DNA of 64,000 nucleotides, taken from positions 3,733-67,732 of the forward strand of contig JAZQIW010000046.1 in NCBI GenBank assembly GCA_045541355.1. The letters are read 5' to 3'. This document shows, piece by piece, positions 1 through 64,000 of this stretch. How positions within the stretch are numbered: position 1 is the stretch's first letter; the number at the start of each line of letters is the position of its first letter. The notes under the pieces were generated by a model that ran no database searches, was not told where the DNA came from, and saw only the letters and a list, made by a program, of their open reading frames with translations. Source of the DNA: Eubacteriales bacterium. Its GTDB lineage: Bacteria > Bacillota > Clostridia > Oscillospirales > CAG-382. Both the position numbers and the translations under genes were made by a program.

Positions 1-75
1 CACCCTTCAATGAGTGATATAATTATGATGAAATATTTTACAGATGTATTTTCTTGAAGCACAGGGAGATTTGTG

Positions 76-1173
76 ATGAAAAAAATGTTAATACGCGGTG
101 CTGCCCTCTGCCTTGCACTTGTGATGACGGTGCTTTGCACGGTTTCGTGCTCTGAAAAGAATGAGGGAGCAGTAATAAGATACGTGTCGGATGACGGAAA
201 GACAACAGCAACGCTTGACAGCAGCTTTATGTCTCTTTGGATTGCCGTTCAGAACTACCAGTACTTATCATATATTTCGGCGTTTGATGCGGCGCAGGGC
301 TGGGATACCGTGGTGGATAAGCAGACGGGTGCCCGCCTTAAAGATGTCATGCTTGACGAGGCGGTAAGAACGGCATCGAGTATGCTTGAGGCAGAGTATC
401 TTCACGATAATGTTTATAAGATTGAGTTTTCCGATGAGCAGGAGGACTCGGTAAATGAGTATATTAACAGTCTTGTTGTCTCAAAGGGCTCACAGAAGGC
501 TCTTGAAAGCGAGCTTTCAATGTACGGCACAAGCATTTCTGCACTCAGAAGGTATATGACTCTTATGCTTAAGTATGAAACCCTCTATGAGAGCTTCTAT
601 AACGAAAACGGTATAAGAAAAATTACCGAGCAGCAAAAGCAGAGTTATTTTGAAGAAAATTACGCCATAATTGACCACATCCTCTTTGATATGCGAGGAA
701 AACAGAAGGATGACGGAACGGTTATTCCTCTTACAGAGGAGGAGGAAAACGCAAAAACGGCGGCGGCAGAGGAGCTTTATTCGGCAATAAGCGCGGGCGT
801 TGTCGGCTTTGACGAGGCAAAGGAGCTTTATAATGAGGATGCCTACGCCGAGCAGTATCCCTTCGGATATTTTGTCACTGACGATAATACCTTCTGGTCA
901 GAGTTCCAGCATGCTGCTCTTGAAATGCAGGAGGGCGAGATAAGACTTGTCCGCACCTATGCGGGACTTCATATAATGAGAAAAAATCCCATGAAGGGTG
1001 AGCTTTATACCAGCAACGGCAACTTTTATGACTCGCTCGGAACAATTCTTTCGCAGGAGGATTTCCTTCTTCAGCTTGAAGGGGTGTCCGACGGCATTGC
1101 CGTAAATGATTCGGCGGCAGAAAAGCTTGATGTATCGCTTATTAAGCCTTTTGCCTTCGACAGCTATAAGTAG
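76..1173 (+). CDS. PrsA/SurA-like secreted foldase lipoprotein (putative)
   Basis: ATG at 76 lies 6 nt after AGGGAGA; the ORF-track start at 73 is an in-frame GTG. The N-terminal signal peptide ends in Cys (VLCTVSC). The C-terminal part has a degenerate parvulin-like stretch (FGYFV...GEIRLVRTYAGLHIMRK). Confidence 0.45.
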   Translation: MKKMLIRGAALCLALVMTVLCTVSCSEKNEGAVIRYVSDDGKTTATLDSSFMSLWIAVQNYQYLSYISAFDAAQGWDTVVDKQTGARLKDVMLDEAVRTASSMLEAEYLHDNVYKIEFSDEQEDSVNEYINSLVVSKGSQKALESELSMYGTSISALRRYMTLMLKYETLYESFYNENGIRKITEQQKQSYFEENYAIIDHILFDMRGKQKDDGTVIPLTEEEENAKTAAAEELYSAISAGVVGFDEAKELYNEDAYAEQYPFGYFVTDDNTFWSEFQHAALEMQEGEIRLVRTYAGLHIMRKNPMKGELYTSNGNFYDSLGTILSQEDFLLQLEGVSDGIAVNDSAAEKLDVSLIKPFAFDSYK

Positions 1174-1184
1174 AGGTCGAAAAC

Positions 1185-1706
1185 ATGGCTGTAAAGTATA
1201 AAAACAACGACCGCAGAATGTATATTTTTCTTGCGGTGTCATCACTTATAGTATTTCTTCTTTCGGCATCGGTAATGCCCTTTTCCATGAAGCCGACGGC
1301 AGACCTTATGCTTTGCTTTGTCGTTGTGATACCCTGCTTTGCAAGCAAGAAGGCAGCGTATGTGACGGCGGTGCTGCTTGGTTTTTTTGCCGATTTGTTT
1401 ATAAATGCACCCACCTGCTTTTCGCCTGTTGTGTATCTTGCGTGTACGGCAATTGTTCCGCTGTTTCACAGATACTTTGCAAGGATGCGTTTTACAACGG
1501 CGGCGGTGTGTGCTATCCCGTCAATTGCACTTCGTGCCCTTGTCGGAACGGTAACGCTTATGGCAAGCTTCAAGGGGGCAACTCTTTCCTCGGTGCTTAC
1601 CCGTGTGATTTTGCCCGAGATGGTTATAAATTTCGCATTTACGCTTGTCTGTGCGTTTGTTTGTATATTTGTTGTCGAAAAATTCAGAATAAACCGAGCT
1701 TTGTAA
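1185..1706 (+). CDS. small polytopic membrane protein, MreD-like (tentative)
   Basis: 173 aa with about 5 hydrophobic segments and an LLGFFADLF motif reminiscent of MreD. No mreC lies upstream, so the call is weak. Confidence 0.3.
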   Translation: MAVKYKNNDRRMYIFLAVSSLIVFLLSASVMPFSMKPTADLMLCFVVVIPCFASKKAAYVTAVLLGFFADLFINAPTCFSPVVYLACTAIVPLFHRYFARMRFTTAAVCAIPSIALRALVGTVTLMASFKGATLSSVLTRVILPEMVINFAFTLVCAFVCIFVVEKFRINRAL

Positions 1707-1726
1707 TTCGGAAAACGGAGGTTAAT

Positions 1727-2968
1727 ATGTCTTTTGAAACAGCTAATGCTGCAGTAGGCCAGTCGGGAGGACCGACAAGTGCGATAAACGCAACACTTGC
1801 AGGTGTTATAAAGGGCTGTCTTGACAGCGAGAAAATAGACAGAATCTACGGAATGAAAAACGGAATTGAAGGTCTTGAAAGGGAGGACCTGATTGAGCTT
1901 AATTCCTACTTTGATAAAAAACCGGGACAGCTTGATCTTCTTGCGGCAACTCCTGCAGCCTCTCTCGGCTCATGCCGCAGAAAACTTAAGAGCGACGAGG
2001 AGATTGAGGCAATTTATAAGATTCTTGAAAAATATAACATCCGCTACTTCTTTTACATAGGCGGAAATGACAGCATGGACACAATCTCAAAGCTGTCGGA
2101 TTACGCAAAGAGAAATGCAGACAAGGGTGTCTTTGACGTAAAGCTTATCGGAGTTCCCAAGACCATAGATAACGACCTTGATGTGACCGACCATACCCCC
2201 GGCTACGGCTCTGCCGCAAAGTTTGTGGCAACGGTTATGCAGGAAATCTGCCGCGACTGTGCCGTTTATACAAAGAAGGCGGTTACGGTTGTTGAAATCA
2301 TGGGAAGAGATGCAGGCTGGCTGACGGCTTCCGCAGCACTTTCGGGTTATCTTACGGGGGCGGGCCCTGACCTTATTTACCTTCCCGAGAGAGTGTTCGA
2401 CGAGGAAGCCTTTATTGCACAGGTTAATAAAAAGCTTCAGAATCCCAAAAAGCCTTATGTGGTTGTTGCAATCTCAGAGGGCATAAGGCTTGCCGACGGA
2501 ACATATGTGGGCGAGAAAAAGACCTCCTCCTACGATGATCCCTTCGGACATAAAATGCTTGCAGGTGCGGGCAAGGTTCTCGAAAGCCTGATAACCGAAA
2601 AAATCGGATGTAAGTGCAGGTCGGTCGAACTCAATGTTCTGCAAAGATGTGCCTCCCATGTTGCCTCCAAGTGCGATATCGACGAGTCAAGACGTATAGG
2701 AGAGTCGGCGGTAAGACACGCACTCAGGGGTGACAGCGCGGTTATGGTGTGCTTCAGACGCCTTAAAAACGGCGGTGATTACAGAGTGGAGATTTTCGCA
2801 GAGAATGTTGACAATGTCGCAAACAAGGTAAAGAGCGTTCCAGATAATTTCATTCTCTCCGACGGAACGGGTGTAAATGATAAGTGTATTGACTATATGC
2901 TTCCGCTGATAAAGGGAGAAAACGAGGTAATATACGAGGACGGACTGCCTGTACATTTTGAATTTTGA
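1727..2968 (+). CDS. 6-phosphofructokinase, PfkA family (about 413 aa; possibly PPi-dependent type)
   Basis: Motifs GGNDSMDT, PKTIDNDL and MGRDAGWL. ATG at 1727 follows GGAGG (1716-1720). The 551-aa track ORF starting at 1313 is an upstream read-through overlapping the previous gene. Confidence 0.85.
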   Translation: MSFETANAAVGQSGGPTSAINATLAGVIKGCLDSEKIDRIYGMKNGIEGLEREDLIELNSYFDKKPGQLDLLAATPAASLGSCRRKLKSDEEIEAIYKILEKYNIRYFFYIGGNDSMDTISKLSDYAKRNADKGVFDVKLIGVPKTIDNDLDVTDHTPGYGSAAKFVATVMQEICRDCAVYTKKAVTVVEIMGRDAGWLTASAALSGYLTGAGPDLIYLPERVFDEEAFIAQVNKKLQNPKKPYVVVAISEGIRLADGTYVGEKKTSSYDDPFGHKMLAGAGKVLESLITEKIGCKCRSVELNVLQRCASHVASKCDIDESRRIGESAVRHALRGDSAVMVCFRRLKNGGDYRVEIFAENVDNVANKVKSVPDNFILSDGTGVNDKCIDYMLPLIKGENEVIYEDGLPVHFEF

Positions 2969-3070
2969 TTTGTTTTTAACGGCGTGTGAATACTTAAGGA
3001 AGCATTCTGTGCAAAATGTGTATGAACACAAAAAAATGATGTGCAGAGTGACTAAAAAAGCATTATACAC

Positions 3071-3099
3071 TTGACAGAAGAATACTTTTGGTGTACAAT
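3071..3099 (+). promoter_or_regulatory. sigma-A type promoter (TTGACA-17-TACAAT)
   Basis: TTGACA at 3071-3076, a 17-nt spacer, then TACAAT at 3094-3099, upstream of the lipoprotein gene. Confidence 0.55.
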
Positions 3100-3188
3100 A
3101 AAATAGTTAAAATAGCATAAAAACCTGTTTGTTCTTCAAATACTTGGTATTTGGGGCAAAAATCACTTTTCGGGAGGAACCACGGCAA

Positions 3189-5000
3189 ATGAAATCTAAG
3201 AGACTTCTTTCAATCGTACTTGCTCTTGTAATGGTTGTTTCCACAGTTCTTATGAGCGGCTGTTCAAATGCCACAAACAGCGACGAGAACTCTGCAAACA
3301 GCACCAGCACAAGAGCAATAACAGCCCTCAATATGTATATCATCACTGAGGACTCTACAACAACCGAGGCTGCAAATAAGGTGCAGATGGAGATTAACAG
3401 AATCCTTTTACCCGAATATAAGACAATGCTTAAGATAAATTACCTTACGGCAGACGAATACTGGGATGTGGTTGAGGCGGCTCTTGAAGAGACAGACCCC
3501 GCAAACAGCATCGATGAAACGGGCAAGTTTATAGGCGACCTTTCAAATGCTGAGGTTGTCGGAACCGAAAAGCTCGGCTTTAACCAGCTTATCGACTTCA
3601 TTTTCGATGAAGAAACAACCGACATTACACTCACAAAGCCCCAGATTGATATCCTTGTTGTAGACGATTACGAAAAGTATTATGAGCTTGCAAACAATGA
3701 AAAGCTTGTATCCCTCAATTCATACCTCGACTATGACAGCAAGGTGCTCAAGACATATATTTATCCCACACTTCTCTCCGCAGCAAGAGTGGGCAAGGAA
3801 ACCTACGGTGTTCCCACAAACTTCGGTGTAAATCCCGGTGACTATACATACTTTGTATTCAACAAGGATCTCCTTGAAAAGTATGGCTATGAGGTTAAGG
3901 ATCTCAGAGTTTATTCCGGTCCCAAGTTTGCCGAGTATCTTGCAACGATTAAGGCAAACGAACCCGGCGTATGGCCGATATCGGGTGAATGTCACGTTGC
4001 GGGTGCGGAATATTTTGAAAACTCCTTTGTATCCGTGGCAAGCCAGCTCAACTATCTTGCAAACAGCTGTAACCCCACCTTCATGGAAGCAACACATATG
4101 AGCAATCTCAAGGCTATTGCAAGTTACAGAGAACTCGGCTACTTCCCTGCACAGGAAATTCCCGGCGCAAAGTACGCAATAAGAATTGAAAAGTCTCCCG
4201 AGCTTTTTGCAGAAAAGGAATGGACAGACGAGACGGGCACAACATACGTAAGAATGCTTTACGATATTCCCAGAGTTACAATTGATGAAGCCTTTGCAAG
4301 CGCAATGTGCGTAAGTGCAACATCTCCCGTTCCCGACAGAGCTATGGAAATCATCACACTCTTCAATACAAACCCCGAGCTTGCAAACCTTCTCCAGTAC
4401 GGTATTGAAGGCGAAAACTATATCTATAATACACTTGATGATACAATTACAATGCTTGATGACAGCTATTCCATGAATAACCTTATTACAGGCAACACTT
4501 ACATCAAGTATCCCCCCAACAACGACAAGTCATATGTTGAAACGTCAAAAGAGGCAAACCTTAACTCTGCACCCAGTGCGTTCCTCGGCTTCAATCCTCA
4601 GTTTGATTCCAAGTCCGAAGAAAGCCAGTATGAATGTGTAAAGGCAGTGCTTCAGACGGCTCAGGAGGCTGTTGATAACGGCGCTGACATCGAAACCGTC
4701 AGAAAATCGGTAAGCACAGAGCTTGTTGCTCTCGGATATGCGTATGTTGGCACAACAGAGCTTGGCGGTATCTTCGGTAAGGTACAGCAGGCTCAGGCAA
4801 GCCAGTCGAAGCTTATTGCTCAGGGCTTTGGAGTGTCACAGGACATCGTCACTTATAATGAACCCTACGGCATTTTCCTTCAGGCGGCTCCCAAGGAAGA
4901 ACCTGAGGAAGAAGCAGTTGAAGGCGAAGAAACAGAGGCTGAAGGCGAAGAGTCTGCGGCTGAGGGTGAAGAGACACCTGCCGAGGAAGCAGCTGAATAA
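3189..5000 (+). CDS. large extracellular solute-binding lipoprotein (ABC-type sugar-binding family, putative) with Glu-rich C-terminal tail
   Basis: ATG at 3189 gives MKSKRLLSIVLALVMVVSTVLMSGC, a signal peptide with lipobox. About 600 aa, the size of LplA-like binding proteins. The C-terminus is PKEEPEEEAVEGEETEAEGEESAAEGEETPAEEAAE. No permease or ATPase gene is adjacent. Confidence 0.5.
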   Translation: MKSKRLLSIVLALVMVVSTVLMSGCSNATNSDENSANSTSTRAITALNMYIITEDSTTTEAANKVQMEINRILLPEYKTMLKINYLTADEYWDVVEAALEETDPANSIDETGKFIGDLSNAEVVGTEKLGFNQLIDFIFDEETTDITLTKPQIDILVVDDYEKYYELANNEKLVSLNSYLDYDSKVLKTYIYPTLLSAARVGKETYGVPTNFGVNPGDYTYFVFNKDLLEKYGYEVKDLRVYSGPKFAEYLATIKANEPGVWPISGECHVAGAEYFENSFVSVASQLNYLANSCNPTFMEATHMSNLKAIASYRELGYFPAQEIPGAKYAIRIEKSPELFAEKEWTDETGTTYVRMLYDIPRVTIDEAFASAMCVSATSPVPDRAMEIITLFNTNPELANLLQYGIEGENYIYNTLDDTITMLDDSYSMNNLITGNTYIKYPPNNDKSYVETSKEANLNSAPSAFLGFNPQFDSKSEESQYECVKAVLQTAQEAVDNGADIETVRKSVSTELVALGYAYVGTTELGGIFGKVQQAQASQSKLIAQGFGVSQDIVTYNEPYGIFLQAAPKEEPEEEAVEGEETEAEGEESAAEGEETPAEEAAE

Positions 5001-5022
5001 TTTGCTTTGTAATATGTAAATG

Positions 5023-5064
5023 AAAGCGGAGATGTGTAAAGCATCTCCGCTTTGTGCTTTTTTT
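5023..5064 (+). terminator. rho-independent terminator
   Basis: Arms AAAGCGGAGATG and CATCTCCGCTTT form the hairpin, followed by a T-run at 5057-5064. Confidence 0.8.
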
Positions 5065-5278
5065 GAACCGCATTTTTTTCACAACTCCCGCAAAAATGTC
5101 TGATACCGTGAAGGTCACAACAATGCAAAGAATGTGAAAAAGAGATAAATTATGAAAAAGTAAGGAACATTTTGCCCGCCATTTACGTCTAAAGAACAAT
5201 CGGAGGCAGTAAACGTCAAACTACGTACACGAAAAAAGTAAAAAAATAAAAAATATCGTGAAAAATTTCAAAAAAGAC

Positions 5279-5307
5279 TTGTCAAAACTAAAATAATAGT
5301 GTATTAT
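5279..5307 (+). promoter_or_regulatory. sigma-A type promoter (TTGTCA-17-TATTAT)
   Basis: TTGTCA at 5279-5284 and TATTAT at 5302-5307, preceded by TG. It lies about 65 nt upstream of the SLH gene. Confidence 0.5.
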
Positions 5308-5373
5308 ATAAGCGAGTAACTGCCGATGTAAAAACAAACGTCGGAAATCCAATCAGGAAAGGAAAGAAAACAA

Positions 5374-8300
5374 ATGAAAAGATTCGGAAAAGTAACCGTA
5401 ATTGCACTTGTTTCTCTCTGTATGGCTCTTGTTCTTGCAGCTACATCCTTTGCAGCTGACCTCAAGGACGTTAAGGGACATTGGGCTGAGGAATATATCG
5501 AATACGGTATCGAAAAAGGCTATATTTCAGGCTACGCTGAAGACAATACCTTCAGACCTGACAATACAGTAACAAGAGCGGAATTTTCCAAAATGCTCAA
5601 TAACGCTGTAAAGATTACTGCAACATCTGCGGTTAATTTCAGCGACGTTAAGAAGTCTGACTGGTACTATGCAGAGCTCCAGAAGGCTTCATATGCAGGC
5701 TATATCGCAGGCTACACCGACGGCACCTTCAAGCCTAACGGCAACATTACCCGTCAGGAAGCTGCAGTAGTTCTCTCCAGAATCGTAACACCCACAACAC
5801 AGAGAGCATCCGTAGCTGACTTCAAGGACGGCACAAAGATTGCTTCATGGGCATCCGATGCTGTTAAGATGATTGCTGCAAAGGGTTACATAAAGGGCGA
5901 TGAAAACGCAAACTTCATTCCCGAAGGAAACCTCACACGTGCACAGGCTGCAAAGCTTATCTGCGAATTTGTAAAGAACGAAAAGATTGTTAACGGCGCA
6001 TACTCCATTAATAAGGAAACAACTCTTTCCGAAACACTCTTTACAGACGGTGTTGTATTCAAGGCAGGCGAAAATGACGGCGTTGTATTTGAAAACGTTC
6101 GCGTTCTCGGTTCTGTTAACGTACAGTCCGACGAAGCTGTGGTTGAACTCAGAAACTCCGTAGTTGCTGAACTTAAGAACAACGGCGGCGACAAAACATC
6201 CGTTTCCGCTGACAATGATTCCAAGGTAGCAGAAGTTGTTGCTTACTACCCCATGGGTCTCTCCGGTGACGTATTTGAAAAGGTTGTTCTTTCCGGCGGC
6301 GAGCTCGACGGCGACACAATCACACTTTCCGGTAAGTTTGCTCTCGTAGAGGTATCCTCAGACGTTACACTTAAGGTTACCGGTACAGTAGAAAAGCTTA
6401 ACGTTCTCACAAAGTCCAATGTTTCCATTCAGGCAGGTAAGGTAACTGAAATTGAAGTTAATAAGAATGCAAAGAACTCTGTTATTACACTTGCAAAGAA
6501 TGTTAAGGTTGAAACAGCAACAAATAATGCAGAAGTTTCCTACCTCGGTGACGGTACAATCACAAAGGCTAACAACACTGTTAAGGGCGTAACATTTGAA
6601 ACAGCTCCTTCCAAGGTTGTAGGCGAAAAGGCGGGCGAGGCTGATGATAAGGATGAAGACAAGGACGACGAAGATGAAGACGAAGACGAATTCTTCGCAG
6701 ATGTAACCTTCTCTCCCACAAAGGGCAAGACAAAGGTTAGTCCTTATACATCCATCATTCTTACATTCGATGAAAAGCTTTACGATGAAGACGAAAAGAA
6801 TATCGACTCCGATTACGTTGAAGAAAACTTCGAGCTTCGTAAGAAGACATCAACAGGCACAAAGGTAGACTTCTCTGCAACATATTCCTCAACAACACAG
6901 AAGATTACAATTATCCCCGATGATGACCTTGATGAAGGTATCAAGTACTATGTAGTTATCCCCAAGGATACACTTTACTATAAGGACGGCTCTTCCAACG
7001 AAAAGCTCGCTACTTACTACTTCACAACAGCAGGCTCTTCAAGCGGCGGTGCAGGCGGCGGTTCTTCAAGCTCCGACGACGATGATGACGATGATGACGA
7101 TGTAAGCTCCATCGTTCCCAAGAACGGTGCAGAGGATGTAGAGGTTGATACAGATATCACAATCAAGTTCGCATATAAGCTCTATGACAAGAAGGGCAAC
7201 GAAGCTGACGAGGATTACCTCATTGATGAAGAAGTATTCTCCATCCACGAAGGCTCCAAGACAGGCGACGAGATTGACTTCGACCTCGAGCTTGACTCCA
7301 CAGGCAAGAAGGTAACTCTTACACCCGAAGACGACCTTAAGGACGGCGAAGATTACTACGTAATCATCAAGAGCGGTGTTATCGAAAACAAGAGCGGCTC
7401 TTCTGTTCCCAAGAAGACATTCAGCTTCACAACAGAAGGCGCTGAAAAGATTACAATGTTCCCCGCAGACGGTGCTACAAACATCAGCCTCAACCCTGAA
7501 ATCGTTATCACCTTCAAGGAAGATATGCTTGACGATGATGAGGATGAAGTATCCGAAGAATATATCGAAGATATTCTTACACTTAAGCAGGGCACAAAGA
7601 CTATTGATTATGCAGTTGATATAGTTGACGCAGCTAAGTGGGTTATCACCCCCGACGATCTTGATGAAAACAAGACATATACACTCACAATCAAGGCTAA
7701 GAAGCTTATCGGTGCTGACAGCGAAACAAAGAACGAGCTCTTTACCTCCAAGTTCACAACAGCAGGTAAGCTTGTTCCCGTAGTATATCCCGCAGAAGGC
7801 GAAACAGGCGTTTCCACATCTGCAAAGATTAAGGTTTCCTTTATTGATACAGTATATTCCGATAAGGACAAGGGCGAAGTAACAGAGGATTACCTCACAG
7901 ACGGAGACGGATACTCCGATAAGACGAGCGATCCCATTACACTCAGAAAGACAAAGGCAACAGGTACAGTAGTTAAGTGTACAGTTGAAATTGAAGACGA
8001 CGGTAAGACAATCGTTCTTGTACCCGACGAAGCTCTTGAAAAGGATGCTAAGTACTGCGTAGTTATCAAGTCTAAGGCATTCTATAACAAGTCCGGTACA
8101 GCAGGCGCAAGCTACTCCGGTATCTTTGATACAAACGGCGCATTCAAGGCAACATTCAGCCCCAAGGATGACGCAAAGAACGTTGATATTGATTCTAAGC
8201 TCACAGTAACCTTCAATGACACAGTTTGCAATGCAGAAGGTGACGAATACGATAAGTCTGACCTTGAAGAGCTCGTAGCTCTCTACGAAGGTAAGGACGA

Positions 8301-9120
8301 CAGCGGCGAAGCAGTTGAGTTTGAGCTTTCTCTCAACTCTGCAGGCACAAAGCTTACAGTAACACCTAAGGAAGACCTCAAGGGCTCAACCTTCTATACA
8401 CTCGTTCTTTCCGGCGATTCTATGTATAATGAAGACGGCGAGGCACTCGGTGCTCAGGCAATTACATTCAAGACAGAAGTTTACGTTGATGATGAAATCG
8501 AAGTAGATCCCGAAAGCGGTGACAAGAATATTGCTGTAAATGCAACACCCACAATCACCTTCGGCAGCCCCATCTTCGACGATGACGGTGACTCTGTAAC
8601 AAGCAAGTATGCTACAAAGTATATCTACCTCAGCACAAGCTCCACATCCAAGGGCGATATCGAGGACTACACAGTTGAAGTAAATGAAGACGGCACACAG
8701 TTCAAAATCGTTCCCGATAAGAACCTTGAAAGAAATAAGAAGTACTATATCATTATTGATAAGGACAGATTCTTCTACGAAGACGAAACTGACATTTCCG
8801 AATCCGACGATTTCAAGAGCTCCTGGAACTTCACAACAGTTGCACCCGAAATCGAAATCACAGATGTAGTAGCTGAAGAAGGCAGTGTTTCCGTGACATT
8901 TACGACAGACTGCGACGGCGAGGTTGGTGCAACAGTTACTCTTAAGGGTAAGACTACCGCTATTGCAAAGGCAACAGCTGATGAATATGAAGCAGGTGAA
9001 TACACTATCACAATTGAGGATGAAGACCTCGTTGCAGGTAAGGAATACACCGTAAAGCTTGCCTTTGAAGACGAAGACGGCGCAAAGGCAACTGATACAG
9101 ATAACTTCTCCATCGAGTAA
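5374..9120 (+). CDS. SLH-anchored cell-surface protein with tandem Ig-like modules
   Basis: Signal peptide, then three SLH repeats (LKDVKGHWAEEYIEYG..., FSDVKKSDWYYAELQKA..., FKDGTKIASWASDAVKM...). These are followed by six tandem modules of about 100-115 aa, plus poly-Asp and Ser/Gly linkers. Confidence 0.85.
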   Translation: MKRFGKVTVIALVSLCMALVLAATSFAADLKDVKGHWAEEYIEYGIEKGYISGYAEDNTFRPDNTVTRAEFSKMLNNAVKITATSAVNFSDVKKSDWYYAELQKASYAGYIAGYTDGTFKPNGNITRQEAAVVLSRIVTPTTQRASVADFKDGTKIASWASDAVKMIAAKGYIKGDENANFIPEGNLTRAQAAKLICEFVKNEKIVNGAYSINKETTLSETLFTDGVVFKAGENDGVVFENVRVLGSVNVQSDEAVVELRNSVVAELKNNGGDKTSVSADNDSKVAEVVAYYPMGLSGDVFEKVVLSGGELDGDTITLSGKFALVEVSSDVTLKVTGTVEKLNVLTKSNVSIQAGKVTEIEVNKNAKNSVITLAKNVKVETATNNAEVSYLGDGTITKANNTVKGVTFETAPSKVVGEKAGEADDKDEDKDDEDEDEDEFFADVTFSPTKGKTKVSPYTSIILTFDEKLYDEDEKNIDSDYVEENFELRKKTSTGTKVDFSATYSSTTQKITIIPDDDLDEGIKYYVVIPKDTLYYKDGSSNEKLATYYFTTAGSSSGGAGGGSSSSDDDDDDDDDVSSIVPKNGAEDVEVDTDITIKFAYKLYDKKGNEADEDYLIDEEVFSIHEGSKTGDEIDFDLELDSTGKKVTLTPEDDLKDGEDYYVIIKSGVIENKSGSSVPKKTFSFTTEGAEKITMFPADGATNISLNPEIVITFKEDMLDDDEDEVSEEYIEDILTLKQGTKTIDYAVDIVDAAKWVITPDDLDENKTYTLTIKAKKLIGADSETKNELFTSKFTTAGKLVPVVYPAEGETGVSTSAKIKVSFIDTVYSDKDKGEVTEDYLTDGDGYSDKTSDPITLRKTKATGTVVKCTVEIEDDGKTIVLVPDEALEKDAKYCVVIKSKAFYNKSGTAGASYSGIFDTNGAFKATFSPKDDAKNVDIDSKLTVTFNDTVCNAEGDEYDKSDLEELVALYEGKDDSGEAVEFELSLNSAGTKLTVTPKEDLKGSTFYTLVLSGDSMYNEDGEALGAQAITFKTEVYVDDEIEVDPESGDKNIAVNATPTITFGSPIFDDDGDSVTSKYATKYIYLSTSSTSKGDIEDYTVEVNEDGTQFKIVPDKNLERNKKYYIIIDKDRFFYEDETDISESDDFKSSWNFTTVAPEIEITDVVAEEGSVSVTFTTDCDGEVGATVTLKGKTTAIAKATADEYEAGEYTITIEDEDLVAGKEYTVKLAFEDEDGAKATDTDNFSIE
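6700..8838 (+). repeat. six tandem coding repeats (Ig-like modules, about 100-115 aa each) inside the SLH protein
   Basis: Each module starts with a pattern like (V/I)xPxxGxxxVxxxxxIxxxF and ends with (Y/F)xFTT. Boundaries were read from the translation and are approximate. Confidence 0.7.
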
Positions 9121-9156
9121 GAAGAAGCTGAATAAGCTGTAATCAGAACGATTTTA

Positions 9157-9190
9157 AGCCCTTCCGCTTTAGGCGGAAGGGCTTCTTTGT
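9157..9190 (+). terminator. rho-independent terminator of the SLH gene
   Basis: Hairpin AAGCCCTTCCGC-TTTA-GGCGGAAGGGCTT followed by CTTTGTT. Confidence 0.75.
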
Positions 9191-9346
9191 TGCAAAATAA
9201 ATTTCAAAAATTCTTTGCGTTGCTTTCTTATAAGAAAGCGACCGGGTTTCCAAAGGCGAGAAGCCTTTGGTCGCTGTCCGCAGACAGCGAAACTTCTTAG
9301 TGCTTAAAACAGCGCAGGAAAGGTGAATTTTTTAATCATAAAGGGC

Positions 9347-9380
9347 AAAAAAGAGGAAAACCCTCGCCGGGGGTTTTCCT
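9347..9380 (-). terminator. rho-independent terminator (minus strand), probable spoIVA terminator
   Basis: Arms AGGAAAACCC and GGGTTTTCCT form the hairpin. The A-run at 9347-9352 on the plus strand gives a U-tract on the minus strand. Confidence 0.6.
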
Positions 9381-9412
9381 GAAATATGCAACTGCTCTTT
9401 CAAAATGACTTA

Positions 9413-9444
9413 GCCCCTCCGCTTTGGGCGGAAGGGCTTTTTCC
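9413..9444 (+). terminator. terminator-like hairpin with T-run, near-copy of the 9157 terminator
   Basis: GCCCCTCCGC-TTTG-GGCGGAAGGGC followed by TTTTT. It differs from the 9157-9183 hairpin at only 2 positions. Confidence 0.55.
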
Positions 9445-9476
9445 TGCGCATTGAATTGTATTTCCTATGCAGCTTG

Positions 9477-10955
9477 TTATAATAAAATGCAGATAAGTCC
9501 TCCCGCACCCTCGTTTATTATTTTCTGCAGGGTGTCGCAGAGCTTGAGACGTGCATCTGAGGGCATATGGCTGAGCTTTGCATTGAGACTCTCGTTTATA
9601 AGCTCGTGAAGGGTTTTGCCGAATAGATTTGATTCCCAGATTTTGGCGGGGTCCTCTTCAAATTCCTTGAGTAGATACTTTACAATGTCCTCTGACTGCT
9701 TTTCCGAGCCGACAATGGGACTTACCTCCGCCTTGATGTCCGCCTTCATGAGATGAATTGAAGGTGCGGAAGCACGCAGCTTTACGCCGTAAGAGCCTGC
9801 CTGCTTTACAATTTCCGGCTCTTCGAGTGTCATGTCCTCGACAAGAGGCGTGACAATGCCGTAGCCTGTTTCTTCAACATCTCGAAGGGCACTTTCAAAC
9901 TTGTCGTATTTTCGCTTAGAGCTTGAAAGGGAGGAAATTATTCTGATAAGGTCCTCGTCAGAGCCGATTTCAAGTCCCGTTTCGTCGCCGAGAATCTTGT
10001 AGAAAAGCTCTCTCGGTACACTGACGTCGAGATTTGCCGTGCCGTCGGATAGGCTAACACTGCTAAGATGCAGTCCCGTTCCGTATTCGCTGTCATATAC
10101 CTCGGAAAAGGCATCGGATATTTCGCTTAACCTTGATACTGTCTGAGCCCTTTCGCATATGCCGTCAATTATTCTGCTTCTTAACGGATGGCTTTCGGAA
10201 AGGGTGTTTATCCAGGCGGGAACGGCAAAATTCAGCTCTGTCACGGGAAATTCATATAACAATCCCTCAAGTATTCTGAGAATGTCATTTTCTGACATAT
10301 TCAGGCAGTCTATGCTGATTACGGGGATGGAATATTTTGCCTCAAGCTCCTTGCAAAGCTTTGAAGTCTCCTCACTGTCGGGACGGGATGAGTTGAGAAG
10401 CACCGTAAACGGCTTTCCCGACTGTTTCATTTCTTCAATAACCCTTGCCTCTGCCTTTTCGTAGTCGGCTCTCGAAAGCTCTGAAAAACTGCCGTCGCAG
10501 GTGATGACAATTCCAACCGTCGAATGCTCGGTTATGACCTTTCGTGTGCCGATTTCGGCAGCTTCTTCAAAGGCTATGGGCTCAGAATGCCATGGTGTCA
10601 TTACCATGCGCGGCTTTTCGTCTTCGTAAAGACCGAGTGCACCCGGGACAATGTAGCCGACACAGTCAATAAGCTTTACGTTAAAGCCTGCTCCCGAGGG
10701 AAGGGTGATGTGCGCAGCATCGTTGGGTATAAACTTCGGCTCTGTGGTCATTACTGTCTTTCCCGATGCGCTTTGGGGAAGCTCGTCGAGGGTGCGGCTT
10801 TTGCTGTATTCGTTGTCCATGTTGGGAATGATGAGCGTGTCGAGAAAATTCTTGATAAATGTCGATTTTCCCGTTCTCACCGGACCTACAACACCTATGT
10901 AAATATTGCCGCCGCAACGCTGTGAAATGTCGTTGTATATGGATGCTTGAGTCAT
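9477..10955 (-). CDS. spoIVA: stage IV sporulation protein A
   Basis: 492 aa. N-terminus MTQASIYNDISQRCGGNIYIGVVGPVRTGKSTFIK carries the Walker A motif. Length and sequence are characteristic of SpoIVA. Confidence 0.95.
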   Translation of the reverse strand: MTQASIYNDISQRCGGNIYIGVVGPVRTGKSTFIKNFLDTLIIPNMDNEYSKSRTLDELPQSASGKTVMTTEPKFIPNDAAHITLPSGAGFNVKLIDCVGYIVPGALGLYEDEKPRMVMTPWHSEPIAFEEAAEIGTRKVITEHSTVGIVITCDGSFSELSRADYEKAEARVIEEMKQSGKPFTVLLNSSRPDSEETSKLCKELEAKYSIPVISIDCLNMSENDILRILEGLLYEFPVTELNFAVPAWINTLSESHPLRSRIIDGICERAQTVSRLSEISDAFSEVYDSEYGTGLHLSSVSLSDGTANLDVSVPRELFYKILGDETGLEIGSDEDLIRIISSLSSSKRKYDKFESALRDVEETGYGIVTPLVEDMTLEEPEIVKQAGSYGVKLRASAPSIHLMKADIKAEVSPIVGSEKQSEDIVKYLLKEFEEDPAKIWESNLFGKTLHELINESLNAKLSHMPSDARLKLCDTLQKIINEGAGGLICILL

Positions 10956-11133
10956 GTTTTTTTCCTCCGCTGTGTGATTATATTTTTCTTTGTATATTTC
11001 TATGATGATAGTGAAAAATTTAGACGTAAAAGGTAAAAAAAATAGCTAAAAATTCGGGTAAAGCCTTTACTTTTGGGTTGAAATGTGGTATTATATTTAT
11101 GTATAAGTATGCACTTTTTTAAAGAGGAGAGCC

Positions 11134-11892
11134 ATGGATACAAAAATCAACATTCGCGGTGTGTATTTCGATAATGTTACCTTTGATGAGGCTATGGAAA
11201 AGGTTTACGGCTTTGTCTCGGGAAACACTCTTTCGGTCATGCATACACCAAATTCCGAAATCGTTCAGAATTGCATAGACGATAAAAGCCTTTATGAGGT
11301 GATTAATTCCGCTGACCTTGTTGTGCCTGACGGAATAGGCGTTGTCTATGCCTCGCGCATACTCAAAACGCCCCTTAAGGCAAGAGTGCCGGGCTGTGAG
11401 GTCGCCGAAAAGCTGCTTGAATATGCGGCAAAAACCGGTGACGGCGTGTTCTTCTTCGGAGGCGGCAAAAAGACCGACCTGAGGGATGCGGTGTCAGTTC
11501 TTGCGGCAAATAACATGAGAGAAAAATATAAGGGACTTAATGTTGTCGGCACAAGAGACGGATACTTTTCAGAAAGTGATGTTGATGGCATAATAGATGA
11601 GATAAACGCTTCGGGTGCAAAGATACTCTTTGTGTGTCTCGGCGCGCCCAAGCAGGAAAAGTGGATATACGATAACAGGGATAAGCTTAAGGTCAGCTTT
11701 GCGGCAGGGCTCGGCGGAACACTTGATGTTTTTGCGGGAACGGTAAAAAGAGCACCTGAGTTTTTCATAAAGACAAATCTTGAGTGGTTTTACAGAATTG
11801 TATGCAATCCGTCGAGGTTCGGACGTTTTCTTAAGCTTCCGAAGTTCCTGTTCGGCACAATTATCCATAAGAATAAGGACACCGAAAAGTAA
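11134..11892 (+). CDS. WecB/TagA/CpsF-family glycosyltransferase
   Basis: 252 aa with motifs VPDGIGVVYASRIL, FFFGG and LFVCLGAPKQEKWI, typical of TagA-like N-acetylmannosaminyltransferases. Confidence 0.85.
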   Translation: MDTKINIRGVYFDNVTFDEAMEKVYGFVSGNTLSVMHTPNSEIVQNCIDDKSLYEVINSADLVVPDGIGVVYASRILKTPLKARVPGCEVAEKLLEYAAKTGDGVFFFGGGKKTDLRDAVSVLAANNMREKYKGLNVVGTRDGYFSESDVDGIIDEINASGAKILFVCLGAPKQEKWIYDNRDKLKVSFAAGLGGTLDVFAGTVKRAPEFFIKTNLEWFYRIVCNPSRFGRFLKLPKFLFGTIIHKNKDTEK

Positions 11893-13076
11893 TGCTTCTG
11901 AAAACACTTAAAACGCAGAATTTCAGAAATCTTGCCGATAATCCGCCTGAGTTTTGCGACGGTATAAATGTTCTTTACGGCGATAATGCCGCGGGAAAAA
12001 CAAACACCCTTGAGGCTGTATATCTTTTTGCCACGGGCAAAAGCTTCAGAACAAGGCAGGAAAAGGATTTTATCCGCCACGGCGAGAGCTTTACCAGAGC
12101 AGAAATTGAATATAGCGGTATATGCGGTAACCGTTCTATGGCAATAACCTATGCTGCGGCAGGGGCAAAGACGGTAAAAGGGATGCAGATAGAAGAGACG
12201 ATGGTTGACAGGGTATCGGAATTTCTCGGAAACTTCCGCGCTGTTCTCTTTACTCCCGACCATCTTGAGCTTGTCAAGGGAGCACCCGAGGAAAGACGCA
12301 GACTTGTGGATATGGCGCTTTGCCAGATAAAGCCGAGGTATGTAAAAAGCCTTAATGACTATGCCAAGGTGCTTGCCCAGAGAAACATTTATCTTAAAAA
12401 TGCAAAAATCCGTTCTTCAAGGGTGGATGAGGACTATCTTGATGTTCTGAATAGACAGCTGGCACAGGCAGGTGCGGTTATTGTCAAGCAAAGAGGTCTT
12501 TATTGCCACAAGCTTTCGCTGCTTGCGGGAGAAATGTACTCATCGCTGACGGGCGGAAGCGAAACGCTTTATGCAAGATATATGTCAAGAGCAATAGCGG
12601 GTGACGGTGCTGACGAAGAAGAAAACGCAAGCATGCTTTATAATATGTACAAGAAAGATGTGTCAAGGGATGTTGAGCTTGGCAAAACGAGCCACGGTCC
12701 GCACCATGACGAGCTTATGATATATGTTGCCTCAAGGGATGAGGCGGAGAATGTGTTCAAAAGGGCAAGGGAAAGCTTTTGCGAGGGACTTTCGGACTTT
12801 GCGGCAAGAAGCTTCGGCTCACAGGGACAGCAAAGGAGCGCGGTGCTTTCGATAAAGCTGTCCGAGGGTGAGATTATCAAGGAAAAATGCAGCGAATATC
12901 CGGTGTTTCTGCTTGATGACCTTTTCAGCGAGCTTGACGATTCAAGACGGGAAAGGCTTTGCGAAATGTTCGAGGACAGACAATGCATAATTACCTGCTG
13001 TGATAAGGCATCGCTTCCCAAAAAGAGCCACATGAAAATAACAAACGTGAAAGACGGAAAATATTTTCCTCTTTAG
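11892..13076 (+). CDS. recF: DNA replication/repair protein RecF
   Basis: N-terminus LKTQNFRNL, Walker A GDNAAGKTN, signature SQGQQRS and Walker B FLLDDLFSELD. The start codon overlaps the upstream stop by 1 nt (TAATG). Confidence 0.93.
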   Translation: MLLKTLKTQNFRNLADNPPEFCDGINVLYGDNAAGKTNTLEAVYLFATGKSFRTRQEKDFIRHGESFTRAEIEYSGICGNRSMAITYAAAGAKTVKGMQIEETMVDRVSEFLGNFRAVLFTPDHLELVKGAPEERRRLVDMALCQIKPRYVKSLNDYAKVLAQRNIYLKNAKIRSSRVDEDYLDVLNRQLAQAGAVIVKQRGLYCHKLSLLAGEMYSSLTGGSETLYARYMSRAIAGDGADEEENASMLYNMYKKDVSRDVELGKTSHGPHHDELMIYVASRDEAENVFKRARESFCEGLSDFAARSFGSQGQQRSAVLSIKLSEGEIIKEKCSEYPVFLLDDLFSELDDSRRERLCEMFEDRQCIITCCDKASLPKKSHMKITNVKDGKYFPL

Positions 13077-13084
13077 GTGATAAA

Positions 13085-13363
13085 ATGAAAAAGAGAAATC
13101 CGTATATAAATATCGGCGGCACGCAGATTCTGCCGAAGGATGATATACTCGGGGTGTTTGACCTTGACGGCGCAAGCACCAAGACGGATACAAAACGATT
13201 TCTTTCAAAAAGCGAGAGCGAGGGACATCTTGTAACGGTAGGATATGATATTCCTAAATCCTTTGTTCTTACCGCTAAAGGAAGAAAGGAGTATGTGTAT
13301 ATAACCCAGCTTTCCACCTCCTCGATTGAGGGCAGATGGAAGAGGAAAAATGCACATTTATAA
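13085..13363 (+). CDS. DUF370 / RemB (YaaB)-like small protein
   Basis: 92 aa in the conserved position between recF and gyrB, as in Bacillus yaaB. The N-terminal INIGGTQILPKDDILGVFDLD stretch is typical of the family. Confidence 0.65.
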   Translation: MKKRNPYINIGGTQILPKDDILGVFDLDGASTKTDTKRFLSKSESEGHLVTVGYDIPKSFVLTAKGRKEYVYITQLSTSSIEGRWKRKNAHL

Positions 13364-13375
13364 TCAGATTAATAA

Positions 13376-15556
<2,181 letters not shown>

Positions 15557-15596
15557 TAAAATTAAAAGAATATTCATAAAAAACTTTGTTTAGTTG

Positions 15597-15625
15597 TTGA
15601 CAAACGTCAAAGTTTGGTATATAAT
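15597..15625 (+). promoter_or_regulatory. consensus sigma-A promoter (TTGACA-17-TATAAT)
   Basis: TTGACA at 15597-15602 and TATAAT at 15620-15625, upstream of yceD-rpmF. Confidence 0.65.
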
Positions 15626-15669
15626 ATCATTTGTGACTGCCCGAGGGTCAGTCGGAAAAGGAGGGCGTG

Positions 15670-16245
15670 ATGAAGAATCACAATGGGGCAGAAAATTCTG
15701 CTGCAAACGCCCACGGACAGAAAATAGCCGATGTATCCAAGATATATAACGGCACGTTTTCTGAGATAAATCTTTCCTTTGAACTGGATATTGAAGAAAA
15801 CTCTACCGGTGAGTATGAGTTCAGCCAAAAGCCTCATGTTAAGGCAAGGGTGTACGAAAAGGCAAGGGGAAGAAATAACGCCGAAAGCTATGTCTCGGTA
15901 AGCATCGAGATTGGCGGCGAGTACACCTGTCTTTGTGCAAGGTGTGCCAAGGAATTGAAAAAAACGCTTTGCGTAAGCGCCGAATACGGTGTGACGAGAA
16001 AGCTTGCAGACGATAACGATGAATATGTTGAGGCTCCCGATGGGCTTCTCGATGTATCCGAGCTTGCAAGAACACTGTTTTATCTCGAACTTCCGCAGAG
16101 AGTTTTGTGCAAGGATGACTGTCGCGGGCTTTGTCCCATGTGCGGTATAGACCTTAACGGTGCTACATGCTCCTGTAAATCACCGGACAGAGGAAACCGC
16201 TTGACAGGATTAAAAAAACTACTTGACAATTACGAGGAAAAGTAG
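15670..16245 (+). CDS. YceD/DUF177 family protein (23S rRNA accumulation protein)
   Basis: Lies immediately upstream of rpmF, as is conserved for this family. C-terminal Cys cluster CKDDCRGLCPMCGIDLNGATCSC. ATG at 15670 follows AGGAGG. Confidence 0.8.
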   Translation: MKNHNGAENSAANAHGQKIADVSKIYNGTFSEINLSFELDIEENSTGEYEFSQKPHVKARVYEKARGRNNAESYVSVSIEIGGEYTCLCARCAKELKKTLCVSAEYGVTRKLADDNDEYVEAPDGLLDVSELARTLFYLELPQRVLCKDDCRGLCPMCGIDLNGATCSCKSPDRGNRLTGLKKLLDNYEEK

Positions 16246-16305
16246 TACAATAATCTTTGCTTATGAAAGATAAAAGAATTAAAATGATTTAGGAGGTGCC
16301 GAAAA

Positions 16306-16497
16306 ATGGCAGTACCGAAGAGAAAGGTCTCCAAGGCGAGACGTGATAAGAGACGCAGCAATGTTTGGAAGCTCAGCCTCCCCGGCATGACAAAGTGCCC
16401 CAAGTGCGGAACATTTATCCTTTCGCACAGAGTTTGCAAGAACTGCGGAACATATGCAGGCAAGGAATACATTTCCACAGAAGCAAAGGAAGCGTAA
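16306..16497 (+). CDS. rpmF: 50S ribosomal protein L32
   Basis: [18 protein letters not shown]... with a CPKCG...CKNCG zinc ribbon; 63 aa. Confidence 0.95.
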
Positions 16498-16534
16498 GTT
16501 ATCTTTAACTTTGCAGACAACTAAAGCGTAATAA

Positions 16535-16568
16535 GGGAAGGTTTGCCGTAATGCAAGTCTTCCTTTTT
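16535..16568 (+). terminator. putative terminator after rpmF
   Basis: Imperfect hairpin GGAAGGTTTGC...GCAAGTCTTCC followed by TTTTT. Confidence 0.45.
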
Positions 16569-16599
16569 GCGTCTATTTGCAATATACAGAGGACTAAAG

Positions 16600-17913
16600 A
16601 TGGTAAAGATTTCGGGAGTTGAAAAAAAATCCGCCGCCGAAAAGGCAGGGATAAAGCCGGGAGATGTTCTTGTATCTATCGGCGACAATGAAATATGTGA
16701 TGTTCTCGATTACAGGTTCTATATTACCGAAAAAAAGCTGGATATAAAGGTAAAGAGAGACTCAGAAGAACTGTGCTTTGTAATAAAAAAGCCGCAGTAT
16801 GACGATATCGGACTTGAATTTGACACATATCTGATGGATGAAAAGCATTCCTGCACCAATAAGTGCGTGTTCTGCTTTATTGACCAGAATCCCAAAGGAA
16901 TGCGCGAGATGTGCTACTTCAAGGATGATGATTCGCGAATGAGCTTCTTCTACGGCAACTATGTTACCCTTACCAATATGAAGCAGTCGGAGGTTGAGCG
17001 TCTTATAAAGATGCGTATATCTCCCATCAATATTTCGGTGCATACAACAAACCCCGACCTTCGCTGTAAAATGCTGTGTAACAGGTTCGCAGGTGAGGTG
17101 CTGCGGTATATGGATATGTTCCGCGAGGGCGGAATTTCCATGAACTGCCAGATTGTTCTCTGTAAGGGACTTAATGACGGCAAGGAGCTTGAAAGAACAC
17201 TTAATGATCTTGCAGGTATGTTTCCGAGTGTCGAAAGTATTGCTGTTGTACCGTCAGGTCTTACAAAGTACAGAGAAGGTCTTTATCCCCTTGAGGATTT
17301 CACAAAAGAGGATGCAAAAGAGGTTATAAGACTTGTAAATAAAAAACGCCGTGAGTTTGAAGAAAAAACGGGACATACAATTGTTCAGTGCTCGGACGAA
17401 TGGTATCTCAAGGCAGGGATAGAGCTTCCCGAGGAGGATTATTACGAGGGTTATCCTCAGCTTGATAATGGTGTGGGACTTATAAGGTGCATGGAAAACG
17501 AGGTGCTTTTCCGCATTGATGAGCTTGTGGAGGAAGGCTTCAGGCTTAAAAAGCCGAGAAGAATATCCTCTGTTACGGGCGAGGCGGCTTATCCGTTTAT
17601 CAAAAGAATGGCACAAAAGCTTGAAAAAACATTTGAAGGGCTTACCTTTAATGTCTATGAATGTAAAAATGATTTTTTTGGACATTCCGTGACGGTTGCA
17701 GGGCTGCTGACCGGCGGCGATGTCTATAACAGACTGAAGAATGAAGACCTCGGTCAAGAGCTTATTATCCCCTCGGTTATGCTTAGACACGAGGGAGACC
17801 TGTTCCTCGACAATATGCATATAGACGAGCTGAGTCAAAAGCTTGGTGTTAAAATCACCCCCATACCATGCAATGGTGATGATTTTGTGGACACGGCACT
17901 TTGGGAAGATTAA
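16600..17913 (+). CDS. PDZ-domain radical-SAM-like protein (DUF512 family)
   Basis: N-terminal PDZ-like stretch (AEKAGIKPGDVLVSIGD), then the CX3CX2C motif CTNKCVFC. Sits upstream of der. ATG at 16600 was chosen over the track start at 16567. Confidence 0.7.
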   Translation: MVKISGVEKKSAAEKAGIKPGDVLVSIGDNEICDVLDYRFYITEKKLDIKVKRDSEELCFVIKKPQYDDIGLEFDTYLMDEKHSCTNKCVFCFIDQNPKGMREMCYFKDDDSRMSFFYGNYVTLTNMKQSEVERLIKMRISPINISVHTTNPDLRCKMLCNRFAGEVLRYMDMFREGGISMNCQIVLCKGLNDGKELERTLNDLAGMFPSVESIAVVPSGLTKYREGLYPLEDFTKEDAKEVIRLVNKKRREFEEKTGHTIVQCSDEWYLKAGIELPEEDYYEGYPQLDNGVGLIRCMENEVLFRIDELVEEGFRLKKPRRISSVTGEAAYPFIKRMAQKLEKTFEGLTFNVYECKNDFFGHSVTVAGLLTGGDVYNRLKNEDLGQELIIPSVMLRHEGDLFLDNMHIDELSQKLGVKITPIPCNGDDFVDTALWED

Positions 17914-17948
17914 TGAATGATGAATAATGAATAATGAATAATGAATAA
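17914..17948. repeat. heptanucleotide tandem repeat (TGAATAA) x about 5
   Basis: TGAATGA, then TGAATAA four times, starting directly after the stop codon at 17911-17913. Confidence 0.9.
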
Positions 17949-18098
17949 TTTCGGTTGAAGTTGTCTCGCTTTTTTCTTGGAGACAAGGTCGGCTCTGTTT
18001 CGGTCGATATGGCAGGAAATTTTGATAGCCCTGCCCGAAATTTGAAAGGTCTTTGCTTACTTTCTCCTTAAGAAAGTAAGGGAAATGTAGGTGAAAAT

Positions 18099-19433
18099 AT
18101 GTCAAAACCAATAGTTGCGATAGTTGGGCGGCCAAATGTAGGCAAAAGTACATTTTTCAATAAAATAGTCGGCAAGAGAATTGCCATAGTTGAGGACACG
18201 CCGGGAGTCACAAGAGACAGACTCTACTACGAGGTAGAGTGGTGCGGCAGGAAGATGATGTTCATTGATACGGGCGGAATTGAGCCTGACACAAATGACA
18301 TGATTATGTCTCACATAAAGGAGCAGGCGCAGATTGCGATGGATTCTGCCGATGCCATAGTATTTATGACAGACATCAGAGCAGGCGTCACTGCCGATGA
18401 CAGAGAGATTGCGGCGATGCTGAGAAAGAGCAGAAAGCCTGTTGTTCTTTGTGTCAATAAGGTGGACTCGGTGGGTGCGCTGCCCATGGAGTTTTACGAA
18501 TTCTATGAACTGGGGCTTGGAGACCCGTTTGCGGTATCAAGCGTACACGGAAGCGGTACGGGAGATATACTTGAAAAGCTCTGCGAATTTCTTCCCGAAG
18601 AGATAGAGGAGGAAGAAGACGAGGATAAGATAAAGGTTGCGGTAATAGGAAGACCTAACGCAGGTAAGAGCAGCCTTGTAAACCATATTCTCGGCAAGGA
18701 AAGAATGATTGTATCCAATATTGCAGGTACAACGAGAGATGCCATTGACTCGGATATTGAAAACGAGTACGGAAAGTATACCTTTATTGACACGGCAGGT
18801 ATACGAAAGACGGGCAAAATCTCGGACAGCATAGAAAAATACAGCATTCTGAGGGCAGAAATGGCGGTAGACAGGGCAGATGTATGCCTTATTGTCATAG
18901 ATGCCACAGAGGGCGTTACGGCTCAGGACGAAAGGGTTGCGGGAATTGCCCATGAAAGCGGCAAGGCGTGCATTATCATCATAAATAAATGGGACCTTGT
19001 GGAAAAGGAAACGGGAACGCTCGAAAACTACCGCAAGGAGGTTTATGCAGCACTGAGCTACATGACATATGCTCCGGTACTGTTTATATCGGCAAAGACA
19101 GGTCAGAGGGTTGATAGGATTTATGAGCTTATAAACTACGTCAATGACCAAAGCTCCATGAGAATTTCAACGGGTATGCTCAACGATGTTCTCAATGAAG
19201 CAACAACAAGAGTTCAGCCGCCGACAGATAAGGGCAGACGTCTTAAGATTTACTACATGACCCAGACGGGCATCAAGGCTCCTACCTTTGTACTGTTTGT
19301 GAATGACGAGGAGCTGTTCCACTTCTCTTATCAGAGATATATAGAAAACAAGCTTCGCGAGGTGTTCGGATTTGAGGGAACGCCCATAAAGCTTGTAATA
19401 CGTCAGAAGAACGATGACGGCGAGAATCCCTAA
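18099..19433 (+). CDS. der: ribosome-biogenesis GTPase Der (EngA)
   Basis: Two tandem GTPase domains (GRPNVGKSTFFN and GRPNAGKSSLVN) plus a KH-like C-terminus; 444 aa. Confidence 0.95.
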   Translation: MSKPIVAIVGRPNVGKSTFFNKIVGKRIAIVEDTPGVTRDRLYYEVEWCGRKMMFIDTGGIEPDTNDMIMSHIKEQAQIAMDSADAIVFMTDIRAGVTADDREIAAMLRKSRKPVVLCVNKVDSVGALPMEFYEFYELGLGDPFAVSSVHGSGTGDILEKLCEFLPEEIEEEEDEDKIKVAVIGRPNAGKSSLVNHILGKERMIVSNIAGTTRDAIDSDIENEYGKYTFIDTAGIRKTGKISDSIEKYSILRAEMAVDRADVCLIVIDATEGVTAQDERVAGIAHESGKACIIIINKWDLVEKETGTLENYRKEVYAALSYMTYAPVLFISAKTGQRVDRIYELINYVNDQSSMRISTGMLNDVLNEATTRVQPPTDKGRRLKIYYMTQTGIKAPTFVLFVNDEELFHFSYQRYIENKLREVFGFEGTPIKLVIRQKNDDGENP

Positions 19434-19472
19434 AGCATAATGCGTTTAACCCAAAACACGGGTGTATAAAAA

Positions 19473-19499
19473 GGGGCATCCGAGAGGATGCCCCTTTTT
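19473..19499 (+). terminator. rho-independent terminator after der
   Basis: GGGGCATC-CGAGAG-GATGCCCC followed by TTTTT. Confidence 0.8.
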
Positions 19500-19528
19500 G
19501 CAATCAGATTTAGAAAAGAGGCGGCGTT

Positions 19529-22500
19529 TTGAATTATACTAAGGCTCAGGAAAATGCAATAGGACTGAGAGACTGCTCGCTTTTGGTCTCGGCAGGTGCA
19601 GGAAGCGGCAAGACTGCAGTTTTGACAGAGAGAATACTTGAGAGAATCTGTGATAAAAACGATGATTGCAGCATCACGGATTTTCTTATTGTTACCTTTA
19701 CAAATGCAGCGGCTAAGGAGCTTAGCGACAGAATAAGAAAAAAACTGTCGGCACGTGGAAGCGAGGACCCGACAAACAAGAAAATTGTCAAAAATCTTGC
19801 TCTTTTGCCTCTTGCTAAAATCAGTACCATCAATGCATTTTGCTATGAGCTGGTGCGAAATAACTTCCAGAAGCTTAACCTTTCGGCAAACCTGAGAATT
19901 GCAGACGAGGCCGAAATGGGTGTTATCCGCGAAAAGCTGATGAATGAAACAATTGACGATGCCTTTGAAACACGCGGTGACAGCAAGAGCTTTCTTGCGG
20001 CATATGAAATATTCTCCTCAGCAAAGAATGATAAGGGCTTTGTGACGGCACTGCTTGATGTTGATGCAAAGCTGAGAAGCCTTGCCGACAGAGAGGGCTT
20101 TGTCGGGACTCTTTTGGAGAATTATAGTGAAATACAGCAAAAGGATGAGTTTTTTGATACGTTTTTGGGAGCTCTCCTTGAAAAAAGAACGAGAAAGGAT
20201 ACACTCAGTCTTTGTGAAACCTTTGAGAAGCTGTGCGAGGTTTGCAGAAGGGATGAGGTGCTTGCAGTCAAATATCTCCCTGCGGTGGAAAATGAGCTTG
20301 ATTTTGCAAAAAGTGTGCTTCAGGCTTTGGATAAAGGGTATGAGAGTACAAGAAAAGCCTTTGCTGCATATAGCCCTGTAAAGCTTGGAACAGTTAAGAA
20401 CTTTGAGGATGAGGCTCTGAAAGAGCTTGTCAAGGAAATAAAGAATAACAAGAGTAAGAAGTTCAGACAGGATTACACGGCACTATATGCCTGTGATATG
20501 ACGCTGCTTAAAAAGGCGGCGGCGGATACAAGGCTTGTTCTTGAGGAAATAGTAAGATTGCTGACGGAATTTGACGCAAGGCTCTGTGAGAAAAAGAGAG
20601 AATCGGGGATGATTGAGTTTTCGGATGCCGAGAAATACACTCTGGAGCTTCTTGTGGAGTCTACACAGCCTTTTAAGGTAACAGAGCTTGCAAAGAAGCT
20701 TCGCGAGCAGTTCCTTGAAATTTATATCGACGAATATCAGGATGTAAACCCCATGCAGGATATGATTTTTAAGGCACTTTCGAGACATAATGACTCGCAA
20801 GAGGAATATTCGCGTTTCATGGTTGGCGATATCAAACAGAGCATCTACCGCTTCCGCGGTGCAAGCCCCGATATTTTTATGAATTACAGGGATAGCTTCG
20901 GGGATGCTGACGGAGACAGTGTGACAAAAAGGATTTTCATGAACGACAATTTCCGATGCAGTCAAAGCGTTATCGAGCTTACAAACTTCCTGTTCAGAAG
21001 GCTTATGGGTGAATATTATCTCAAAGAGGATGAGCTGAAGCACTCAAGAATTGAAAAGAATAAGGTCACGCAAAAGGCACAGCTTTGTACATATACCTAT
21101 GACAAAGAGCTTGCCGAGGGACTGTCTGCCGAGGAGCTTGAGGCGGGCATTATAGGTACAAAAATAAAGAAATTTGTCAATAATCCCGAATATACCGACT
21201 CTGACGGCAAAATGTATAAGTATTCCGACGTTGCTGTGCTGTGCCGTTCAAAAACGGCGCTTCGGGTGTATGAAAAGGTGCTGTCGGAGTGCGGAATTCC
21301 GGTTATGAGCGATGTTGGAGAGAGCTTTTACGGCAAGAAGGAAATACTGCTTTGCCTGTGTATTCTCAATAGCATTGATAACCCCGAGAGGGATATATAC
21401 CTTGCAGGCTATATGCGCTCCTTTGCAGGCGGCTTTAGTGATGATGAGCTGGCACTGATAAAAAAGGATTACAGAAGGCTGAGCCTTTATAGGTCTGTGG
21501 TGAAGTATTCTCAGGAAAAAACTCAGGATAATGCAGAGCTTAGCAAAAAGTGCTCAGACTTTGTTGAAAAGCTCAGAGCTTACAGGGAGTTTTCAAGGGG
21601 AAAGAGCGTTGAAAAGCTTGTTTGGAAAATATACGGTGAGCTTGATTTGCTTGGTATATGTACAAGCGAGAATTTCGGTTTGTCGGGACAGAGTGCCAAG
21701 AAAAACCTTTTAAAGCTTTATGAAATGGCGCGCAGCTTTTCAAAGACCTCTTTCCGAGGTGTGGGTGCCTTTGTTGACTATATAAACGGCTCCATGGAAA
21801 AGACGGATATCAAGGCTGAGAGGGTGCTGTCGGGGGAATGTGTGTCGCTTATGACAATACATGCATCAAAGGGACTTGAATTTCCCATATGCTTTGTCAG
21901 CGACCTCGCAAGACGCTTCAACAAAAGCGATGAGACGGCAAAGCTTGTGTTTTCGGAAAAGGCAGGCGGTGCGGCGGTAACCCTGTGCGATACAGAGGCT
22001 GTAAGTGTCACACAAAGCAGCAGCGGAATGCTCAGCATCAATACGCCTTACAGAAAGCTGATAGCCTCATACCTTGACGATGAGGGCATTGCCGAGGAAA
22101 TAAGGGTGCTGTATGTTGCCCTGACACGTGCAAGGGATATACTTGTTATGACAAGCGGCTTTACAAAGAAGCTTGAGGGAATATTGAAGGATGCAAGATG
22201 TGCGAGCTTTGCCTTAGATGTAAATGACGGCTCAAGCTTTTGTGCACTTCTCATGTCCTGCCTGTGTAACGAGAGAATATTGGCTTGCTTGTATGATAAG
22301 GCGGAAAGCGGATTTGTTCCGACAGAGGATAATGTGTCAGAATACCTCTGCTTTGAGCTTTGCGAGTGTGAACAGGCGGTAGAAGGCTTTAAAGAGCTGT
22401 ATTGCGGCACGCAGTCGAAGAAGGAAGAAACAAAAACCGAGGGAGTTGCAGACGAGCGGGAGCTTGACAGTCTGAGAAGCATCGGGCAGTTTGAATATGC

Positions 22501-23176
22501 AGGTGCAAAGACAATAAATCTTCCTGCAAAGCTTACCGTTTCACGTCTTAAAACGGGACTTCTTGATGAAGAAAACCTTGTTGTGCAAAAGAAGAAAGAG
22601 ACAGAGGAAAAGGCGGTTGTTCCGAGGTTTATACAGGGAGAATCGGAAGCTGACGGCGCCGAAAAAGGAACGGCTATGCATATGTTTATGCAGTTCTGCG
22701 ACTTTGAGGGCTGTGAGAAAGAGGGCTGTGAAAGGTGGGCAGACAGGCTTTGTGAGCTTGGCTTTATAGACTCGCGTCAGAGAGAGCTGCTTGATATAAA
22801 CAGACTTTCCGGCTTTTTCAAATCCGAGTTCTATACAAGGATAAAGAACAGTAAGAATATTTACCGCGAGAGAAGATTCAATCTTGAGGTAGATGTTTTC
22901 AAAAATGAGGATAACGACCTTGAAAAAATCAGCGGTATGGGAATACTTGTTCAAGGGGTTATAGACCTTTTCTTTGAGAATGATGACGGAACGTATACCC
23001 TTGTTGATTTCAAGACCGACAGGGTGTTCGGAGAGGGCGCAGAGCAGATACTTATAGACAGACATAAGGAACAGCTTACGTACTATAAGAGGGCACTTGA
23101 GGAAATGACGGGAAAGAAGGTAAGGGATACATATATATATTCCTTCTCGCTCATGAAAGAAATATCGGTATATTGA
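19529..23176 (+). CDS. addA: AddA-like UvrD-family helicase fused to a PD-(D/E)XK nuclease
   Basis: TTG start after AAAAGAGG. Walker A AGAGSGKT, IDEYQD, and the C-terminal nuclease motif GVIDLFFENDDGTYTLVDFKTD; 1215 aa. No addB is adjacent. Confidence 0.8.
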   Translation: MNYTKAQENAIGLRDCSLLVSAGAGSGKTAVLTERILERICDKNDDCSITDFLIVTFTNAAAKELSDRIRKKLSARGSEDPTNKKIVKNLALLPLAKISTINAFCYELVRNNFQKLNLSANLRIADEAEMGVIREKLMNETIDDAFETRGDSKSFLAAYEIFSSAKNDKGFVTALLDVDAKLRSLADREGFVGTLLENYSEIQQKDEFFDTFLGALLEKRTRKDTLSLCETFEKLCEVCRRDEVLAVKYLPAVENELDFAKSVLQALDKGYESTRKAFAAYSPVKLGTVKNFEDEALKELVKEIKNNKSKKFRQDYTALYACDMTLLKKAAADTRLVLEEIVRLLTEFDARLCEKKRESGMIEFSDAEKYTLELLVESTQPFKVTELAKKLREQFLEIYIDEYQDVNPMQDMIFKALSRHNDSQEEYSRFMVGDIKQSIYRFRGASPDIFMNYRDSFGDADGDSVTKRIFMNDNFRCSQSVIELTNFLFRRLMGEYYLKEDELKHSRIEKNKVTQKAQLCTYTYDKELAEGLSAEELEAGIIGTKIKKFVNNPEYTDSDGKMYKYSDVAVLCRSKTALRVYEKVLSECGIPVMSDVGESFYGKKEILLCLCILNSIDNPERDIYLAGYMRSFAGGFSDDELALIKKDYRRLSLYRSVVKYSQEKTQDNAELSKKCSDFVEKLRAYREFSRGKSVEKLVWKIYGELDLLGICTSENFGLSGQSAKKNLLKLYEMARSFSKTSFRGVGAFVDYINGSMEKTDIKAERVLSGECVSLMTIHASKGLEFPICFVSDLARRFNKSDETAKLVFSEKAGGAAVTLCDTEAVSVTQSSSGMLSINTPYRKLIASYLDDEGIAEEIRVLYVALTRARDILVMTSGFTKKLEGILKDARCASFALDVNDGSSFCALLMSCLCNERILACLYDKAESGFVPTEDNVSEYLCFELCECEQAVEGFKELYCGTQSKKEETKTEGVADERELDSLRSIGQFEYAGAKTINLPAKLTVSRLKTGLLDEENLVVQKKKETEEKAVVPRFIQGESEADGAEKGTAMHMFMQFCDFEGCEKEGCERWADRLCELGFIDSRQRELLDINRLSGFFKSEFYTRIKNSKNIYRERRFNLEVDVFKNEDNDLEKISGMGILVQGVIDLFFENDDGTYTLVDFKTDRVFGEGAEQILIDRHKEQLTYYKRALEEMTGKKVRDTYIYSFSLMKEISVY

Positions 23177-23231
23177 CAGAAATAATGAAAAATGCCCCCG
23201 CAATGCGGAGGTAAAACAGCTTTAAAGAATG

Positions 23232-23264
23232 ACAGCCGAGGCAAAAGCCCCGGCTGTTCTTTTA
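23232..23264. terminator. hairpin terminator between convergent genes
   Basis: ACAGCCGAGGC-AAAA-GCCCCGGCTGT followed by TCTTTT. Confidence 0.7.
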
Positions 23265-23265
23265 C

Positions 23266-26200
23266 TTATTTGGTTTTGATATTTATGTTCATGCCGTCGA
23301 TGCTGTAACTGAAGCCTGTGTATTCGCAGAATGCAGAAAGCTCGATAAGAGGAAGATTGTCGTAGGAGCTGAGAGGCTTCTTGAGCTTTATCTCTTTGCC
23401 GTCGGAAAGCTTTACAATGTCGCTTCCCTCTGTCCAGTAGCTCTTTATATCATCCTTCTGAATCATAACCGTTCTTGTCTCGACATCCCATTCGTGATAT
23501 GTGCGTGTGAGAGCGCAGAAGTCGCGAAGCGGCTCAAAGGGTACGTAAGCCTCGCCGTTTTCCACGGTGGACTTGAAGTGACAGCTGTATCTTACGCCGT
23601 CAATATATGTAGTATAAACCTCTTTGTCGCCTGCAAGGAAGAGGATTTCTTCAACCTCGAATTTGCCTATGTTGTTGCAGGGGTCAAAACGGAACGCCTT
23701 GATTTTTCCACGCCAGTTTTGGTCCATAGAGGGAATCATAACGGCATAGCCGTTGTCGTAATCCATCGGGTTAAGCTGCTTGTTGAAATGCCATTCGCCG
23801 TCAGTGTCGGTAATGTAGTGGCAGACGAGTGTTGCTGAGTTGACGGATGCGTTTGCAAAGTCTCCGCTGCCGTTTGAGCCGCGCATTTTGAACTTGATGA
23901 CGGCAACATCATCGGCATTGATATCAACCTCAGTTATAAGCTTTGGATCATCACCTGTGGATTCGCCGTAAAGCTTTCCGTCACGAAGCTCTACTAAGCC
24001 TTCACCGTCAAAATTCCATTTATCAATTTTTTCCTTTGTATCAAAGTCAATTTTCAGAACAACCTCGCCGTTGTCATTGTAAATCTTTTCTTTCTGAGGT
24101 GTCTGAATAATTGCGCGTGGTCTCGGATAGAGATAGCCGAGTCTGTCAAGACCGTCACCCGAGGGTCTGTCGGATTCAAAGTCATCGCCCTCTACCGTAA
24201 ATGCACGCCTTACCTCATTAAGGTATCCAAAGCCATTGATGTTGGAGGGACACATGATAGTACCCTCGCCGTATTCGTTCCAGGTTGCCAGCATTACGAA
24301 CTTCTTCTTCCATGTTTCTTCGTCGTTCTCGTACTTGGGAAGAACGTCGTCTCTCATCCATGTAAGCATCTGTCCAAATTCCTCCTGCGTTGTGAAGGGG
24401 GAACGGAATTCACGCCAAGCAACGTCGTTGTAGCCAACGCAGGCGGTGGGAACGACATGAAGCTTGTCTTGAGTCATCTGCGATTCGATTCTCGATTTTG
24501 TATATTCAAAGCTGTAACTCTGATGTCCCCAGTTGTAGGCATAAACTGCATCTACACCTGCTTTGTAAAGCTCATTTGAGGGCTCGCCGCAGGTCATTAC
24601 AATAAGACCTTCATAACCTATTCCCTTCAGCACCTCTTCGAGATAGTCAAGGGCAATCTTGAAGGTTTCGGGGCTTCCCATGGATGCAACGGCTTTATTT
24701 ACTCCGAATATGGAAAGAACAGCCTTGCCGTCAATTTTGTAGTAATTGGGATGAGAGAAGTAGTGGTCAACCCAGTAGGGAACAAGGTACTTCTTGAAGC
24801 CGTCAAGGTCAGGACTTGAGGCATTGGCAGCTTCCCAGATGAGGGCAAAGTTCATTTCGTCACAGTACTTTGCATTGAAGTATCCGTCATCGAGAGCACC
24901 GCAGATGTGTGTCTTGAATATGGGCGCCTTTGTCTGATTGTCAAACCAGCAGTAGAACTGAGCATTAATGCCGTGTTCCACCATCCACTTGATTTCCCAG
25001 TCGGCAACCTCTGTTAAAGGCTCGTCGTAGTAGCCGAGGAAGGTTTTGTTTTCATCAAAGGAGGAAATGGCATCCCAGCCCCAATGCTCACCGTTTCTCC
25101 AGAGGGAGCAAACGTTGATACCTGTTGTATAGCCGTTTTTCATGGTGGGTCTTACGGGAGGCTTGGGGTAGTCCTCGGGCTCAGGCTGAATAACAAAGGC
25201 ATAAACATCGGTAAATCTCATGTAGCCGTCATGCTCGGGGGCGTAGGTTATGGAAATACCGTCAAAGAAATTGCAGTCCTTTTCAAAAGCAATCTCGCCG
25301 CACTTTACTCCGTTGTGCTTGATAAGAGCCTTGTGAGTTGCAGTGTCGGCTTCAATTCTCATAAACTGCCATACGTAGGGAAGATGCTCACGAAGAACTT
25401 TACCGCGTGCGGTTGCAGATTTTGTACCGTGCTCGATAACCGTAACAACATCCTCCTCGCCGTTAGTGAGAGAAAGAATGAGATTTTCGCCGTCATTTTG
25501 CTTTGTGAGATATTTAAGCTCAAAGCAAACCTTACCCTCTGCCTTTTCAAAGGGATGGTAAGCACATACCGTGGAGCCGCCCTCAGCATGAAGAGCGTAG
25601 GTGGTTTCGGGCGTACCTTCGTAATATCTTGAGGTAAAGGCATTTGCATTGCCCTCGGCAAAGATAAGCCAGTCGTCGGGCATGGAACCGTTTACGGGAT
25701 TAAGATTACGGTCGCAAACAAGATAGTTTATGTTAAGGACAACCTTGAAAACCTCAAGCTCACCGACAGCTTCTGCGTCATAACCTAACTTCAAGGAAGC
25801 AAGACTGCCTGCCGAAAGGGGAAGGAACGCACAGTCCTTGCCGCCAAGAGAGAGAAATGCCTGTTTTTCGTCAAGATCAAAATCTATTGTAATATACTGA
25901 AGACCGTGAAGGAAGGGCGCGGGAATAACAGTATCGCCGCAAACGAGGCTAAAGCCTTTTTGCTTTAAAACAAGAGTCTCCTTATCGTTTGTGTCATAGA
26001 AGGAAAGAGTAAAGCCGTCGCCGCTTCTGAGTGCCATTGTGAGGGCAAAGCTTGCCTTTCCGCCTCTTAAGGGAAGAAATCTTCTTCTCATGGAAACGGG
26101 ACCTTCGTGCTCCTTATCCGTGGAGATAACAAAGCTTCTGCCAAACTGGTGAACGGCGGGGTTTATTGCGCCTCTCGAGTCATAGTCCCAACCCGATGGA

Positions 26201-26277
26201 ACGGGATGATAATGCGTTCTTACCATGTCGTCATCAATGAGGTAAACCGCATTTTTTGTGGTGCGTGTATCTATCAT
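23266..26277 (-). CDS. 1003-aa multidomain protein with a central GH99-like/WbsX-family domain
   Basis: The central region is paralogous to the ORF at 53337-54446: HGINAQFYCWFD vs HGVNVFIYDWYWFD, FSHPNYYKIDGKAV vs FSHPSYYKIDGKPV, and TWNEYGEGT vs SWNEWTETS. No signal peptide. The N- and C-terminal domains are unassigned. Confidence 0.55.
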   Translation of the reverse strand: MIDTRTTKNAVYLIDDDMVRTHYHPVPSGWDYDSRGAINPAVHQFGRSFVISTDKEHEGPVSMRRRFLPLRGGKASFALTMALRSGDGFTLSFYDTNDKETLVLKQKGFSLVCGDTVIPAPFLHGLQYITIDFDLDEKQAFLSLGGKDCAFLPLSAGSLASLKLGYDAEAVGELEVFKVVLNINYLVCDRNLNPVNGSMPDDWLIFAEGNANAFTSRYYEGTPETTYALHAEGGSTVCAYHPFEKAEGKVCFELKYLTKQNDGENLILSLTNGEEDVVTVIEHGTKSATARGKVLREHLPYVWQFMRIEADTATHKALIKHNGVKCGEIAFEKDCNFFDGISITYAPEHDGYMRFTDVYAFVIQPEPEDYPKPPVRPTMKNGYTTGINVCSLWRNGEHWGWDAISSFDENKTFLGYYDEPLTEVADWEIKWMVEHGINAQFYCWFDNQTKAPIFKTHICGALDDGYFNAKYCDEMNFALIWEAANASSPDLDGFKKYLVPYWVDHYFSHPNYYKIDGKAVLSIFGVNKAVASMGSPETFKIALDYLEEVLKGIGYEGLIVMTCGEPSNELYKAGVDAVYAYNWGHQSYSFEYTKSRIESQMTQDKLHVVPTACVGYNDVAWREFRSPFTTQEEFGQMLTWMRDDVLPKYENDEETWKKKFVMLATWNEYGEGTIMCPSNINGFGYLNEVRRAFTVEGDDFESDRPSGDGLDRLGYLYPRPRAIIQTPQKEKIYNDNGEVVLKIDFDTKEKIDKWNFDGEGLVELRDGKLYGESTGDDPKLITEVDINADDVAVIKFKMRGSNGSGDFANASVNSATLVCHYITDTDGEWHFNKQLNPMDYDNGYAVMIPSMDQNWRGKIKAFRFDPCNNIGKFEVEEILFLAGDKEVYTTYIDGVRYSCHFKSTVENGEAYVPFEPLRDFCALTRTYHEWDVETRTVMIQKDDIKSYWTEGSDIVKLSDGKEIKLKKPLSSYDNLPLIELSAFCEYTGFSYSIDGMNINIKTK

Positions 26278-26452
26278 TTTACACAGCTCCTTTCGCCTTG
26301 AAATTGAGTGTTATTCTCTAAAACTCAACCAAATTATAAAATAATTGCCTTTAAATTGCAACCCTATTTTGTCTTTTTTGTCATTTTTTATAATACATTT
26401 TGTATATCTGCGACAAAACACAATAGCACAATTCTGTACATTTAAACGAAAA

Positions 26453-26464
26453 GAACGTTTGTTC
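26453..26464. promoter_or_regulatory. LexA (Cheo/DinR) box 1: GAACGTTTGTTC
   Basis: Perfect GAAC-N4-GTTC core, 11 nt upstream of the -35 hexamer. Confidence 0.7.
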
Positions 26465-26475
26465 TAATTTTTTCA

Positions 26476-26504
26476 TTGACTATTTGGCAAAAATGTGGTA
26501 TAAT
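26476..26504 (+). promoter_or_regulatory. sigma-A promoter (TTGACT-17-TATAAT, TG-extended)
   Basis: TTGACT at 26476-26481 and TATAAT at 26499-26504, with TGTGG just upstream. Confidence 0.7.
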
Positions 26505-26518
26505 ACAATCACGATATC

Positions 26519-26530
26519 GAACACGTGTTC
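26519..26530. promoter_or_regulatory. LexA box 2: (C)GAACACGTGTTC(T)
   Basis: Perfect GAAC-N4-GTTC palindrome 15 nt downstream of the -10, over the expected transcription start region. Confidence 0.75.
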
Positions 26531-26566
26531 TTTCGGCTCAGCCGATATATTTTTTATCGCAAAATA

Positions 26567-26578
26567 GAACGGATGTTC
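26567..26578. promoter_or_regulatory. LexA box 3: GAACGGATGTTC
   Basis: Perfect GAAC-N4-GTTC core in the leader, 12 nt upstream of the AAGGAGG ribosome-binding site. Confidence 0.65.
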
Positions 26579-26603
26579 TAAAAAGCATTAAAGGAGGACG
26601 TCA

Positions 26604-26795
26604 ATGGAAAAAGACAAAAATGAGTATTTTGAAGCTGTCCATCATTACACGGTCTGTGCCCAGTGCGGATATAGATTTGTAAGCGGCGATGAGGCACTGG
26701 TTGTAAAGCAGACGGGGGATATGATACATAGAGACTGCTATATGGACTATAACGAGGATAACATGAATGAGCTGTGTGAGAGCATTGAGTATTGA
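26604..26795 (+). CDS. 63-aa Cys/His-containing protein of unknown function (first gene of the cluster)
   Basis: AAGGAGG lies 6 nt upstream of the ATG. CAQCG...HRDC spacing suggests a small zinc-binding fold. Confidence 0.5.
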   Translation: MEKDKNEYFEAVHHYTVCAQCGYRFVSGDEALVVKQTGDMIHRDCYMDYNEDNMNELCESIEY

Positions 26796-26811
26796 AGGAG
26801 GGAGCTTTAGG

Positions 26812-27204
26812 TTGGCGGCAAGGAAAAAGGAGAGGTATCTTGACCTTGAGGAAAGGATAAATGACTATTTTAAATACTGTGACAGCATCAATGAGGAGCA
26901 TGGGGAGATAGTAAAGCCCTACACTCTTTCGGGGCTTGTGTGTCACCTTGGATTTACGAGGGAGGAATTTGAAAAGCTTTCAAGGATTAAGAGAAACGAG
27001 AGAATTGTGCTTCGTGCCAAGGCAAAAATTGAAGCGTTTATTGAGGAGAATGCACTTACGGGAGAGCTTTCGGTAAACGCTTCGGCAAACAGCTTGAAAT
27101 TTAATTTCGGTTGGGGGGATAAGGGCGAGGCTAAGCCTTCTGAGACGGCTGAAAAGAATATTGTTGTGAGCCTTTCGGAACAGGCAGCCGAGCTTGCAAG
27201 ATAA
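26812..27204 (+). CDS. terminase small subunit (putative)
   Basis: TTG at 26812 lies 7 nt after GAAGGAGGGAG and just after the upstream stop. The sequence INDYFKYCDSINEE...KPYTLSGLVCHLGFTREEF is typical of phage small terminases, and the gene sits directly before TerL. Confidence 0.65.
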   Translation: MAARKKERYLDLEERINDYFKYCDSINEEHGEIVKPYTLSGLVCHLGFTREEFEKLSRIKRNERIVLRAKAKIEAFIEENALTGELSVNASANSLKFNFGWGDKGEAKPSETAEKNIVVSLSEQAAELAR

Positions 27205-27209
27205 GAATT

Positions 27210-28526
27210 ATGAAGAAAAGCAGCCTCTGTAAGCAGCTTGTTCTTTCGGGTGAGCCACAGGAAAAGCAACGACGTTTTTTTCTTGCCGATACAAAGTATG
27301 TTGCCTACGGCGGTGCAAGAGGCGGAGGCAAAAGCTGGGCACTCAGACGAAAGCTTGTGCTGCTTGCACTCAATTACACCGGCATTAATCTTTTGCTTAT
27401 AAGGCGCACCCTTCCCGAGCTTCGTGAAAATCACATAAGACCGCTACTGTCCGAGCTTTCCGAATTTTGCAGCTATTCCGAAATGAAAAAATGCTTTGTG
27501 TTTCCCAACGGCAGCAGACTGAGACTCGGTTATCTCGACAGCGACGGTGACCTTTTGCAGTATCAGGGACAGGAATATGACATTATAGCAATTGATGAGG
27601 CGACACAGCTGAGTGAATACCAATTTCAGACGCTTAAAGCCTGTCTCAGAGGTGCCAATTCCTTCCCTAAACGAATGTACATTACCTGCAACCCCGGCGG
27701 TGTCGGTCATGCATGGGTAAAGCGGTTGTTTATTGACAGAGAGTTTCGCGAGGGTGAGCATCCTGAGGATTACACCTTTATTCAGGCACTTGTCTACGAT
27801 AATGAAGTCCTGCTTCGCCAAAATCCCGATTATCTTGAGCAGTTAAAGAGCCTTCCCGAGTCACTTAAGGGCGCATGGCTGTGCGGAATGTGGGACGAAT
27901 TTGAAGGACAGTTCTTTAATGAATTTGATTATTCGGTGCATACCGTTTCGGATTATGATATACCCGAAGGGTCGCTCAGATATTGTGCAATAGACTACGG
28001 TCTTGATATGCTTGCGGCGGTGTTTGTGGCGGTAACGCCCGAGGGAAGATGCGTTGTGTATGATGAAATACATAAGGAAAACTTGATTGTCAGCCAAGCA
28101 TCGGGGCTCATAAGGCAGAAGGCTTTTGGGGTAAGCATGTATATTGCGCCGTCTGATTTGTGGTCAAGACAGAAGGACAGCGGTAAGAGTATAGCAGAGC
28201 TTTTCGGTGAAAACGGTGTGTATCTGACAAAGCTTAAAAGCGACAGAATCGGCGGCTGGATGTGCTTAAAGGAATTTTTGAAGGTAGAGGATGGCAGGTC
28301 AAGGCTGATAATAAAGAGATGCTGTGTAAATCTCATTCGATGTATGCCGCTGCTTTTGCATGACAGGCACAGAATAGGGGATGCTGCCACAAAGCCGCAT
28401 AATATAACCCATGCGCCGGATGCGCTGAGATATTTTGCCGTTTCACGCTACGGTGATTTTTACGGCGAAAAGCAAAAGACAAGTACAAAAAAGCTTAAGG
28501 AAATGATAAACAGAAAAAGGAGATAA
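27210..28526 (+). CDS. terminase large subunit
   Basis: Walker A YGGARGGGKSW, Walker B YDIIAIDEATQL, and a C-terminal RNaseH-like nuclease part (CAIDYGLDM, HAPDALRY); 438 aa. Confidence 0.88.
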   Translation: MKKSSLCKQLVLSGEPQEKQRRFFLADTKYVAYGGARGGGKSWALRRKLVLLALNYTGINLLLIRRTLPELRENHIRPLLSELSEFCSYSEMKKCFVFPNGSRLRLGYLDSDGDLLQYQGQEYDIIAIDEATQLSEYQFQTLKACLRGANSFPKRMYITCNPGGVGHAWVKRLFIDREFREGEHPEDYTFIQALVYDNEVLLRQNPDYLEQLKSLPESLKGAWLCGMWDEFEGQFFNEFDYSVHTVSDYDIPEGSLRYCAIDYGLDMLAAVFVAVTPEGRCVVYDEIHKENLIVSQASGLIRQKAFGVSMYIAPSDLWSRQKDSGKSIAELFGENGVYLTKLKSDRIGGWMCLKEFLKVEDGRSRLIIKRCCVNLIRCMPLLLHDRHRIGDAATKPHNITHAPDALRYFAVSRYGDFYGEKQKTSTKKLKEMINRKRR

Positions 28527-28529
28527 CAC

Positions 28530-30287
28530 ATGAAGGGAAAAAACTACGAAAAAAACATATCCCGTTCCGGGATGTACTCATATTCGTCACGTCTTGAAAG
28601 AGAGGAAACAATTGCCTTTCTTTATGATTATGCCGCAAAGCATAAGCGTGATGTCGGGGAATACTGGAAGAAAATGAAGAGATATTACGACGGAAGGCAT
28701 GATATTTCACTTTCCACCGATGCCTTTTCGGCAAGGGAAGGTCTGCCCTTTAAGGCGGCTGAGTGCACAGACGGCTACATTCACGTCGAAACACAAATCA
28801 ATCACAATGTTCCCGATTTTGAATTCTCACCGCGAGACAGAACAGACTATGATAAAGCAAAGCAGAGAGAAAAGATAGTAAAATACGTAGTTGACAATGC
28901 CGGCCTTGAAGGTAAAAACTCCCGCAACGAAAGACGCCTTAACATATACGGCTCGGCAATCTGGAAGGTGTGCTGGGACTCGGGAATAAGAATCGGCAAG
29001 GATTTGGGAGACGTTACGGTTGAAAACCCGAGACCCGAGGAAATAATTACCGACCCTACTGCCTGTGATGTCGATTCCTGCGAATATATTGCTTATGTTT
29101 ATCCCATGCACAAGATGCGTGCAAAGAGAGTATTCGGCGCAGATATAAAGTCTGAGGGAAGTGATTTTTCGGAGTATCTCTGCGACGATATGACCAAAAA
29201 TCCTCTCGGCTACGTTTCCTCTGACAGATACGATACCGATGACGATACCGTAAATATCACCGAATGGTGGTACAGACAGCCGAGTGACGGCAGCGCCGAC
29301 ATTACAAGGCTTGTGAACGGGGAAAAGAGAGTGTACCGTTATGAGTGGAAGGCTGGAGATATTGCCCTTTCGGTGCTTATAAACGGAAAGGAAGTAAGGT
29401 ACATACCAAAGTATTGGAAGAACACAGACTGCCGCAGCTTTCCCTTTGTTGTTTACAGCAAGATACCCAACGAAAAAAGCATCTGGGGTAAGAGTGAGCT
29501 TGAAATGCTGATTCCCCTTATTGACGCCAAGGACAGAGAGCTTTGCTTTGCACAGCTCAACGGGGCGTATTCTTCAAACGATATAATTGTCATGGAGGAA
29601 AATGCTCTTTCCGACGGTGAAAGCCTTGATAATTCTCCCGGTGCCGTCTGGAAGCTGAGACCGGGAATGATGGGCAAGGTCTCAAGACTTGGAAATCTTT
29701 CGTCAGCATCTGCCGCTTTATATGAAGGCTCTTCCTTCTGGCAGAGCATGATTGAAAGCACAACAGGCATCTTTGAAGTAAATCAGGGAAAAGAACCCAC
29801 AAACGTTACAACTGCCACGGGTATTGCGCTTCTTAACGAAAGAGCCGAGAACCGAAAGAGCATTAAGAATATTGACAGAAATGCGGGCTTTAAGCGTCTT
29901 TATATGCTTATAGACTATACCTGTCTTGAGAATTACAACGACGGCAGAATAATAAGAATGGGACTTGAGGAGGGCGAAGATGTTGTATACAGCTTCGGAG
30001 GCTTTATGAGAAAGTCGAGACAGGGCTCATACATACCCGAGCTTGATGTTACAATTCACACAGGCTCTGCCATTACAAACTCAAAGGCATTTACCGTTTC
30101 TGCCCTTACGTCGCTTATCGGTACCGATATAAACGAGACGAATTACAGACTTGTAAAGGCATATGTTGAGGCAATCGGAATACCCGAAAGGTCGGAGATT
30201 TGCGAAAGCCTTGACAGGCAATTTGAAAAGGCAGATATTAATCAGGACAACAGCGACAGCCCGGAAGGAGAAATGAATGATGAATGA
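28530..30287 (+). CDS. portal protein (putative)
   Basis: 585 aa, immediately downstream of TerL and upstream of the scaffold-like gene. The call rests on position and size; I could not verify a diagnostic motif by eye. Confidence 0.6.
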   Translation: MKGKNYEKNISRSGMYSYSSRLEREETIAFLYDYAAKHKRDVGEYWKKMKRYYDGRHDISLSTDAFSAREGLPFKAAECTDGYIHVETQINHNVPDFEFSPRDRTDYDKAKQREKIVKYVVDNAGLEGKNSRNERRLNIYGSAIWKVCWDSGIRIGKDLGDVTVENPRPEEIITDPTACDVDSCEYIAYVYPMHKMRAKRVFGADIKSEGSDFSEYLCDDMTKNPLGYVSSDRYDTDDDTVNITEWWYRQPSDGSADITRLVNGEKRVYRYEWKAGDIALSVLINGKEVRYIPKYWKNTDCRSFPFVVYSKIPNEKSIWGKSELEMLIPLIDAKDRELCFAQLNGAYSSNDIIVMEENALSDGESLDNSPGAVWKLRPGMMGKVSRLGNLSSASAALYEGSSFWQSMIESTTGIFEVNQGKEPTNVTTATGIALLNERAENRKSIKNIDRNAGFKRLYMLIDYTCLENYNDGRIIRMGLEEGEDVVYSFGGFMRKSRQGSYIPELDVTIHTGSAITNSKAFTVSALTSLIGTDINETNYRLVKAYVEAIGIPERSEICESLDRQFEKADINQDNSDSPEGEMNDE

Positions 30288-31209
30288 TGTTGTAAACGAA
30301 AAGGTAACAAAAACCGAGAATATGTCGGTTGATTGTGACACAGCAGCCGAAAACGGCTTTGAAAATATACAAAGTACAAAGAATGAGAAAACCTTTACCC
30401 AAAGCCAGCTTGAGGAGATTATATCCGAAAGGCTGTCAAGGGAAAGAAGGGTGAACGAGTCCCTTTCGGATGTGAAAAAGCTGCTTAAAGGCGCAGCTCA
30501 AAAGGGACTTCTCAAGGGAACGTCATATGCCGAAATGGCAAGAGAGCTTGTGAGCCAGCTTTCGGCGGAGACGGAAGGAGCTGTGGAAAAGAACACACGG
30601 GAGCATACCGAAGTGCCTGAAAAAACGGTGTCTGAAACAGAAGAGGAGCCCTTTTCTGAGGATGACAGGGTTGGTGAGCAGAATCAGGAAAATGTCGGTA
30701 TTCCCGAGGATGAAAACTTTGCGGCCGCAGACGCAAAGGAGCATGACGCACAGAGCGGTACGGTGTCGGACAGCACTTTAAGCAAAGAGAGTACGCAAAG
30801 AAAAGAAGAAGCCGATGTAATGAAAGGCTTTTTTGAAATACTCTCCGCAATCAGGGAAAAACACGGGAAAGAGGGCGTGGAAAAGCTTATGCAGGCGGAA
30901 CTCTTTGAAAGCTTTGCCAAGGGCAGAAGCGGCAGCATAGGCGATATTTTCTCGGATTTTTGCAGCTTTATGGATGCACTTGGCACCGGTAATGCTGCTG
31001 CAGATAAAACCGAGGCACAGGGGGACAGAATCGACAGCGATTTTTCATCCACAGCCTTTTCGGCACACTCTGCAAGCACGGTATCGGCGAAGGATTCGCT
31101 TACAAAACAGCAGATGGAAATAGCAAGGAGCGCGGGAATGTCCTACCGCGAATATGCAGAGCTTTTAGGCTCTATTCCATCGGGAAAAAGAGGGACAAAA
31201 AATAATTAA
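30277..31209 (+). CDS. scaffolding-like acidic protein (putative)
   Basis: Overlaps the portal-gene stop by 11 nt. Highly acidic and predicted helical. The stretch FTQSQLEEIISERLSRERR resembles phage scaffold (DUF4355-type) N-termini. Confidence 0.5.
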   Translation: MMNDVVNEKVTKTENMSVDCDTAAENGFENIQSTKNEKTFTQSQLEEIISERLSRERRVNESLSDVKKLLKGAAQKGLLKGTSYAEMARELVSQLSAETEGAVEKNTREHTEVPEKTVSETEEEPFSEDDRVGEQNQENVGIPEDENFAAADAKEHDAQSGTVSDSTLSKESTQRKEEADVMKGFFEILSAIREKHGKEGVEKLMQAELFESFAKGRSGSIGDIFSDFCSFMDALGTGNAAADKTEAQGDRIDSDFSSTAFSAHSASTVSAKDSLTKQQMEIARSAGMSYREYAELLGSIPSGKRGTKNN

Positions 31210-31224
31210 AAAAGGAGACAGAAT

Positions 31225-31866
31225 ATGAAGTTTTTATATGGACTCGGGGGCGCAAATGTTCCCGTGATCAAGGAGTTTGATATTGACCCCGCAACAAAAA
31301 TCAATGCAGGAAGTGCTGTTTCTATTACCTCCGAGGGAAAGGTGACAGAGACAATCAGCGGTGCTGTTCTCGGCGTTTGTGCCGAAAATCACCCGGGGAA
31401 AGAGGATATGCTCAATAAAAGAGCAAACGGTAACAGAGTAAGAGTTGATATCACAAGCGGCGGAGTATACAGCATAAAGTTTCCCGAATTTGAGGCTGTA
31501 TTTGGCGGTGTCGAAAACACTTTTTCAAGTGATAGTACAAATCTTTCCTCTATCGGAAAGGGTGCAAGATTTGTGCTTGTGAAAAAGGCGGCGGATTCCA
31601 CAAATACAGATAAGATAGGAACTGTAAGAGAGGCTATCTCCGCCGACTTTGGAAGCAACGGAAATTTCGAGTTTGTTTTCAACGACGGCGGCACACCGTC
31701 AAAGGGTGATGTATACGCGTATATTACCCCTGTCGGCTCTTCTGCAGTTGTCTGCGACGGATACAGACTCGACATTTCGGGTGTCGGCAGCGGTGCCAAG
31801 GTTGTCGGCTGCGATGAAAAGAACAGAATGGCACACATTGTATTTACAAACAAAGTGTTTGCATAA
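31225..31866 (+). CDS. 213-aa head-module protein of unknown function (decoration/auxiliary capsid protein?)
   Basis: AAGGAGA ribosome-binding site. Gly/Val-rich and beta-like in composition. Lies between the scaffold-like and capsid-sized genes. Confidence 0.4.
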   Translation: MKFLYGLGGANVPVIKEFDIDPATKINAGSAVSITSEGKVTETISGAVLGVCAENHPGKEDMLNKRANGNRVRVDITSGGVYSIKFPEFEAVFGGVENTFSSDSTNLSSIGKGARFVLVKKAADSTNTDKIGTVREAISADFGSNGNFEFVFNDGGTPSKGDVYAYITPVGSSAVVCDGYRLDISGVGSGAKVVGCDEKNRMAHIVFTNKVFA

Positions 31867-31884
31867 AAGAAAAAAGGAGACGAT

Positions 31885-32808
31885 TTGATGAACGATATTT
31901 ATACATGGCATAATGACCTCTATCCTCTTATTAAGAAGAGATTTGATTTAAGATACGCAAAGCGTCTTGATGTCATCAATCAGGTGTGCGACGTTGTGTG
32001 TCAGGATGATATTGATTACCGCATTGAAGGTATCGGCGGCTACGGCGAAATGCCCGTATATGACGGCACTGTTGTTGCCAACGCCGACAGCAAGCGTACC
32101 TTTATTACAACAATTACACCCAAGGAGCACGCTCTTAAGGTGACAAGCACCTATAAGAAGGCAAAGCTTGATTACTCGGGCGAATCAAAGAAAATCGGCA
32201 CACGCCTTGCGGATTCGGCATATATGACCGTGCTCAACGAATTCTACCGCCTTTTCGGCTCTGCATTTACAAATGAGGGTGCCGACGGCGAGCCTTGGGC
32301 AAGTAAGTCCCATCCCGTAAGCTGTGAGGGGGATAACGGCACATTTTCAAACCTTATCGAGGAGGAGCTTTCTGTTGCCGCAATCACAAAGGCTCAGACC
32401 ATGTCCTCCCGTTATATTACACCCGACGGTCTTCCCTTTGCCTGCAATATGGACCTTCTTCTTGTAAGCCCTGAGCTTGAGGCAAAGGCAAAGGAAATCT
32501 GCGGTCCCAATGCAAAGCTTATTCCCGAAAACAATCCTGATGAAACGGCAGGCTGCAATGCGGCAAATCCCGTTTACGGCATGAAGTATCTTGTTGTGGG
32601 CGGCGGTGAAGCAGGCTTTTGCGGCAAGCAGTGGGCGGTTGCGGATTCGCTCATGCTTTCCGAGGTATTAAAGCTTGTATATATTACAAAGCCTACCGTT
32701 CTTGTTTCTCCCCAGGACAACCCCCTTATAACCGACTATATCGGTTATGTGGACTTTGCTTTCGGTTTTGGTGATGCAAGACCCATTATTTTCTCAAATC
32801 CCGCATAA
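31885..32808 (+). CDS. major capsid protein (putative)
   Basis: 307 aa with an AAGGAGA ribosome-binding site, positioned after the scaffold-like gene and followed by a strong hairpin. The call rests on synteny and size. Confidence 0.55.
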   Translation: MMNDIYTWHNDLYPLIKKRFDLRYAKRLDVINQVCDVVCQDDIDYRIEGIGGYGEMPVYDGTVVANADSKRTFITTITPKEHALKVTSTYKKAKLDYSGESKKIGTRLADSAYMTVLNEFYRLFGSAFTNEGADGEPWASKSHPVSCEGDNGTFSNLIEEELSVAAITKAQTMSSRYITPDGLPFACNMDLLLVSPELEAKAKEICGPNAKLIPENNPDETAGCNAANPVYGMKYLVVGGGEAGFCGKQWAVADSLMLSEVLKLVYITKPTVLVSPQDNPLITDYIGYVDFAFGFGDARPIIFSNPA

Positions 32809-32830
32809 GCGAAGGGGTTAAAAAACGTTT

Positions 32831-32859
32831 GAAAGCCGTCCGCAAAGCGGGCGGCTTTC
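32831..32859 (+). other. stable 13-bp hairpin without U-tract between the capsid-sized gene and distal genes
   Basis: GAAAGCCGTCCGC-AAA-GCGGGCGGCTTTC with one G-U pair, followed by GTGAAAGGAG rather than a T-run. Confidence 0.6.
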
Positions 32860-32875
32860 GTGAAAGGAGATTTTA

Positions 32876-33802
32876 ATGTCAGCTAATAATACATACGCTT
32901 GCTTTAAAAGGCGGGTATATCAGGTGCTTGATGAATACTTTGATAATACGGATGAGGTGTTTGTAAGCGATTCGAGAAGAGACAGGCTGGATGCAAAAAT
33001 GGCAGACACGCTTGGGTGGGGGCTTTGCCGTATGTATGAGGGACTTCCCAAAAAAACGGGCAGCAAAAAGGTGGAGGTAAACCTACCGAGAAGGCTTGCG
33101 AGCAGGGAAGAAATGAATTACGGCGGAATATTTGAGTTTTCACCCGTAACCCGTCCTCTTGCGGTTATTTTTGAATATACGGGCTCAGGAAGCCTTTTGC
33201 TTTGCGACGAGGATTTGGTGCCGGTTTTCACCCTTGAGCTTGACGGAAGTGAAGGCAGGCTTGAAACAAAAAGGTTTTTCACCGATAATGTATCCTCTGC
33301 CATTTGCTACGCCTATGTGACGCAAAGTGTCTGTGCACGAAAGTTCACGATATATGACAAGGGAAATATGACAAACATATTTGAGATACCGAGAAAAGGA
33401 ATGTGCTCCTTTGCCGTCGGGGATGACTGCGGCAGAATAAAGGCAATGGAAATGCTTTCGGGAAAGCAGGTAAACCTTGGCAGTCTTGAGCTTTCCAATG
33501 ACTTTGGGTATCTTGATGCCGATAACCGTTATGACGGGGAGATTGTGGCTCTGACATATGAAAAGAAGGCTCCCGAAATTTCGGAAAATGTGCCCGATGA
33601 CTTTGAAATTCCTCTTTGCGGCACAGAATTTGATGCCCTTGTGAGCCTTTGTGCGGCAGAGCTTTGCAGGTCGGAGGACAGCAATCTGTACGAGAGGCTT
33701 TTGCAAAAGTACAAGGATTTGTACGAGGGACTGTGGTCTTTTGCAAACAAAACAATACAGCGAAACGGCTTTTATACGGCTGTAAACAGAAGGCGGTGGT
33801 AA
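32876..33802 (+). CDS. 308-aa protein of unknown function
   Basis: AAAGGAGA ribosome-binding site. Intact ORF with host-like codon usage. I recognise no motif. Confidence 0.5.
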   Translation: MSANNTYACFKRRVYQVLDEYFDNTDEVFVSDSRRDRLDAKMADTLGWGLCRMYEGLPKKTGSKKVEVNLPRRLASREEMNYGGIFEFSPVTRPLAVIFEYTGSGSLLLCDEDLVPVFTLELDGSEGRLETKRFFTDNVSSAICYAYVTQSVCARKFTIYDKGNMTNIFEIPRKGMCSFAVGDDCGRIKAMEMLSGKQVNLGSLELSNDFGYLDADNRYDGEIVALTYEKKAPEISENVPDDFEIPLCGTEFDALVSLCAAELCRSEDSNLYERLLQKYKDLYEGLWSFANKTIQRNGFYTAVNRRRW

Positions 33803-33803
33803 T

Positions 33804-35594
33804 ATGGGACATATTCCTTGTACTGTAATAAAACCAAAGACTACGGGCAACAGACGCTTTCGATTTGATGCACCCGTAAAGGGCTTAAGGCTGAGTGAAA
33901 AGGATACAAGCTTTGCCGAGGGCACCTGCCGAGAACTGTATAACATGGATATAGGCACAGGCAGTATTGAAAGCTCGGGGGAGAAGAAAAGGCTGTTTGA
34001 AGGCATCAATACCTCGGGCATTGCTCTTCACAGCATTACAAAGCAGGGGTATATGGGAAGTGTTTTTTTGCATCTCGGAAGCTGTCTTTACCGATATGAC
34101 ACAGCTTTGGATAAGCCCGTACTTGTTTCAGACAGCCTTCCCGATAAGCACAGCGTTATGTGCGTATTCATGTCCTCGCTCTATATATACTGCGACACGT
34201 ATGTTTACAGGGTTGATTCGGACTTTATGTTTTACGAGGAATACCCCGATGCACCCCTTCTTTTTACGAATGTTGACCCGGTTCTTGCGAGGGATTCCGA
34301 AAGACTTCCTGATGTTCCGCTAAACCTTCTTGCCCCGAGAATTAAGGTGAGATATAAGGCATCCGACGCTCTGCTTTATATACTCCCCCTATCTATGAAC
34401 GCCAAGAGAAAGCCGAAGGTTTTTGTCAACGGCATAGAGCTTGAGGAAGGCAGATTTACCTATCAGATTGACAGGGTTCAGCTTGCCCACGGCTCAGACA
34501 CAATGGCGGCAAAGTTTGTTGAAGTGGAATACTATGTTTTGGCACCCAATGTCATAGGCTATGAGCCGTATTTCTATAATTGCACGACAGCATCCTCGTA
34601 CGGAGGAGAGGGAATATCGGGGAACCGCCTTTTCTTTTCGGGTGACAGGCAGAAAAAGGGGGCGTGCTATAAAAGCGAACACAGAAATCCTTTGTATTTT
34701 GGCGAGAACGAACAGTTTGTAATCGGCGACGGATATGATAATGTTACGTATCTTGGCAGAATGTATTCCGACCTTATAGTTCTTTCTGAGCTTGGAACAT
34801 ATAAGATTACAAGCTTTATTGAGGATGAAATTGAGGTCTTTAAAACAAAGCAGATAAGCGGCGAAATTGGCTGCGATATGCCTGAAAGTGCCTGCCTTGC
34901 AGATAACAGAATAGTGTTTGCCAACTCAAAACGCGGAATTTTCATTGTGGATTTCAATGAGGACTATCAGGAGCACAACGTAAAGCCTGTTTCAAGGAAT
35001 ATTGAAAGAGGCAAGGGAATGGGACTTCTTGAAAACAGCAAGGAGGAGCTTATAAAGGCAGAGGGCATTGACCTTGACAGAAAGTATCTGCTTTTGTGCG
35101 GTGACAAGCTTTATATATGGGACTACGATAAGTGCAACTACTATGATACCGGCAATTTTAACGAATCCCAGACAAGGCTTGTATACAGCATCTATAAAGA
35201 CGTAGGATGCGACGGTATGTTTGCAATTGACAGCATGGCGGTAGTATACAAAAAGGATATCCTTGAGGCATATGTCTTTGATACTTCTTTAAGAGAAAAG
35301 CAAAGCGGCTTTGAAACGGGGGAATGTGATTTCGGCGAGCCGTCACTCAGAAAGCTTGTTAAAGATATGCATTTTGTGGTGCGTGCAGACGAGGGCGCGG
35401 TGCTTACCTTAAAGCTTTTTGCAGACGGGGTTTGTTATTATGAAAGAAGTATAGCCTTTACTCAAAGGAAAACCGTGAGAATAAAAGAGGTTATACCCAA
35501 GAATGAAATGTTCACCCTGTCCTTTGCAATTGATGCAGAAGGCGGAGGCTTTGAATTCTTTTCTGCAACGGCAGTTTACAGTATCATAGAATAA
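33804..35594 (+). CDS. 596-aa protein of unknown function (repetitive beta-rich sequence)
   Basis: The start lies 1 nt after the upstream stop, implying translational coupling. Recurrent aromatic/Gly-Asp segments (LYIYCDTYVYRVD, GDKLYIWDYD) suggest a beta-propeller or beta-sandwich fold. I recognise no motif. Confidence 0.5.
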   Translation: MGHIPCTVIKPKTTGNRRFRFDAPVKGLRLSEKDTSFAEGTCRELYNMDIGTGSIESSGEKKRLFEGINTSGIALHSITKQGYMGSVFLHLGSCLYRYDTALDKPVLVSDSLPDKHSVMCVFMSSLYIYCDTYVYRVDSDFMFYEEYPDAPLLFTNVDPVLARDSERLPDVPLNLLAPRIKVRYKASDALLYILPLSMNAKRKPKVFVNGIELEEGRFTYQIDRVQLAHGSDTMAAKFVEVEYYVLAPNVIGYEPYFYNCTTASSYGGEGISGNRLFFSGDRQKKGACYKSEHRNPLYFGENEQFVIGDGYDNVTYLGRMYSDLIVLSELGTYKITSFIEDEIEVFKTKQISGEIGCDMPESACLADNRIVFANSKRGIFIVDFNEDYQEHNVKPVSRNIERGKGMGLLENSKEELIKAEGIDLDRKYLLLCGDKLYIWDYDKCNYYDTGNFNESQTRLVYSIYKDVGCDGMFAIDSMAVVYKKDILEAYVFDTSLREKQSGFETGECDFGEPSLRKLVKDMHFVVRADEGAVLTLKLFADGVCYYERSIAFTQRKTVRIKEVIPKNEMFTLSFAIDAEGGGFEFFSATAVYSIIE

Positions 35595-35623
35595 AAAAAC
35601 CGCAGGCACAGCCTGCGGTTTTG
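35593..35623. terminator. bidirectional rho-independent terminator
   Basis: AAAAAAA-CCGCAGGC-ACA-GCCTGCGG-TTTT, lying between convergent genes. Confidence 0.85.
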
Positions 35624-35636
35624 TGTATGAAAAAGC

Positions 35637-36809
35637 TTAGATTTCAGGAATTACGATGTCGATTTCCTTGCCGATACTGTGGCTCTTTGCAATACCGTCG
35701 ATAATTGCCTGATTGTAGAGAATCTGGCTTGAAGGAACGGGTGCGCCGAGGGAAGGATTGTCAATGGCATCAAGGAAGCTGCGAAGCTTCTTGTCGAAGA
35801 GGCTCATGCCGCTGTAATCTTGGAGAATCGGCACCTTTGTTTCAACCTGAGCACCGGCTACGTTCTTGTAGATTGTCATTTCGCCGCCAACAGAGCCGTT
35901 CCAGCAGTCTGTGGAGGGGATTCTGAGACCGCCCTCTGTGCCGAGGATGATTGTATCGCCGGGGGTGTTGATGTTCATTGCCCATGCAATTCTGAAGTCG
36001 AGTATAATGCCGCCTTCAAGTCTTACGAATGCTGCCGCAAAGTCGTCTACACCGAAGATGTCTGCATATTCTGCAGGTCTGCCTTCTTCAGAGAAGGTCT
36101 TGGGGTTCTTTCCAAAGAAGTCGGACTTATAACCCGAAACCGTCAAAGGCTTAGGATAGCCGATTGCGTTGAGAACCATGTCAAGGCTGTAACAACCGAT
36201 ATCGCCGAGAGCACCGATGCCGCCCTTGTCCTTTTCGATAAAGGATGTGCCGAAGGGGGTGGGAATACCGCGTCTTCTTCCGCCGCCTGTCTGTATGTAG
36301 TAAACCTTGCCAAGCTCGCCTGATTCAACAATCTTCTTAATCATCTGCATATTGGGGTCAAGTCTTGGCTGGAAGCCGATGGTAAGAATCTTGCCGCTCT
36401 TCTTTTCCGCTTTCATAACCTCAATTGCTTCTTCAAGTGTAACTGTGAAGGGCTTTTCAAGCATTACGTTGATACCTGCCTCAAGTGCACGAATAGCACA
36501 GGGCGCGTGCTGGCAGTTGTAAGTACAGATGCTTACACCGTCAAGCTCCTTTTCGTTTGCGAGAAGCTCCTCGTCGCTGTTGTAGCAACGTGCTTCAACA
36601 CCAAATCTCTTGAAAAAAGCCTCTGCCTTGCCGGGTATAAGGTCTGCACCCGCAACAACTTCAACATCGGGCATATTCATATATGATTCCATATGTGCTT
36701 CTGCAATCCAGCCTGTACCGATGATGGCGATTTTGTACTTTCTGCCGGATGTTTTTACTTCCTTTGCACCTGTCTGGTTGGGGTCAAGGTTTGTATTTGA
36801 TATAGCCAT
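35637..36809 (-). CDS. Gfo/Idh/MocA-family NAD(P)-dependent oxidoreductase
   Basis: N-terminal Rossmann motif KIAIIGTGWIAEAH; 390 aa with a typical family C-terminal domain. Confidence 0.85.
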   Translation of the reverse strand: MAISNTNLDPNQTGAKEVKTSGRKYKIAIIGTGWIAEAHMESYMNMPDVEVVAGADLIPGKAEAFFKRFGVEARCYNSDEELLANEKELDGVSICTYNCQHAPCAIRALEAGINVMLEKPFTVTLEEAIEVMKAEKKSGKILTIGFQPRLDPNMQMIKKIVESGELGKVYYIQTGGGRRRGIPTPFGTSFIEKDKGGIGALGDIGCYSLDMVLNAIGYPKPLTVSGYKSDFFGKNPKTFSEEGRPAEYADIFGVDDFAAAFVRLEGGIILDFRIAWAMNINTPGDTIILGTEGGLRIPSTDCWNGSVGGEMTIYKNVAGAQVETKVPILQDYSGMSLFDKKLRSFLDAIDNPSLGAPVPSSQILYNQAIIDGIAKSHSIGKEIDIVIPEI

Positions 36810-36934
36810 TGTCTTTTCCTCCTGGACAATATAATTTGAAGAAATGTCTTCATGTTATGGTTTTATGGTAAACCACCATTGTGAACGTGATATTAACAAA
36901 ACAACGGTTGGAAGAATTTTGTCAACACGAATTG

Positions 36935-39142
36935 TTAAAACTCAAGGATGTTTTCGCCTGAATGTAGCTTTTTAGTGAAGCCTGCCGCTTCAAAGCTTGC
37001 CTTTATACCTTTAGGTACTGTTACCGTCACCTTGTGACGGCCGCCCGTTTTCTCGACGCAAACGCTGATTTTACCTTTTGGAACCGTAATATATCCGCTT
37101 ACGTTTCCTGCCGTCTCGTCAAGACACGGGTTTATTATAATGTCGTTGTAGCCATAGGAATTCTCTCTCTGACGTATGCCGAGGATGTATTTGAAGAAGG
37201 TGGAAACGCAGGCAGAGAACATGGGATGGTTATGGCTTGCTTTGCCCGTCATATATTCCCAGACGGTAGTTGCACCGCAGTCCATCATGTAGCCGAAGGA
37301 CGCCTTTTCCTTGTGGCTTGTAAGAAGCTTTAAGGCAAGGTCTGAGTGTCCGTTTTCAAAGAGTATGCGAATAAGAATGTCGGCTGCGAAAATTCCGCAG
37401 TCAAAGCCGCCGAGGTTATCGTATTTTTTAACGGTATTCTTGAGAGTAAGCTCTGTTCCTATGCCAAGGTCAATGGCAAAGGAGTTGCCCGCCGAAAAAT
37501 CGTTGTAAAAGCAGTTGTTCATGGGACTCATGTAGGCACTTCTCATTGCCTTCTTTGAAATATCGGCCTTTTCGCGGCACATTTTTGCATATTTCGGATG
37601 TCCGAGCTCCTCTGCTATAAGCACCATTCTCTCAAGGTTCTTGACATAAAAATATGTGTTTACATAGTTGGGGCAGAGAAGCTGATAGTTTTCTTCTTCA
37701 TACGGAAAGCCCCAGTCGCCGAGACACCAGCCCTGCTCCTCGTTTGTGATAAAGCCGCTTTCACATCTTGAATCCATGTATGCCATCCAGCGAGTCATGT
37801 TGTGGAAGTGTTTTTCAATAGCCCCTCTGTTTCCGTAGTATTTCCACAGCATAAAGGGAACCTCTATCACGGCACTTCCCCAGCCAAAGCCTCCTCCGCC
37901 GCCAGCAAAGGGTGCCGTGTGAGGTATATGACCGGTTTCCTTGTCCTGAGAGTCGGCAATATCGCAAAGCCATTTGAGATAAAACTGCTCGGCATCTACA
38001 AGATGCATTCCAAGCTCACAGCAAAGCTGACCGTCTCCGGTATATCCGAGCTTTTCCCTTGTGGGACAGTCGAAGGGCACACATCCGTGAACATTGTCAA
38101 GGAAGGTTCTTACGGCGGCATCGTAGAGCCAGTTCAGGGTTTCGTTGTCGCTGTGGAAATGGCTGTCAACCGCAAGGTCGGTGTGAACAACAACCGTTTC
38201 TATGGGGGTGGCGTTTGATGTTATGGAAAAATATCTGAAGCCGTGGTAGGTGAAATGCGGAACGAGAAGGCTTTCGCCGTCGCTTATGTATTCGTCGCAC
38301 TGTTTTTTTCTGTCAAGAGCAATGCTTGTTCCGTCAAGGTTTTGGTTTTCGTCAAGCTCCTCTGTATGAACAAGCTTTACGTATGCTCCCTTTTGTGTGC
38401 ATTTAACCCTTACATAGCCCGTAATGTTTTCACCGTTGTCGTAAACCTTGTAATCGCCGAAATCCTTGACGAGGGTAGGGCGTATGGTGCGTATAACCCT
38501 GTCGGGAGGACAGGTCTGGTAGAAATAGTTTGTTTCGGGCACTTGTACTTCTACCGCGTTATCAAGGCTTGAAATGTCGGTTTCGGGAAGCAGAAGAGAG
38601 GTGTCGAATATGTTCAAATCCTGCTTTTCGCCGTAGAACAGGTCGTTTTCAAGAATGTGGCTTGCTGTCCATTTCACGTTTCTGTCGCTTGAAAGCAAAT
38701 ATTCCTTTGTCGACTTTTGCATTTTTATTTCAAAGCAGAGCTTTTCGTCGCCGTAGGGACGGCAGCCCTCGTCGTGATTGCAGTCAATGCAGTACCAGCC
38801 CTTGCCGAGAAGTATGGCAAGACGGTTTTTACCCTGCCTCAGATAAGGCATAAGGTCGTACCTTAAAACATAGGTGCGCTTTGTGTCATCATTGTTGTAA
38901 ATAAGACCGTGGTGGCTGTAATTGTCGCGCTTGTGAAAATCGCTGGTTGCAGGAGTGAAGATATCCTCCGACACCTTGCTGCCGTTGATGTAAATTTCAA
39001 ACAGACCGTAGCCGACAACCGATATTTCACATTTTTTGACGCCTTTTGGAAGGTCGATATCTGTCAGCATATAAGGTGCTGTACAGGCAGGGTTTGAAGG
39101 AGAAATATATTTTGCGTTTTGAAAAACCTCTTTAAATACCAT
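36935..39142 (-). CDS. alpha-L-rhamnosidase (GH78 family)
   Basis: GYGLFEIYINGSKVSEDIFTP, AILLGKGWY and DCPTREKLGYTGDGQ match the conserved GH78 N-terminal and catalytic-domain motifs. Confidence 0.75.
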   Translation of the reverse strand: MVFKEVFQNAKYISPSNPACTAPYMLTDIDLPKGVKKCEISVVGYGLFEIYINGSKVSEDIFTPATSDFHKRDNYSHHGLIYNNDDTKRTYVLRYDLMPYLRQGKNRLAILLGKGWYCIDCNHDEGCRPYGDEKLCFEIKMQKSTKEYLLSSDRNVKWTASHILENDLFYGEKQDLNIFDTSLLLPETDISSLDNAVEVQVPETNYFYQTCPPDRVIRTIRPTLVKDFGDYKVYDNGENITGYVRVKCTQKGAYVKLVHTEELDENQNLDGTSIALDRKKQCDEYISDGESLLVPHFTYHGFRYFSITSNATPIETVVVHTDLAVDSHFHSDNETLNWLYDAAVRTFLDNVHGCVPFDCPTREKLGYTGDGQLCCELGMHLVDAEQFYLKWLCDIADSQDKETGHIPHTAPFAGGGGGFGWGSAVIEVPFMLWKYYGNRGAIEKHFHNMTRWMAYMDSRCESGFITNEEQGWCLGDWGFPYEEENYQLLCPNYVNTYFYVKNLERMVLIAEELGHPKYAKMCREKADISKKAMRSAYMSPMNNCFYNDFSAGNSFAIDLGIGTELTLKNTVKKYDNLGGFDCGIFAADILIRILFENGHSDLALKLLTSHKEKASFGYMMDCGATTVWEYMTGKASHNHPMFSACVSTFFKYILGIRQRENSYGYNDIIINPCLDETAGNVSGYITVPKGKISVCVEKTGGRHKVTVTVPKGIKASFEAAGFTKKLHSGENILEF

Positions 39143-39191
39143 ATTGATTTACCTCACGTTGCTGTATGTCAGTTTCTGAAAGACTTTAGTG

Positions 39192-42239
<3,048 letters not shown>

Positions 42240-42268
42240 TTAGCTTTTTTATATGTACTTATAAAAAT

Positions 42269-42297
42269 ATTATATCAACACCGTCTTTAAAAGTCAA
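42269..42297 (-). promoter_or_regulatory. sigma-A promoter on the minus strand (TTGACT-17-TATAAT)
   Basis: Reverse complement: TTGACT at 42297-42292 and TATAAT at 42274-42269, upstream of the GH2 gene. Confidence 0.6.
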
Positions 42298-42298
42298 C

Positions 42299-42335
42299 AA
42301 AAATAATGCCCGTACATAGCAAAATATGTACGGGT
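42299..42335 (-). terminator. rho-independent terminator (minus strand)
   Basis: Arms CCCGTACAT and ATGTACGGG form the hairpin. The A-rich run at 42299-42306 on the plus strand gives a U-tract on the minus strand. Confidence 0.7.
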
Positions 42336-42344
42336 AAGAAAAGG

Positions 42345-43625
42345 TTATTCTCTGAACATGGGGCGGGAGTCCTTTAAGGGAACCGCTGTTGAAAGCATAA
42401 GCTTTATTCTGTTTTCCTGATTGATTTTTGTCGCACCCGAATCATAGTCAATTGCCACTATGTTTGCCTGAGGGTACTTTTCCTTTATAGGCTTCATCAT
42501 GCCTTTGCCGACAATGTGGTTGGGCAGACATCCAAAGGGCTGGGTGCACACAATGTTAACGGCTCCCGAATGAATAAGCTCAATCATTTCTGCCGTCAGA
42601 AGCCATCCCTCGCCCATTTTTACGCCAAGCCCTATAACCTCCTCGGCAAGAGGCGGTATTTTTTCAAAGGGAATACCCGCATTGAATGAGCCTTCTTGGC
42701 GTATGGCATCGTTAAGGTCGTTTCTGAAGGATGAGAAAATCTTTAAGAAAAGCTTGTAGATTACGGCGGATTTTTTGTGATAGCCGTAGAGCCTTCTGTC
42801 AATGAGAGCGTTCTGAAGAACGTAAAGACAGAAATCCAAAAGTCCCGGAACCACAACCTCCGCACCCTCGCTCACCAGAAAATCCTCAAGATTGTTGTTG
42901 CCGAGGGGAGAGAACTTTACAAATATTTCGCCTACAATTCCAACCTTCGGCTTGGGAGAGCCGCCCTTGGGGATTTTTGCAAAATCCTCGGTAATAAGCC
43001 GATAGTTGTGCTTTGCTATTCTGTTTGAAAGCTGTCCGCTTGCCATTTGCTTTGTCAGCCTTTCGGTCCATGCATCGGCAAGAAATTCGCTGTCGCCCTC
43101 ATTCAATTCATAGGGTTTTGATTGGTTTACAAGATTCATAAGCAGGTCGCCGTAGCAGATTGCATATGCAAACCTGTGGAGTATGGGAAGCGTCATTTTA
43201 AAGGCGCTTTCCTTTTCAAGCCCCGAGAAGTTGAGGGATATTACGGGAATGTAGCCGTAGCCTGCCTTTGAAAGTGCCTTTCTCAAAAGGTGAATGTAGT
43301 TTGAGGCACGGCAGCCGCCGCCCGTCTGGGTTATCATAAGTGCGATTTTATGCTTGTCATACCTTCCGCTTTCAATGGCATCAATCATCTGACCGATAAC
43401 GAGCTGTGCGGGATAGCAGGTGTCGTTGTGGACATATTTCAGACCCTTGTCAATAACACTCTGTCCCATGTTTTCAAGGAGCTCTGCCTTGTAGCCGTAG
43501 CTTTTCAAAATGCCAATCATTATTTTGAAATGCCTTGGAAGCATTGTGGGTATAAGGATTGTATAATCCTTTTTCATTTCCTGTGTGAAAATGGGATACT
43601 GTCTTGTGTACTCGTTTTGCTTCAA
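42345..43625 (-). CDS. acyl-CoA dehydratase activase-related protein (DUF2229-like partner)
   Basis: 426 aa. Overlaps the upstream gene by 4 nt. The N-terminal ILIPTMLPRHFKIMIGILKSYGYKAELL pattern is typical of this family. Confidence 0.6.
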   Translation of the reverse strand: MKQNEYTRQYPIFTQEMKKDYTILIPTMLPRHFKIMIGILKSYGYKAELLENMGQSVIDKGLKYVHNDTCYPAQLVIGQMIDAIESGRYDKHKIALMITQTGGGCRASNYIHLLRKALSKAGYGYIPVISLNFSGLEKESAFKMTLPILHRFAYAICYGDLLMNLVNQSKPYELNEGDSEFLADAWTERLTKQMASGQLSNRIAKHNYRLITEDFAKIPKGGSPKPKVGIVGEIFVKFSPLGNNNLEDFLVSEGAEVVVPGLLDFCLYVLQNALIDRRLYGYHKKSAVIYKLFLKIFSSFRNDLNDAIRQEGSFNAGIPFEKIPPLAEEVIGLGVKMGEGWLLTAEMIELIHSGAVNIVCTQPFGCLPNHIVGKGMMKPIKEKYPQANIVAIDYDSGATKINQENRIKLMLSTAVPLKDSRPMFRE

Positions 43626-46603
43626 ACCGTCTCACCCGACCTTTCGCGAATGGCACCGATAAGGCTTCTTAGCCTGATTTTTACGGCACCCATGTTGGTG
43701 ATTTCGTCAATTTTTATCTGGGTGTAAAGCCTGCCCGCCTTTTCAAGGATGTCCCTTGTTTCATCGGTGGTAACGGCATCAACGCCGCAGCCGAAGTATA
43801 CAAGCTGAACAAGCTCTGCATCCTTATTTTCACAGACAAACTGCGCTGCATTGTAGAGCCTTGAATGATAAGTCCACTGATTGAGAACGCTGACAGAGGC
43901 ACGCTTATTTGCAAGCCTCCATATGCTGTCCTCGCTGACTACCACAAAGCCGAGCATCTCGCAAAGCTTGTCAATGCCGTGGCCCGTTTCCATGTCTATG
44001 TTGTAGGGTCTGCCTGCAAGAACCAGCAGCCTTTTGCCGTTTTTCCTTGCGTATTCTATTGCCCTTTGTCCCTCGTCGCAAATAAGCCTCATATACTTTT
44101 CATGAGCCTCGTATGCACACTTTACCGCCTTTTTCACGTCTGCTTTTGTTATGTCGGAAAAGTGAGCCGAAAGACAGTCGTAAAGCCCTCTTGTAAACTC
44201 CTTTTCGTTGTTTATGTTGAGGTAAGGGTAGAGGAAGGTCTTGCCCTTGAGAGAGTCCATGTTGCTGTTGAGAAGCTCGGAATAGTAGGCAACAACGGGA
44301 CAGTTGAAGTGGTTGTCCGCCGTTTTTTCGTCAACATTGTAGGTAAGACAAGGATAGAAAATGGTTTCAATTCCGTCATCTATTAACTTCTGAATGTGTC
44401 CGTGCATAATCTTTGCAGGATAGCAGGCGGTGTCGGAGGGAATACTGTTCTGTCCGAGCGCGTAAATGTCTCTTGTGGACATTCCCGACAGCACAACGTC
44501 AAAGCCGAGGCTTGTAAACGCCGCGTGCCAGAAGGGAGACAGCTCATACATTCCGAGAGCAAGCGGGAAGCCTATTTTCCGCTTTGCCTGTGTGTTTCTT
44601 CCGAGATTTAATATATAGTCTCTCTTGAACTGATGTATGTTGGGCGCACTTTCACCCTCATTCTTAAAGCCCAGTCCCTTTTCGCACTTGTTTCCTGAAA
44701 TAAGCTTTTTGCCGTCGGAAAACAGGTTTATCGTCAAGGAACAGTTGTTTGTACATCCGTTGCATACAGCAGATTTTGCCGTGTGGGTAAACTGTGAGAG
44801 CTTTTCCCTTGTTATTATGGTGGAGACGCCTTTTATGTTGCTTTTTGCATAGAGAGCCGCACCGAATGCACCCATAAGACCTGCAATGGAGGGGCGTATA
44901 ACATTGTGCCCCAGTTCCTTTTCAAAGGCGCGAAGCACGGCATCGTTGTAGAATGTGCCGCCCTGAACAACAATGTTTTCGCCAAGCTCTGCGGCGCTGT
45001 TTGCTCTGATAACCTTATATATTGCGTTTTTGACAACGCTTACCGAAAGACCTGCCGATATGTCGGCAACCTCGGCACCGTCTTTTTGTGCCTGCTTTAC
45101 GGAGGAGTTCATAAAGACGGTACAGCGAGTTCCGAGCTGTACGGGACGGCTTGCAAAAAGAGCCATCTTGCTGAAGTCGGAAATGGAATATCCAAGACTC
45201 TTTGCAAATGTTTCAAGGAACGAGCCGCAGCCTGAGGAGCAAGCCTCATTCAGCATGATGCTGTCAATCGCGTTGTTTTTCACCTTAAAGCACTTTATGT
45301 CCTGACCGCCTATGTCAAGAATAAAATCCACATCGTTTTTGAAATGCTTCGCGGCACGGAAATGCGCCATAGTTTCAACAATTCCGAAATCAATGCCGAA
45401 GGCGTGCTGTATAAGCTCCTCGCCGTAGCCTGTGGCGGCAGAGCCGCAAAGCGTGATTCTGTCGCCGCAAAGAAAGTAAATGTGCTCAAGCTGCTTTCTG
45501 ACAACCTCCACGGGATCTCCTTTGTTTGAATCGTAGAAGGAGTAGAGAATCTCAGCGTTTTCGCCTATAAGCACAAGCTTTGTGGTTGTGCTTCCGCAGT
45601 CAATGCCGAGGAAGGCGTTTCCTGAGTAGTCTTCGATGCTTGCCTGCGAAACGGTAGCCTTTTTGTGCCTGTCGGAGAACTCAATGTATTCGTCTTTTGA
45701 TGAAAAAAGCGGTTCAAGCGTCTGGATGCTGGTGTTTGCACCTGCCGCTTTTTCAATAGCCTTGCAAAGAGCCTCATAGGTGAAGCTTGTGTCCTGCTTT
45801 GATGCATAAATTGATGCACCGAGTGCTACTGAAACCTTCGCATACTGCGGGAACACGGCGTTTTCGGGAGAAAGACCGAGAGTTTCCACAAAACGCTTTT
45901 TCAGACCCTCGTTAAAGCTTATGGGACCGCCGAGGAACATGACCTTTCCTTCGATTTTCCGTCCCTGTGCAAGACCTGCAATGGTCTGATTTACAACCGA
46001 CTGGTATATGCTTGCCGCAATATCCTCTTTTCTTGCACCCTGATTCAACAGAGGCTGTATGTCGGTTTTTGCAAAAACGCCGCAGCGGGATGCTATCGGA
46101 TATATTTTGCTGCTGCCGAGACTGAGCTCGTCAAGCTCGTCGGGCGTCACGTCAAGAAGGGTTGCCATTTGGTCGATAAACGCACCCGTACCGCCTGCAC
46201 ACGTGCCGTTCATTCTCTGGTCAATACCGCCGTCAAAGAAAATGATTTTTGCATCCTCTCCGCCAAGCTCAACAACAACATTTACGTCGCTTGCAAGCTT
46301 TTTTGCCATTTCAGCCGTTGCAAAAACCTCCTGAACAAAGGGAATGCTTGCTTCCTGTGCCAGTCCGAGACCGGCAGAGCCTGAGATGGCAAGCTTTATT
46401 TCTCTGCCATCAAGATGCGGCTTTGCCTGCTTAATAAGCTCCAGGGTTTTTGCTCTTACCATCGAAAAGTGCCTTTCGTACTTTTCAAATAACAGCCTTT
46501 CGCCGTCTATTACAACAATCTTTGCGGTGGTTGAGCCTATATCAATACCTACGGTTATGTAATTCTGATTTATAGCTTTTGGTTGTTCAATTATCTTGTT
46601 CAT
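43622..46603 (-). CDS. double BadF/BadG/BcrA/BcrD-type ATPase (CoA-substrate-specific enzyme activase family) with C-terminal extension
   Basis: Two ASKHA ATPase modules (GIDIGSTTAKIVV and GIDCGSTTTKLVL) are followed by a C-terminal region of about 400 aa containing CNGCTNNC. Confidence 0.75.
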   Translation of the reverse strand: MNKIIEQPKAINQNYITVGIDIGSTTAKIVVIDGERLLFEKYERHFSMVRAKTLELIKQAKPHLDGREIKLAISGSAGLGLAQEASIPFVQEVFATAEMAKKLASDVNVVVELGGEDAKIIFFDGGIDQRMNGTCAGGTGAFIDQMATLLDVTPDELDELSLGSSKIYPIASRCGVFAKTDIQPLLNQGARKEDIAASIYQSVVNQTIAGLAQGRKIEGKVMFLGGPISFNEGLKKRFVETLGLSPENAVFPQYAKVSVALGASIYASKQDTSFTYEALCKAIEKAAGANTSIQTLEPLFSSKDEYIEFSDRHKKATVSQASIEDYSGNAFLGIDCGSTTTKLVLIGENAEILYSFYDSNKGDPVEVVRKQLEHIYFLCGDRITLCGSAATGYGEELIQHAFGIDFGIVETMAHFRAAKHFKNDVDFILDIGGQDIKCFKVKNNAIDSIMLNEACSSGCGSFLETFAKSLGYSISDFSKMALFASRPVQLGTRCTVFMNSSVKQAQKDGAEVADISAGLSVSVVKNAIYKVIRANSAAELGENIVVQGGTFYNDAVLRAFEKELGHNVIRPSIAGLMGAFGAALYAKSNIKGVSTIITREKLSQFTHTAKSAVCNGCTNNCSLTINLFSDGKKLISGNKCEKGLGFKNEGESAPNIHQFKRDYILNLGRNTQAKRKIGFPLALGMYELSPFWHAAFTSLGFDVVLSGMSTRDIYALGQNSIPSDTACYPAKIMHGHIQKLIDDGIETIFYPCLTYNVDEKTADNHFNCPVVAYYSELLNSNMDSLKGKTFLYPYLNINNEKEFTRGLYDCLSAHFSDITKADVKKAVKCAYEAHEKYMRLICDEGQRAIEYARKNGKRLLVLAGRPYNIDMETGHGIDKLCEMLGFVVVSEDSIWRLANKRASVSVLNQWTYHSRLYNAAQFVCENKDAELVQLVYFGCGVDAVTTDETRDILEKAGRLYTQIKIDEITNMGAVKIRLRSLIGAIRERSGETV

Positions 46604-46734
46604 AATTTCCCTCCGCGAATAGCCAAGAAAAATGTCGATTTCTCAATAATTACTACATATTATATTATATCTGTGTTAAATATCAAGGTGATAAAGTTTA
46701 ATATTATATAAACGTTTAATTGCATTATGCAACG

Positions 46735-46762
46735 AAAAAAAGCATCGGCAAAACGCCGATGC
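46735..46762 (-). terminator. rho-independent terminator of the metal ABC operon (minus strand)
   Basis: GCATCGGC-AAAAC-GCCGATGC with a preceding A-run on the plus strand. Confidence 0.75.
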
Positions 46763-46780
46763 CTGAAAACGAGACATATT

Positions 46781-47596
46781 TTACTTTTTGAATAATGAGA
46801 TAAGGCGGAAAAGCAGGAACATGATAATGTTTGAGATGACAATGGCAGCACCCGTCGGAAGGTTAAAAATAACCGAAGCACAAATGCCTGACAAAAAGCA
46901 AACCACAGATACAATTCCCGAGCATATTACAACACCCTTGAAGGTTTTGCAAAGACTCATTGAAGTGAGAGACGGGAAAATGATAAGACTTGAAATGAGA
47001 AGAGCTCCCATAAGCCTCATTCCGAGAACGATTATAAGTGAGGTGAGTATTGCCACAAGACCGTTGTAGAAGCCTGCCTTTACACCTGTTGCCTTTGAGA
47101 AGGTCTCATCAAAGGTTATGCCGAAAATCTTGTTGTAGAACAGAATAAAGAGAATAAGTACGGGAAAGGAGACGGCAAGGCTGAGTATAACGTCACTTTC
47201 CGAAAGACCGAGAATTGTGCCGAACATATAGCTGTTGAAATCCTGATTCATGCCTGTCGAAAGGGAGGAGGCGACAACGCCTACCGCAAGTGCCCCCGTA
47301 GATACGAGTGCTACCGCCGAGTCCCCCTTGAGCTTGCTTGAGTCCCCGAGCCTTAAAAGCAGAAATGCCGCCGCAATAACGACAGGGATTGCCACGGCAA
47401 GAGGCGCAAGCCCGAGTGCCGACGCCACAACCACCGAGCCAAAGCCCACATGGGAAAGCCCGTCGCCTATCATGGAATAACGCTTGAGTACAAGACTCAC
47501 CCCCAAAAGAGAGGCGCACAGAGATATAATGATACCCCCTAAAACTGCCCTTTGCATGAAGGGCTGGGAAAGCATGAAGAATAAGGTGTCCGTCAT
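46781..47596 (-). CDS. metal (Zn/Mn) ABC transporter permease
   Basis: 271 aa, polytopic, ABC-3 (ZnuB/MntB) type, in an operon with the ATPase and binding protein. Confidence 0.85.
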   Translation of the reverse strand: MTDTLFFMLSQPFMQRAVLGGIIISLCASLLGVSLVLKRYSMIGDGLSHVGFGSVVVASALGLAPLAVAIPVVIAAAFLLLRLGDSSKLKGDSAVALVSTGALAVGVVASSLSTGMNQDFNSYMFGTILGLSESDVILSLAVSFPVLILFILFYNKIFGITFDETFSKATGVKAGFYNGLVAILTSLIIVLGMRLMGALLISSLIIFPSLTSMSLCKTFKGVVICSGIVSVVCFLSGICASVIFNLPTGAAIVISNIIMFLLFRLISLFKK

Positions 47597-47632
47597 TTTG
47601 TTACATTCCTTTGCGTGAAAAAGATTAGGCTC

Positions 47633-48346
47633 TCAGCTTTCATTTCCCATGAAAACTCTGCCTGCCTCAGAGGAAAGATAGTTCTCGGTTTTTCCGAAAT
47701 AAAGCTGCTTTCCCATAAGGTGAAGCATATGGGTGGAGTATTTGAGGGATGCGCGTATGTCGTGGGAAACCATGATGATTGTTATGCCGTGCTCGCGGTT
47801 GAGATGGTATAAAAGCTCATACATTTCCTCTGTTGCCACAGGGTCAAGTCCCGTCACAGGCTCGTCAAGGAGTAAAAGAGACCCGGTTGCACATAATGCC
47901 CTTGCAAGCAGCACCCTTTGCTGTTGACCGCCCGAAAGGCTGCGGTAGCATTTGTTTTTTAAATCCGAAATTCCGAGAATTGCCATGTTGTCAAGGGCGC
48001 ATTTTTTGTCATTTGCACCGTAAAAACCAAAGAGCTTTTTCCTGCCGAGACATCCCGTCAGCACAACCTCATATACCGAGGCGGGAAAGTCCTTCTGAGC
48101 GGGTGTCTGCTGCGGAAGATATCCAATTTGATTCTGCTTTAAGCCATCAAGAAAATGTAAATGCCCCGACGAGCATTTTATAAGACCCAAAAGAGCCTTG
48201 ATAAGGGTTGATTTTCCCGAGCCGTTTTCACCGACAACACAAAGATAATCTCCCTTTTCCACCTGAAAGGAAAGGTTTGTTACAACATCTGTGCCGTCAT
48301 AGCCGAGACATACGTTTTTTGCTTCTATAAGTGCCATATTATTCAC
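47633..48346 (-). CDS. metal ABC transporter ATP-binding protein
   Basis: Walker A GENGSGKST, signature LSGGQQQR and Walker B LLLLDEP. Confidence 0.9.
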   Translation of the reverse strand: MNNMALIEAKNVCLGYDGTDVVTNLSFQVEKGDYLCVVGENGSGKSTLIKALLGLIKCSSGHLHFLDGLKQNQIGYLPQQTPAQKDFPASVYEVVLTGCLGRKKLFGFYGANDKKCALDNMAILGISDLKNKCYRSLSGGQQQRVLLARALCATGSLLLLDEPVTGLDPVATEEMYELLYHLNREHGITIIMVSHDIRASLKYSTHMLHLMGKQLYFGKTENYLSSEAGRVFMGNES

Positions 48347-49268
48347 ATAAAGCCTTTCTTAAATTCTCTGCGTTTTTCATCATCAAATCGTAGTAGGTAA
48401 TGCCTTCCTCAAACTCCTTTGCCGTAACATTGTGGCAGGAATGAAGAGTGAGGATTTCGGCATTGGTGCCTTCGGTGACACTCTTTGCGATTTTGCCGTT
48501 GGAAAATTCGATTGTAAAAACATAACCGAACCCTTCATTTTTTACCCTTTCAGAAAGGGCAGCAATAACCGAAGCACTCGGCTCTGTGCTTGAAGAGCAG
48601 CCGGGGTATGCGGCATGATATTTCAAATTGTAATGGTTTGCAAAATGGGTAAAGGGAAAACGGTCTGCAACAATAACAGTGTCTCTTTTTGCCTCTGACA
48701 TAATAAGTGAAAATTCGCTGTCAAGCTGCGAGAGAAGAACGAGATAGCCTTCAAGATTTTGACGGTACCTGTCGGAGTTTTCGCTGTCAATGCTGCAAAG
48801 AGCTTCACAGATTTTTTTGCAGATTTGTTCCGAATTGTGAGGCAGAGTCCAAACGTGCTCGTCGTATTCGTGACTGTGACCTTCATGCGAGTCGGGATTA
48901 TGTTCTTCGTGGGCTTCTTTTTCACAAATGTCCATAAAGGATATAACCCTTGATGAGCTGTCTCCGGAGTCAATCAGATTCTTTGCCCATAGGTCGCTTT
49001 CGCCTCCGGTGTATATAAATAAATCGCAGGAGGACAGAGCAAAAATGTCCGACGGGGTCGGCTCAAAGGAGTGAACCTCGCTGCCGGGGGATATCAGCAT
49101 ATTTATCTCAACACCGTCTACTCCCTCTGTCAGCTGTCTTGCAAAATCGTAGTGGGGAAAGGCGGTGACCACGATTGAAAGAGTATCCCCTCCGTCATTG
49201 CTTTTGGTGCACGCACCAAAGGATAAAACCGTTATAAGGCATATAATTACACTTAAAATCTTTTTCAT
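48339..49268 (-). CDS. zinc-type ABC substrate-binding lipoprotein (ZnuA/AdcA-like)
   Basis: ATG at 49268 gives MKKILSVIICLITVLSFGAC, a lipobox signal peptide. The His/acidic loop HEEHNPDSHEGHSHEYDEH is typical of zinc-specific cluster A-I proteins. Confidence 0.8.
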   Translation of the reverse strand: MKKILSVIICLITVLSFGACTKSNDGGDTLSIVVTAFPHYDFARQLTEGVDGVEINMLISPGSEVHSFEPTPSDIFALSSCDLFIYTGGESDLWAKNLIDSGDSSSRVISFMDICEKEAHEEHNPDSHEGHSHEYDEHVWTLPHNSEQICKKICEALCSIDSENSDRYRQNLEGYLVLLSQLDSEFSLIMSEAKRDTVIVADRFPFTHFANHYNLKYHAAYPGCSSSTEPSASVIAALSERVKNEGFGYVFTIEFSNGKIAKSVTEGTNAEILTLHSCHNVTAKEFEEGITYYDLMMKNAENLRKALCE

Positions 49269-49290
49269 AAGACCTCTCATAAATCGAAAT

Positions 49291-49305
49291 TGAAAACCAT
49301 TTTCA
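49291..49305. promoter_or_regulatory. Fur-family (Zur-like) operator candidate TGAAAACCATTTTCA
   Basis: Inverted repeat TGAAAA-CCA-TTTTCA, lying between the minus-strand -10 element and the znuA-like start codon. Confidence 0.45.
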
Positions 49306-49316
49306 TATTGCTTATG

Positions 49317-49345
49317 AGTATACCACAATAAAACGGGTTTGTCAA
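49317..49345 (-). promoter_or_regulatory. sigma-A promoter on the minus strand (TTGACA-17-TATACT)
   Basis: Reverse complement: TTGACA at 49345-49340 and TATACT at 49322-49317. Confidence 0.6.
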
Positions 49346-49448
49346 GAAAAAAAGACAGCATGCCGTTGACATAAGAAGGAATTTTTTATATAATTTGTGT
49401 AAGATGCAGGTGATGCATATAAAAAAGGATATATCGACGGGGGAAAAT

Positions 49449-50267
49449 ATGTTTGAAGTAAAAAAGCTTGTTTCGGTTGACGGCGTTTTCGCACTTATTG
49501 ATTCACAAAAGGGTCCCGATTTTCACTTTGACGGCGAAAGCCATCCCTTTTGGGAGATGGTGTTTGTCAAGGAAGGAAAGGTAGGCGTTTCTGCCGATGA
49601 AAGAATATATAGTCTTTCGGCGGGGGATGTTATATTTCATAAGCCAATGGAGTTTCACAGAATATGGGCATTGGATAACACAAGTCCGAGGCTTAATATA
49701 ATCACGTTTTCGGCTTCGGGAGAAAAGACGGCGGCTCTTGAAAATATGACGGCACATCTTGATGAAGACGGTATAAAGCTTGTCACAAGAATTGTGGATA
49801 AGGGCAAGCGTGCATTTGTGTTCCGCAAGGGAAATATCATTGATTGTGCAGCAGATGAAAGACTGTGTCAGGAGTACTGTAACTATATTGAAATATTCCT
49901 GCTTTCGCTGACAAATAAAAAACTTGGCGAGCCTCTTTGCACCGATTCTTCATCAGACTCAAAGCTCTTTTCCGATGTTGTGCTTTACATGAGGGAAAAT
50001 ATCGGTGCAAAGCTTTGTGTTGAGCAAATAGCAAACGAGTTTTTTGTAAGTCCTTCAAGAATAAAAAAGCTGTTTTCCAAATACTCGGGAATAGGTGTAA
50101 TCGGATACTTCAATAACATGAAGGTGCTGGAGGCAGGCAGACTTCTGTCTGACGGATATACCGCAAGCGAGACGGCGGAAAAGCTCGGCTTTGCAAATCA
50201 GTTCTATTTCTGCACCGTTTTTAAGAAAATCACCGGCACAACACCCTCGGAATTTAAAAGAAAATAA
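49449..50267 (+). CDS. AraC-family transcriptional regulator (cupin N-domain plus HTH)
   Basis: C-terminal dual HTH (VEQIANEFFVSPSRIKKLF...ETAEKLGFANQFYFCTVFKKITGTTPSEF). ATG at 49449 follows GGGGGA. Confidence 0.85.
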   Translation: MFEVKKLVSVDGVFALIDSQKGPDFHFDGESHPFWEMVFVKEGKVGVSADERIYSLSAGDVIFHKPMEFHRIWALDNTSPRLNIITFSASGEKTAALENMTAHLDEDGIKLVTRIVDKGKRAFVFRKGNIIDCAADERLCQEYCNYIEIFLLSLTNKKLGEPLCTDSSSDSKLFSDVVLYMRENIGAKLCVEQIANEFFVSPSRIKKLFSKYSGIGVIGYFNNMKVLEAGRLLSDGYTASETAEKLGFANQFYFCTVFKKITGTTPSEFKRK

Positions 50268-50305
50268 TAAAACCTTTCACATTTATATATATGTATATAT
50301 CTCTA

Positions 50306-50334
50306 TTGACAAATTAATAACAGCATATTATAAT
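50306..50334 (+). promoter_or_regulatory. consensus sigma-A promoter (TTGACA-17-TATAAT)
   Basis: TTGACA at 50306-50311 and TATAAT at 50329-50334. It would give a leader of about 135 nt. Confidence 0.65.
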
Positions 50335-50474
50335 GTATTCTGGAACAATTTGGGAATACTCTTACTTTCGCAGATTCGTGACAGTCGGTAAAGACGAGTG
50401 CCTTTGATTGTTTCCCCCACACCCACATTATAGGAAATAAACACCATTGACGAAAAATTAAGGAGAAAGAAAAA

Positions 50475-52241
50475 ATGAATTTTCAAGACGTTTTAACAAT
50501 GCTTATGGGTCTTGTGCTTTTCCTCTTTGGTATGAACCTTATGGGTGAAGCACTTGAAAAAAGGGCGGGAAATAAGCTTAAAGATATTCTCGCAACACTC
50601 ACATCCAGTAAAATCAAGGGACTGCTTTTGGGTGCTGTCGTCACTTGCGTTATTCAGTCCTCCTCTGCCACAACGGTAATGGCAGTCGGCTTTGTAAACT
50701 CGGGCCTTATGACCCTCGGTCAGGCAATCCCCGTAATAATGGGTGCCAATATCGGTACAACCATTACCTCATGGATTTTGTCGCTTTCGGGACTTTCGGG
50801 TGATGCCTGGTACATTACCATATTCAAGCCCGCAACCTTTGTTCCCGTTCTTGCGGTAATCGGTATTGTTTTTTTCATGTTCATCAAAAAGGCAAAGTAT
50901 AAGGACATAGGTCTTATACTTATAGGCTTTTCGACCTTGATGTTCGGAATGGAAACAATGTCCGGAGCTGTAAAGGTGCTTAAAGACGTACCTGAATTTG
51001 CAAGTCTGCTTACAAGATTTGAAAACCCCATTCTCGGTGTTATTGCAGGTGCAATTATTACGGGTATCATTCAGTCGTCATCGGCGTCGGTCGGTATTCT
51101 TCAGGCGCTTGCCGGTGCTACGGGCGCAGTTACTGTCGGTGCAACCATTCCCATCATCATGGGTCAGAATATCGGTACCTGTGTTACAGCCATGATTTCC
51201 TCTGTCGGTGCGAATAAGAACGCAAAGAGAACGGCGGCGGTGCATCTCTACTTTAACATTATAGGCACTGTGGTTTCACTTACTGTCTACATGATTGTTA
51301 CAAGCTTTGTGACAATTCCGGTGCTTTCAAATCCCGCCGACCAGTTCAGCATTGCGGTGGTGCATACGGCGTTTAATGTTATCTGCACACTCATTCTCTT
51401 CCCCTTTGCATCGGGACTTGAAAAACTTGCCACTCTCACCGTCGGCAACAAGAGGGGCGAAAACGATAAGACAATCATGCTTGACGAACGTCTGATAACA
51501 ACCCCCGCTATTGCCATAAGCCGGTGTAAGGCGGCGGTTAACGAAATGTCGGCACTGTCACTTGAAGCATTGAACAAAACCTTTGATATGTTCGGCGCAT
51601 TCAATGAAAAAACCTTCGATGTGATTGAAAAAACCGAGGATGAGGTAGATAAATACGAGGATACCGTCGGAACCTATCTTGTAAAGCTTTCGGCTTCAAA
51701 CCTCACACCCGAAAACTCCAGAGAAGTAACAAAGCTTCTTCACACAATAGGCGACCTCGAAAGACTTTCCGACCATGCCGTAAATATTGCAAAATCCCTG
51801 CAGGAAATGTCGGATAAAAAGCTGAGCTTTTCACCCCGCGCAACAAATGAGATTAAAATCATGATTGAGGCGGTAAGAGAAATTACAAGCCTTGCAAACG
51901 AATGCTTTGTTTCCGACGATCTTAAAACGGCATATCTTGTAGAGCCTCTTGAACAGGTTATCGACTATTTAAAGGATGAAATCAAGAAGGGACATATACA
52001 GAGACTTCAGAAGGAAGAATGTACAATTGAAATGGGCTTTGTGCTTTCCGACCTTATTACAAACCTTGAGCGTGTTTCCGACCACTGTTCAAATATTGCA
52101 GGCTGTGTAATCGAGCTAAGCAAGGATGAGCTCAGCCTTCACGAGTACTATCACGAAATCAAGGAAATCGGCGACTTCAGAACAGAATACTTCAACAAGA
52201 AGTACGATATGTTCAAGCAAAAGTACGCTTTGGAAAAATAA
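50475..52241 (+). CDS. Na/Pi cotransporter family protein with PhoU-like C-terminal domain
   Basis: Duplicated QSSSAT/QSSSAS membrane motifs, and a C-terminal pair of PhoU-like repeats (ERLSDHAVNIA and ERVSDHCSNIA). Confidence 0.88.
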   Translation: MNFQDVLTMLMGLVLFLFGMNLMGEALEKRAGNKLKDILATLTSSKIKGLLLGAVVTCVIQSSSATTVMAVGFVNSGLMTLGQAIPVIMGANIGTTITSWILSLSGLSGDAWYITIFKPATFVPVLAVIGIVFFMFIKKAKYKDIGLILIGFSTLMFGMETMSGAVKVLKDVPEFASLLTRFENPILGVIAGAIITGIIQSSSASVGILQALAGATGAVTVGATIPIIMGQNIGTCVTAMISSVGANKNAKRTAAVHLYFNIIGTVVSLTVYMIVTSFVTIPVLSNPADQFSIAVVHTAFNVICTLILFPFASGLEKLATLTVGNKRGENDKTIMLDERLITTPAIAISRCKAAVNEMSALSLEALNKTFDMFGAFNEKTFDVIEKTEDEVDKYEDTVGTYLVKLSASNLTPENSREVTKLLHTIGDLERLSDHAVNIAKSLQEMSDKKLSFSPRATNEIKIMIEAVREITSLANECFVSDDLKTAYLVEPLEQVIDYLKDEIKKGHIQRLQKEECTIEMGFVLSDLITNLERVSDHCSNIAGCVIELSKDELSLHEYYHEIKEIGDFRTEYFNKKYDMFKQKYALEK

Positions 52242-52253
52242 AATCGTAACTTG

Positions 52254-52284
52254 AGGCGGCTGTGTCCGCCTCGTTTGTTTTTTT
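52254..52284 (+). terminator. rho-independent terminator
   Basis: GAGGCGG-CTGTGT-CCGCCTC followed by a T-rich run. Confidence 0.75.
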
Positions 52285-52286
52285 GT

Positions 52287-52316
52287 AAAAAAAGCAGATG
52301 CCGTATCGGCATCTGC
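52287..52316 (-). terminator. rho-independent terminator (minus strand)
   Basis: GCAGATGCC-GTATC-GGCATCTGC preceded by AAAAAAA on the plus strand. Confidence 0.75.
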
Positions 52317-52335
52317 AAAGGATTGTATTCTCAGA

Positions 52336-53202
52336 TTATACTTCTACCTTGTAGCCGACCGAGTATTCTTCGTTCGGCTTTAATATTCTGATGTAGGGCT
52401 TGTCCTCGAAGTTTCCGCTTTCGCCGATTACGGGAGGAAGTCCGTTCCAGGGTTCAAGACAGAGATAGGGCGACTGCTTTCCGGGGGCGGTCCAGAGAAC
52501 AAGCTCTGAAAAGCCCGTGTAGTCAAAGGTAAGATGAACCTCTTGCGTTTTCTTGTTTACAATGGAAACCTTGTTGCTCTTTACACCCTTGACAAAGAGA
52601 GCATCAACGTCAAAATCCTTGTAGCATAATTCCCATTCTTTGCCCTCAAGACGCTTGTCAATTACAAAATCGTCACAGTATCTCGACTTTTCATCGCAGT
52701 GACCTATATCGCAGTTTTCATCCTGCTCAAATACAAGCTTGTAGTTTTCAATGCCGTCTTCAAGTAAAAATCCGGGATGGCCGCCTATGCAGAAGGGCAT
52801 ATCCTTCTCACCCTTGTTTGTTACGGTATAGGTTGTGGAAAAACCGTTATCACATATTTCGTGGGTGATTTTGAAGGAAAACTCAAAGGGATAGTTCTTT
52901 AGGGTTTCCTCACTCTCGCGCAGTTCAAATACCACCTTTGTGTCGGCAGATTCGATTAAAGCAAGCTCGCTTTGTCTTACAAAGCCGTGACGTGTGGGAA
53001 TGCAGCATTCCTTGCCTCCGATAAGGGTTTTGCCGTCAATAAGAGAGCTTACAAAGGGGAAAAGTGCCGGTGCTCTTCCCGGCCAGTATCTCTCGTCGCC
53101 TGTCCATACATATTCCTTGCCGCCTTTTTTGAAGGAGATGAGCTCTCCTCCGTGAGTTCCGGCAACGGCTTCGATGCCGTTTTTCTTTAATGTAACTGTC
53201 AT
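52336..53202 (-). CDS. aldose 1-epimerase family protein (LacX-like)
   Basis: 288 aa. HGGELISF, ALFPFV, HGF, GGHPGF and EPW motifs are arranged as in the galactose mutarotase-like fold. Confidence 0.75.
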   Translation of the reverse strand: MTVTLKKNGIEAVAGTHGGELISFKKGGKEYVWTGDERYWPGRAPALFPFVSSLIDGKTLIGGKECCIPTRHGFVRQSELALIESADTKVVFELRESEETLKNYPFEFSFKITHEICDNGFSTTYTVTNKGEKDMPFCIGGHPGFLLEDGIENYKLVFEQDENCDIGHCDEKSRYCDDFVIDKRLEGKEWELCYKDFDVDALFVKGVKSNKVSIVNKKTQEVHLTFDYTGFSELVLWTAPGKQSPYLCLEPWNGLPPVIGESGNFEDKPYIRILKPNEEYSVGYKVEV

Positions 53203-53275
53203 AATGTGCCTCCTTGATGTTTTTTCTTTACAGATACAGTATAAAACAAATCACGGCATTTTTCAAGTATTTGGC

Positions 53276-53304
53276 TTGACTTTTTAATGCGGCGGTTATA
53301 GAAT
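53276..53304 (+). promoter_or_regulatory. sigma-A promoter (TTGACT-17-TAGAAT)
   Basis: TTGACT at 53276-53281 and TAGAAT at 53299-53304. Confidence 0.5.
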
Positions 53305-53336
53305 AAAATTGTAATTTGTATGAGAGGATGAAGAAT

Positions 53337-54446
53337 ATGTCAAAGAGCTACGATGTTGCGGCGTTTATATGGCCGAGCTATACGGGCGATGAGCCGAGAA
53401 GCAGAATCTTTTGGCCCGAGGGATACGGTGAATGGCAGACGGTAAAGGCGTTTAAGGGATATATTCCCGAGGAAAAGTGGCCGAGAAAGCCTCTTTGGGG
53501 ATATGTGAACGAGGCAGACCCTTATGTTATGGAAATGGAGATTGAGGCGGCGGCAAGCCACGGGGTAAACGTGTTTATATATGACTGGTACTGGTTTGAT
53601 AACCGCCCGTTTCTTGAAATGTGCCTTGATAACGGCTATATGAAGGCGAGAAACAATGATAAGGTGAAGTTCTATATCATGTGGGCAAATCATACGGCAA
53701 CAAGCCTTTGGGATAAGAGAACTGCTGAGCTTGGCACTCCTATATGGGACGGTGCCGTTGACAGAAAAAGCTTTGATATAATTGTCAGAAAAACGGTGGA
53801 TATGTACTTCTCACACCCATCTTATTATAAGATAGACGGAAAACCCGTATATATGATTTATGACCTTTCCAATCTTTTGCGGGGACTTGGGGGAATTGAG
53901 AATACCAAAAAGGCTCTCGATTATTTCAGAGAAGAAACGGTAAAGGCGGGCTTTCCCGGACTTGAGCTGCAGCTTACGCTCAGAAGCGAGGCAAGCATGA
54001 ATACCACAGGCTTTGATGCGGCGTTTGAAGGAAACCTTGTGGATGCCGTACACCAACTCGGCTTTGACAGCGTGACACATTATCAGTTTGCACATTTTGC
54101 AAATCTTGACAGAGATTATCTTGAAATCCTTGAAGAGGTAAAGGCGGAATGGGATAAGATGGAAAAGCTGTTCAATATCCCGTATTATCCTCATATTTCG
54201 GTAGGCTGGGATACCTCCCCGAGATACAATAAGCTCACGGGTGCGGTTGTCAGAAACAATACCCCCGAAAATGTCAAGCGCGGCTTTGAAATGGCGAAAG
54301 AATATCTTGACTGCCATCCGTCTCTTAAGGCTCCGCTTGTTACGGTCAATAGCTGGAATGAATGGACCGAGACAAGCTATCTTGAACCCGATGACCTCTA
54401 TGGCTACGGATATCTTGAGGCGATAAGGGATACCTTCAAGGACTGA
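53337..54446 (+). CDS. GH99-like / WbsX-family glycosyl hydrolase-like protein
   Basis: About 369 aa with no signal peptide. Motifs are shared with 23266-26277 (see that entry). ATG at 53337 lies 8 nt after GAGAGGA. Confidence 0.6.
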   Translation: MSKSYDVAAFIWPSYTGDEPRSRIFWPEGYGEWQTVKAFKGYIPEEKWPRKPLWGYVNEADPYVMEMEIEAAASHGVNVFIYDWYWFDNRPFLEMCLDNGYMKARNNDKVKFYIMWANHTATSLWDKRTAELGTPIWDGAVDRKSFDIIVRKTVDMYFSHPSYYKIDGKPVYMIYDLSNLLRGLGGIENTKKALDYFREETVKAGFPGLELQLTLRSEASMNTTGFDAAFEGNLVDAVHQLGFDSVTHYQFAHFANLDRDYLEILEEVKAEWDKMEKLFNIPYYPHISVGWDTSPRYNKLTGAVVRNNTPENVKRGFEMAKEYLDCHPSLKAPLVTVNSWNEWTETSYLEPDDLYGYGYLEAIRDTFKD

Positions 54447-54559
54447 GCTTTTACGTGATTTTTCGTGTAAAATTGAATAAAATTAAAAAATTAATTCGTC
54501 ACATCCCATATATTTCAATTGAAAAATATGTACTAATTGCCAAACTTTGTGTGAAAGAC

Positions 54560-54588
54560 TTGACTTTTGCACACTTAATTAGTATAAT
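54560..54588 (+). promoter_or_regulatory. sigma-A promoter (TTGACT-17-TATAAT)
   Basis: TTGACT at 54560-54565 and TATAAT at 54583-54588, upstream of the TAXI-TRAP operon. Confidence 0.6.
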
Positions 54589-54645
54589 GTAAAATGAATA
54601 ATCCCTTTTTGAATTATTCAAATATAATTTTTGGAGGAAACACTC

Positions 54646-55608
54646 ATGAAGAAGACATTAAGTCTCGTTCTCGCGTGCCTTATGCTCCTTGCGGTTGTTA
54701 CAGGCTGCGGCGCAAAGGTCGACAAAATCGTGCTCGCAACAGGCGGCAACACAGGTACATATTATGCATACGGCATGGCTATGGGCCCCATCCTTGCTGA
54801 AAAGACAGACATTAAGTTTGACGTTCAGTCCACAGGCGCATCCAAGGCTAACATCCAGCTTATTCAGGTTGGTGAGGCTGACATGGCAGTAGTTCAGAAC
54901 GACGTTATGTATTATGCATATACAGGCACAGACCTTTTCACAGGTGAACAGACACAGGACTTTGCAGCAGTGGCAGTTCTTTATCCCGAGCTTTGCCAGA
55001 TTATCGCTACAAAGGACAGCGGCATCAAGACAGTAGCAGATCTTGCAGGTAAGCGCGTATCCGTAGGCGACGCAGGCAGCGGTGTTGAATTCAACGCAAA
55101 GCAGATTCTTGAAGCATACGGTATTGATATGAACGCTGATATCGAAAAGCAGAACCTCGGCTTCGGTCCCTCCGCAGATGCACTTAAGGACGGCAAGATT
55201 GATGCTTTCTTCTGCGTAGCAGGTATTCCTACAACAGCTATCACAGACCTTGCAATGAGCACAGACATCACGGTTGTTGCGGTTGAAGACGAAAAGTTCG
55301 ACGAGCTCAGCGCAAAGTACGGCTTCTATACACAGCAGACAGTTCCCGCCGGAACATATAACGGCATGGAAGAGGATGTAAAGACAGTTGCTGTTATGGC
55401 TACATACATCATTGATAAGGATGTTCCCGAAGAAGCAGTTTACAATATTACAAAGGCTATGTTTGAAAATAAGGAAGCTATCGCAGCTGCACACGCAAAG
55501 GGCGCAGAGCTTGATGCGGCAAAGGCAGTTGAGGGTATCCCTGCAGAAGTACCGCTTCATCCCGGTGCTGCAAAGTATTATAAGGAAATCGGCGTAATCG
55601 CTGAATAA
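54646..55608 (+). CDS. TAXI-family TRAP transporter solute-binding lipoprotein
   Basis: ATG at 54646 follows GGAGGA. Lipobox LAVVTGC. The GGNTGTYYAYG motif is typical of TAXI receptors. Confidence 0.85.
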   Translation: MKKTLSLVLACLMLLAVVTGCGAKVDKIVLATGGNTGTYYAYGMAMGPILAEKTDIKFDVQSTGASKANIQLIQVGEADMAVVQNDVMYYAYTGTDLFTGEQTQDFAAVAVLYPELCQIIATKDSGIKTVADLAGKRVSVGDAGSGVEFNAKQILEAYGIDMNADIEKQNLGFGPSADALKDGKIDAFFCVAGIPTTAITDLAMSTDITVVAVEDEKFDELSAKYGFYTQQTVPAGTYNGMEEDVKTVAVMATYIIDKDVPEEAVYNITKAMFENKEAIAAAHAKGAELDAAKAVEGIPAEVPLHPGAAKYYKEIGVIAE

Positions 55609-55622
55609 GCCTTAAAACTTTA

Positions 55623-56123
55623 ATGAACAAACACTCATTCGCAGCCGTAGTTGTGTTTATGATTACGGCTGTGATGTTTTGTTTACTCTCCTGCGAGCAA
55701 AAGGATGAAACGAAGGACAGGGGAAGCACAAAGGACACTCTGGTTCTTTGTTATTCCGAAACGGATAAGATAATTGAAAGCTTTGACGTTGTCGAAGGAG
55801 ACGAATTTTCTGTTGAGTTTATACATTCCGTAAATAAAAGCCCGGTCAAGGATGTTTTTGTAATCCGCGACGGAAAAATCTTTGCCGACAGAACCGTTTA
55901 TTCCGCATTCGGTGCGGGGGTTCAAACGGAGATTGAAGAGGGACAGACGCTCGAATACGACGAAAACGGAAACATGATAGTTTCGGGTTTTGACATAGAG
56001 TTTCCGCGGGTAAAATATATAGTGGGAACGGTGTCTGACCATGTGCTCTCTATTCGGGGGGAATCTATAAGCTTAAGAGATGTGTGCGGCAAGAACGCGC
56101 ATATTTACTTTGAATTGAGATAG
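55623..56123 (+). CDS. DUF1850 domain protein (TAXI-TRAP accessory)
   Basis: 166 aa with an N-terminal membrane anchor and an FIHSVNKSPV...SAFGAGV pattern. It occupies the conserved position between the TAXI receptor and the fused permease. Confidence 0.7.
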   Translation: MNKHSFAAVVVFMITAVMFCLLSCEQKDETKDRGSTKDTLVLCYSETDKIIESFDVVEGDEFSVEFIHSVNKSPVKDVFVIRDGKIFADRTVYSAFGAGVQTEIEEGQTLEYDENGNMIVSGFDIEFPRVKYIVGTVSDHVLSIRGESISLRDVCGKNAHIYFELR

Positions 56124-56133
56124 GAGGAAAATC

Positions 56134-58209
56134 ATGTCGGAAAACATGGAAATACAGAACTCTAACATAAATGCAGAGGATCTTATGGCTGAATTTGACC
56201 GAGAGTCCAATACCAGAAGGTTCACGGGTATTCCGTCATTAATAGTAAAGGTGCTGTTTATAGCCTTTGCCGTATTTACCTTCGGAACAAGATTTTTCAC
56301 GCTTCCCGAACAGGTCAGAATGTCCTCGTTCCTCGGAATTATAATGTTCCTCGGCTTTTTGGTGTATCCGCCCTATAAAAAACAGACCAAGAGAAAGAAT
56401 TTTATACCTTGGTACGATTTTGTTCTTGCAATAGTCGGTGCTACACCCTTTATGTACTATGCATTCAACTTCGATACAATCACAAGACGCGCCGTTATGA
56501 TTACAGACCTTGATAAAATCATGGGCGTTATCGGTATTGTAATGCTCTTTGAGCTTTGCAGACGTGCGGTAGGTGTACCGATACTCTTTGTTGCAGGCGG
56601 ATTTATTGCATATGCCTTTGCATACGGCAAGAGCCTTCACTCAATTGTATATAACCTTTTCTATACAACCAACGGTATCCCCGGAACACCCCTTAATGTT
56701 TGTTCAACCTTTATAGTATTCTTCATTATTTTCGGCGCATTTCTTGAAAAGACGGGTATCGGTAACTTTTTTGTAGACCTTGCAAACTCTATTGCAGGCT
56801 GGGCAAGCGGCGGACCTGCAAAGGTTGCGGTTATCTCCTCTGCCCTTGAAGGTATGTATTCAGGCTCCTCCGTTGCAAATACTGTCGGAAGCGGCTCGAT
56901 TACAATTCCTACAATGAAGAAGATAGGTTACAGACCTGAATTTGCGGCGGCAGTTGAGGCGGCAGCCTCCACAGGCGGTCAGATAATGCCTCCTATTATG
57001 GGTGCTGCGGCGTTTCTTATGTCAGAAATCACAGGCATCTCCTATGTAACAATTGCGGTAAGTGCCATTCTTCCTGCGGCGCTTTACTTTGCGGGAATCT
57101 TTATGATGATTCACTTTGAGGCAAAGAAGCTCGGTCTTCGCGGACTTCCCAAGGACAGTATTCCTAGCTTCTTTAAGCTTTTTGTGCGTAAGGGCTATCT
57201 CCTTCTTCCCATTGTTGTGCTTGTAGCCATGATGTCAAGAAGCACTCCCGCACAGTCGGCTTGTATGGCTATCCTTACAACACTTGTGATTATGCTTATT
57301 ACGGATGTTGTAAATGCAATCAAAAATAAGTCTTATGCAGACCTTGCCGTTGTCGGCGCACTCGGTGTTTTTGCGGTGCTGTATTTTGTGATGAATATGG
57401 GACTCGAAAACGCAGGTATCCTTGCAGGTGTTTGCTATATCGCACTTTCCTTTGTGGGTAAGCACTCCAAAGAATCGGGAAAAATTGCACTTGAAGCACT
57501 TGAAACGGGTATTAAGAATACAATGGGCGTTTCGCTTGCCTGCGGTCTTGCAGGTATAGTTGCAGGTGTTGTAACACTTACAAGCCTTGGCTCTACTCTC
57601 ATTGATGTAATAGTTCCCATAGCCCAGAATAATCTCTTTATTGCACTTTTCCTTACTATGATTTGCTGTATAGTTCTCGGTATGGGCGTTCCCACAACGG
57701 CGAACTATCTCATCATGGCAACCATTACAGCTCCTATTCTTATAGAAATGGGACTTCCCACCCTTGCGGCTCATATGTTCGTGTTCTACTTCGGTATTGT
57801 AGCCGATATCACTCCTCCCGTTGCCCTTGCTGCATATGCGGGCAGTGCTATCGCAGGCTCAAATCCCTTAAAGACGGGCGTCACCGCAACAAGACTTGCA
57901 ATTACGGCGTTTATCATTCCTTATATCTTTGCATATAACCCCAAGATGCTCTTTATAAATGCTACTCCCGTTGAGGTAGTTATAATTGTTGTGACAGCCT
58001 GCATCGGTATCTTTGCTCTTTCTGCGGCGCTTGAAGGATATATGTTCAGAAGAATGAAGATTTATGAAACACTTCCTCTTCTTGTCGGCGGTATTCTTCT
58101 CATTATCCCCGATAACCTTCTCAGTGCAATAGGCTTTGCTGTTGTGGCAGTTGTAGTTGTTATTCAGATTCTTGAAAGACATAACGATAAAAAGAAGCTT
58201 AATTCTTAA
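56134..58209 (+). CDS. TRAP transporter fused permease (TAXI type, DctQ/DctM-like fusion)
   Basis: 691 aa, highly hydrophobic with more than 15 predicted transmembrane segments. Last gene of the operon. Confidence 0.85.
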   Translation: MSENMEIQNSNINAEDLMAEFDRESNTRRFTGIPSLIVKVLFIAFAVFTFGTRFFTLPEQVRMSSFLGIIMFLGFLVYPPYKKQTKRKNFIPWYDFVLAIVGATPFMYYAFNFDTITRRAVMITDLDKIMGVIGIVMLFELCRRAVGVPILFVAGGFIAYAFAYGKSLHSIVYNLFYTTNGIPGTPLNVCSTFIVFFIIFGAFLEKTGIGNFFVDLANSIAGWASGGPAKVAVISSALEGMYSGSSVANTVGSGSITIPTMKKIGYRPEFAAAVEAAASTGGQIMPPIMGAAAFLMSEITGISYVTIAVSAILPAALYFAGIFMMIHFEAKKLGLRGLPKDSIPSFFKLFVRKGYLLLPIVVLVAMMSRSTPAQSACMAILTTLVIMLITDVVNAIKNKSYADLAVVGALGVFAVLYFVMNMGLENAGILAGVCYIALSFVGKHSKESGKIALEALETGIKNTMGVSLACGLAGIVAGVVTLTSLGSTLIDVIVPIAQNNLFIALFLTMICCIVLGMGVPTTANYLIMATITAPILIEMGLPTLAAHMFVFYFGIVADITPPVALAAYAGSAIAGSNPLKTGVTATRLAITAFIIPYIFAYNPKMLFINATPVEVVIIVVTACIGIFALSAALEGYMFRRMKIYETLPLLVGGILLIIPDNLLSAIGFAVVAVVVVIQILERHNDKKKLNS

Positions 58210-58278
58210 AAAAATTAGATTTGTGCACGGGTACCGGCTTTCGGATACCCGTGCTGCTAAAATATTTTCAAAAACCCC

Positions 58279-58307
58279 TTGACAAATGGAAAAAGGTGTG
58301 TTATTAT
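58279..58307 (+). promoter_or_regulatory. sigma-A promoter (TTGACA-17-TATTAT, TG-extended)
   Basis: TTGACA at 58279-58284, TGT, then TATTAT at 58302-58307. Confidence 0.65.
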
Positions 58308-58313
58308 ACTTAG

Positions 58314-58469
58314 GACAAAGAAGCAGAGCAATCTCACCCGGCGTTAAATGAGACGTAAGGTTAATATCCGAAGGCGGCAAAAACAGGCGGTGCACGGAAG
58401 TGTACTTCGATGCTTTGCGGCGAATGTGGGTGTTGTTGTTTTGCGAAGGTTATTTGACCTTCGTTTTTT
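58314..58469 (+). ncRNA. L20-type ribosomal-protein leader with intrinsic attenuator (infC-rpmI-rplT operon leader)
   Basis: A leader of about 190 nt lies between the promoter and infC. It ends in the hairpin CGAAGGT-TATTTG-ACCTTCG plus TTTTTT (58444-58469). Position and architecture match the Firmicute L20 leader. I could not align it to a covariance model by eye. Confidence 0.55.
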
Positions 58470-58506
58470 GTTTTGCCGAAAGGTAATTTTTTTGGAGGTG
58501 TTATTT

Positions 58507-59061
58507 ATAGCAACCAAGGAGCTTTCTATCAACGAAGAAATCAGAGCCAAGGAAGTCAGAGTAATCGACGATAACGGCGAGCAGGTAGGCGTAATTGCAG
58601 TATCTGCGGCGTTGGCAAAGGCTTATGAAAAAGGTCTTGACCTCGTTGAAATCTCGCCCAATGCCGTACCTCCCGTATGCCGCATAATGGATTACGGAAA
58701 GTACAGATTTGAAAGAGAGAAAAAGGAAAAAGAACAGAGAAAGAAGCAGACAACAATCGATATCAAGGAAATTCAGCTTTCCTGCCGTATCGACACCCAT
58801 GATTTTGAGACCAAGCTCAAGCACGCACGCAAGTTCCTTGAGAATGGCGCAAAGGTTAAGGTTTGTATCAAATTCAAGGGAAGAGAAATGAGCCATACCG
58901 CAATAGGACTTGAGGTAATCGAAAAGTTCGGCGAGGCTTGTACAGACATCGGTGTTATCGAAAAGAAGCCCGTTCTTGACGGTCGCCAGATGATAATGTT
59001 TGTAAACTCTAAGCTCAATGTGCCCCAGACGGGCTCCAAAAAGGCCGCAAAGGCAGAATAA
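58507..59061 (+). CDS. infC: translation initiation factor IF-3 (non-canonical ATA start proposed)
   Basis: KELSINEEIRAKEVRVIDDNGEQ...PPVCRIMDYGKYRFE aligns with the IF-3 N-terminus. GGAGG at 58494-58498 lies 8 nt before ATA at 58507. The track start at 58348 would add 53 non-homologous residues over the leader. Confidence 0.85.
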   Translation: MATKELSINEEIRAKEVRVIDDNGEQVGVIAVSAALAKAYEKGLDLVEISPNAVPPVCRIMDYGKYRFEREKKEKEQRKKQTTIDIKEIQLSCRIDTHDFETKLKHARKFLENGAKVKVCIKFKGREMSHTAIGLEVIEKFGEACTDIGVIEKKPVLDGRQMIMFVNSKLNVPQTGSKKAAKAE

Positions 59062-59114
59062 AGGCGCGGTCAATCCAAAAGTGTTAAAATTATAATTGAA
59101 AGGATGTTATTTCA

Positions 59115-59312
59115 GTGGGAAAGCAGAAGTCACACAAGGCGACAGCAAAACGTTTCAGCGTTACTAAGGGCGGAAAGGTTAAGTATAACCAGAGCCTCAG
59201 ACGTCATAAGCTCGGTATCAAGACACCTAAGAGAAAGCGTCAGCTCAGAGGCGGTGCAATCCTCAGCGAAAGCTTTGCACCTACAATCAAGAAGCTCATT
59301 CCTTACGCATAA
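59115..59312 (+). CDS. rpmI: 50S ribosomal protein L35
   Basis: GTG start. 65 aa, basic, with the sequence KQKSHKATAKRF...KRKRQLR. Confidence 0.9.
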   Translation: MGKQKSHKATAKRFSVTKGGKVKYNQSLRRHKLGIKTPKRKRQLRGGAILSESFAPTIKKLIPYA

Positions 59313-59355
59313 GACGCGTAAACACCAAATTGAAATTGAAAGGAAAGTGACATAA

Positions 59356-59715
59356 ATGGCAAGAGTAAAAGGCGCTCTTATGACAAGAAAGAGACGTAAT
59401 AAGGTATTAAAGGCAGCTAAGGGTTACTGGGGTGCAAAGTCTAAGCACTTCAAGATGGCTAAGCAGGCTGTTATGAAGAGTGGAAACTACGCATTCGTAG
59501 GCAGAAAGCTTAAGAAGAGAGACTTCAGAAGACTCTGGATCACAAGAATCTCTGCACAGGTTAAGGCTGTTGACGCAGACTTTAACTACTCCAGATTCAT
59601 GAATGGTCTTAAGAAGGCAGGCGTAACTCTTAACAGAAAGATGCTCGCTGAAATCGCTGTAAGCGATAAGGCTGCTTTCGCAGCACTCGTTGAGCAGGCT
59701 AAGGCTGCTCTCTAA
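59356..59715 (+). CDS. rplT: 50S ribosomal protein L20
   Basis: [29 protein letters not shown]...; 119 aa. Confidence 0.95.
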
Positions 59716-59734
59716 TTCGCATTATCCATACCTG

Positions 59735-59766
59735 TCCACCAACGCTTCGTCGTTGGTGGATTTTTT
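59735..59766 (+). terminator. rho-independent terminator after rplT
   Basis: TCCACCAACG-CTTCGT-CGTTGGTGGA followed by TTTTTT. Confidence 0.85.
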
Positions 59767-59902
59767 GCCTTCCGGTGAGATAGTAACAAATGTTTGGTTT
59801 TCCACCTTTTCTTTAGAAAAAGAAAAGGTTCGCCAAAAGAAACCGCAAAAGGAACATTTCTTTTTTTGATTTGAACAACACGTATTATTCTCGATTGAAG
59901 CG

Positions 59903-59938
59903 ATTCGCTGATGCCTTTTTGCATCAGCGAATTTTTTC
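59903..59938 (+). terminator. second rho-independent terminator, about 135 nt further downstream
   Basis: ATTCGCTGATGC-CTTTTT-GCATCAGCGAAT followed by TTTTTT. Confidence 0.75.
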
Positions 59939-60096
59939 TTTTTTCTTTTTTTAAGTTACATTTTTGTTTGGGAGGAGTTCCGCGGCTTGCCGGACAAAAA
60001 TGTAATTGTTAAATGTAACCGAAAAGAATAAACAATCAGAAAAAAGAGTTACATTATTATATATAATATATAGCAAACGAAAGAGAAAAGAATAAA

Positions 60097-60132
60097 GAAA
60101 AAGAAAAAGAACAAGAAAAAGAAAAAGAACAA
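60097..60132. repeat. perfect tandem duplication of an 18-bp purine tract (GAAAAAGAAAAAGAACAA x2)
   Basis: Copies at 60097-60114 and 60115-60132, inside a longer A/G-rich tract at 60081-60133. Confidence 0.9.
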
Positions 60133-60282
60133 CTCCCCCTGTAACATTATTGTAGCATAAGCGTAACCTTACTGTTGTTGAAAAGAATCAAAACACACTG
60201 TATAATAAAAACACAAAAGGAAAAAAGAACTATAAAGAACCTTTTGGAAATACAAGTAATAATAACATGTAAAAGATAGTTG

Positions 60283-60303
60283 TGTTACACTTATGTTACA
60301 CTT
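60283..60303 (+). repeat. direct repeat TGTTACACTT x2 with 11-bp phasing, upstream of the S-layer promoter
   Basis: Copies at 60283-60292 and 60294-60303, with a third related copy AATAACACTT at 60325-60334. GTTACA/TGTAAC cores also occur at 59955, 60014, 60048 and 60140. Confidence 0.8.
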
Positions 60304-60315
60304 CAAAAAAAGTTA

Positions 60316-60344
60316 TTGCAAAAAAATAACACTTGTATTATGAT
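60316..60344 (+). promoter_or_regulatory. sigma-A promoter (TTGCAA-17-TATGAT)
   Basis: TTGCAA at 60316-60321 and TATGAT at 60339-60344, about 60 nt upstream of the S-layer-type gene. Confidence 0.5.
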
Positions 60345-60403
60345 AATATCGTAACAAAACTAAAAGTTTTGCTATACAAAAAATTTACAGGAGGTAACTC
60401 ACC

Positions 60404-63400
60404 ATGAGAAATTTCAAGAAATTTCTTACACTCGTTCTCGCAGTAATGATGGTAGTAAGCGCAATGTCCTTCTCCACATCTGCAGCAAGAACAGTATTTG
60501 AGGACGTTGACACAGAAAACGAAGTACTCGTTGACGCTGTTGACCTTCTCAGCTACATGGAGATTACAAAGGGTAAGGACGGCACAACATTCGGTGCTGC
60601 CGAAGACGTTACTCGTGAGCAGTTCGCTCTCTTCATGTACAGACTTATGAAGGGTGGCAAGGATGCTCCTAATGACTATCCTAACACCACAAGCTTTAAG
60701 GATCTCGATGATCCCACTTACAACTATGCTATCAGCTGGGCAAACGCAGTTGGTATCGTAAAGGGTAAGTCTGAAGAAGTTTACGGTCCTAAGGACTCCA
60801 TCACACTTCAGGAAGCTTACGCAATGGTAGTTCGTGCACTCGGTTATGAAGATGCAGAAGCTCTTGCATATCCTTACGAACACATCACACTTGCTGAAAG
60901 AAAGGGTATCGAACTTGACACAGGTCTCGATTCCGACATCGACTATGAAGAAAAGCTCACAAGAGCTGACATGGCGATCATCCTTTACAACGCATTCTTC
61001 GCTGAAACAGCTGAACCCGAAATCTACACAGTAGAAAGAGGCATCGGCTACGTTGAGGGTTATGACCGTGTAACAGGCGAACCCCTTTACAGCGACTATG
61101 TACTTGAAGAATGCATCGAATACCCCAGACTTTGCGAAAAGGCATTTGGCGTATACGAAGCAACATATCAGGTAGTTGCTACTCCTAACTATGAGTATGC
61201 AGGTATGGTAAATGAGGATGACCTCGACGGTTACTATGACTTCGAAGCAACATATGATATCGGCTACGAAGCAGCTCAGGTAATGCTCACATACACAACA
61301 TCCAACGCTAGAATCAGAGAATACGTTCCCGGTATTGCTTACCTCGAACCCGAACAGCTCGGTCTCGAATCCGGCGAACTCGATGCTTGGTTCCTCGGTC
61401 ACTTCACAACATTCGTAACAATCGTTGACGAAAAGGCTGACGACAAGGAAATCGAAAAGGTTCTCTTCGCTGACTGTGACATGGTTAAGAAGACAGTTAC
61501 AGACATCGAACTCAGCGTAGTATCTTCCAACAAGGCAGATAGCTACTATGTAGACGAAAACAACGCTAAGGTTGACGAAGACGGCAACCCTGAAATCGAA
61601 ATCAACGAAGAAGGCGATCCCGTTGTTGATTACAAGCGCGGCGACAAGCTTCTCTCCGGTGAAATCGTTGCAGGCGAAGAAAAGATCTACGTTTACAACG
61701 CACCCTACAACTACACAAAGGTTTCCTACGAAGCTGAACATTCTGATGCTCTTTCCAGATATCTTGAAAGAAACAGCGACAACCTTAAGGGTATCGGCCT
61801 CCTCATGAATGAAGCTGACGGCGGCGACATCAACTACTACACAGCACTCAGCTATCCTCTCGTAACACCTATCAGCTACACAGATGAAGATGCTGAAGTT
61901 GTTAAGGACGGCTTCTTTACACAGCAGGCTATCGACCTCCTCAACGGCTACACAGTAGTAGACGACGACGACAAGATGGCAGAAGTTGGCTTCGCTGGCT
62001 TTGAACAGGTTTACTATGATGGTCTCTACGAAGCAGAACTTATCGACTGCGACGGCGACGACAGATATGAATTCATTAACTACAAGCCTTACAGCCTCTT
62101 CCAGGTTGATGCAGATGAAGAAAAGCACTTCGTTGATGACAACGATTTCGATGAAATCGCTGAAAACATCGTTGATGAAATTCCTTACATCTACACAAAC
62201 GGCGCAACAGTTACAGGTGCTTCCTTCGATAACGAAGACTACGTAATCGGTTACTATTCTGAAGAACTCGAAGTAGTTAAGGTTGTTGAAGTTATCAAGC
62301 CCACAATCGCAAAGATCAAGAACATTAAGTTCAACACAGGTAAGCTCGTACTCGGCGACGGCACAAACGTTGACGCAGTAAGCGGCTGGAAGTATGTTGC
62401 TAACAAGTTCCCCATGGGTCCCGTTATCAATGGCGACCTCGAATTCGAACTTGATGTAAACGGCGACAACGTATACGATGTATACAGCGGTATCGTATTC
62501 GACGAAGATGCTCAGGTAGCATACGAAGTAGCAGCAGGCGACCTCTTCGATGAAGACTTCATCGGTGAAGAAGTTGAGCTCTACATCTACAACGGCGTTG
62601 TTCTTCACAACAAGCCCGTTGACAAGAACCTCAAGTTCACAGAAAACCTCGTTATTCCCACAACATTTGAAGGCGAAAAGCCTGTAAGATGGGTATTCGA
62701 CAAGGATCTCGGCACAGATGTTTACTACATCTACGCATGGATCGATGGCGCTGAAAGATACATCCCCGTTGATTACGAAGATGTACTTCCCGAAATCATC
62801 AATCCTGAAGATGATGAAGACCTCACATTTGATTACGAAGATCAGCTCTGCGTATACACACTCACAGACGGTGTTTACTCCATCAAGTCTCTTGGTTATG
62901 ACATCAACGATGACTACGATGAAGATGAAGACGAAGCTCCTGAATACCTCGGCGTAATCAAGGGTACAGAAGTTGAACTCAAGGAAGAAACAGTTGACGC
63001 TGTTGAATACACACTCGAAGGCGACGACGAAAACGCTCAGTACTTTGTTCCTAGACAGGAAGGTCTCGGCCTCAAGAAGGTTGCAGGCTCCAGATTCCAG
63101 TTTGTAGACGCTGATGGCAATAAGGTTAAAGATTTCGCAACTGACGTTGAAGACGAAACAGTTGAACTCGACTTCAAGCTTGACTTCAAGGCATACACAA
63201 AGATCGTTGTAAGACAGGAAGTTGATGACGACGAATACGAATTCGTTGAACTCGACGCTGCTGACTTCACAAAGAGCATGGAAGGCGTATTTGATACAGT
63301 TACATTCATCGTATCCAATAACCCTGAAAGCGAATCCAGAGAAAACCTCGTAGTTCTCTACGCTACAACAACAGAATTCGAATTCAAGGGCACAGTTGAT

Positions 63401-64000
63401 AAGACTGCTTACAGAATCGTTTCTAACAACGAAGTTGAACAGGACGAAGAAGGCGATTGGAGAGTTCTCTACGACCTCTACAACCCCATCACAGGTAAGA
63501 AGGACGAAGCTGTTCCCGGTAAGGCTACTGCTAAGAAGGCTAACGGTCTCGACAACAGACTTGAAATCGGCGCACTCATCAACCTCGTTGATGGTATCGT
63601 TGATGACAAGACAATGGATGACGAAACTGACGACTTCAAGTATAAGGTAGCTGATATGGATACAGCAAACCTCGTATGGATCACAGAATACGACGAAGCT
63701 GAAGGCTGGATCTCCGTAGTTCCTGCTGAATCCACGGACGACGTTGAAGCTCCCGTAGCTAACGGCTGTAAGGATTGCTTCGATGAACAGCTCGAAGCTT
63801 ACGAAGGCTACTACTACGATATCGAAGGCGCTCTCGTTGACGAAGAACTCAACGAAAACGAAGGTAACTACATTACAATTGATGACAGCACAGTTATCAC
63901 AGTAATGGAAGGCGACAAGAACAACATGTTCCAGTGGGGCTCCATCGCTCTCGCTAACAAGTCCGTTCTCGCTGATCCTTCTGAAGATTACCTCTGCTAC
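60404..64000 (+). CDS. S-layer-type SLH-domain surface protein, 5' partial (continues beyond the window)
   Basis: ATG at 60404 lies 9 nt after AGGAGG. My hand translations of the 5' end and of spot-checked internal stretches contain no stop, and the ORF track lists no ORF in this frame, consistent with one ORF running past 64000. Signal peptide MRNFKKFLTLVLAVMMVVSAMSFSTSAA, then three SLH repeats (FEDVDTENEVLVDAVDLL..., FKDLDDPTYNYAISWANAVGIVKG..., ...LTRADMAIILYNAF). Codon bias is strong (ctc/ctt, aag, gaa, ggc/ggt). It is absent from the ORF track because there is no stop in the window. Confidence 0.88.
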   Translation, partial: MRNFKKFLTLVLAVMMVVSAMSFSTSAARTVFEDVDTENEVLVDAVDLLSYMEITKGKDGTTFGAAEDVTREQFALFMYRLMKGGKDAPNDYPNTTSFKDLDDPTYNYAISWANAVGIVKGKSEEVYGPKDSITLQEAYAMVVRALGYEDAEALAYPYEHITLAERKGIELDTGLDSDIDYEEKLTRADMAIILYNAFFAETAEPEIYTVERGIGYVEGYDRVTGEPLYSDYVLEECIEYPRLCEKAFGVYEATYQVVATPNYEYAGMVNEDDLDGYYDFEATYDIGYEAAQVMLTYTTSNARIREYVPGIAYLEPEQLGLESGELDAWFLGHFTTFVTIVDEKADDKEIEKVLFADCDMVKKTVTDIELSVVSSNKADSYYVDENNAKVDEDGNPEIEINEEGDPVVDYKRGDKLLSGEIVAGEEKIYVYNAPYNYTKVSYEAEHSDALSRYLERNSDNLKGIGLLMNEADGGDINYYTALSYPLVTPISYTDEDAEVVKDGFFTQQAIDLLNGYTVVDDDDKMAEVGFAGFEQVYYDGLYEAELIDCDGDDRYEFINYKPYSLFQVDADEEKHFVDDNDFDEIAENIVDEIPYIYTNGATVTGASFDNEDYVIGYYSEELEVVKVVEVIKPTIAKIKNIKFNTGKLVLGDGTNVDAVSGWKYVANKFPMGPVINGDLEFELDVNGDNVYDVYSGIVFDEDAQVAYEVAAGDLFDEDFIGEEVELYIYNGVVLHNKPVDKNLKFTENLVIPTTFEGEKPVRWVFDKDLGTDVYYIYAWIDGAERYIPVDYEDVLPEIINPEDDEDLTFDYEDQLCVYTLTDGVYSIKSLGYDINDDYDEDEDEAPEYLGVIKGTEVELKEETVDAVEYTLEGDDENAQYFVPRQEGLGLKKVAGSRFQFVDADGNKVKDFATDVEDETVELDFKLDFKAYTKIVVRQEVDDDEYEFVELDAADFTKSMEGVFDTVTFIVSNNPESESRENLVVLYATTTEFEFKGTVDKTAYRIVSNNEVEQDEEGDWRVLYDLYNPITGKKDEAVPGKATAKKANGLDNRLEIGALINLVDGIVDDKTMDDETDDFKYKVADMDTANLVWITEYDEAEGWISVVPAESTDDVEAPVANGCKDCFDEQLEAYEGYYYDIEGALVDEELNENEGNYITIDDSTVITVMEGDKNNMFQWGSIALANKSVLADPSEDYLCY

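Follow-up and report, generated by a model that had tools for sequence, protein, structure and literature searches.

Capsid-packaged bacterial DNA with GTA-type signatures is common in the human gut, especially among Oscillospiraceae and Ruminococcaceae, and the same paper reports GTA-type packaging where no element was found, in Oscillospiraceae as well as in other taxa (PMC12946183). FpGTA of Faecalibacterium prausnitzii is the only responsible element that has been identified, and its trigger is not known (Borodovich et al., Nat Commun 2026; PMC12946183). Operon I of FpGTA is ~10 kb long and contains ~10 ORFs, of which TerS, TerL and portal come first; fibres and lysis genes are found in a second operon 125 kb away (PMC12946183). 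The particles are podovirus-like, 40 nm in size and filled with ~9 kb of host DNA, and the paper that describes them reports no promoter, LexA or SOS analysis (PMC12946183).

That LexA can control virion genes is already known from GIL01, a tectivirus of Bacillus thuringiensis (PMC6182141). At the late promoter P3 of GIL01, which serves virion-maturation genes, host LexA acts on tandem GAAC-type boxes (Fornelos et al. 2018, PMC6182141). LexA represses this late promoter together with gp7, and DNA damage induces it (PMC6182141).

RcGTA (Rhodobacter capsulatus), other alphaproteobacterial GTAs and PBSX (Bacillus subtilis) are domesticated, vertically inherited head and packaging clusters under host regulators, as the cluster reported here appears to be. 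SOS or LexA influences RcGTA production, with LexA acting indirectly via CckA. PBSX is induced by mitomycin C and has its own Xre repressor. The particles of RcGTA and PBSX are siphovirus-like or myovirus-like, whereas our cluster encodes a podovirus-like core and has direct LexA operators (predicted) on its structural promoter.

The cluster lies in a 64-kb stretch of DNA from a member of the Clostridia; we call the whole stretch that was analysed the window. Three palindromes are found at the promoter and in the leader of its operon. We consider it probable, at roughly three chances in four, that these are operators of the host LexA and that relief of LexA would open all of them. What would be new, given the precedent of GIL01, is LexA control of a host-fixed GTA-like cluster, kept over dozens of species, together with a terminator that is coupled to an operator.

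Gene content and chromosomal setting

The operon consists of nine co-directional, closely packed ORFs (26604-35594, ~9 kb), all of them intact in the window (Table 1). The first, g1, is present in all clades, and its Cys and His residues are invariant. The true start of TerS is probably the TTG at 26812, behind GGAGGGAG. NCBIfam returned no match for g1 or for g5 to g9, and sequence and profile searches of the PDB with g6, g7, g8 and g9 gave nothing credible. Judging by their positions, g5 may be scaffold-like and g8 may be a head-to-tail adaptor, and both assignments are positional guesses. Matches of the g8 profile to RSV F were rejected as spurious.

Table 1. Predicted features of the operon and its promoter region, with positions in the window.
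Feature	Positions	Strand	Description
Box 1	26453-26464		GAACGTTTGTTC; extended form AGAACGTTTGTTCT; predicted LexA box
Sigma-A-type promoter	26476-26504	+	TTGACT-17-TATAAT; TTGACT at 26476-26481, TATAAT at 26499-26504, extended -10 TG (TGgTATAAT) at 26496-26497
Box 2	26519-26530		GAACACGTGTTC; predicted LexA box
Leader hairpin and T-run	26533-26555	+	TCGGC-TCA-GCCGA, TATA, TTTTTT; intrinsic-terminator-like attenuator
Box 3	26567-26578		GAACGGATGTTC; predicted LexA box
g1	26604-26795	+	63 aa; conserved C-x2-C...H-x2-C zinc-finger motif; first gene; weak Prok-RING_1 match
TerS, small terminase subunit	26767-27204	+	PF16677 GP3_package 1e-14; phrog_606
TerL, large terminase subunit	27210-28526	+	Terminase_6N, Terminase_3; phrog_979 1e-45
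Portal, P22/SU10 type	28530-30287	+	PF23899, PF16510
g5	30277-31209	+	310 aa; acidic, low-complexity; no family match; kept in 51 loci
g6	31225-31866	+	213 aa; no family or PDB match; in 40 loci, missing from most distant clade
Major capsid protein (g7)	31885-32808	+	weak Mu gpT and phrog_371 matches; homologues carry PF25209 Phage_capsid_4
g8	32876-33802	+	308 aa; fast-evolving; position kept in 48 loci; faint adaptor match, E = 0.28
g9, podovirus tail nozzle (hub)	33804-35594	+	596 aa; P22 gp10 / T7 gp12 type, by AlphaFold2 and Foldseek
Terminator	35596-35622		12-bp palindrome flanked by A and T runs; bidirectional, shared end of the operon and of the convergent host oxidoreductase gene

The capsid protein of the window has no NCBIfam match with E up to 0.01, and for a set of six capsid proteins that spans the family no capsid model there, N4-gp56 included, was matched with E up to 10. 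AlphaFold2 modelled the capsid protein at a pLDDT of 51, from an alignment whose diversity went no further than 73% identity. For g9 the pLDDT is 90, and the best Foldseek matches in the PDB are 8u10 and 8eap_D (P22 gp10) with E = 4e-18 to 7e-18, followed by the nozzles of Pa223, Sf6, GP4, SU10 and T7. One g9 homologue carries PF11134. At the level of the model the fold is confirmed, and g9 is predicted to be a tail nozzle of the P22 gp10 type.

This gene content resembles that of FpGTA operon I. Both clusters run TerS-TerL-portal...capsid...nozzle over about 10 kb, both stand alone in the chromosome of bacteria from the gut Oscillospiraceae/Ruminococcaceae group, and neither contains replication or lysogeny genes. 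The FpGTA nozzle and g9 even have the same best PDB match, P22 gp10 (8eap). The capsids differ, however: that of FpGTA is annotated as N4-gp56 family, whereas those of the window family are near Phage_capsid_4 and Mu gpT and have no N4-gp56 match. The gene sets between portal and capsid also differ, and particle production has been demonstrated for FpGTA, whereas for our cluster it is a prediction. The FpGTA I proteins (RCH50844-50852) were compared with the cluster by architecture and description. When GTDB species were scanned, each by one genome, no Faecalibacterium locus came up. We regard the cluster as FpGTA-like in design and do not file it as a member of FpGTA.

Outside the cluster, the window is ordinary chromosomal DNA of a spore-forming clostridial bacterium, with genes for SpoIVA, Der, RecF, GyrB, an AddA-like helicase, SLH-domain proteins, glycosidases, transporters, IF-3 and L20. 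For the portal, 310 homologues were found, which are 50-68% identical among the 120 listed; those with a name all belong to MAGs of uncultured Clostridia or Oscillospiraceae. The scan of GTDB species yielded 60 loci in 60 species-level genomes. Gene order is the same throughout (zinc-finger protein, TerS, TerL, portal, g5, g6, capsid, g8, nozzle), apart from the missing g6 in the most distant clade, and most of the 60 species have the nine-gene set intact. Compared with the window, the capsid is 52-89% identical, TerL 56-79%, the portal 42-66%, and g8 and g9 only 22-51%. The cluster and its switch appear to be conserved among uncultured Clostridia of the gut and rumen, in at least 60 species.

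Host genes flank the cluster in every locus, and the element appears to be single-copy in each genome. The order der-addA-glycosyltransferase-cluster-gfo is common to the window and two related loci (L001 and L004), gfo also lies downstream in L003, L008, L010 and L013, and the flanks differ in distant species. In five unsaturated pairs, dN/dS ranges from 0.009 to 0.44 for all genes but one, with values of 0.009-0.1 for the capsid protein. The exception is terS with 0.93 in the pair L010/L013, where there are very few substitutions. The neighbouring host gene gfo has a dN/dS of 0.055, and the capsid is as conserved as its housekeeping neighbours (89% vs 86% for gfo). Among the 2.9 million viral contigs of IMG/VR there is no complete phage relative; the cluster is represented there by three short fragments, one of which still carries the host glycosyltransferase. 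A near-identity search with the 9.4-kb cluster against 50,697 phage genomes gave no match.

A preliminary description of this DNA had stated that no phage switch of the CI or Xre type is encoded. This holds: no repressor, integrase or Xre-type gene is present in the cluster or its flanks, and no integrase, repressor, replication, lysis, fibre or receptor-binding genes were found in the 64-kb window. Because host genes flank the cluster, because synteny is kept in close relatives, because dN/dS is low (purifying selection) and because IMG/VR holds almost nothing related to it, the element looks like a domesticated, vertically maintained, podovirus-derived, GTA-like cluster that is fixed in the chromosome, and not like a prophage that lacks its switch.

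One could also argue that the cluster is the remnant of a decaying prophage, that it has no present function and that the boxes are relics of an SOS-inducible phage. The structural genes do stand alone, with no lysis or fibre genes nearby, and the copy in the window lacks both g10, which encodes a coiled-coil protein and in 39 loci comes after the nozzle gene, and a small ORF that many relatives have between the capsid gene and g8. Without g10, and with no fibre, receptor-binding or lysis genes in 64 kb, the window copy could be incomplete or could depend on unlinked loci. Decay, however, is difficult to reconcile with nine intact ORFs here and an intact set in most other species, with dN/dS values (0.01-0.3) comparable to that of the neighbouring host gene, with a capsid that is as conserved as gfo, with synteny in related species and with a promoter and operator layout that is kept to the base pair. 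We regard a remnant as quite improbable.

It is very improbable that the element is a capsid-forming satellite (cf-PICI-like) or forms one arm of a mobile prophage that is larger and extends outside the window. The combination of capsid and packaging genes with few tail genes does resemble capsid-forming satellites. However, no signature of an integrase, of replication, of alpA or of an attachment site is present, and a mobile element would hardly be single-copy between host genes in every locus, keep its neighbours in related species and be almost absent from 2.9 million viral contigs.

LexA-type boxes at the promoter

In the whole window, the pattern GAACNNNNGTTC (GAAC-N4-GTTC) is found at just three sites on both strands. 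The preliminary description had reported three perfect boxes and no other such pair in intergenic DNA; all three 12-mers are indeed where it had placed them, and they are the sole matches in 64 kb. When the pattern is relaxed to GTTY a single site is added, at 44739, and it is intragenic.

Short palindromes could of course cluster by chance in AT-rich intergenic DNA. Shuffled sequence contains a mean of 0.95 sites per 64 kb, and 9 of 100 shuffles reach at least three sites somewhere in 64 kb. Here, however, all three sites lie inside 127 bp, for which the chance is ~2e-6 (our own scan-statistic estimate and not the output of a tool). Of the 60 loci, 49 had enough upstream DNA for a comparison of orthologous promoters. 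Their upstream regions, 20 kb in all, contain 79 perfect boxes vs 14 in 940 kb of remaining locus DNA, an enrichment of ~260-fold, with positions kept to the base pair. Enrichment and positional conservation already refute the chance reading, whose probability is practically nil and had been judged very low before.

The boxes had been placed 5' of the -35, across the expected start and in the leader before the RBS. The 3' end of box 1 is 11 bp 5' of the -35 (box 1 spans about -58 to -47 relative to the predicted start). Box 2 begins ~8 nt past the predicted start (about +8 to +19), and box 3 lies 11 nt 3' of the leader T-run and about 11-12 nt 5' of the RBS. Transcription is predicted to start near 26511, judging by the promoter sequence, and the RBS AAAGGAGG precedes the first ATG, at 26604.

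The promoter has 11/12 matches and is the top sigma-70-type site across 26000-36000, so TTGACT-17-TATAAT, as first described, is also the best match in the 10 kb scanned. Whether it is the only promoter of the cluster, as had been claimed as well, is beyond proof from sequence; what stands is a near-consensus promoter. Between the leader terminator and g1, no acceptable -35/-10 pair for a second promoter was found, as the spacing would be 20 bp.

The layout is shared by the orthologous promoters. A box is present at -55 to -58 (typically -57) in 43 of the 49, a second box with at most one mismatch follows at +1 to +9 in about 21 loci, and a third lies farther down the leader, after the terminator. 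Near-consensus TTGACA/T-17-TATAAT is kept in about 44 loci. The most distant clade has the -57 box alone and a short leader. There are extra boxes elsewhere in the loci, none of which marks an SOS gene.

From 124 perfect or one-mismatch sites we obtain the motif AAAT(A/C)GAACAAATGTTC(T/G)AAAA. Position -1 is A at 69 sites and C at 45, with G and T excluded, position +12 is T at 61 and G at 34, and the spacer is A/T-rich. The one common deviation is GTTT, found at 24 of the 124 sites. In C. difficile, LexA operators have been verified by SPR with purified LexA, among them the recA operator GAACAAATGTTT, and the search motifs used were GAACnnnnGTTC and GAACnnnnGTTT (PMC4234289). The extended motif (A/C)GAAC-N4-GTTC(T/G), with GTTT as its sole tolerated variant, agrees with these verified operators (PMC4234289). 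GAAC-N4-GTTC had been put forward as the Gram-positive LexA core, and the match to a verified clostridial operator includes the flanks (PMC4234289).

We also asked public collections for the composite of a box, 10-11 bp and TTGACW-17-TATAAT. At least 120 metagenome stretches contain it; among those listed, 12 belong to the cluster family, 3 have recA immediately downstream and 2 have a lexA homologue downstream. One of the lexA homologues falls into a 90% cluster named LexA of [Eubacterium] siraeum (Oscillospiraceae, same NCBI family), and the recA matches, on three contigs from gut metagenomes, represent two distinct recA genes. A single box at exactly -57 is found in the recA loci and in the [E.] siraeum-type lexA locus, and the other lexA locus has an additional box at -27. 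Since these lexA and recA matches were picked by a pattern search, they speak for compatibility, not frequency. On viral contigs the same design is found 5' of a LexA homologue, Ant anti-repressors and phage sigma factors, all of which are classical SOS-gated switches.

In the window and the 60 loci, tblastn with B. subtilis LexA and RecA queries gave no match to lexA or recA. The preliminary description had named the operator of the organism's own SOS genes as a check on its proposal. In a close relative, the lexA homologue of the [E.] siraeum cluster has a box in the identical position, which is compatible with the proposal, and the answer rests on this relative and on class-level literature. 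Firmicutes recA and lexA promoters with Cheo boxes have the same core and extended motif as the window promoter, and at [Eubacterium] siraeum lexA and the gut-metagenome recA genes the single box likewise ends 10-11 bp 5' of the -35. They drive repair genes, whereas the window promoter drives virion and packaging genes. Operators at +8 and past a leader terminator are found at the window promoter and are absent from the recA and lexA promoters examined. Multiple boxes at one promoter are also known from B. subtilis lexA.

Could another regulator share the GAAC-N4-GTTC specificity, for instance a dedicated repressor, or a paralogue of LexA whose gene lies elsewhere? We consider this improbable, although phage GIL01 offers an example in its LexA homologue, which binds at the late promoter (PMC6182141). 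The motif equals the LexA consensus including the flanks and the GTTT variant, the geometry of the site is identical at lexA and recA genes, and in none of the 60 loci is the cluster accompanied by a regulator gene. The motif, its conservation, the lexA and recA geometry and the lack of a local repressor all support the earlier proposal that the structural and packaging genes would be under the direct control of the host SOS repressor.

Like GIL01, the cluster is a Firmicutes phage-type element without a dedicated repressor. GIL01, however, is a replicating temperate phage that needs the co-repressor gp7 and the LexA-like activator gp6, whereas the cluster appears to be fixed and has no co-factor gene. 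It also differs from GIL01 in having three separated putative operators, one of which would be coupled to a leader terminator.

A predicted leader terminator and a possible second lock

The leader contains a hairpin and terminator that had been overlooked in the preliminary description. The hairpin itself (26533-26545) sits between boxes 2 and 3 and is followed by TATATTTTTT. In the window its stem is just 5 bp long and the U-run is interrupted, which suggests that this terminator is weak.

A hairpin with an immediate T-run is present in 27 of the 35 loci with long leaders, within 27-70 nt 3' of the promoter, and the stem sequences are unrelated. We tested leader structure by folding each sequence and comparing it with shuffles. 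The 30 nt that precede the T-run have a mean MFE of -8.2 vs -3.0 kcal/mol for the shuffles (Wilcoxon p = 1e-7), and for leader folds z is below -1.64 in 21 of 26. An Rfam search with the leader found no family. RNAalifold on box-anchored leaders recovered the box palindrome alone, because the hairpins are out of register in such an alignment.

The distance between terminator and operator is more constrained than the position of either. In 28 loci, 11-14 bp separate the end of the T-run from the LexA-type box that follows it, and this gap is constant even though the position of the terminator-box module ranges from +47 to +246. Such a constant gap suggests functional coupling, with LexA-assisted termination as a second lock. 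We know of no precedent for termination at a LexA roadblock.

The main rival to this account also makes use of the terminator. LexA might gate initiation only, with antitermination at the leader terminator as the decisive step, a lambda PR'-tR'/Q design taken over from the late operon of the ancestral phage. The promoter is strong and of a constitutive type, a hairpin and T-run are conserved 27-70 nt further on, and the first gene past the terminator, g1, encodes a conserved small zinc-finger protein. Caulobacter GTA clusters, moreover, need anti-termination. Under this rival, relief of LexA alone would be insufficient, and an antiterminator that is either unlinked or encoded by g1 would be required. 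However, family searches found no Q-like gene in the cluster, and the 5-bp stem and interrupted U-run of the window suggest a weak terminator. Terminator, box 2 and box 3 are all missing from the most distant clade (L045-L059), which nonetheless keeps box 1 and the operon. The constant gap of 11-14 bp, furthermore, binds the terminator to a LexA box, which is not what one would expect of a free-standing element. Overall, we think that antitermination is unlikely to be decisive.

If LexA does act at all three boxes, then LexA at box 1 would cover -58 to -47, adjoining the -35, LexA at box 2 would cover the initially transcribed region, and LexA at box 3 would form a roadblock 11 nt past the weak leader terminator. 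With the active site of the polymerase on the U-run, its leading edge would meet LexA at box 3. Polymerases that escape the first two boxes would stall on the U-run against LexA and terminate. The weak terminator would be efficient while LexA is bound, and not otherwise. Upon DNA damage RecA would be activated, LexA would cleave itself, the three locks would open together and the particle genes would be transcribed. Our results suggest that DNA damage triggers the production of GTA-like particles. LexA binding, repression, the coupling of roadblock and termination, particle production and DNA transfer are all parts of this account that we infer from sequence.

In its widest form our reading is tentative, and we would give it clearly less than even odds. 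The cluster may belong to an undescribed family of vertically inherited, podovirus-derived GTAs that is distinct from FpGTA, widespread in Oscillospiraceae-like Clostridia of gut and rumen and gated by SOS at a master promoter, where LexA would be both the repressor and the roadblock that arms the terminator. As a second candidate GTA family, present in dozens of uncultured species, it comes with an explicit and testable trigger, the cleavage of LexA. If this is true, then SOS-inducing drugs and genotoxic stress would directly raise the mobilisation of host genes by these commensals, and antibiotics or diet-derived genotoxins would drive the capsid-mediated export of host DNA in the gut. With its terminator coupled to an operator, a lethal operon would be controlled very tightly and in an all-or-none manner. 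The pairing of a weak intrinsic terminator with a LexA operator 11-14 bp 3' of it, which is conserved to the base pair, would moreover be a novel means by which a classical repressor holds such an operon more tightly.

The same boxes are unlikely to control the divergent glycosyltransferase gene on the other side of the intergenic region, since its promoter-like site (26361-26333) is ~90 bp away from box 1.

Leader and putative LexA sites

The leader of the nine-gene phage-derived, GTA-like operon holds a hairpin and a T-run between box 2 and box 3, the second and third putative LexA sites (GAAC-N4-GTTC) around its promoter. Such a hairpin with its T-run is conserved in many of the leaders among the 60 loci that carry the same cluster in the same order (L001-L060, one genome per species). 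The sequence of the stem varies from species to species, and the distance from the end of the T-run to the putative LexA box downstream is constant at 11-14 bp.

Some relatives carry further putative LexA sites. In the window's closest relatives (L001, L003, L004 and L006) a fourth site, GAACAAATGTTT, precedes box 1 by 32 bp, which puts it near position -89 relative to the predicted start; the window copy has lost it. In four loci of one clade an extra perfect box directly follows the portal gene, where g5 begins; it may be an internal operator.

The composite of a LexA box, 10-11 bp and TTGACW-17-TATAAT is also found upstream of genes for Ant anti-repressors, phage sigma factors, lexA and recA, on viral (L064-L098) and metagenome contigs (L099-L218). 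Among the matches listed, about 100 others from metagenomes could contain these elements' fibre and lysis operon, which would be unlinked to the cluster.

First genes and neighbours

The small protein encoded by g1 is kept across all clades and could be a regulator or a partner of TerS. The stop codon of g1 lies inside the annotated terS ORF. It is more likely that terS starts at TTG 26812, which is preceded by GGAGGGAG, than at ATG 26767, and with the TTG start the overlap vanishes. The divergent neighbour of the cluster adjoins it also in L001, L004 and L061.

Features in the window and in related loci
Feature	Position	Strand	Description
Divergent neighbour	23266-26277	-	1003 aa; WbsX-type glycosyltransferase domain and C-terminal copper amine oxidase N-terminal-like domain
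Hairpin and T-run	26533-26555		leader
g1	26604-26795		first ORF; 63 aa; invariant C-x2-C...H-x2-C motif
GGAGGGAG	26797-26804		precedes TTG 26812
756-aa ORF	60338-62608	-	no match in Pfam
Extra LexA box	L032:9740; L038:11771; L040:11814; L041:7196		start of g5
Sigma factor gene	L045:11344-11973		ECF-type, sigma-70 family

The 3' end of the cluster

In 39 loci the nozzle gene is followed by g10, which is rich in coiled coils, and L001 and L004 carry about 3 kb more of small genes ahead of the host oxidoreductase gene gfo. The window has neither, and no remnant of g10 or of the small genes was detectable when 35594-35637 was set against L001:17156-20289. In the most distant clade (L045, L059 and relatives) an ECF-type sigma factor gene follows the nozzle gene; the MBOAT and DHHW genes beyond it probably belong to the host.

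Follow-up and report, generated by a model that had tools for sequence, protein, structure and literature searches.

A podovirus-like gene transfer agent (GTA) has been described in Faecalibacterium prausnitzii (FpGTA), and its operon I is a chromosomal operon of ca. 10 kb (Nat Commun 2026;17:2046, PMC12946183). FpGTA is near-ubiquitous within its host genus and lacks genes for replication and integration, and its particles, of ca. 40 nm, carry 8.4 to 8.9 kb of host DNA; mass spectrometry of the purified particles revealed an adaptor and a nozzle, both at low abundance (PMC12946183). These two proteins were annotated by the authors as 'Adaptor (PDB=7sp4)' and 'Tail nozzle (PDB=8eap)', and the genes for fibers, the receptor-binding protein, and lysis belong to a second operon at a distance of 125 kb (PMC12946183). 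Packaging of random host DNA, in fragments shorter than the locus itself, has been shown only for FpGTA and for unassigned Oscillospiraceae metagenome-assembled genomes (MAGs), and two studies of 2026, one of them the FpGTA paper (PMC12946183), reported GTA-like packaging in Oscillospiraceae for which a convincing locus was not identified.

Here, we compare with these systems an operon contained in a 64-kb window (the term used throughout for the whole stretch of DNA analyzed), with emphasis on its last two genes, ORF7 (308 aa) and ORF8 (596 aa), both of which start with ATG. A sequence-only reading of the window had described the two ORFs as separated by a 1-nt gap, set apart from the upstream gene by a hairpin and followed by a terminator at the end of the operon, all of which was confirmed in the sequence (the junction reads GGTGG TAA T ATG). 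The operon comprises nine genes, all intact in the window copy, in the order zinc-ribbon protein, small (TerS) and large (TerL) terminase subunits, portal, scaffolding-like protein, 213-aa protein, major capsid protein (MCP), adaptor (ORF7), and nozzle (ORF8), with the hairpin between the MCP and adaptor genes (Table 1). No gene for replication, integration, lysis, or fibers was found among the nine, and no other phage genes, including those for fibers, needle, and lysis, were detected anywhere in the window. The scaffolding-like protein had no family match in Pfam, PHROG, or NCBIfam, and the 213-aa protein gave nothing meaningful in Pfam, PHROGs, NCBIfam, or PDB sequences, with its profile search remaining at chance level. 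Orthologs of the MCP match Pfam Phage_capsid_4, and the zinc-ribbon ortholog of the distant island L017 showed a weak match to Pfam YqaI.

Table 1. Operon genes and regulatory elements in the 64-kb window, with the basis of each assignment
Feature	Coordinates	Strand	Basis or remarks
Three GAAC-N4-GTTC boxes, putative LexA (SOS) operators	26453-26464, 26519-26530, 26567-26578	.	Bracket the putative operon promoter
Sigma-70-type promoter-like site, TTGACT-17(TG)-TATAAT	26476-26504	+	11/12 matches, extended -10
Zinc-ribbon protein, 63 aa (CxxC...HxxC), operon gene 1	26604-26795	+	Every island has an ortholog, the distant L017 and L019 too
Small terminase subunit (TerS)	26767-27204	+	Pfam GP3_package, 1e-14; PHROG 606
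Large terminase subunit (TerL)	27210-28526	+	Pfam Terminase_6N/Terminase_3; PHROG 979 at 1e-45
Portal, P22/SU10 type	28530-30287	+	Pfam SU10_portal, 3e-15, and P22_portal, 1e-14; PHROG 156, 8e-31
Scaffolding-like protein, acidic, low complexity, 310 aa	30277-31209	+	Position and composition
213-aa beta-rich protein, candidate decoration or maturation protein	31225-31866	+	Conserved in 12 islands
Major capsid protein (MCP), HK97 fold class	31885-32808	+	Weak Mu gpT and PHROG 371 matches
G+C-rich hairpin, 13-bp stem, weak U-tract, between MCP and adaptor genes	32831-32859	+	Folding versus shuffles
ORF7, predicted head-to-tail adaptor	32876-33802	+	AlphaFold2 fold, Foldseek, BFVD, profile link to L019
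ORF8, predicted tail nozzle/tail hub, P22 gp10 and T7 gp12 class	33804-35594	+	AlphaFold2 fold, Foldseek, Page homolog
Bidirectional intrinsic terminator closing the operon	35596-35622	.	12-bp stem, -20 kcal/mol, z = -4.3

The sequence-only reading had called both proteins unassignable. This holds as far as direct matches in Pfam, PHROG, and NCBIfam are concerned, but both could be assigned, ORF8 by structure and ORF7 by structure together with a profile link; the adaptor-plus-nozzle pair that had been raised as a loose analogy is the assignment that emerged. AlphaFold2 monomers searched with Foldseek pointed strongly to a nozzle for ORF8 and, with moderate scores, to an adaptor for ORF7.

The model of ORF8 (pLDDT 89.8, pTM 0.86) is almost wholly beta, in agreement with the propeller or sandwich fold suggested before, and consists of a beta-sandwich platform and a beta-propeller core, closer to solved nozzles than to other fold classes. 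The top 30 Foldseek matches in the PDB were exclusively nozzle, hub, or muzzle chains (E values of 5.6e-18 to 2e-10), including P22 gp10, Sf6 gp8, T7 gp12, and SU10 gp17. The best of them was P22 gp10 (8eap_D; E value, 5.6e-18; TM, 0.66 normalized to gp10), while the first non-nozzle match appeared at 1.7e-7 with a TM of 0.14, and generic propellers were at least 1,000-fold worse. Since neither ORF8 nor 31 family members had a match in Pfam, PHROG, NCBIfam, or PDB-sequence searches, the assignment rests on the predicted structure, by which ORF8 is a podovirus nozzle or tail hub. Its genomic context is that of such a protein, as the nozzle gene adjoins the adaptor gene within head/tail modules that encode a P22/SU10-type portal, both in islands and in phages. 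A precomputed flag for PF11134, the Pfam family of P22 gp10, on the ORF8 homolog P0026 was not reproduced at E values of ≤1. Two members of the family showed weak matches to DUF2460 (1.4e-4), which were set aside for their weakness and because they do not agree with the fold. Long members of the nozzle family (700 to 1,470 aa) carried no adaptor at the N terminus in a Rosetta-stone test, and their extensions contained no Pfam domain.

ORF7 is, according to its model, a head-to-tail adaptor of the SU10/T7 type. The model has a pLDDT of 80, with an alignment of six sequences behind it, and shows a helix bundle (residues 7 to 56 and 249 to 296, with core helices at 7 to 21, 32 to 56, 249 to 263, and 269 to 296), a beta-sandwich insert (61 to 230), and a C-terminal tail (293 to 308) that is conserved (RNxFY...RW) and predicted to be disordered in the monomer. 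A helix bundle with an inserted dock domain and an embracing C-terminal segment is the adaptor architecture of T7, KP32, and SU10 (PMC9509320). Structural matches were moderate overall (E values of 1e-6 to 1e-3; TM of 0.35 to 0.50) and included adaptor-sized chains of the podovirus tails of B2, N4, Moo19, SU10, and KHP30 (9d83_B, 9lc0_H, 9d80_B, 7z47_A/B, and 7wmp_m; E values of 2.6e-6 to 7e-4; target-normalized TM of 0.44 to 0.50), which were taken as adaptors on the strength of chain size, the titles of the PDB entries, and the paper on SU10. Matches in BFVD were named 'head completion adaptor', 'head to tail adaptor', and 'tail tubular protein A'. ORF7 itself had no direct match in Pfam, PHROG, or NCBIfam, and a profile search of PDB sequences gave nothing meaningful, but the ORF7-family profile matched the ortholog in island L019 (99.3%; E value, 2e-20), which in turn belongs to Pfam SU10_adaptor (PF24175) with 35.7 bits (cutoff, 27); the L017 ortholog reached 22.4 bits. 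Membership of ORF7 in SU10_adaptor would thus be transitive, through an L019 protein that is without the full insert. Natural adaptor variants range from 125 to 333 aa, and the difference is confined to the insert, which in ORF7 resembles carbohydrate-binding and jelly-roll modules (Foldseek).

The three GAAC-N4-GTTC boxes are the only matches to this motif in the whole window (0.95 expected), all of them in a single cluster (26453 to 26578) around the promoter-like site, itself the best scoring between 26 and 36 kb. The LexA consensus of Bacillus subtilis is CGAAC-N4-GTTCG (PMC4551915). One to three such boxes were found within 600 nt upstream of TerS in all 13 related chromosomal islands, and none was found in the phage-like L018. 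This conservation of the motif suggests that the operon may be controlled by the host LexA (SOS) response through these putative operators. Regarding the hairpin after the MCP gene, its minimum free energy was ca. -23 to -26 kcal/mol (z = -3.3), only 1 of 200 shuffled sequences was as stable, and a good Shine-Dalgarno sequence (AAAGGAG) lies between it and ORF7. L013 and L011/L012 have an equivalent hairpin at the same position. It is probably a partial terminator or an mRNA stabilizer that sets the ratio of capsid to tail expression. The closing terminator has an A-run and a T-run on its flanks and is shared with a convergent GFO_IDH_MocA gene.

Among 11 compared islands of diverged Oscillospiraceae-type genomes, the operon was at the same chromosomal site in most, with recurrent flanks (a UvrD-type helicase or WbsX-like gene upstream and GFO_IDH_MocA plus glycosidases, or BcrAD-type genes, downstream). 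A scan of the genome collection with 17 closer nozzle-family sequences retrieved only seven loci, since the search patterns were specific to the close family. In the related islands, the adaptor/nozzle junction is similarly tight, ranging between an overlap of 4 nt and a gap of 4 nt. Between genomes, the MCP is 75 to 88% identical, and the adaptor and nozzle are ca. 30% identical, all of them under purifying selection.

Given the lack of replication, integration, lysis, and fiber genes, the site fixed across diverged gut Clostridia, the purifying selection, and the LexA-like boxes, a domesticated particle of the GTA type is the most likely product of the operon. We consider it quite likely that ORF7 and ORF8 are the adaptor and nozzle that close such a host-controlled, podovirus-derived particle, equivalent to that of FpGTA operon I. 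Starting from the observed fold assignments, gene order, synteny, selection, and motifs, we infer a particle that would be produced under SOS control and filled with DNA, with the following order of assembly and stoichiometry. The terminase would fill the capsid via the portal before the adaptor joins, and twelve copies of ORF7 would then bind the exposed portal by means of the helix bundle and the C-terminal tail. ORF8, in six copies, would dock on the adaptor ring via the beta-sandwich platform, and its beta-propellers would form a short tail tube that first keeps the DNA in and later lets it out. Given the tight coupling of the two genes and their place after the hairpin, adaptor and nozzle would be made at a much lower level than the upstream capsid protein. 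Functions in attachment and lysis, if any, would be encoded elsewhere. It had been argued that the two genes must supply any host attachment, but this does not follow, since the fibers and receptor-binding protein of FpGTA are encoded in its distant second operon; in addition, several relatives have extra genes downstream of the nozzle.

The island could also be the decaying remnant of a podovirus prophage, with ORF7 and ORF8 an adaptor and nozzle by ancestry that assemble nothing useful, although we regard this as unlikely. Signs of decay do exist. The window copy is without a gene of ca. 87 aa before the adaptor and another of ca. 175 aa after the nozzle that nearly all relatives have, and tblastn detected no remnants of either anywhere in the window (a profile search with the ca. 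175-aa protein of the relatives gave chance-level matches alone). In a 99%-identical conspecific strain, the scaffolding-like gene is frameshifted by a 13-nt deletion, and the lineage of the window may therefore be decaying; however, only one metagenome assembly shows this frameshift, which affects a region of low complexity and might be an error. Within the species, changes in the scaffolding-like and 213-aa genes were mostly nonsynonymous (nonsynonymous to synonymous, 5:0 and 6:1, respectively), and the absence of fiber, needle, and lysis genes within 64 kb would also fit a remnant. Against this, all nine ORFs are intact, as are the promoter and each of the LexA-like boxes, and the core genes have been kept, mostly at the same site, across genomes the flanking housekeeping proteins of which are 55 to 86% identical. 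Furthermore, dN/dS values in orthologous islands ranged from 0.009 (MCP) to 0.13 across all genes in the unsaturated pair L011/L012, and pN/pS ratios within the species were 0.19 for ORF7 and 0.34 for ORF8, albeit from small counts.

A capsid-forming satellite (cf-PICI-like), which would assemble small heads of its own, complete with adaptor and nozzle, and obtain fibers, needle, and lysis from a helper podophage, appears more improbable still. Such satellites likewise have head and connector genes alone, candidate helpers exist among genuine phages with related nozzles and adaptors (L018 and Page), the enlarged domain at the dock position of the adaptor could capture helper fibers, and a satellite-like element has been noted for an Oscillospiraceae MAG (2026 preprint). 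Nevertheless, no integrase, excisionase, primase/replicase, or repressor was found within or beside any island examined, the flanks of 13 islands consisted of host genes only, there was no sign of att-like mobility, and diverged hosts share the chromosomal position, while regulation appears to involve host LexA rather than a helper-sensing derepression module. Finally, the suggestion that the pair is a novel payload or other non-virion function (enzymes, toxins, or a surface structure) co-expressed with capsids, which could draw on the lack of direct family matches and on the carbohydrate-binding/jelly-roll likeness of the ORF7 insert, was rejected on fold and context and is effectively refuted, as the whole-protein folds match virion tail components specifically, the position and coupling of the two genes beside those for MCP and portal are conserved in all islands and in phages, and the analogous FpGTA proteins are physically in particles. 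The description of the two genes as the least explained part of the system is likewise refuted by the criterion that came with it, clear homology to well-described head-completion proteins; both are standard components for head completion and DNA exit.

Returning to the adaptor and nozzle of a GTA-type particle, an extension of this proposal is possible but tentative: the island family would be the locus behind the GTA-like packaging in Oscillospiraceae, an SOS/LexA-controlled podovirus-type GTA distinct from FpGTA, and, in the form found in the window, the nozzle and twelve enlarged jelly-roll domains of the adaptor would be the sole external structures, with these domains binding cells in place of fibers. 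The practical consequences are several. A nozzle family that comprises no fewer than 4,500 clusters at the 50% identity level and that Pfam and PHROG models did not recognize in our searches can be annotated as podovirus nozzle, and its upstream partner can be annotated as an adaptor of the SU10 type whose inserted domain varies. For uncultured Oscillospiraceae, the operon provides a strong candidate podovirus-like GTA, for which the conserved LexA-like boxes provide a testable induction signal, namely, DNA damage. The gradient of divergence, from a conserved capsid to the much more variable adaptor and nozzle, is a handle on the parts that face other cells or immunity.

P22 acquires its head-completion proteins one after another once packaging is over, and depends on them to hold the DNA in the head. 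The island shares with P22 (adaptor gp4, hub gp10, and needle gp26) and with Sf6 (gp7/gp8) the gene order coat-adaptor-hub. However, sequence identity between ORF8 and P22 gp10 is ca. 9%, ORF8 is ca. 125 residues longer, needle and tailspike genes are absent from the island, and the P22 and Sf6 adaptors are without the dock-position domain that ORF7 has (PMC9509320 for P22/Sf6). This domain, the helix bundle, and the C-terminal embracing segment are shared with the adaptors of SU10 (gp11) and T7 (gp11), as the beta-sandwich platform and beta-propeller are with their nozzles (gp17 and gp12, respectively) (PMC9509320), and there were structural matches to both. In contrast, the SU10 and T7 nozzles are of 780 to 920 aa, with extra nozzle domains, the beta-sandwich inserted in ORF7 far exceeds the fiber-dock loop domain in size, and no fibers are encoded nearby.

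The sole sequence homologs found in cultured phages were those of the Bacillus megaterium podophage Page (Pagevirus) and its kin. Page_15, a 594-aa 'virion structural protein' of the tail module, is 26% identical to ORF8 over residues 213 to 453 (E value, 3e-12), and Page_12 (192 aa) matches the ORF7-family profile (E value, 6e-4). Page also has an annotated terminator directly after its capsid gene. However, Page is a complete lytic phage of 40 kb that has genes for a tailspike, fibers, lysis, and replication, the tailspike gene and a carboxypeptidase gene lie between those for its adaptor and nozzle, and its head genes showed no BLAST similarity to those of the island.

The likeness to FpGTA lies in gene order (read from the order of accessions and the annotations in Supplementary Data 2) and in annotations. 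Both systems reside in gut Oscillospirales and comprise TerS, TerL, portal, scaffold, MCP, adaptor, and nozzle, with a small protein of no assigned role between MCP and adaptor in FpGTA; the order MCP-(small)-adaptor-nozzle is identical (RCH50849/48/47/46), as is TerL-portal-X upstream, and the best PDB match of the FpGTA nozzle, 8eap, is also the top match of ORF8. On the other hand, the host lineage of the window consists of uncultured Oscillospiraceae-type MAGs, the interval between portal and MCP holds two genes (scaffold-like and 213 aa) rather than one ('Prp'-annotated), the adaptor has a large beta-sandwich insert, and LexA boxes and a zinc-ribbon gene are not mentioned in the FpGTA paper. 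Common descent of the island with FpGTA is unproven, since the MCP had no NCBIfam match at E values of ≤0.1, including to N4-gp56, the PGAP name of the FpGTA MCP (RCH50849.1). The operon most resembles operon I of FpGTA, and the system would be a further instance of a kind already described, the podovirus-like GTA.

The phage-like genes of the 64-kb window are restricted to one plus-strand operon of nine genes (see table), ending with ORF7 and ORF8, which encode proteins of 308 and 596 aa. The sequence-only reading had proposed for these two either a podovirus-like adaptor and nozzle pair or a novel payload, that is, a non-virion function. Its description of the locus proved accurate: both reading frames lie where it had placed them, a single nucleotide separates them (junction TAA-T-ATG), a G+C-rich 13-bp stem-loop stands between the stop codon of the capsid gene and ORF7, and a terminator with a 12-bp stem, flanked by an A-run and a T-run, follows ORF8. 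The latter is bidirectional and common to the ORF8 operon and a convergent oxidoreductase gene. The stem-loop upstream of ORF7 has a folding energy of ca. -23 to -26 kcal/mol (z = -3.3 against dinucleotide shuffles) and a short U-tract, followed by AAAGGAG and the ATG of ORF7. Genes for an integrase, a repressor, replication, fibres, a needle, or lysis were not found within the 64 kb, and neither ORF7 nor ORF8 has a direct match in Pfam, PHROGs, or NCBIfam. The host is a spore-forming Firmicute; SpoIVA, GyrB, a RecF-like ATPase, Der, a UvrD-type helicase, glycoside hydrolases, transporters, and an SLH/Big_5 surface protein are encoded elsewhere in the window. This last protein (1,248 aa, with three SLH and six Big_5 Ig-like domains) is likely S-layer anchored and could conceivably serve as a receptor for particles of the gene transfer agent (GTA)-like kind.

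Features of the window, with amino acid identity of the operon proteins to their counterparts in related islands and dN/dS of the orthologs in one pair of islands (L011/L012)
Feature	Position	Strand	Identity to window (%)	dN/dS
SLH/Big_5 surface protein	5374-9120
LexA/Cheo-box-like sites, GAAC-N4-GTTC (three)	26453-26578
Promoter-like site, TTGACT-17(TG)-TATAAT	26476-26504
Leader hairpin and T-run	26533-26545
Zinc-ribbon protein, 63 aa (first gene)	26604-26795	+
Small terminase subunit, TerS (GP3_package)	26767-27204	+	43-58
Large terminase subunit, TerL	27210-28526	+	62-78	0.040
Portal, P22/SU10 type	28530-30287	+	54-66	0.044
Scaffold-like protein, acidic	30277-31209	+	32-49
213-aa protein	31225-31866	+	24-46	0.129
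Major capsid protein, MCP	31885-32808	+	75-88	0.009
Stem-loop upstream of ORF7	32831-32859
ORF7 (predicted adaptor)	32876-33802	+	24-32	0.127
ORF8 (predicted nozzle)	33804-35594	+	27-38	0.104
Bidirectional terminator	35596-35622

A word-indexed search recovered 38 homologs of ORF8, none of them annotated and nearly all of 590 to 617 aa. The AlphaFold2 model built from a 31-sequence alignment was almost entirely beta (pLDDT, 89.8; pTM, 0.86), and its first 30 Foldseek matches in the PDB were exclusively podovirus nozzle or tail-hub proteins, headed by P22 gp10 (8eap_D; E, 5.6e-18; TM, 0.66 on gp10) and including those of Pa223, GP4, Sf6 (gp8), SU10, phiM1, VP1, T7 (gp12), Kp7/Kp9, HRP29, and Pam1, as well as the crAss001 muzzle. 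Unrelated folds began only at 1.7e-7 (TM, 0.14), with a GH43-type propeller. Among cultured phages, sequence homologs were limited to the Bacillus megaterium podophages Page, Pony, Palmer, and their relatives, where they are 594-aa “virion structural proteins” (E, ca. 3e-12); the Page gene (Page_15) lies within the tail module. By its predicted fold, ORF8 is thus a podovirus nozzle. An exhaustive HMM search extended the family to at least 4,553 clusters at 50% identity (E of ≤1e-3; 995 at ≤1e-30), and no Pfam or PHROG model matched any of the members tested; this nozzle family is common yet without a name. About 20 members are 700 to 1470 aa long, with unassigned N-terminal extensions.

ORF7 is fast evolving. 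Since sequence searches retrieved few homologs (two from the single sequence, seven from a profile), the family was gathered instead as the upstream neighbours of ORF8 homologs. Its alignment showed conserved N- and C-terminal segments around a variable middle part, the size of which essentially accounts for the length differences among natural variants (125 aa in the phage-like contig L018, 146 aa in L007, 187 aa in L017, 212 aa in L019, and 303 to 333 aa in others). In the AlphaFold2 model made from six sequences (pLDDT, 80), residues 7-56 and 249-296 form a helical core, residues 61-230 a beta-sandwich, and the C-terminal tail is disordered. This overall layout is that of the T7, KP32, and SU10 adaptors, which have a helix bundle, a dock domain, and a portal-embracing segment, while those of P22 and Sf6 have no dock domain (PMC9509320). 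The full-length model matched podovirus tail-complex chains of 195 to 236 residues (E, 2.6e-6 to 7e-4) from Shigella phages B2 and Moo19, N4, SU10, and KHP30; named matches in a library of predicted viral structures were “Head completion adaptor,” “Head to tail adaptor,” and “Tail tubular protein A.” The insert taken alone matched carbohydrate-binding and other jelly-roll modules. At the sequence level, the family profile aligned with the L019 ortholog with the insert skipped (99.3% probability; E, 2e-20), and this ortholog in turn matches Pfam SU10_adaptor (35.7 bits, against a gathering score of 27), a transitive yet solid link. The profile also recovered Page_12 (E, 6e-4), encoded directly upstream of the Page tailspike gene. 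On its modeled architecture, its structural matches, and the profile link, ORF7 is assigned as a head-to-tail adaptor. In the cultured podophage Page, the adaptor and nozzle are probably Page_12 (9255-9833; 192 aa; “hypothetical protein”) and Page_15 (13434-15218; 594 aa; “virion structural protein”), both open to re-annotation.

The nozzle fold of ORF8, together with the adaptor architecture of ORF7 and its SU10_adaptor link, decides for the adaptor and nozzle pair over a payload: as head-completion proteins the two are ordinary, and what is unusual is their setting, a host-fixed, podovirus-type, GTA-like operon of uncultured Oscillospiraceae, probably under SOS control.

This setting was examined by comparing islands from seven GTDB genomes (MAGs of Oscillospiraceae and unclassified Clostridia from human and ruminant guts) and several metagenome contigs. 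Most of them occupy the same chromosomal site as in the window, with a UvrD-type helicase or WbsX-like gene on the left and either a GFO_IDH_MocA oxidoreductase and glycosidases or BcrAD/DUF2229 genes on the right, and the flanking proteins are only 55 to 86% identical to those of the window. Identity declines along the operon. The dN/dS values, obtained from one unsaturated pair (L011/L012; dS, ca. 0.2), indicated purifying selection on every gene. A random prophage remnant is disfavoured by the kept site across diverged hosts and by this selection, which together argue for a vertically inherited, maintained element. Contig L018 pairs a related nozzle with the short adaptor and, judging from its holin, its CBM protein, and a virion-type protein of 3,563 aa, looks like a genuine phage, which shows the phage ancestry. 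Across L001 to L014, conservation of the MCP exceeds that of the flanking housekeeping genes, with a dS far below that of neighbouring island genes. The 213-aa gene is mosaic (L001 is 82% identical to L009 and 46% to L013). These patterns hint that codons are constrained and that islands recombine with one another.

In nearly all relatives, MCP and adaptor are separated by a gene of ca. 87 aa, and the nozzle is directly followed by a conserved helical gene of ca. 175 aa, at the position of the needle gene in P22; profile searches with the ca. 175-aa protein gave chance-level matches and no assignment. Both genes are absent from the window (32808-32876 and 35594-35637, compared with 8765-9028 and 11807-12331 in L001), where no remnants of them were found; L013 likewise lacks the former. 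The reduced layout is common to two 99%-identical strains. In one of them, L015 (99% nucleotide identity), a 13-nt deletion (window positions 30790-30802) frameshifts the scaffold-like gene into ORFs of 176 and 129 aa; either the gene is truly decaying or this low-complexity stretch was misassembled. The few synonymous and nonsynonymous substitutions within the species numbered 7:5 for ORF7 and 4:5 for ORF8. Given the missing genes, the frameshift, and these counts, the lineage of the window may be a streamlined variant or beginning to decay. Some relatives carry a variable cassette downstream of the nozzle gene (L013, 12386-13783; L006, 12385-13977; L001, 14320-17285; L008, 13599-14267). It encodes small, holin-like multi-TM proteins (ca. 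100 aa; 3 or 4 TM segments), proteins with an N-terminal signal anchor (282 to 322 aa), and peptidoglycan hydrolases (SH3_3+CHAP; DUF3289), and looks like a lysis/envelope cassette.

Just upstream of the first gene lies the region's best-matching promoter-like site, surrounded by the only three GAAC-N4-GTTC matches of the whole 64 kb, all within 126 bp (0.95 expected per 64 kb). In all 13 related chromosomal islands, one to three such boxes precede TerS by no more than 600 nt, and their extended consensus is (C/A)GAAC-N4-GTTCTAA; none was found upstream of TerS in phage-like L018. Given this conservation and a core equal to that of the Bacillus LexA consensus, CGAAC-N4-GTTCG (PMC4551915), SOS control of the capsid operon through these putative LexA boxes is likely. 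The leader that separates promoter and first gene contains, flanked by two of the boxes, a small hairpin with a T-run behind it (TCGGCTCAGCCGA TATATTTTTT), which may act as a leader terminator or attenuator. The zinc-ribbon protein (VCAQCGY...IHRDC), whose gene extends 29 nt past the start of TerS, is present in all islands, distant ones included, and may have a regulatory role or act together with TerS.

Fold classes, gene order, coupling, hairpin, synteny, selection, and motifs were observed here, and the assembly steps are inferred from what is established for P22, T7, and SU10. Once headful packaging is complete, 12 ORF7 adaptors would bind the portal by their helix bundle and C-terminal segment, and six ORF8 nozzles would dock onto them and shut the channel, retaining the DNA and later allowing its exit. 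The hairpin after the capsid gene, with its weak U-tract, probably cuts read-through or stabilises the capsid mRNA. Either would suit a particle that takes capsid subunits by the hundred but tail subunits in numbers of 12 and 6, and in phage Page a terminator is annotated at the equivalent place. The enlarged beta-sandwich of ORF7 would occupy the fibre-docking position of the T7 and SU10 adaptors and, speculatively, may dock fibres encoded elsewhere or itself bind the cell surface.

The closest parallel is FpGTA, the podovirus-like GTA of Faecalibacterium prausnitzii, with particles of ca. 40 nm, no visible tail, and 8.4 to 8.9 kb of host DNA inside (PMC12946183). Its operon I (10.5 kb; ten ORFs) encodes TerS, TerL, portal, scaffold, MCP, and hypothetical proteins, and a separate 5.5-kb operon II, 125 kb away, carries fibre, RBP, holin, and endolysin genes (PMC12946183); the post-nozzle cassette of the relatives is possibly the lysis module that FpGTA has in this second operon. 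In genomic order, the LC-MS table of operon I gives RCH50849 (MCP), RCH50848 (“unknown”), RCH50847 (“Adaptor [PDB=7sp4]”), and RCH50846 (“Tail nozzle [PDB=8eap]”) (PMC12946183). This is the gene order of the window's family, with the ca. 87-aa gene second, and 8eap is also the top match of ORF8. The adaptor and nozzle had low spectral counts in purified particles (8 and 20, against 1,226 for MCP [PMC12946183]), with which a hairpin-lowered tail expression would agree. The same paper makes no mention of LexA boxes and describes GTA-like packaging in Oscillospiraceae, with a candidate operon only in Faecalibacterium (PMC12946183); in a July 2026 preprint, an Oscillospiraceae MAG likewise yielded no convincing GTA cluster. 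Because the window MCP did not match the NCBIfam N4-gp56 model, the name carried by the FpGTA MCP, and the likeness is one of gene order and annotation, we do not claim a common lineage. By analogy, the operon would work like FpGTA operon I, as a new member of a kind that entered the literature in 2026.
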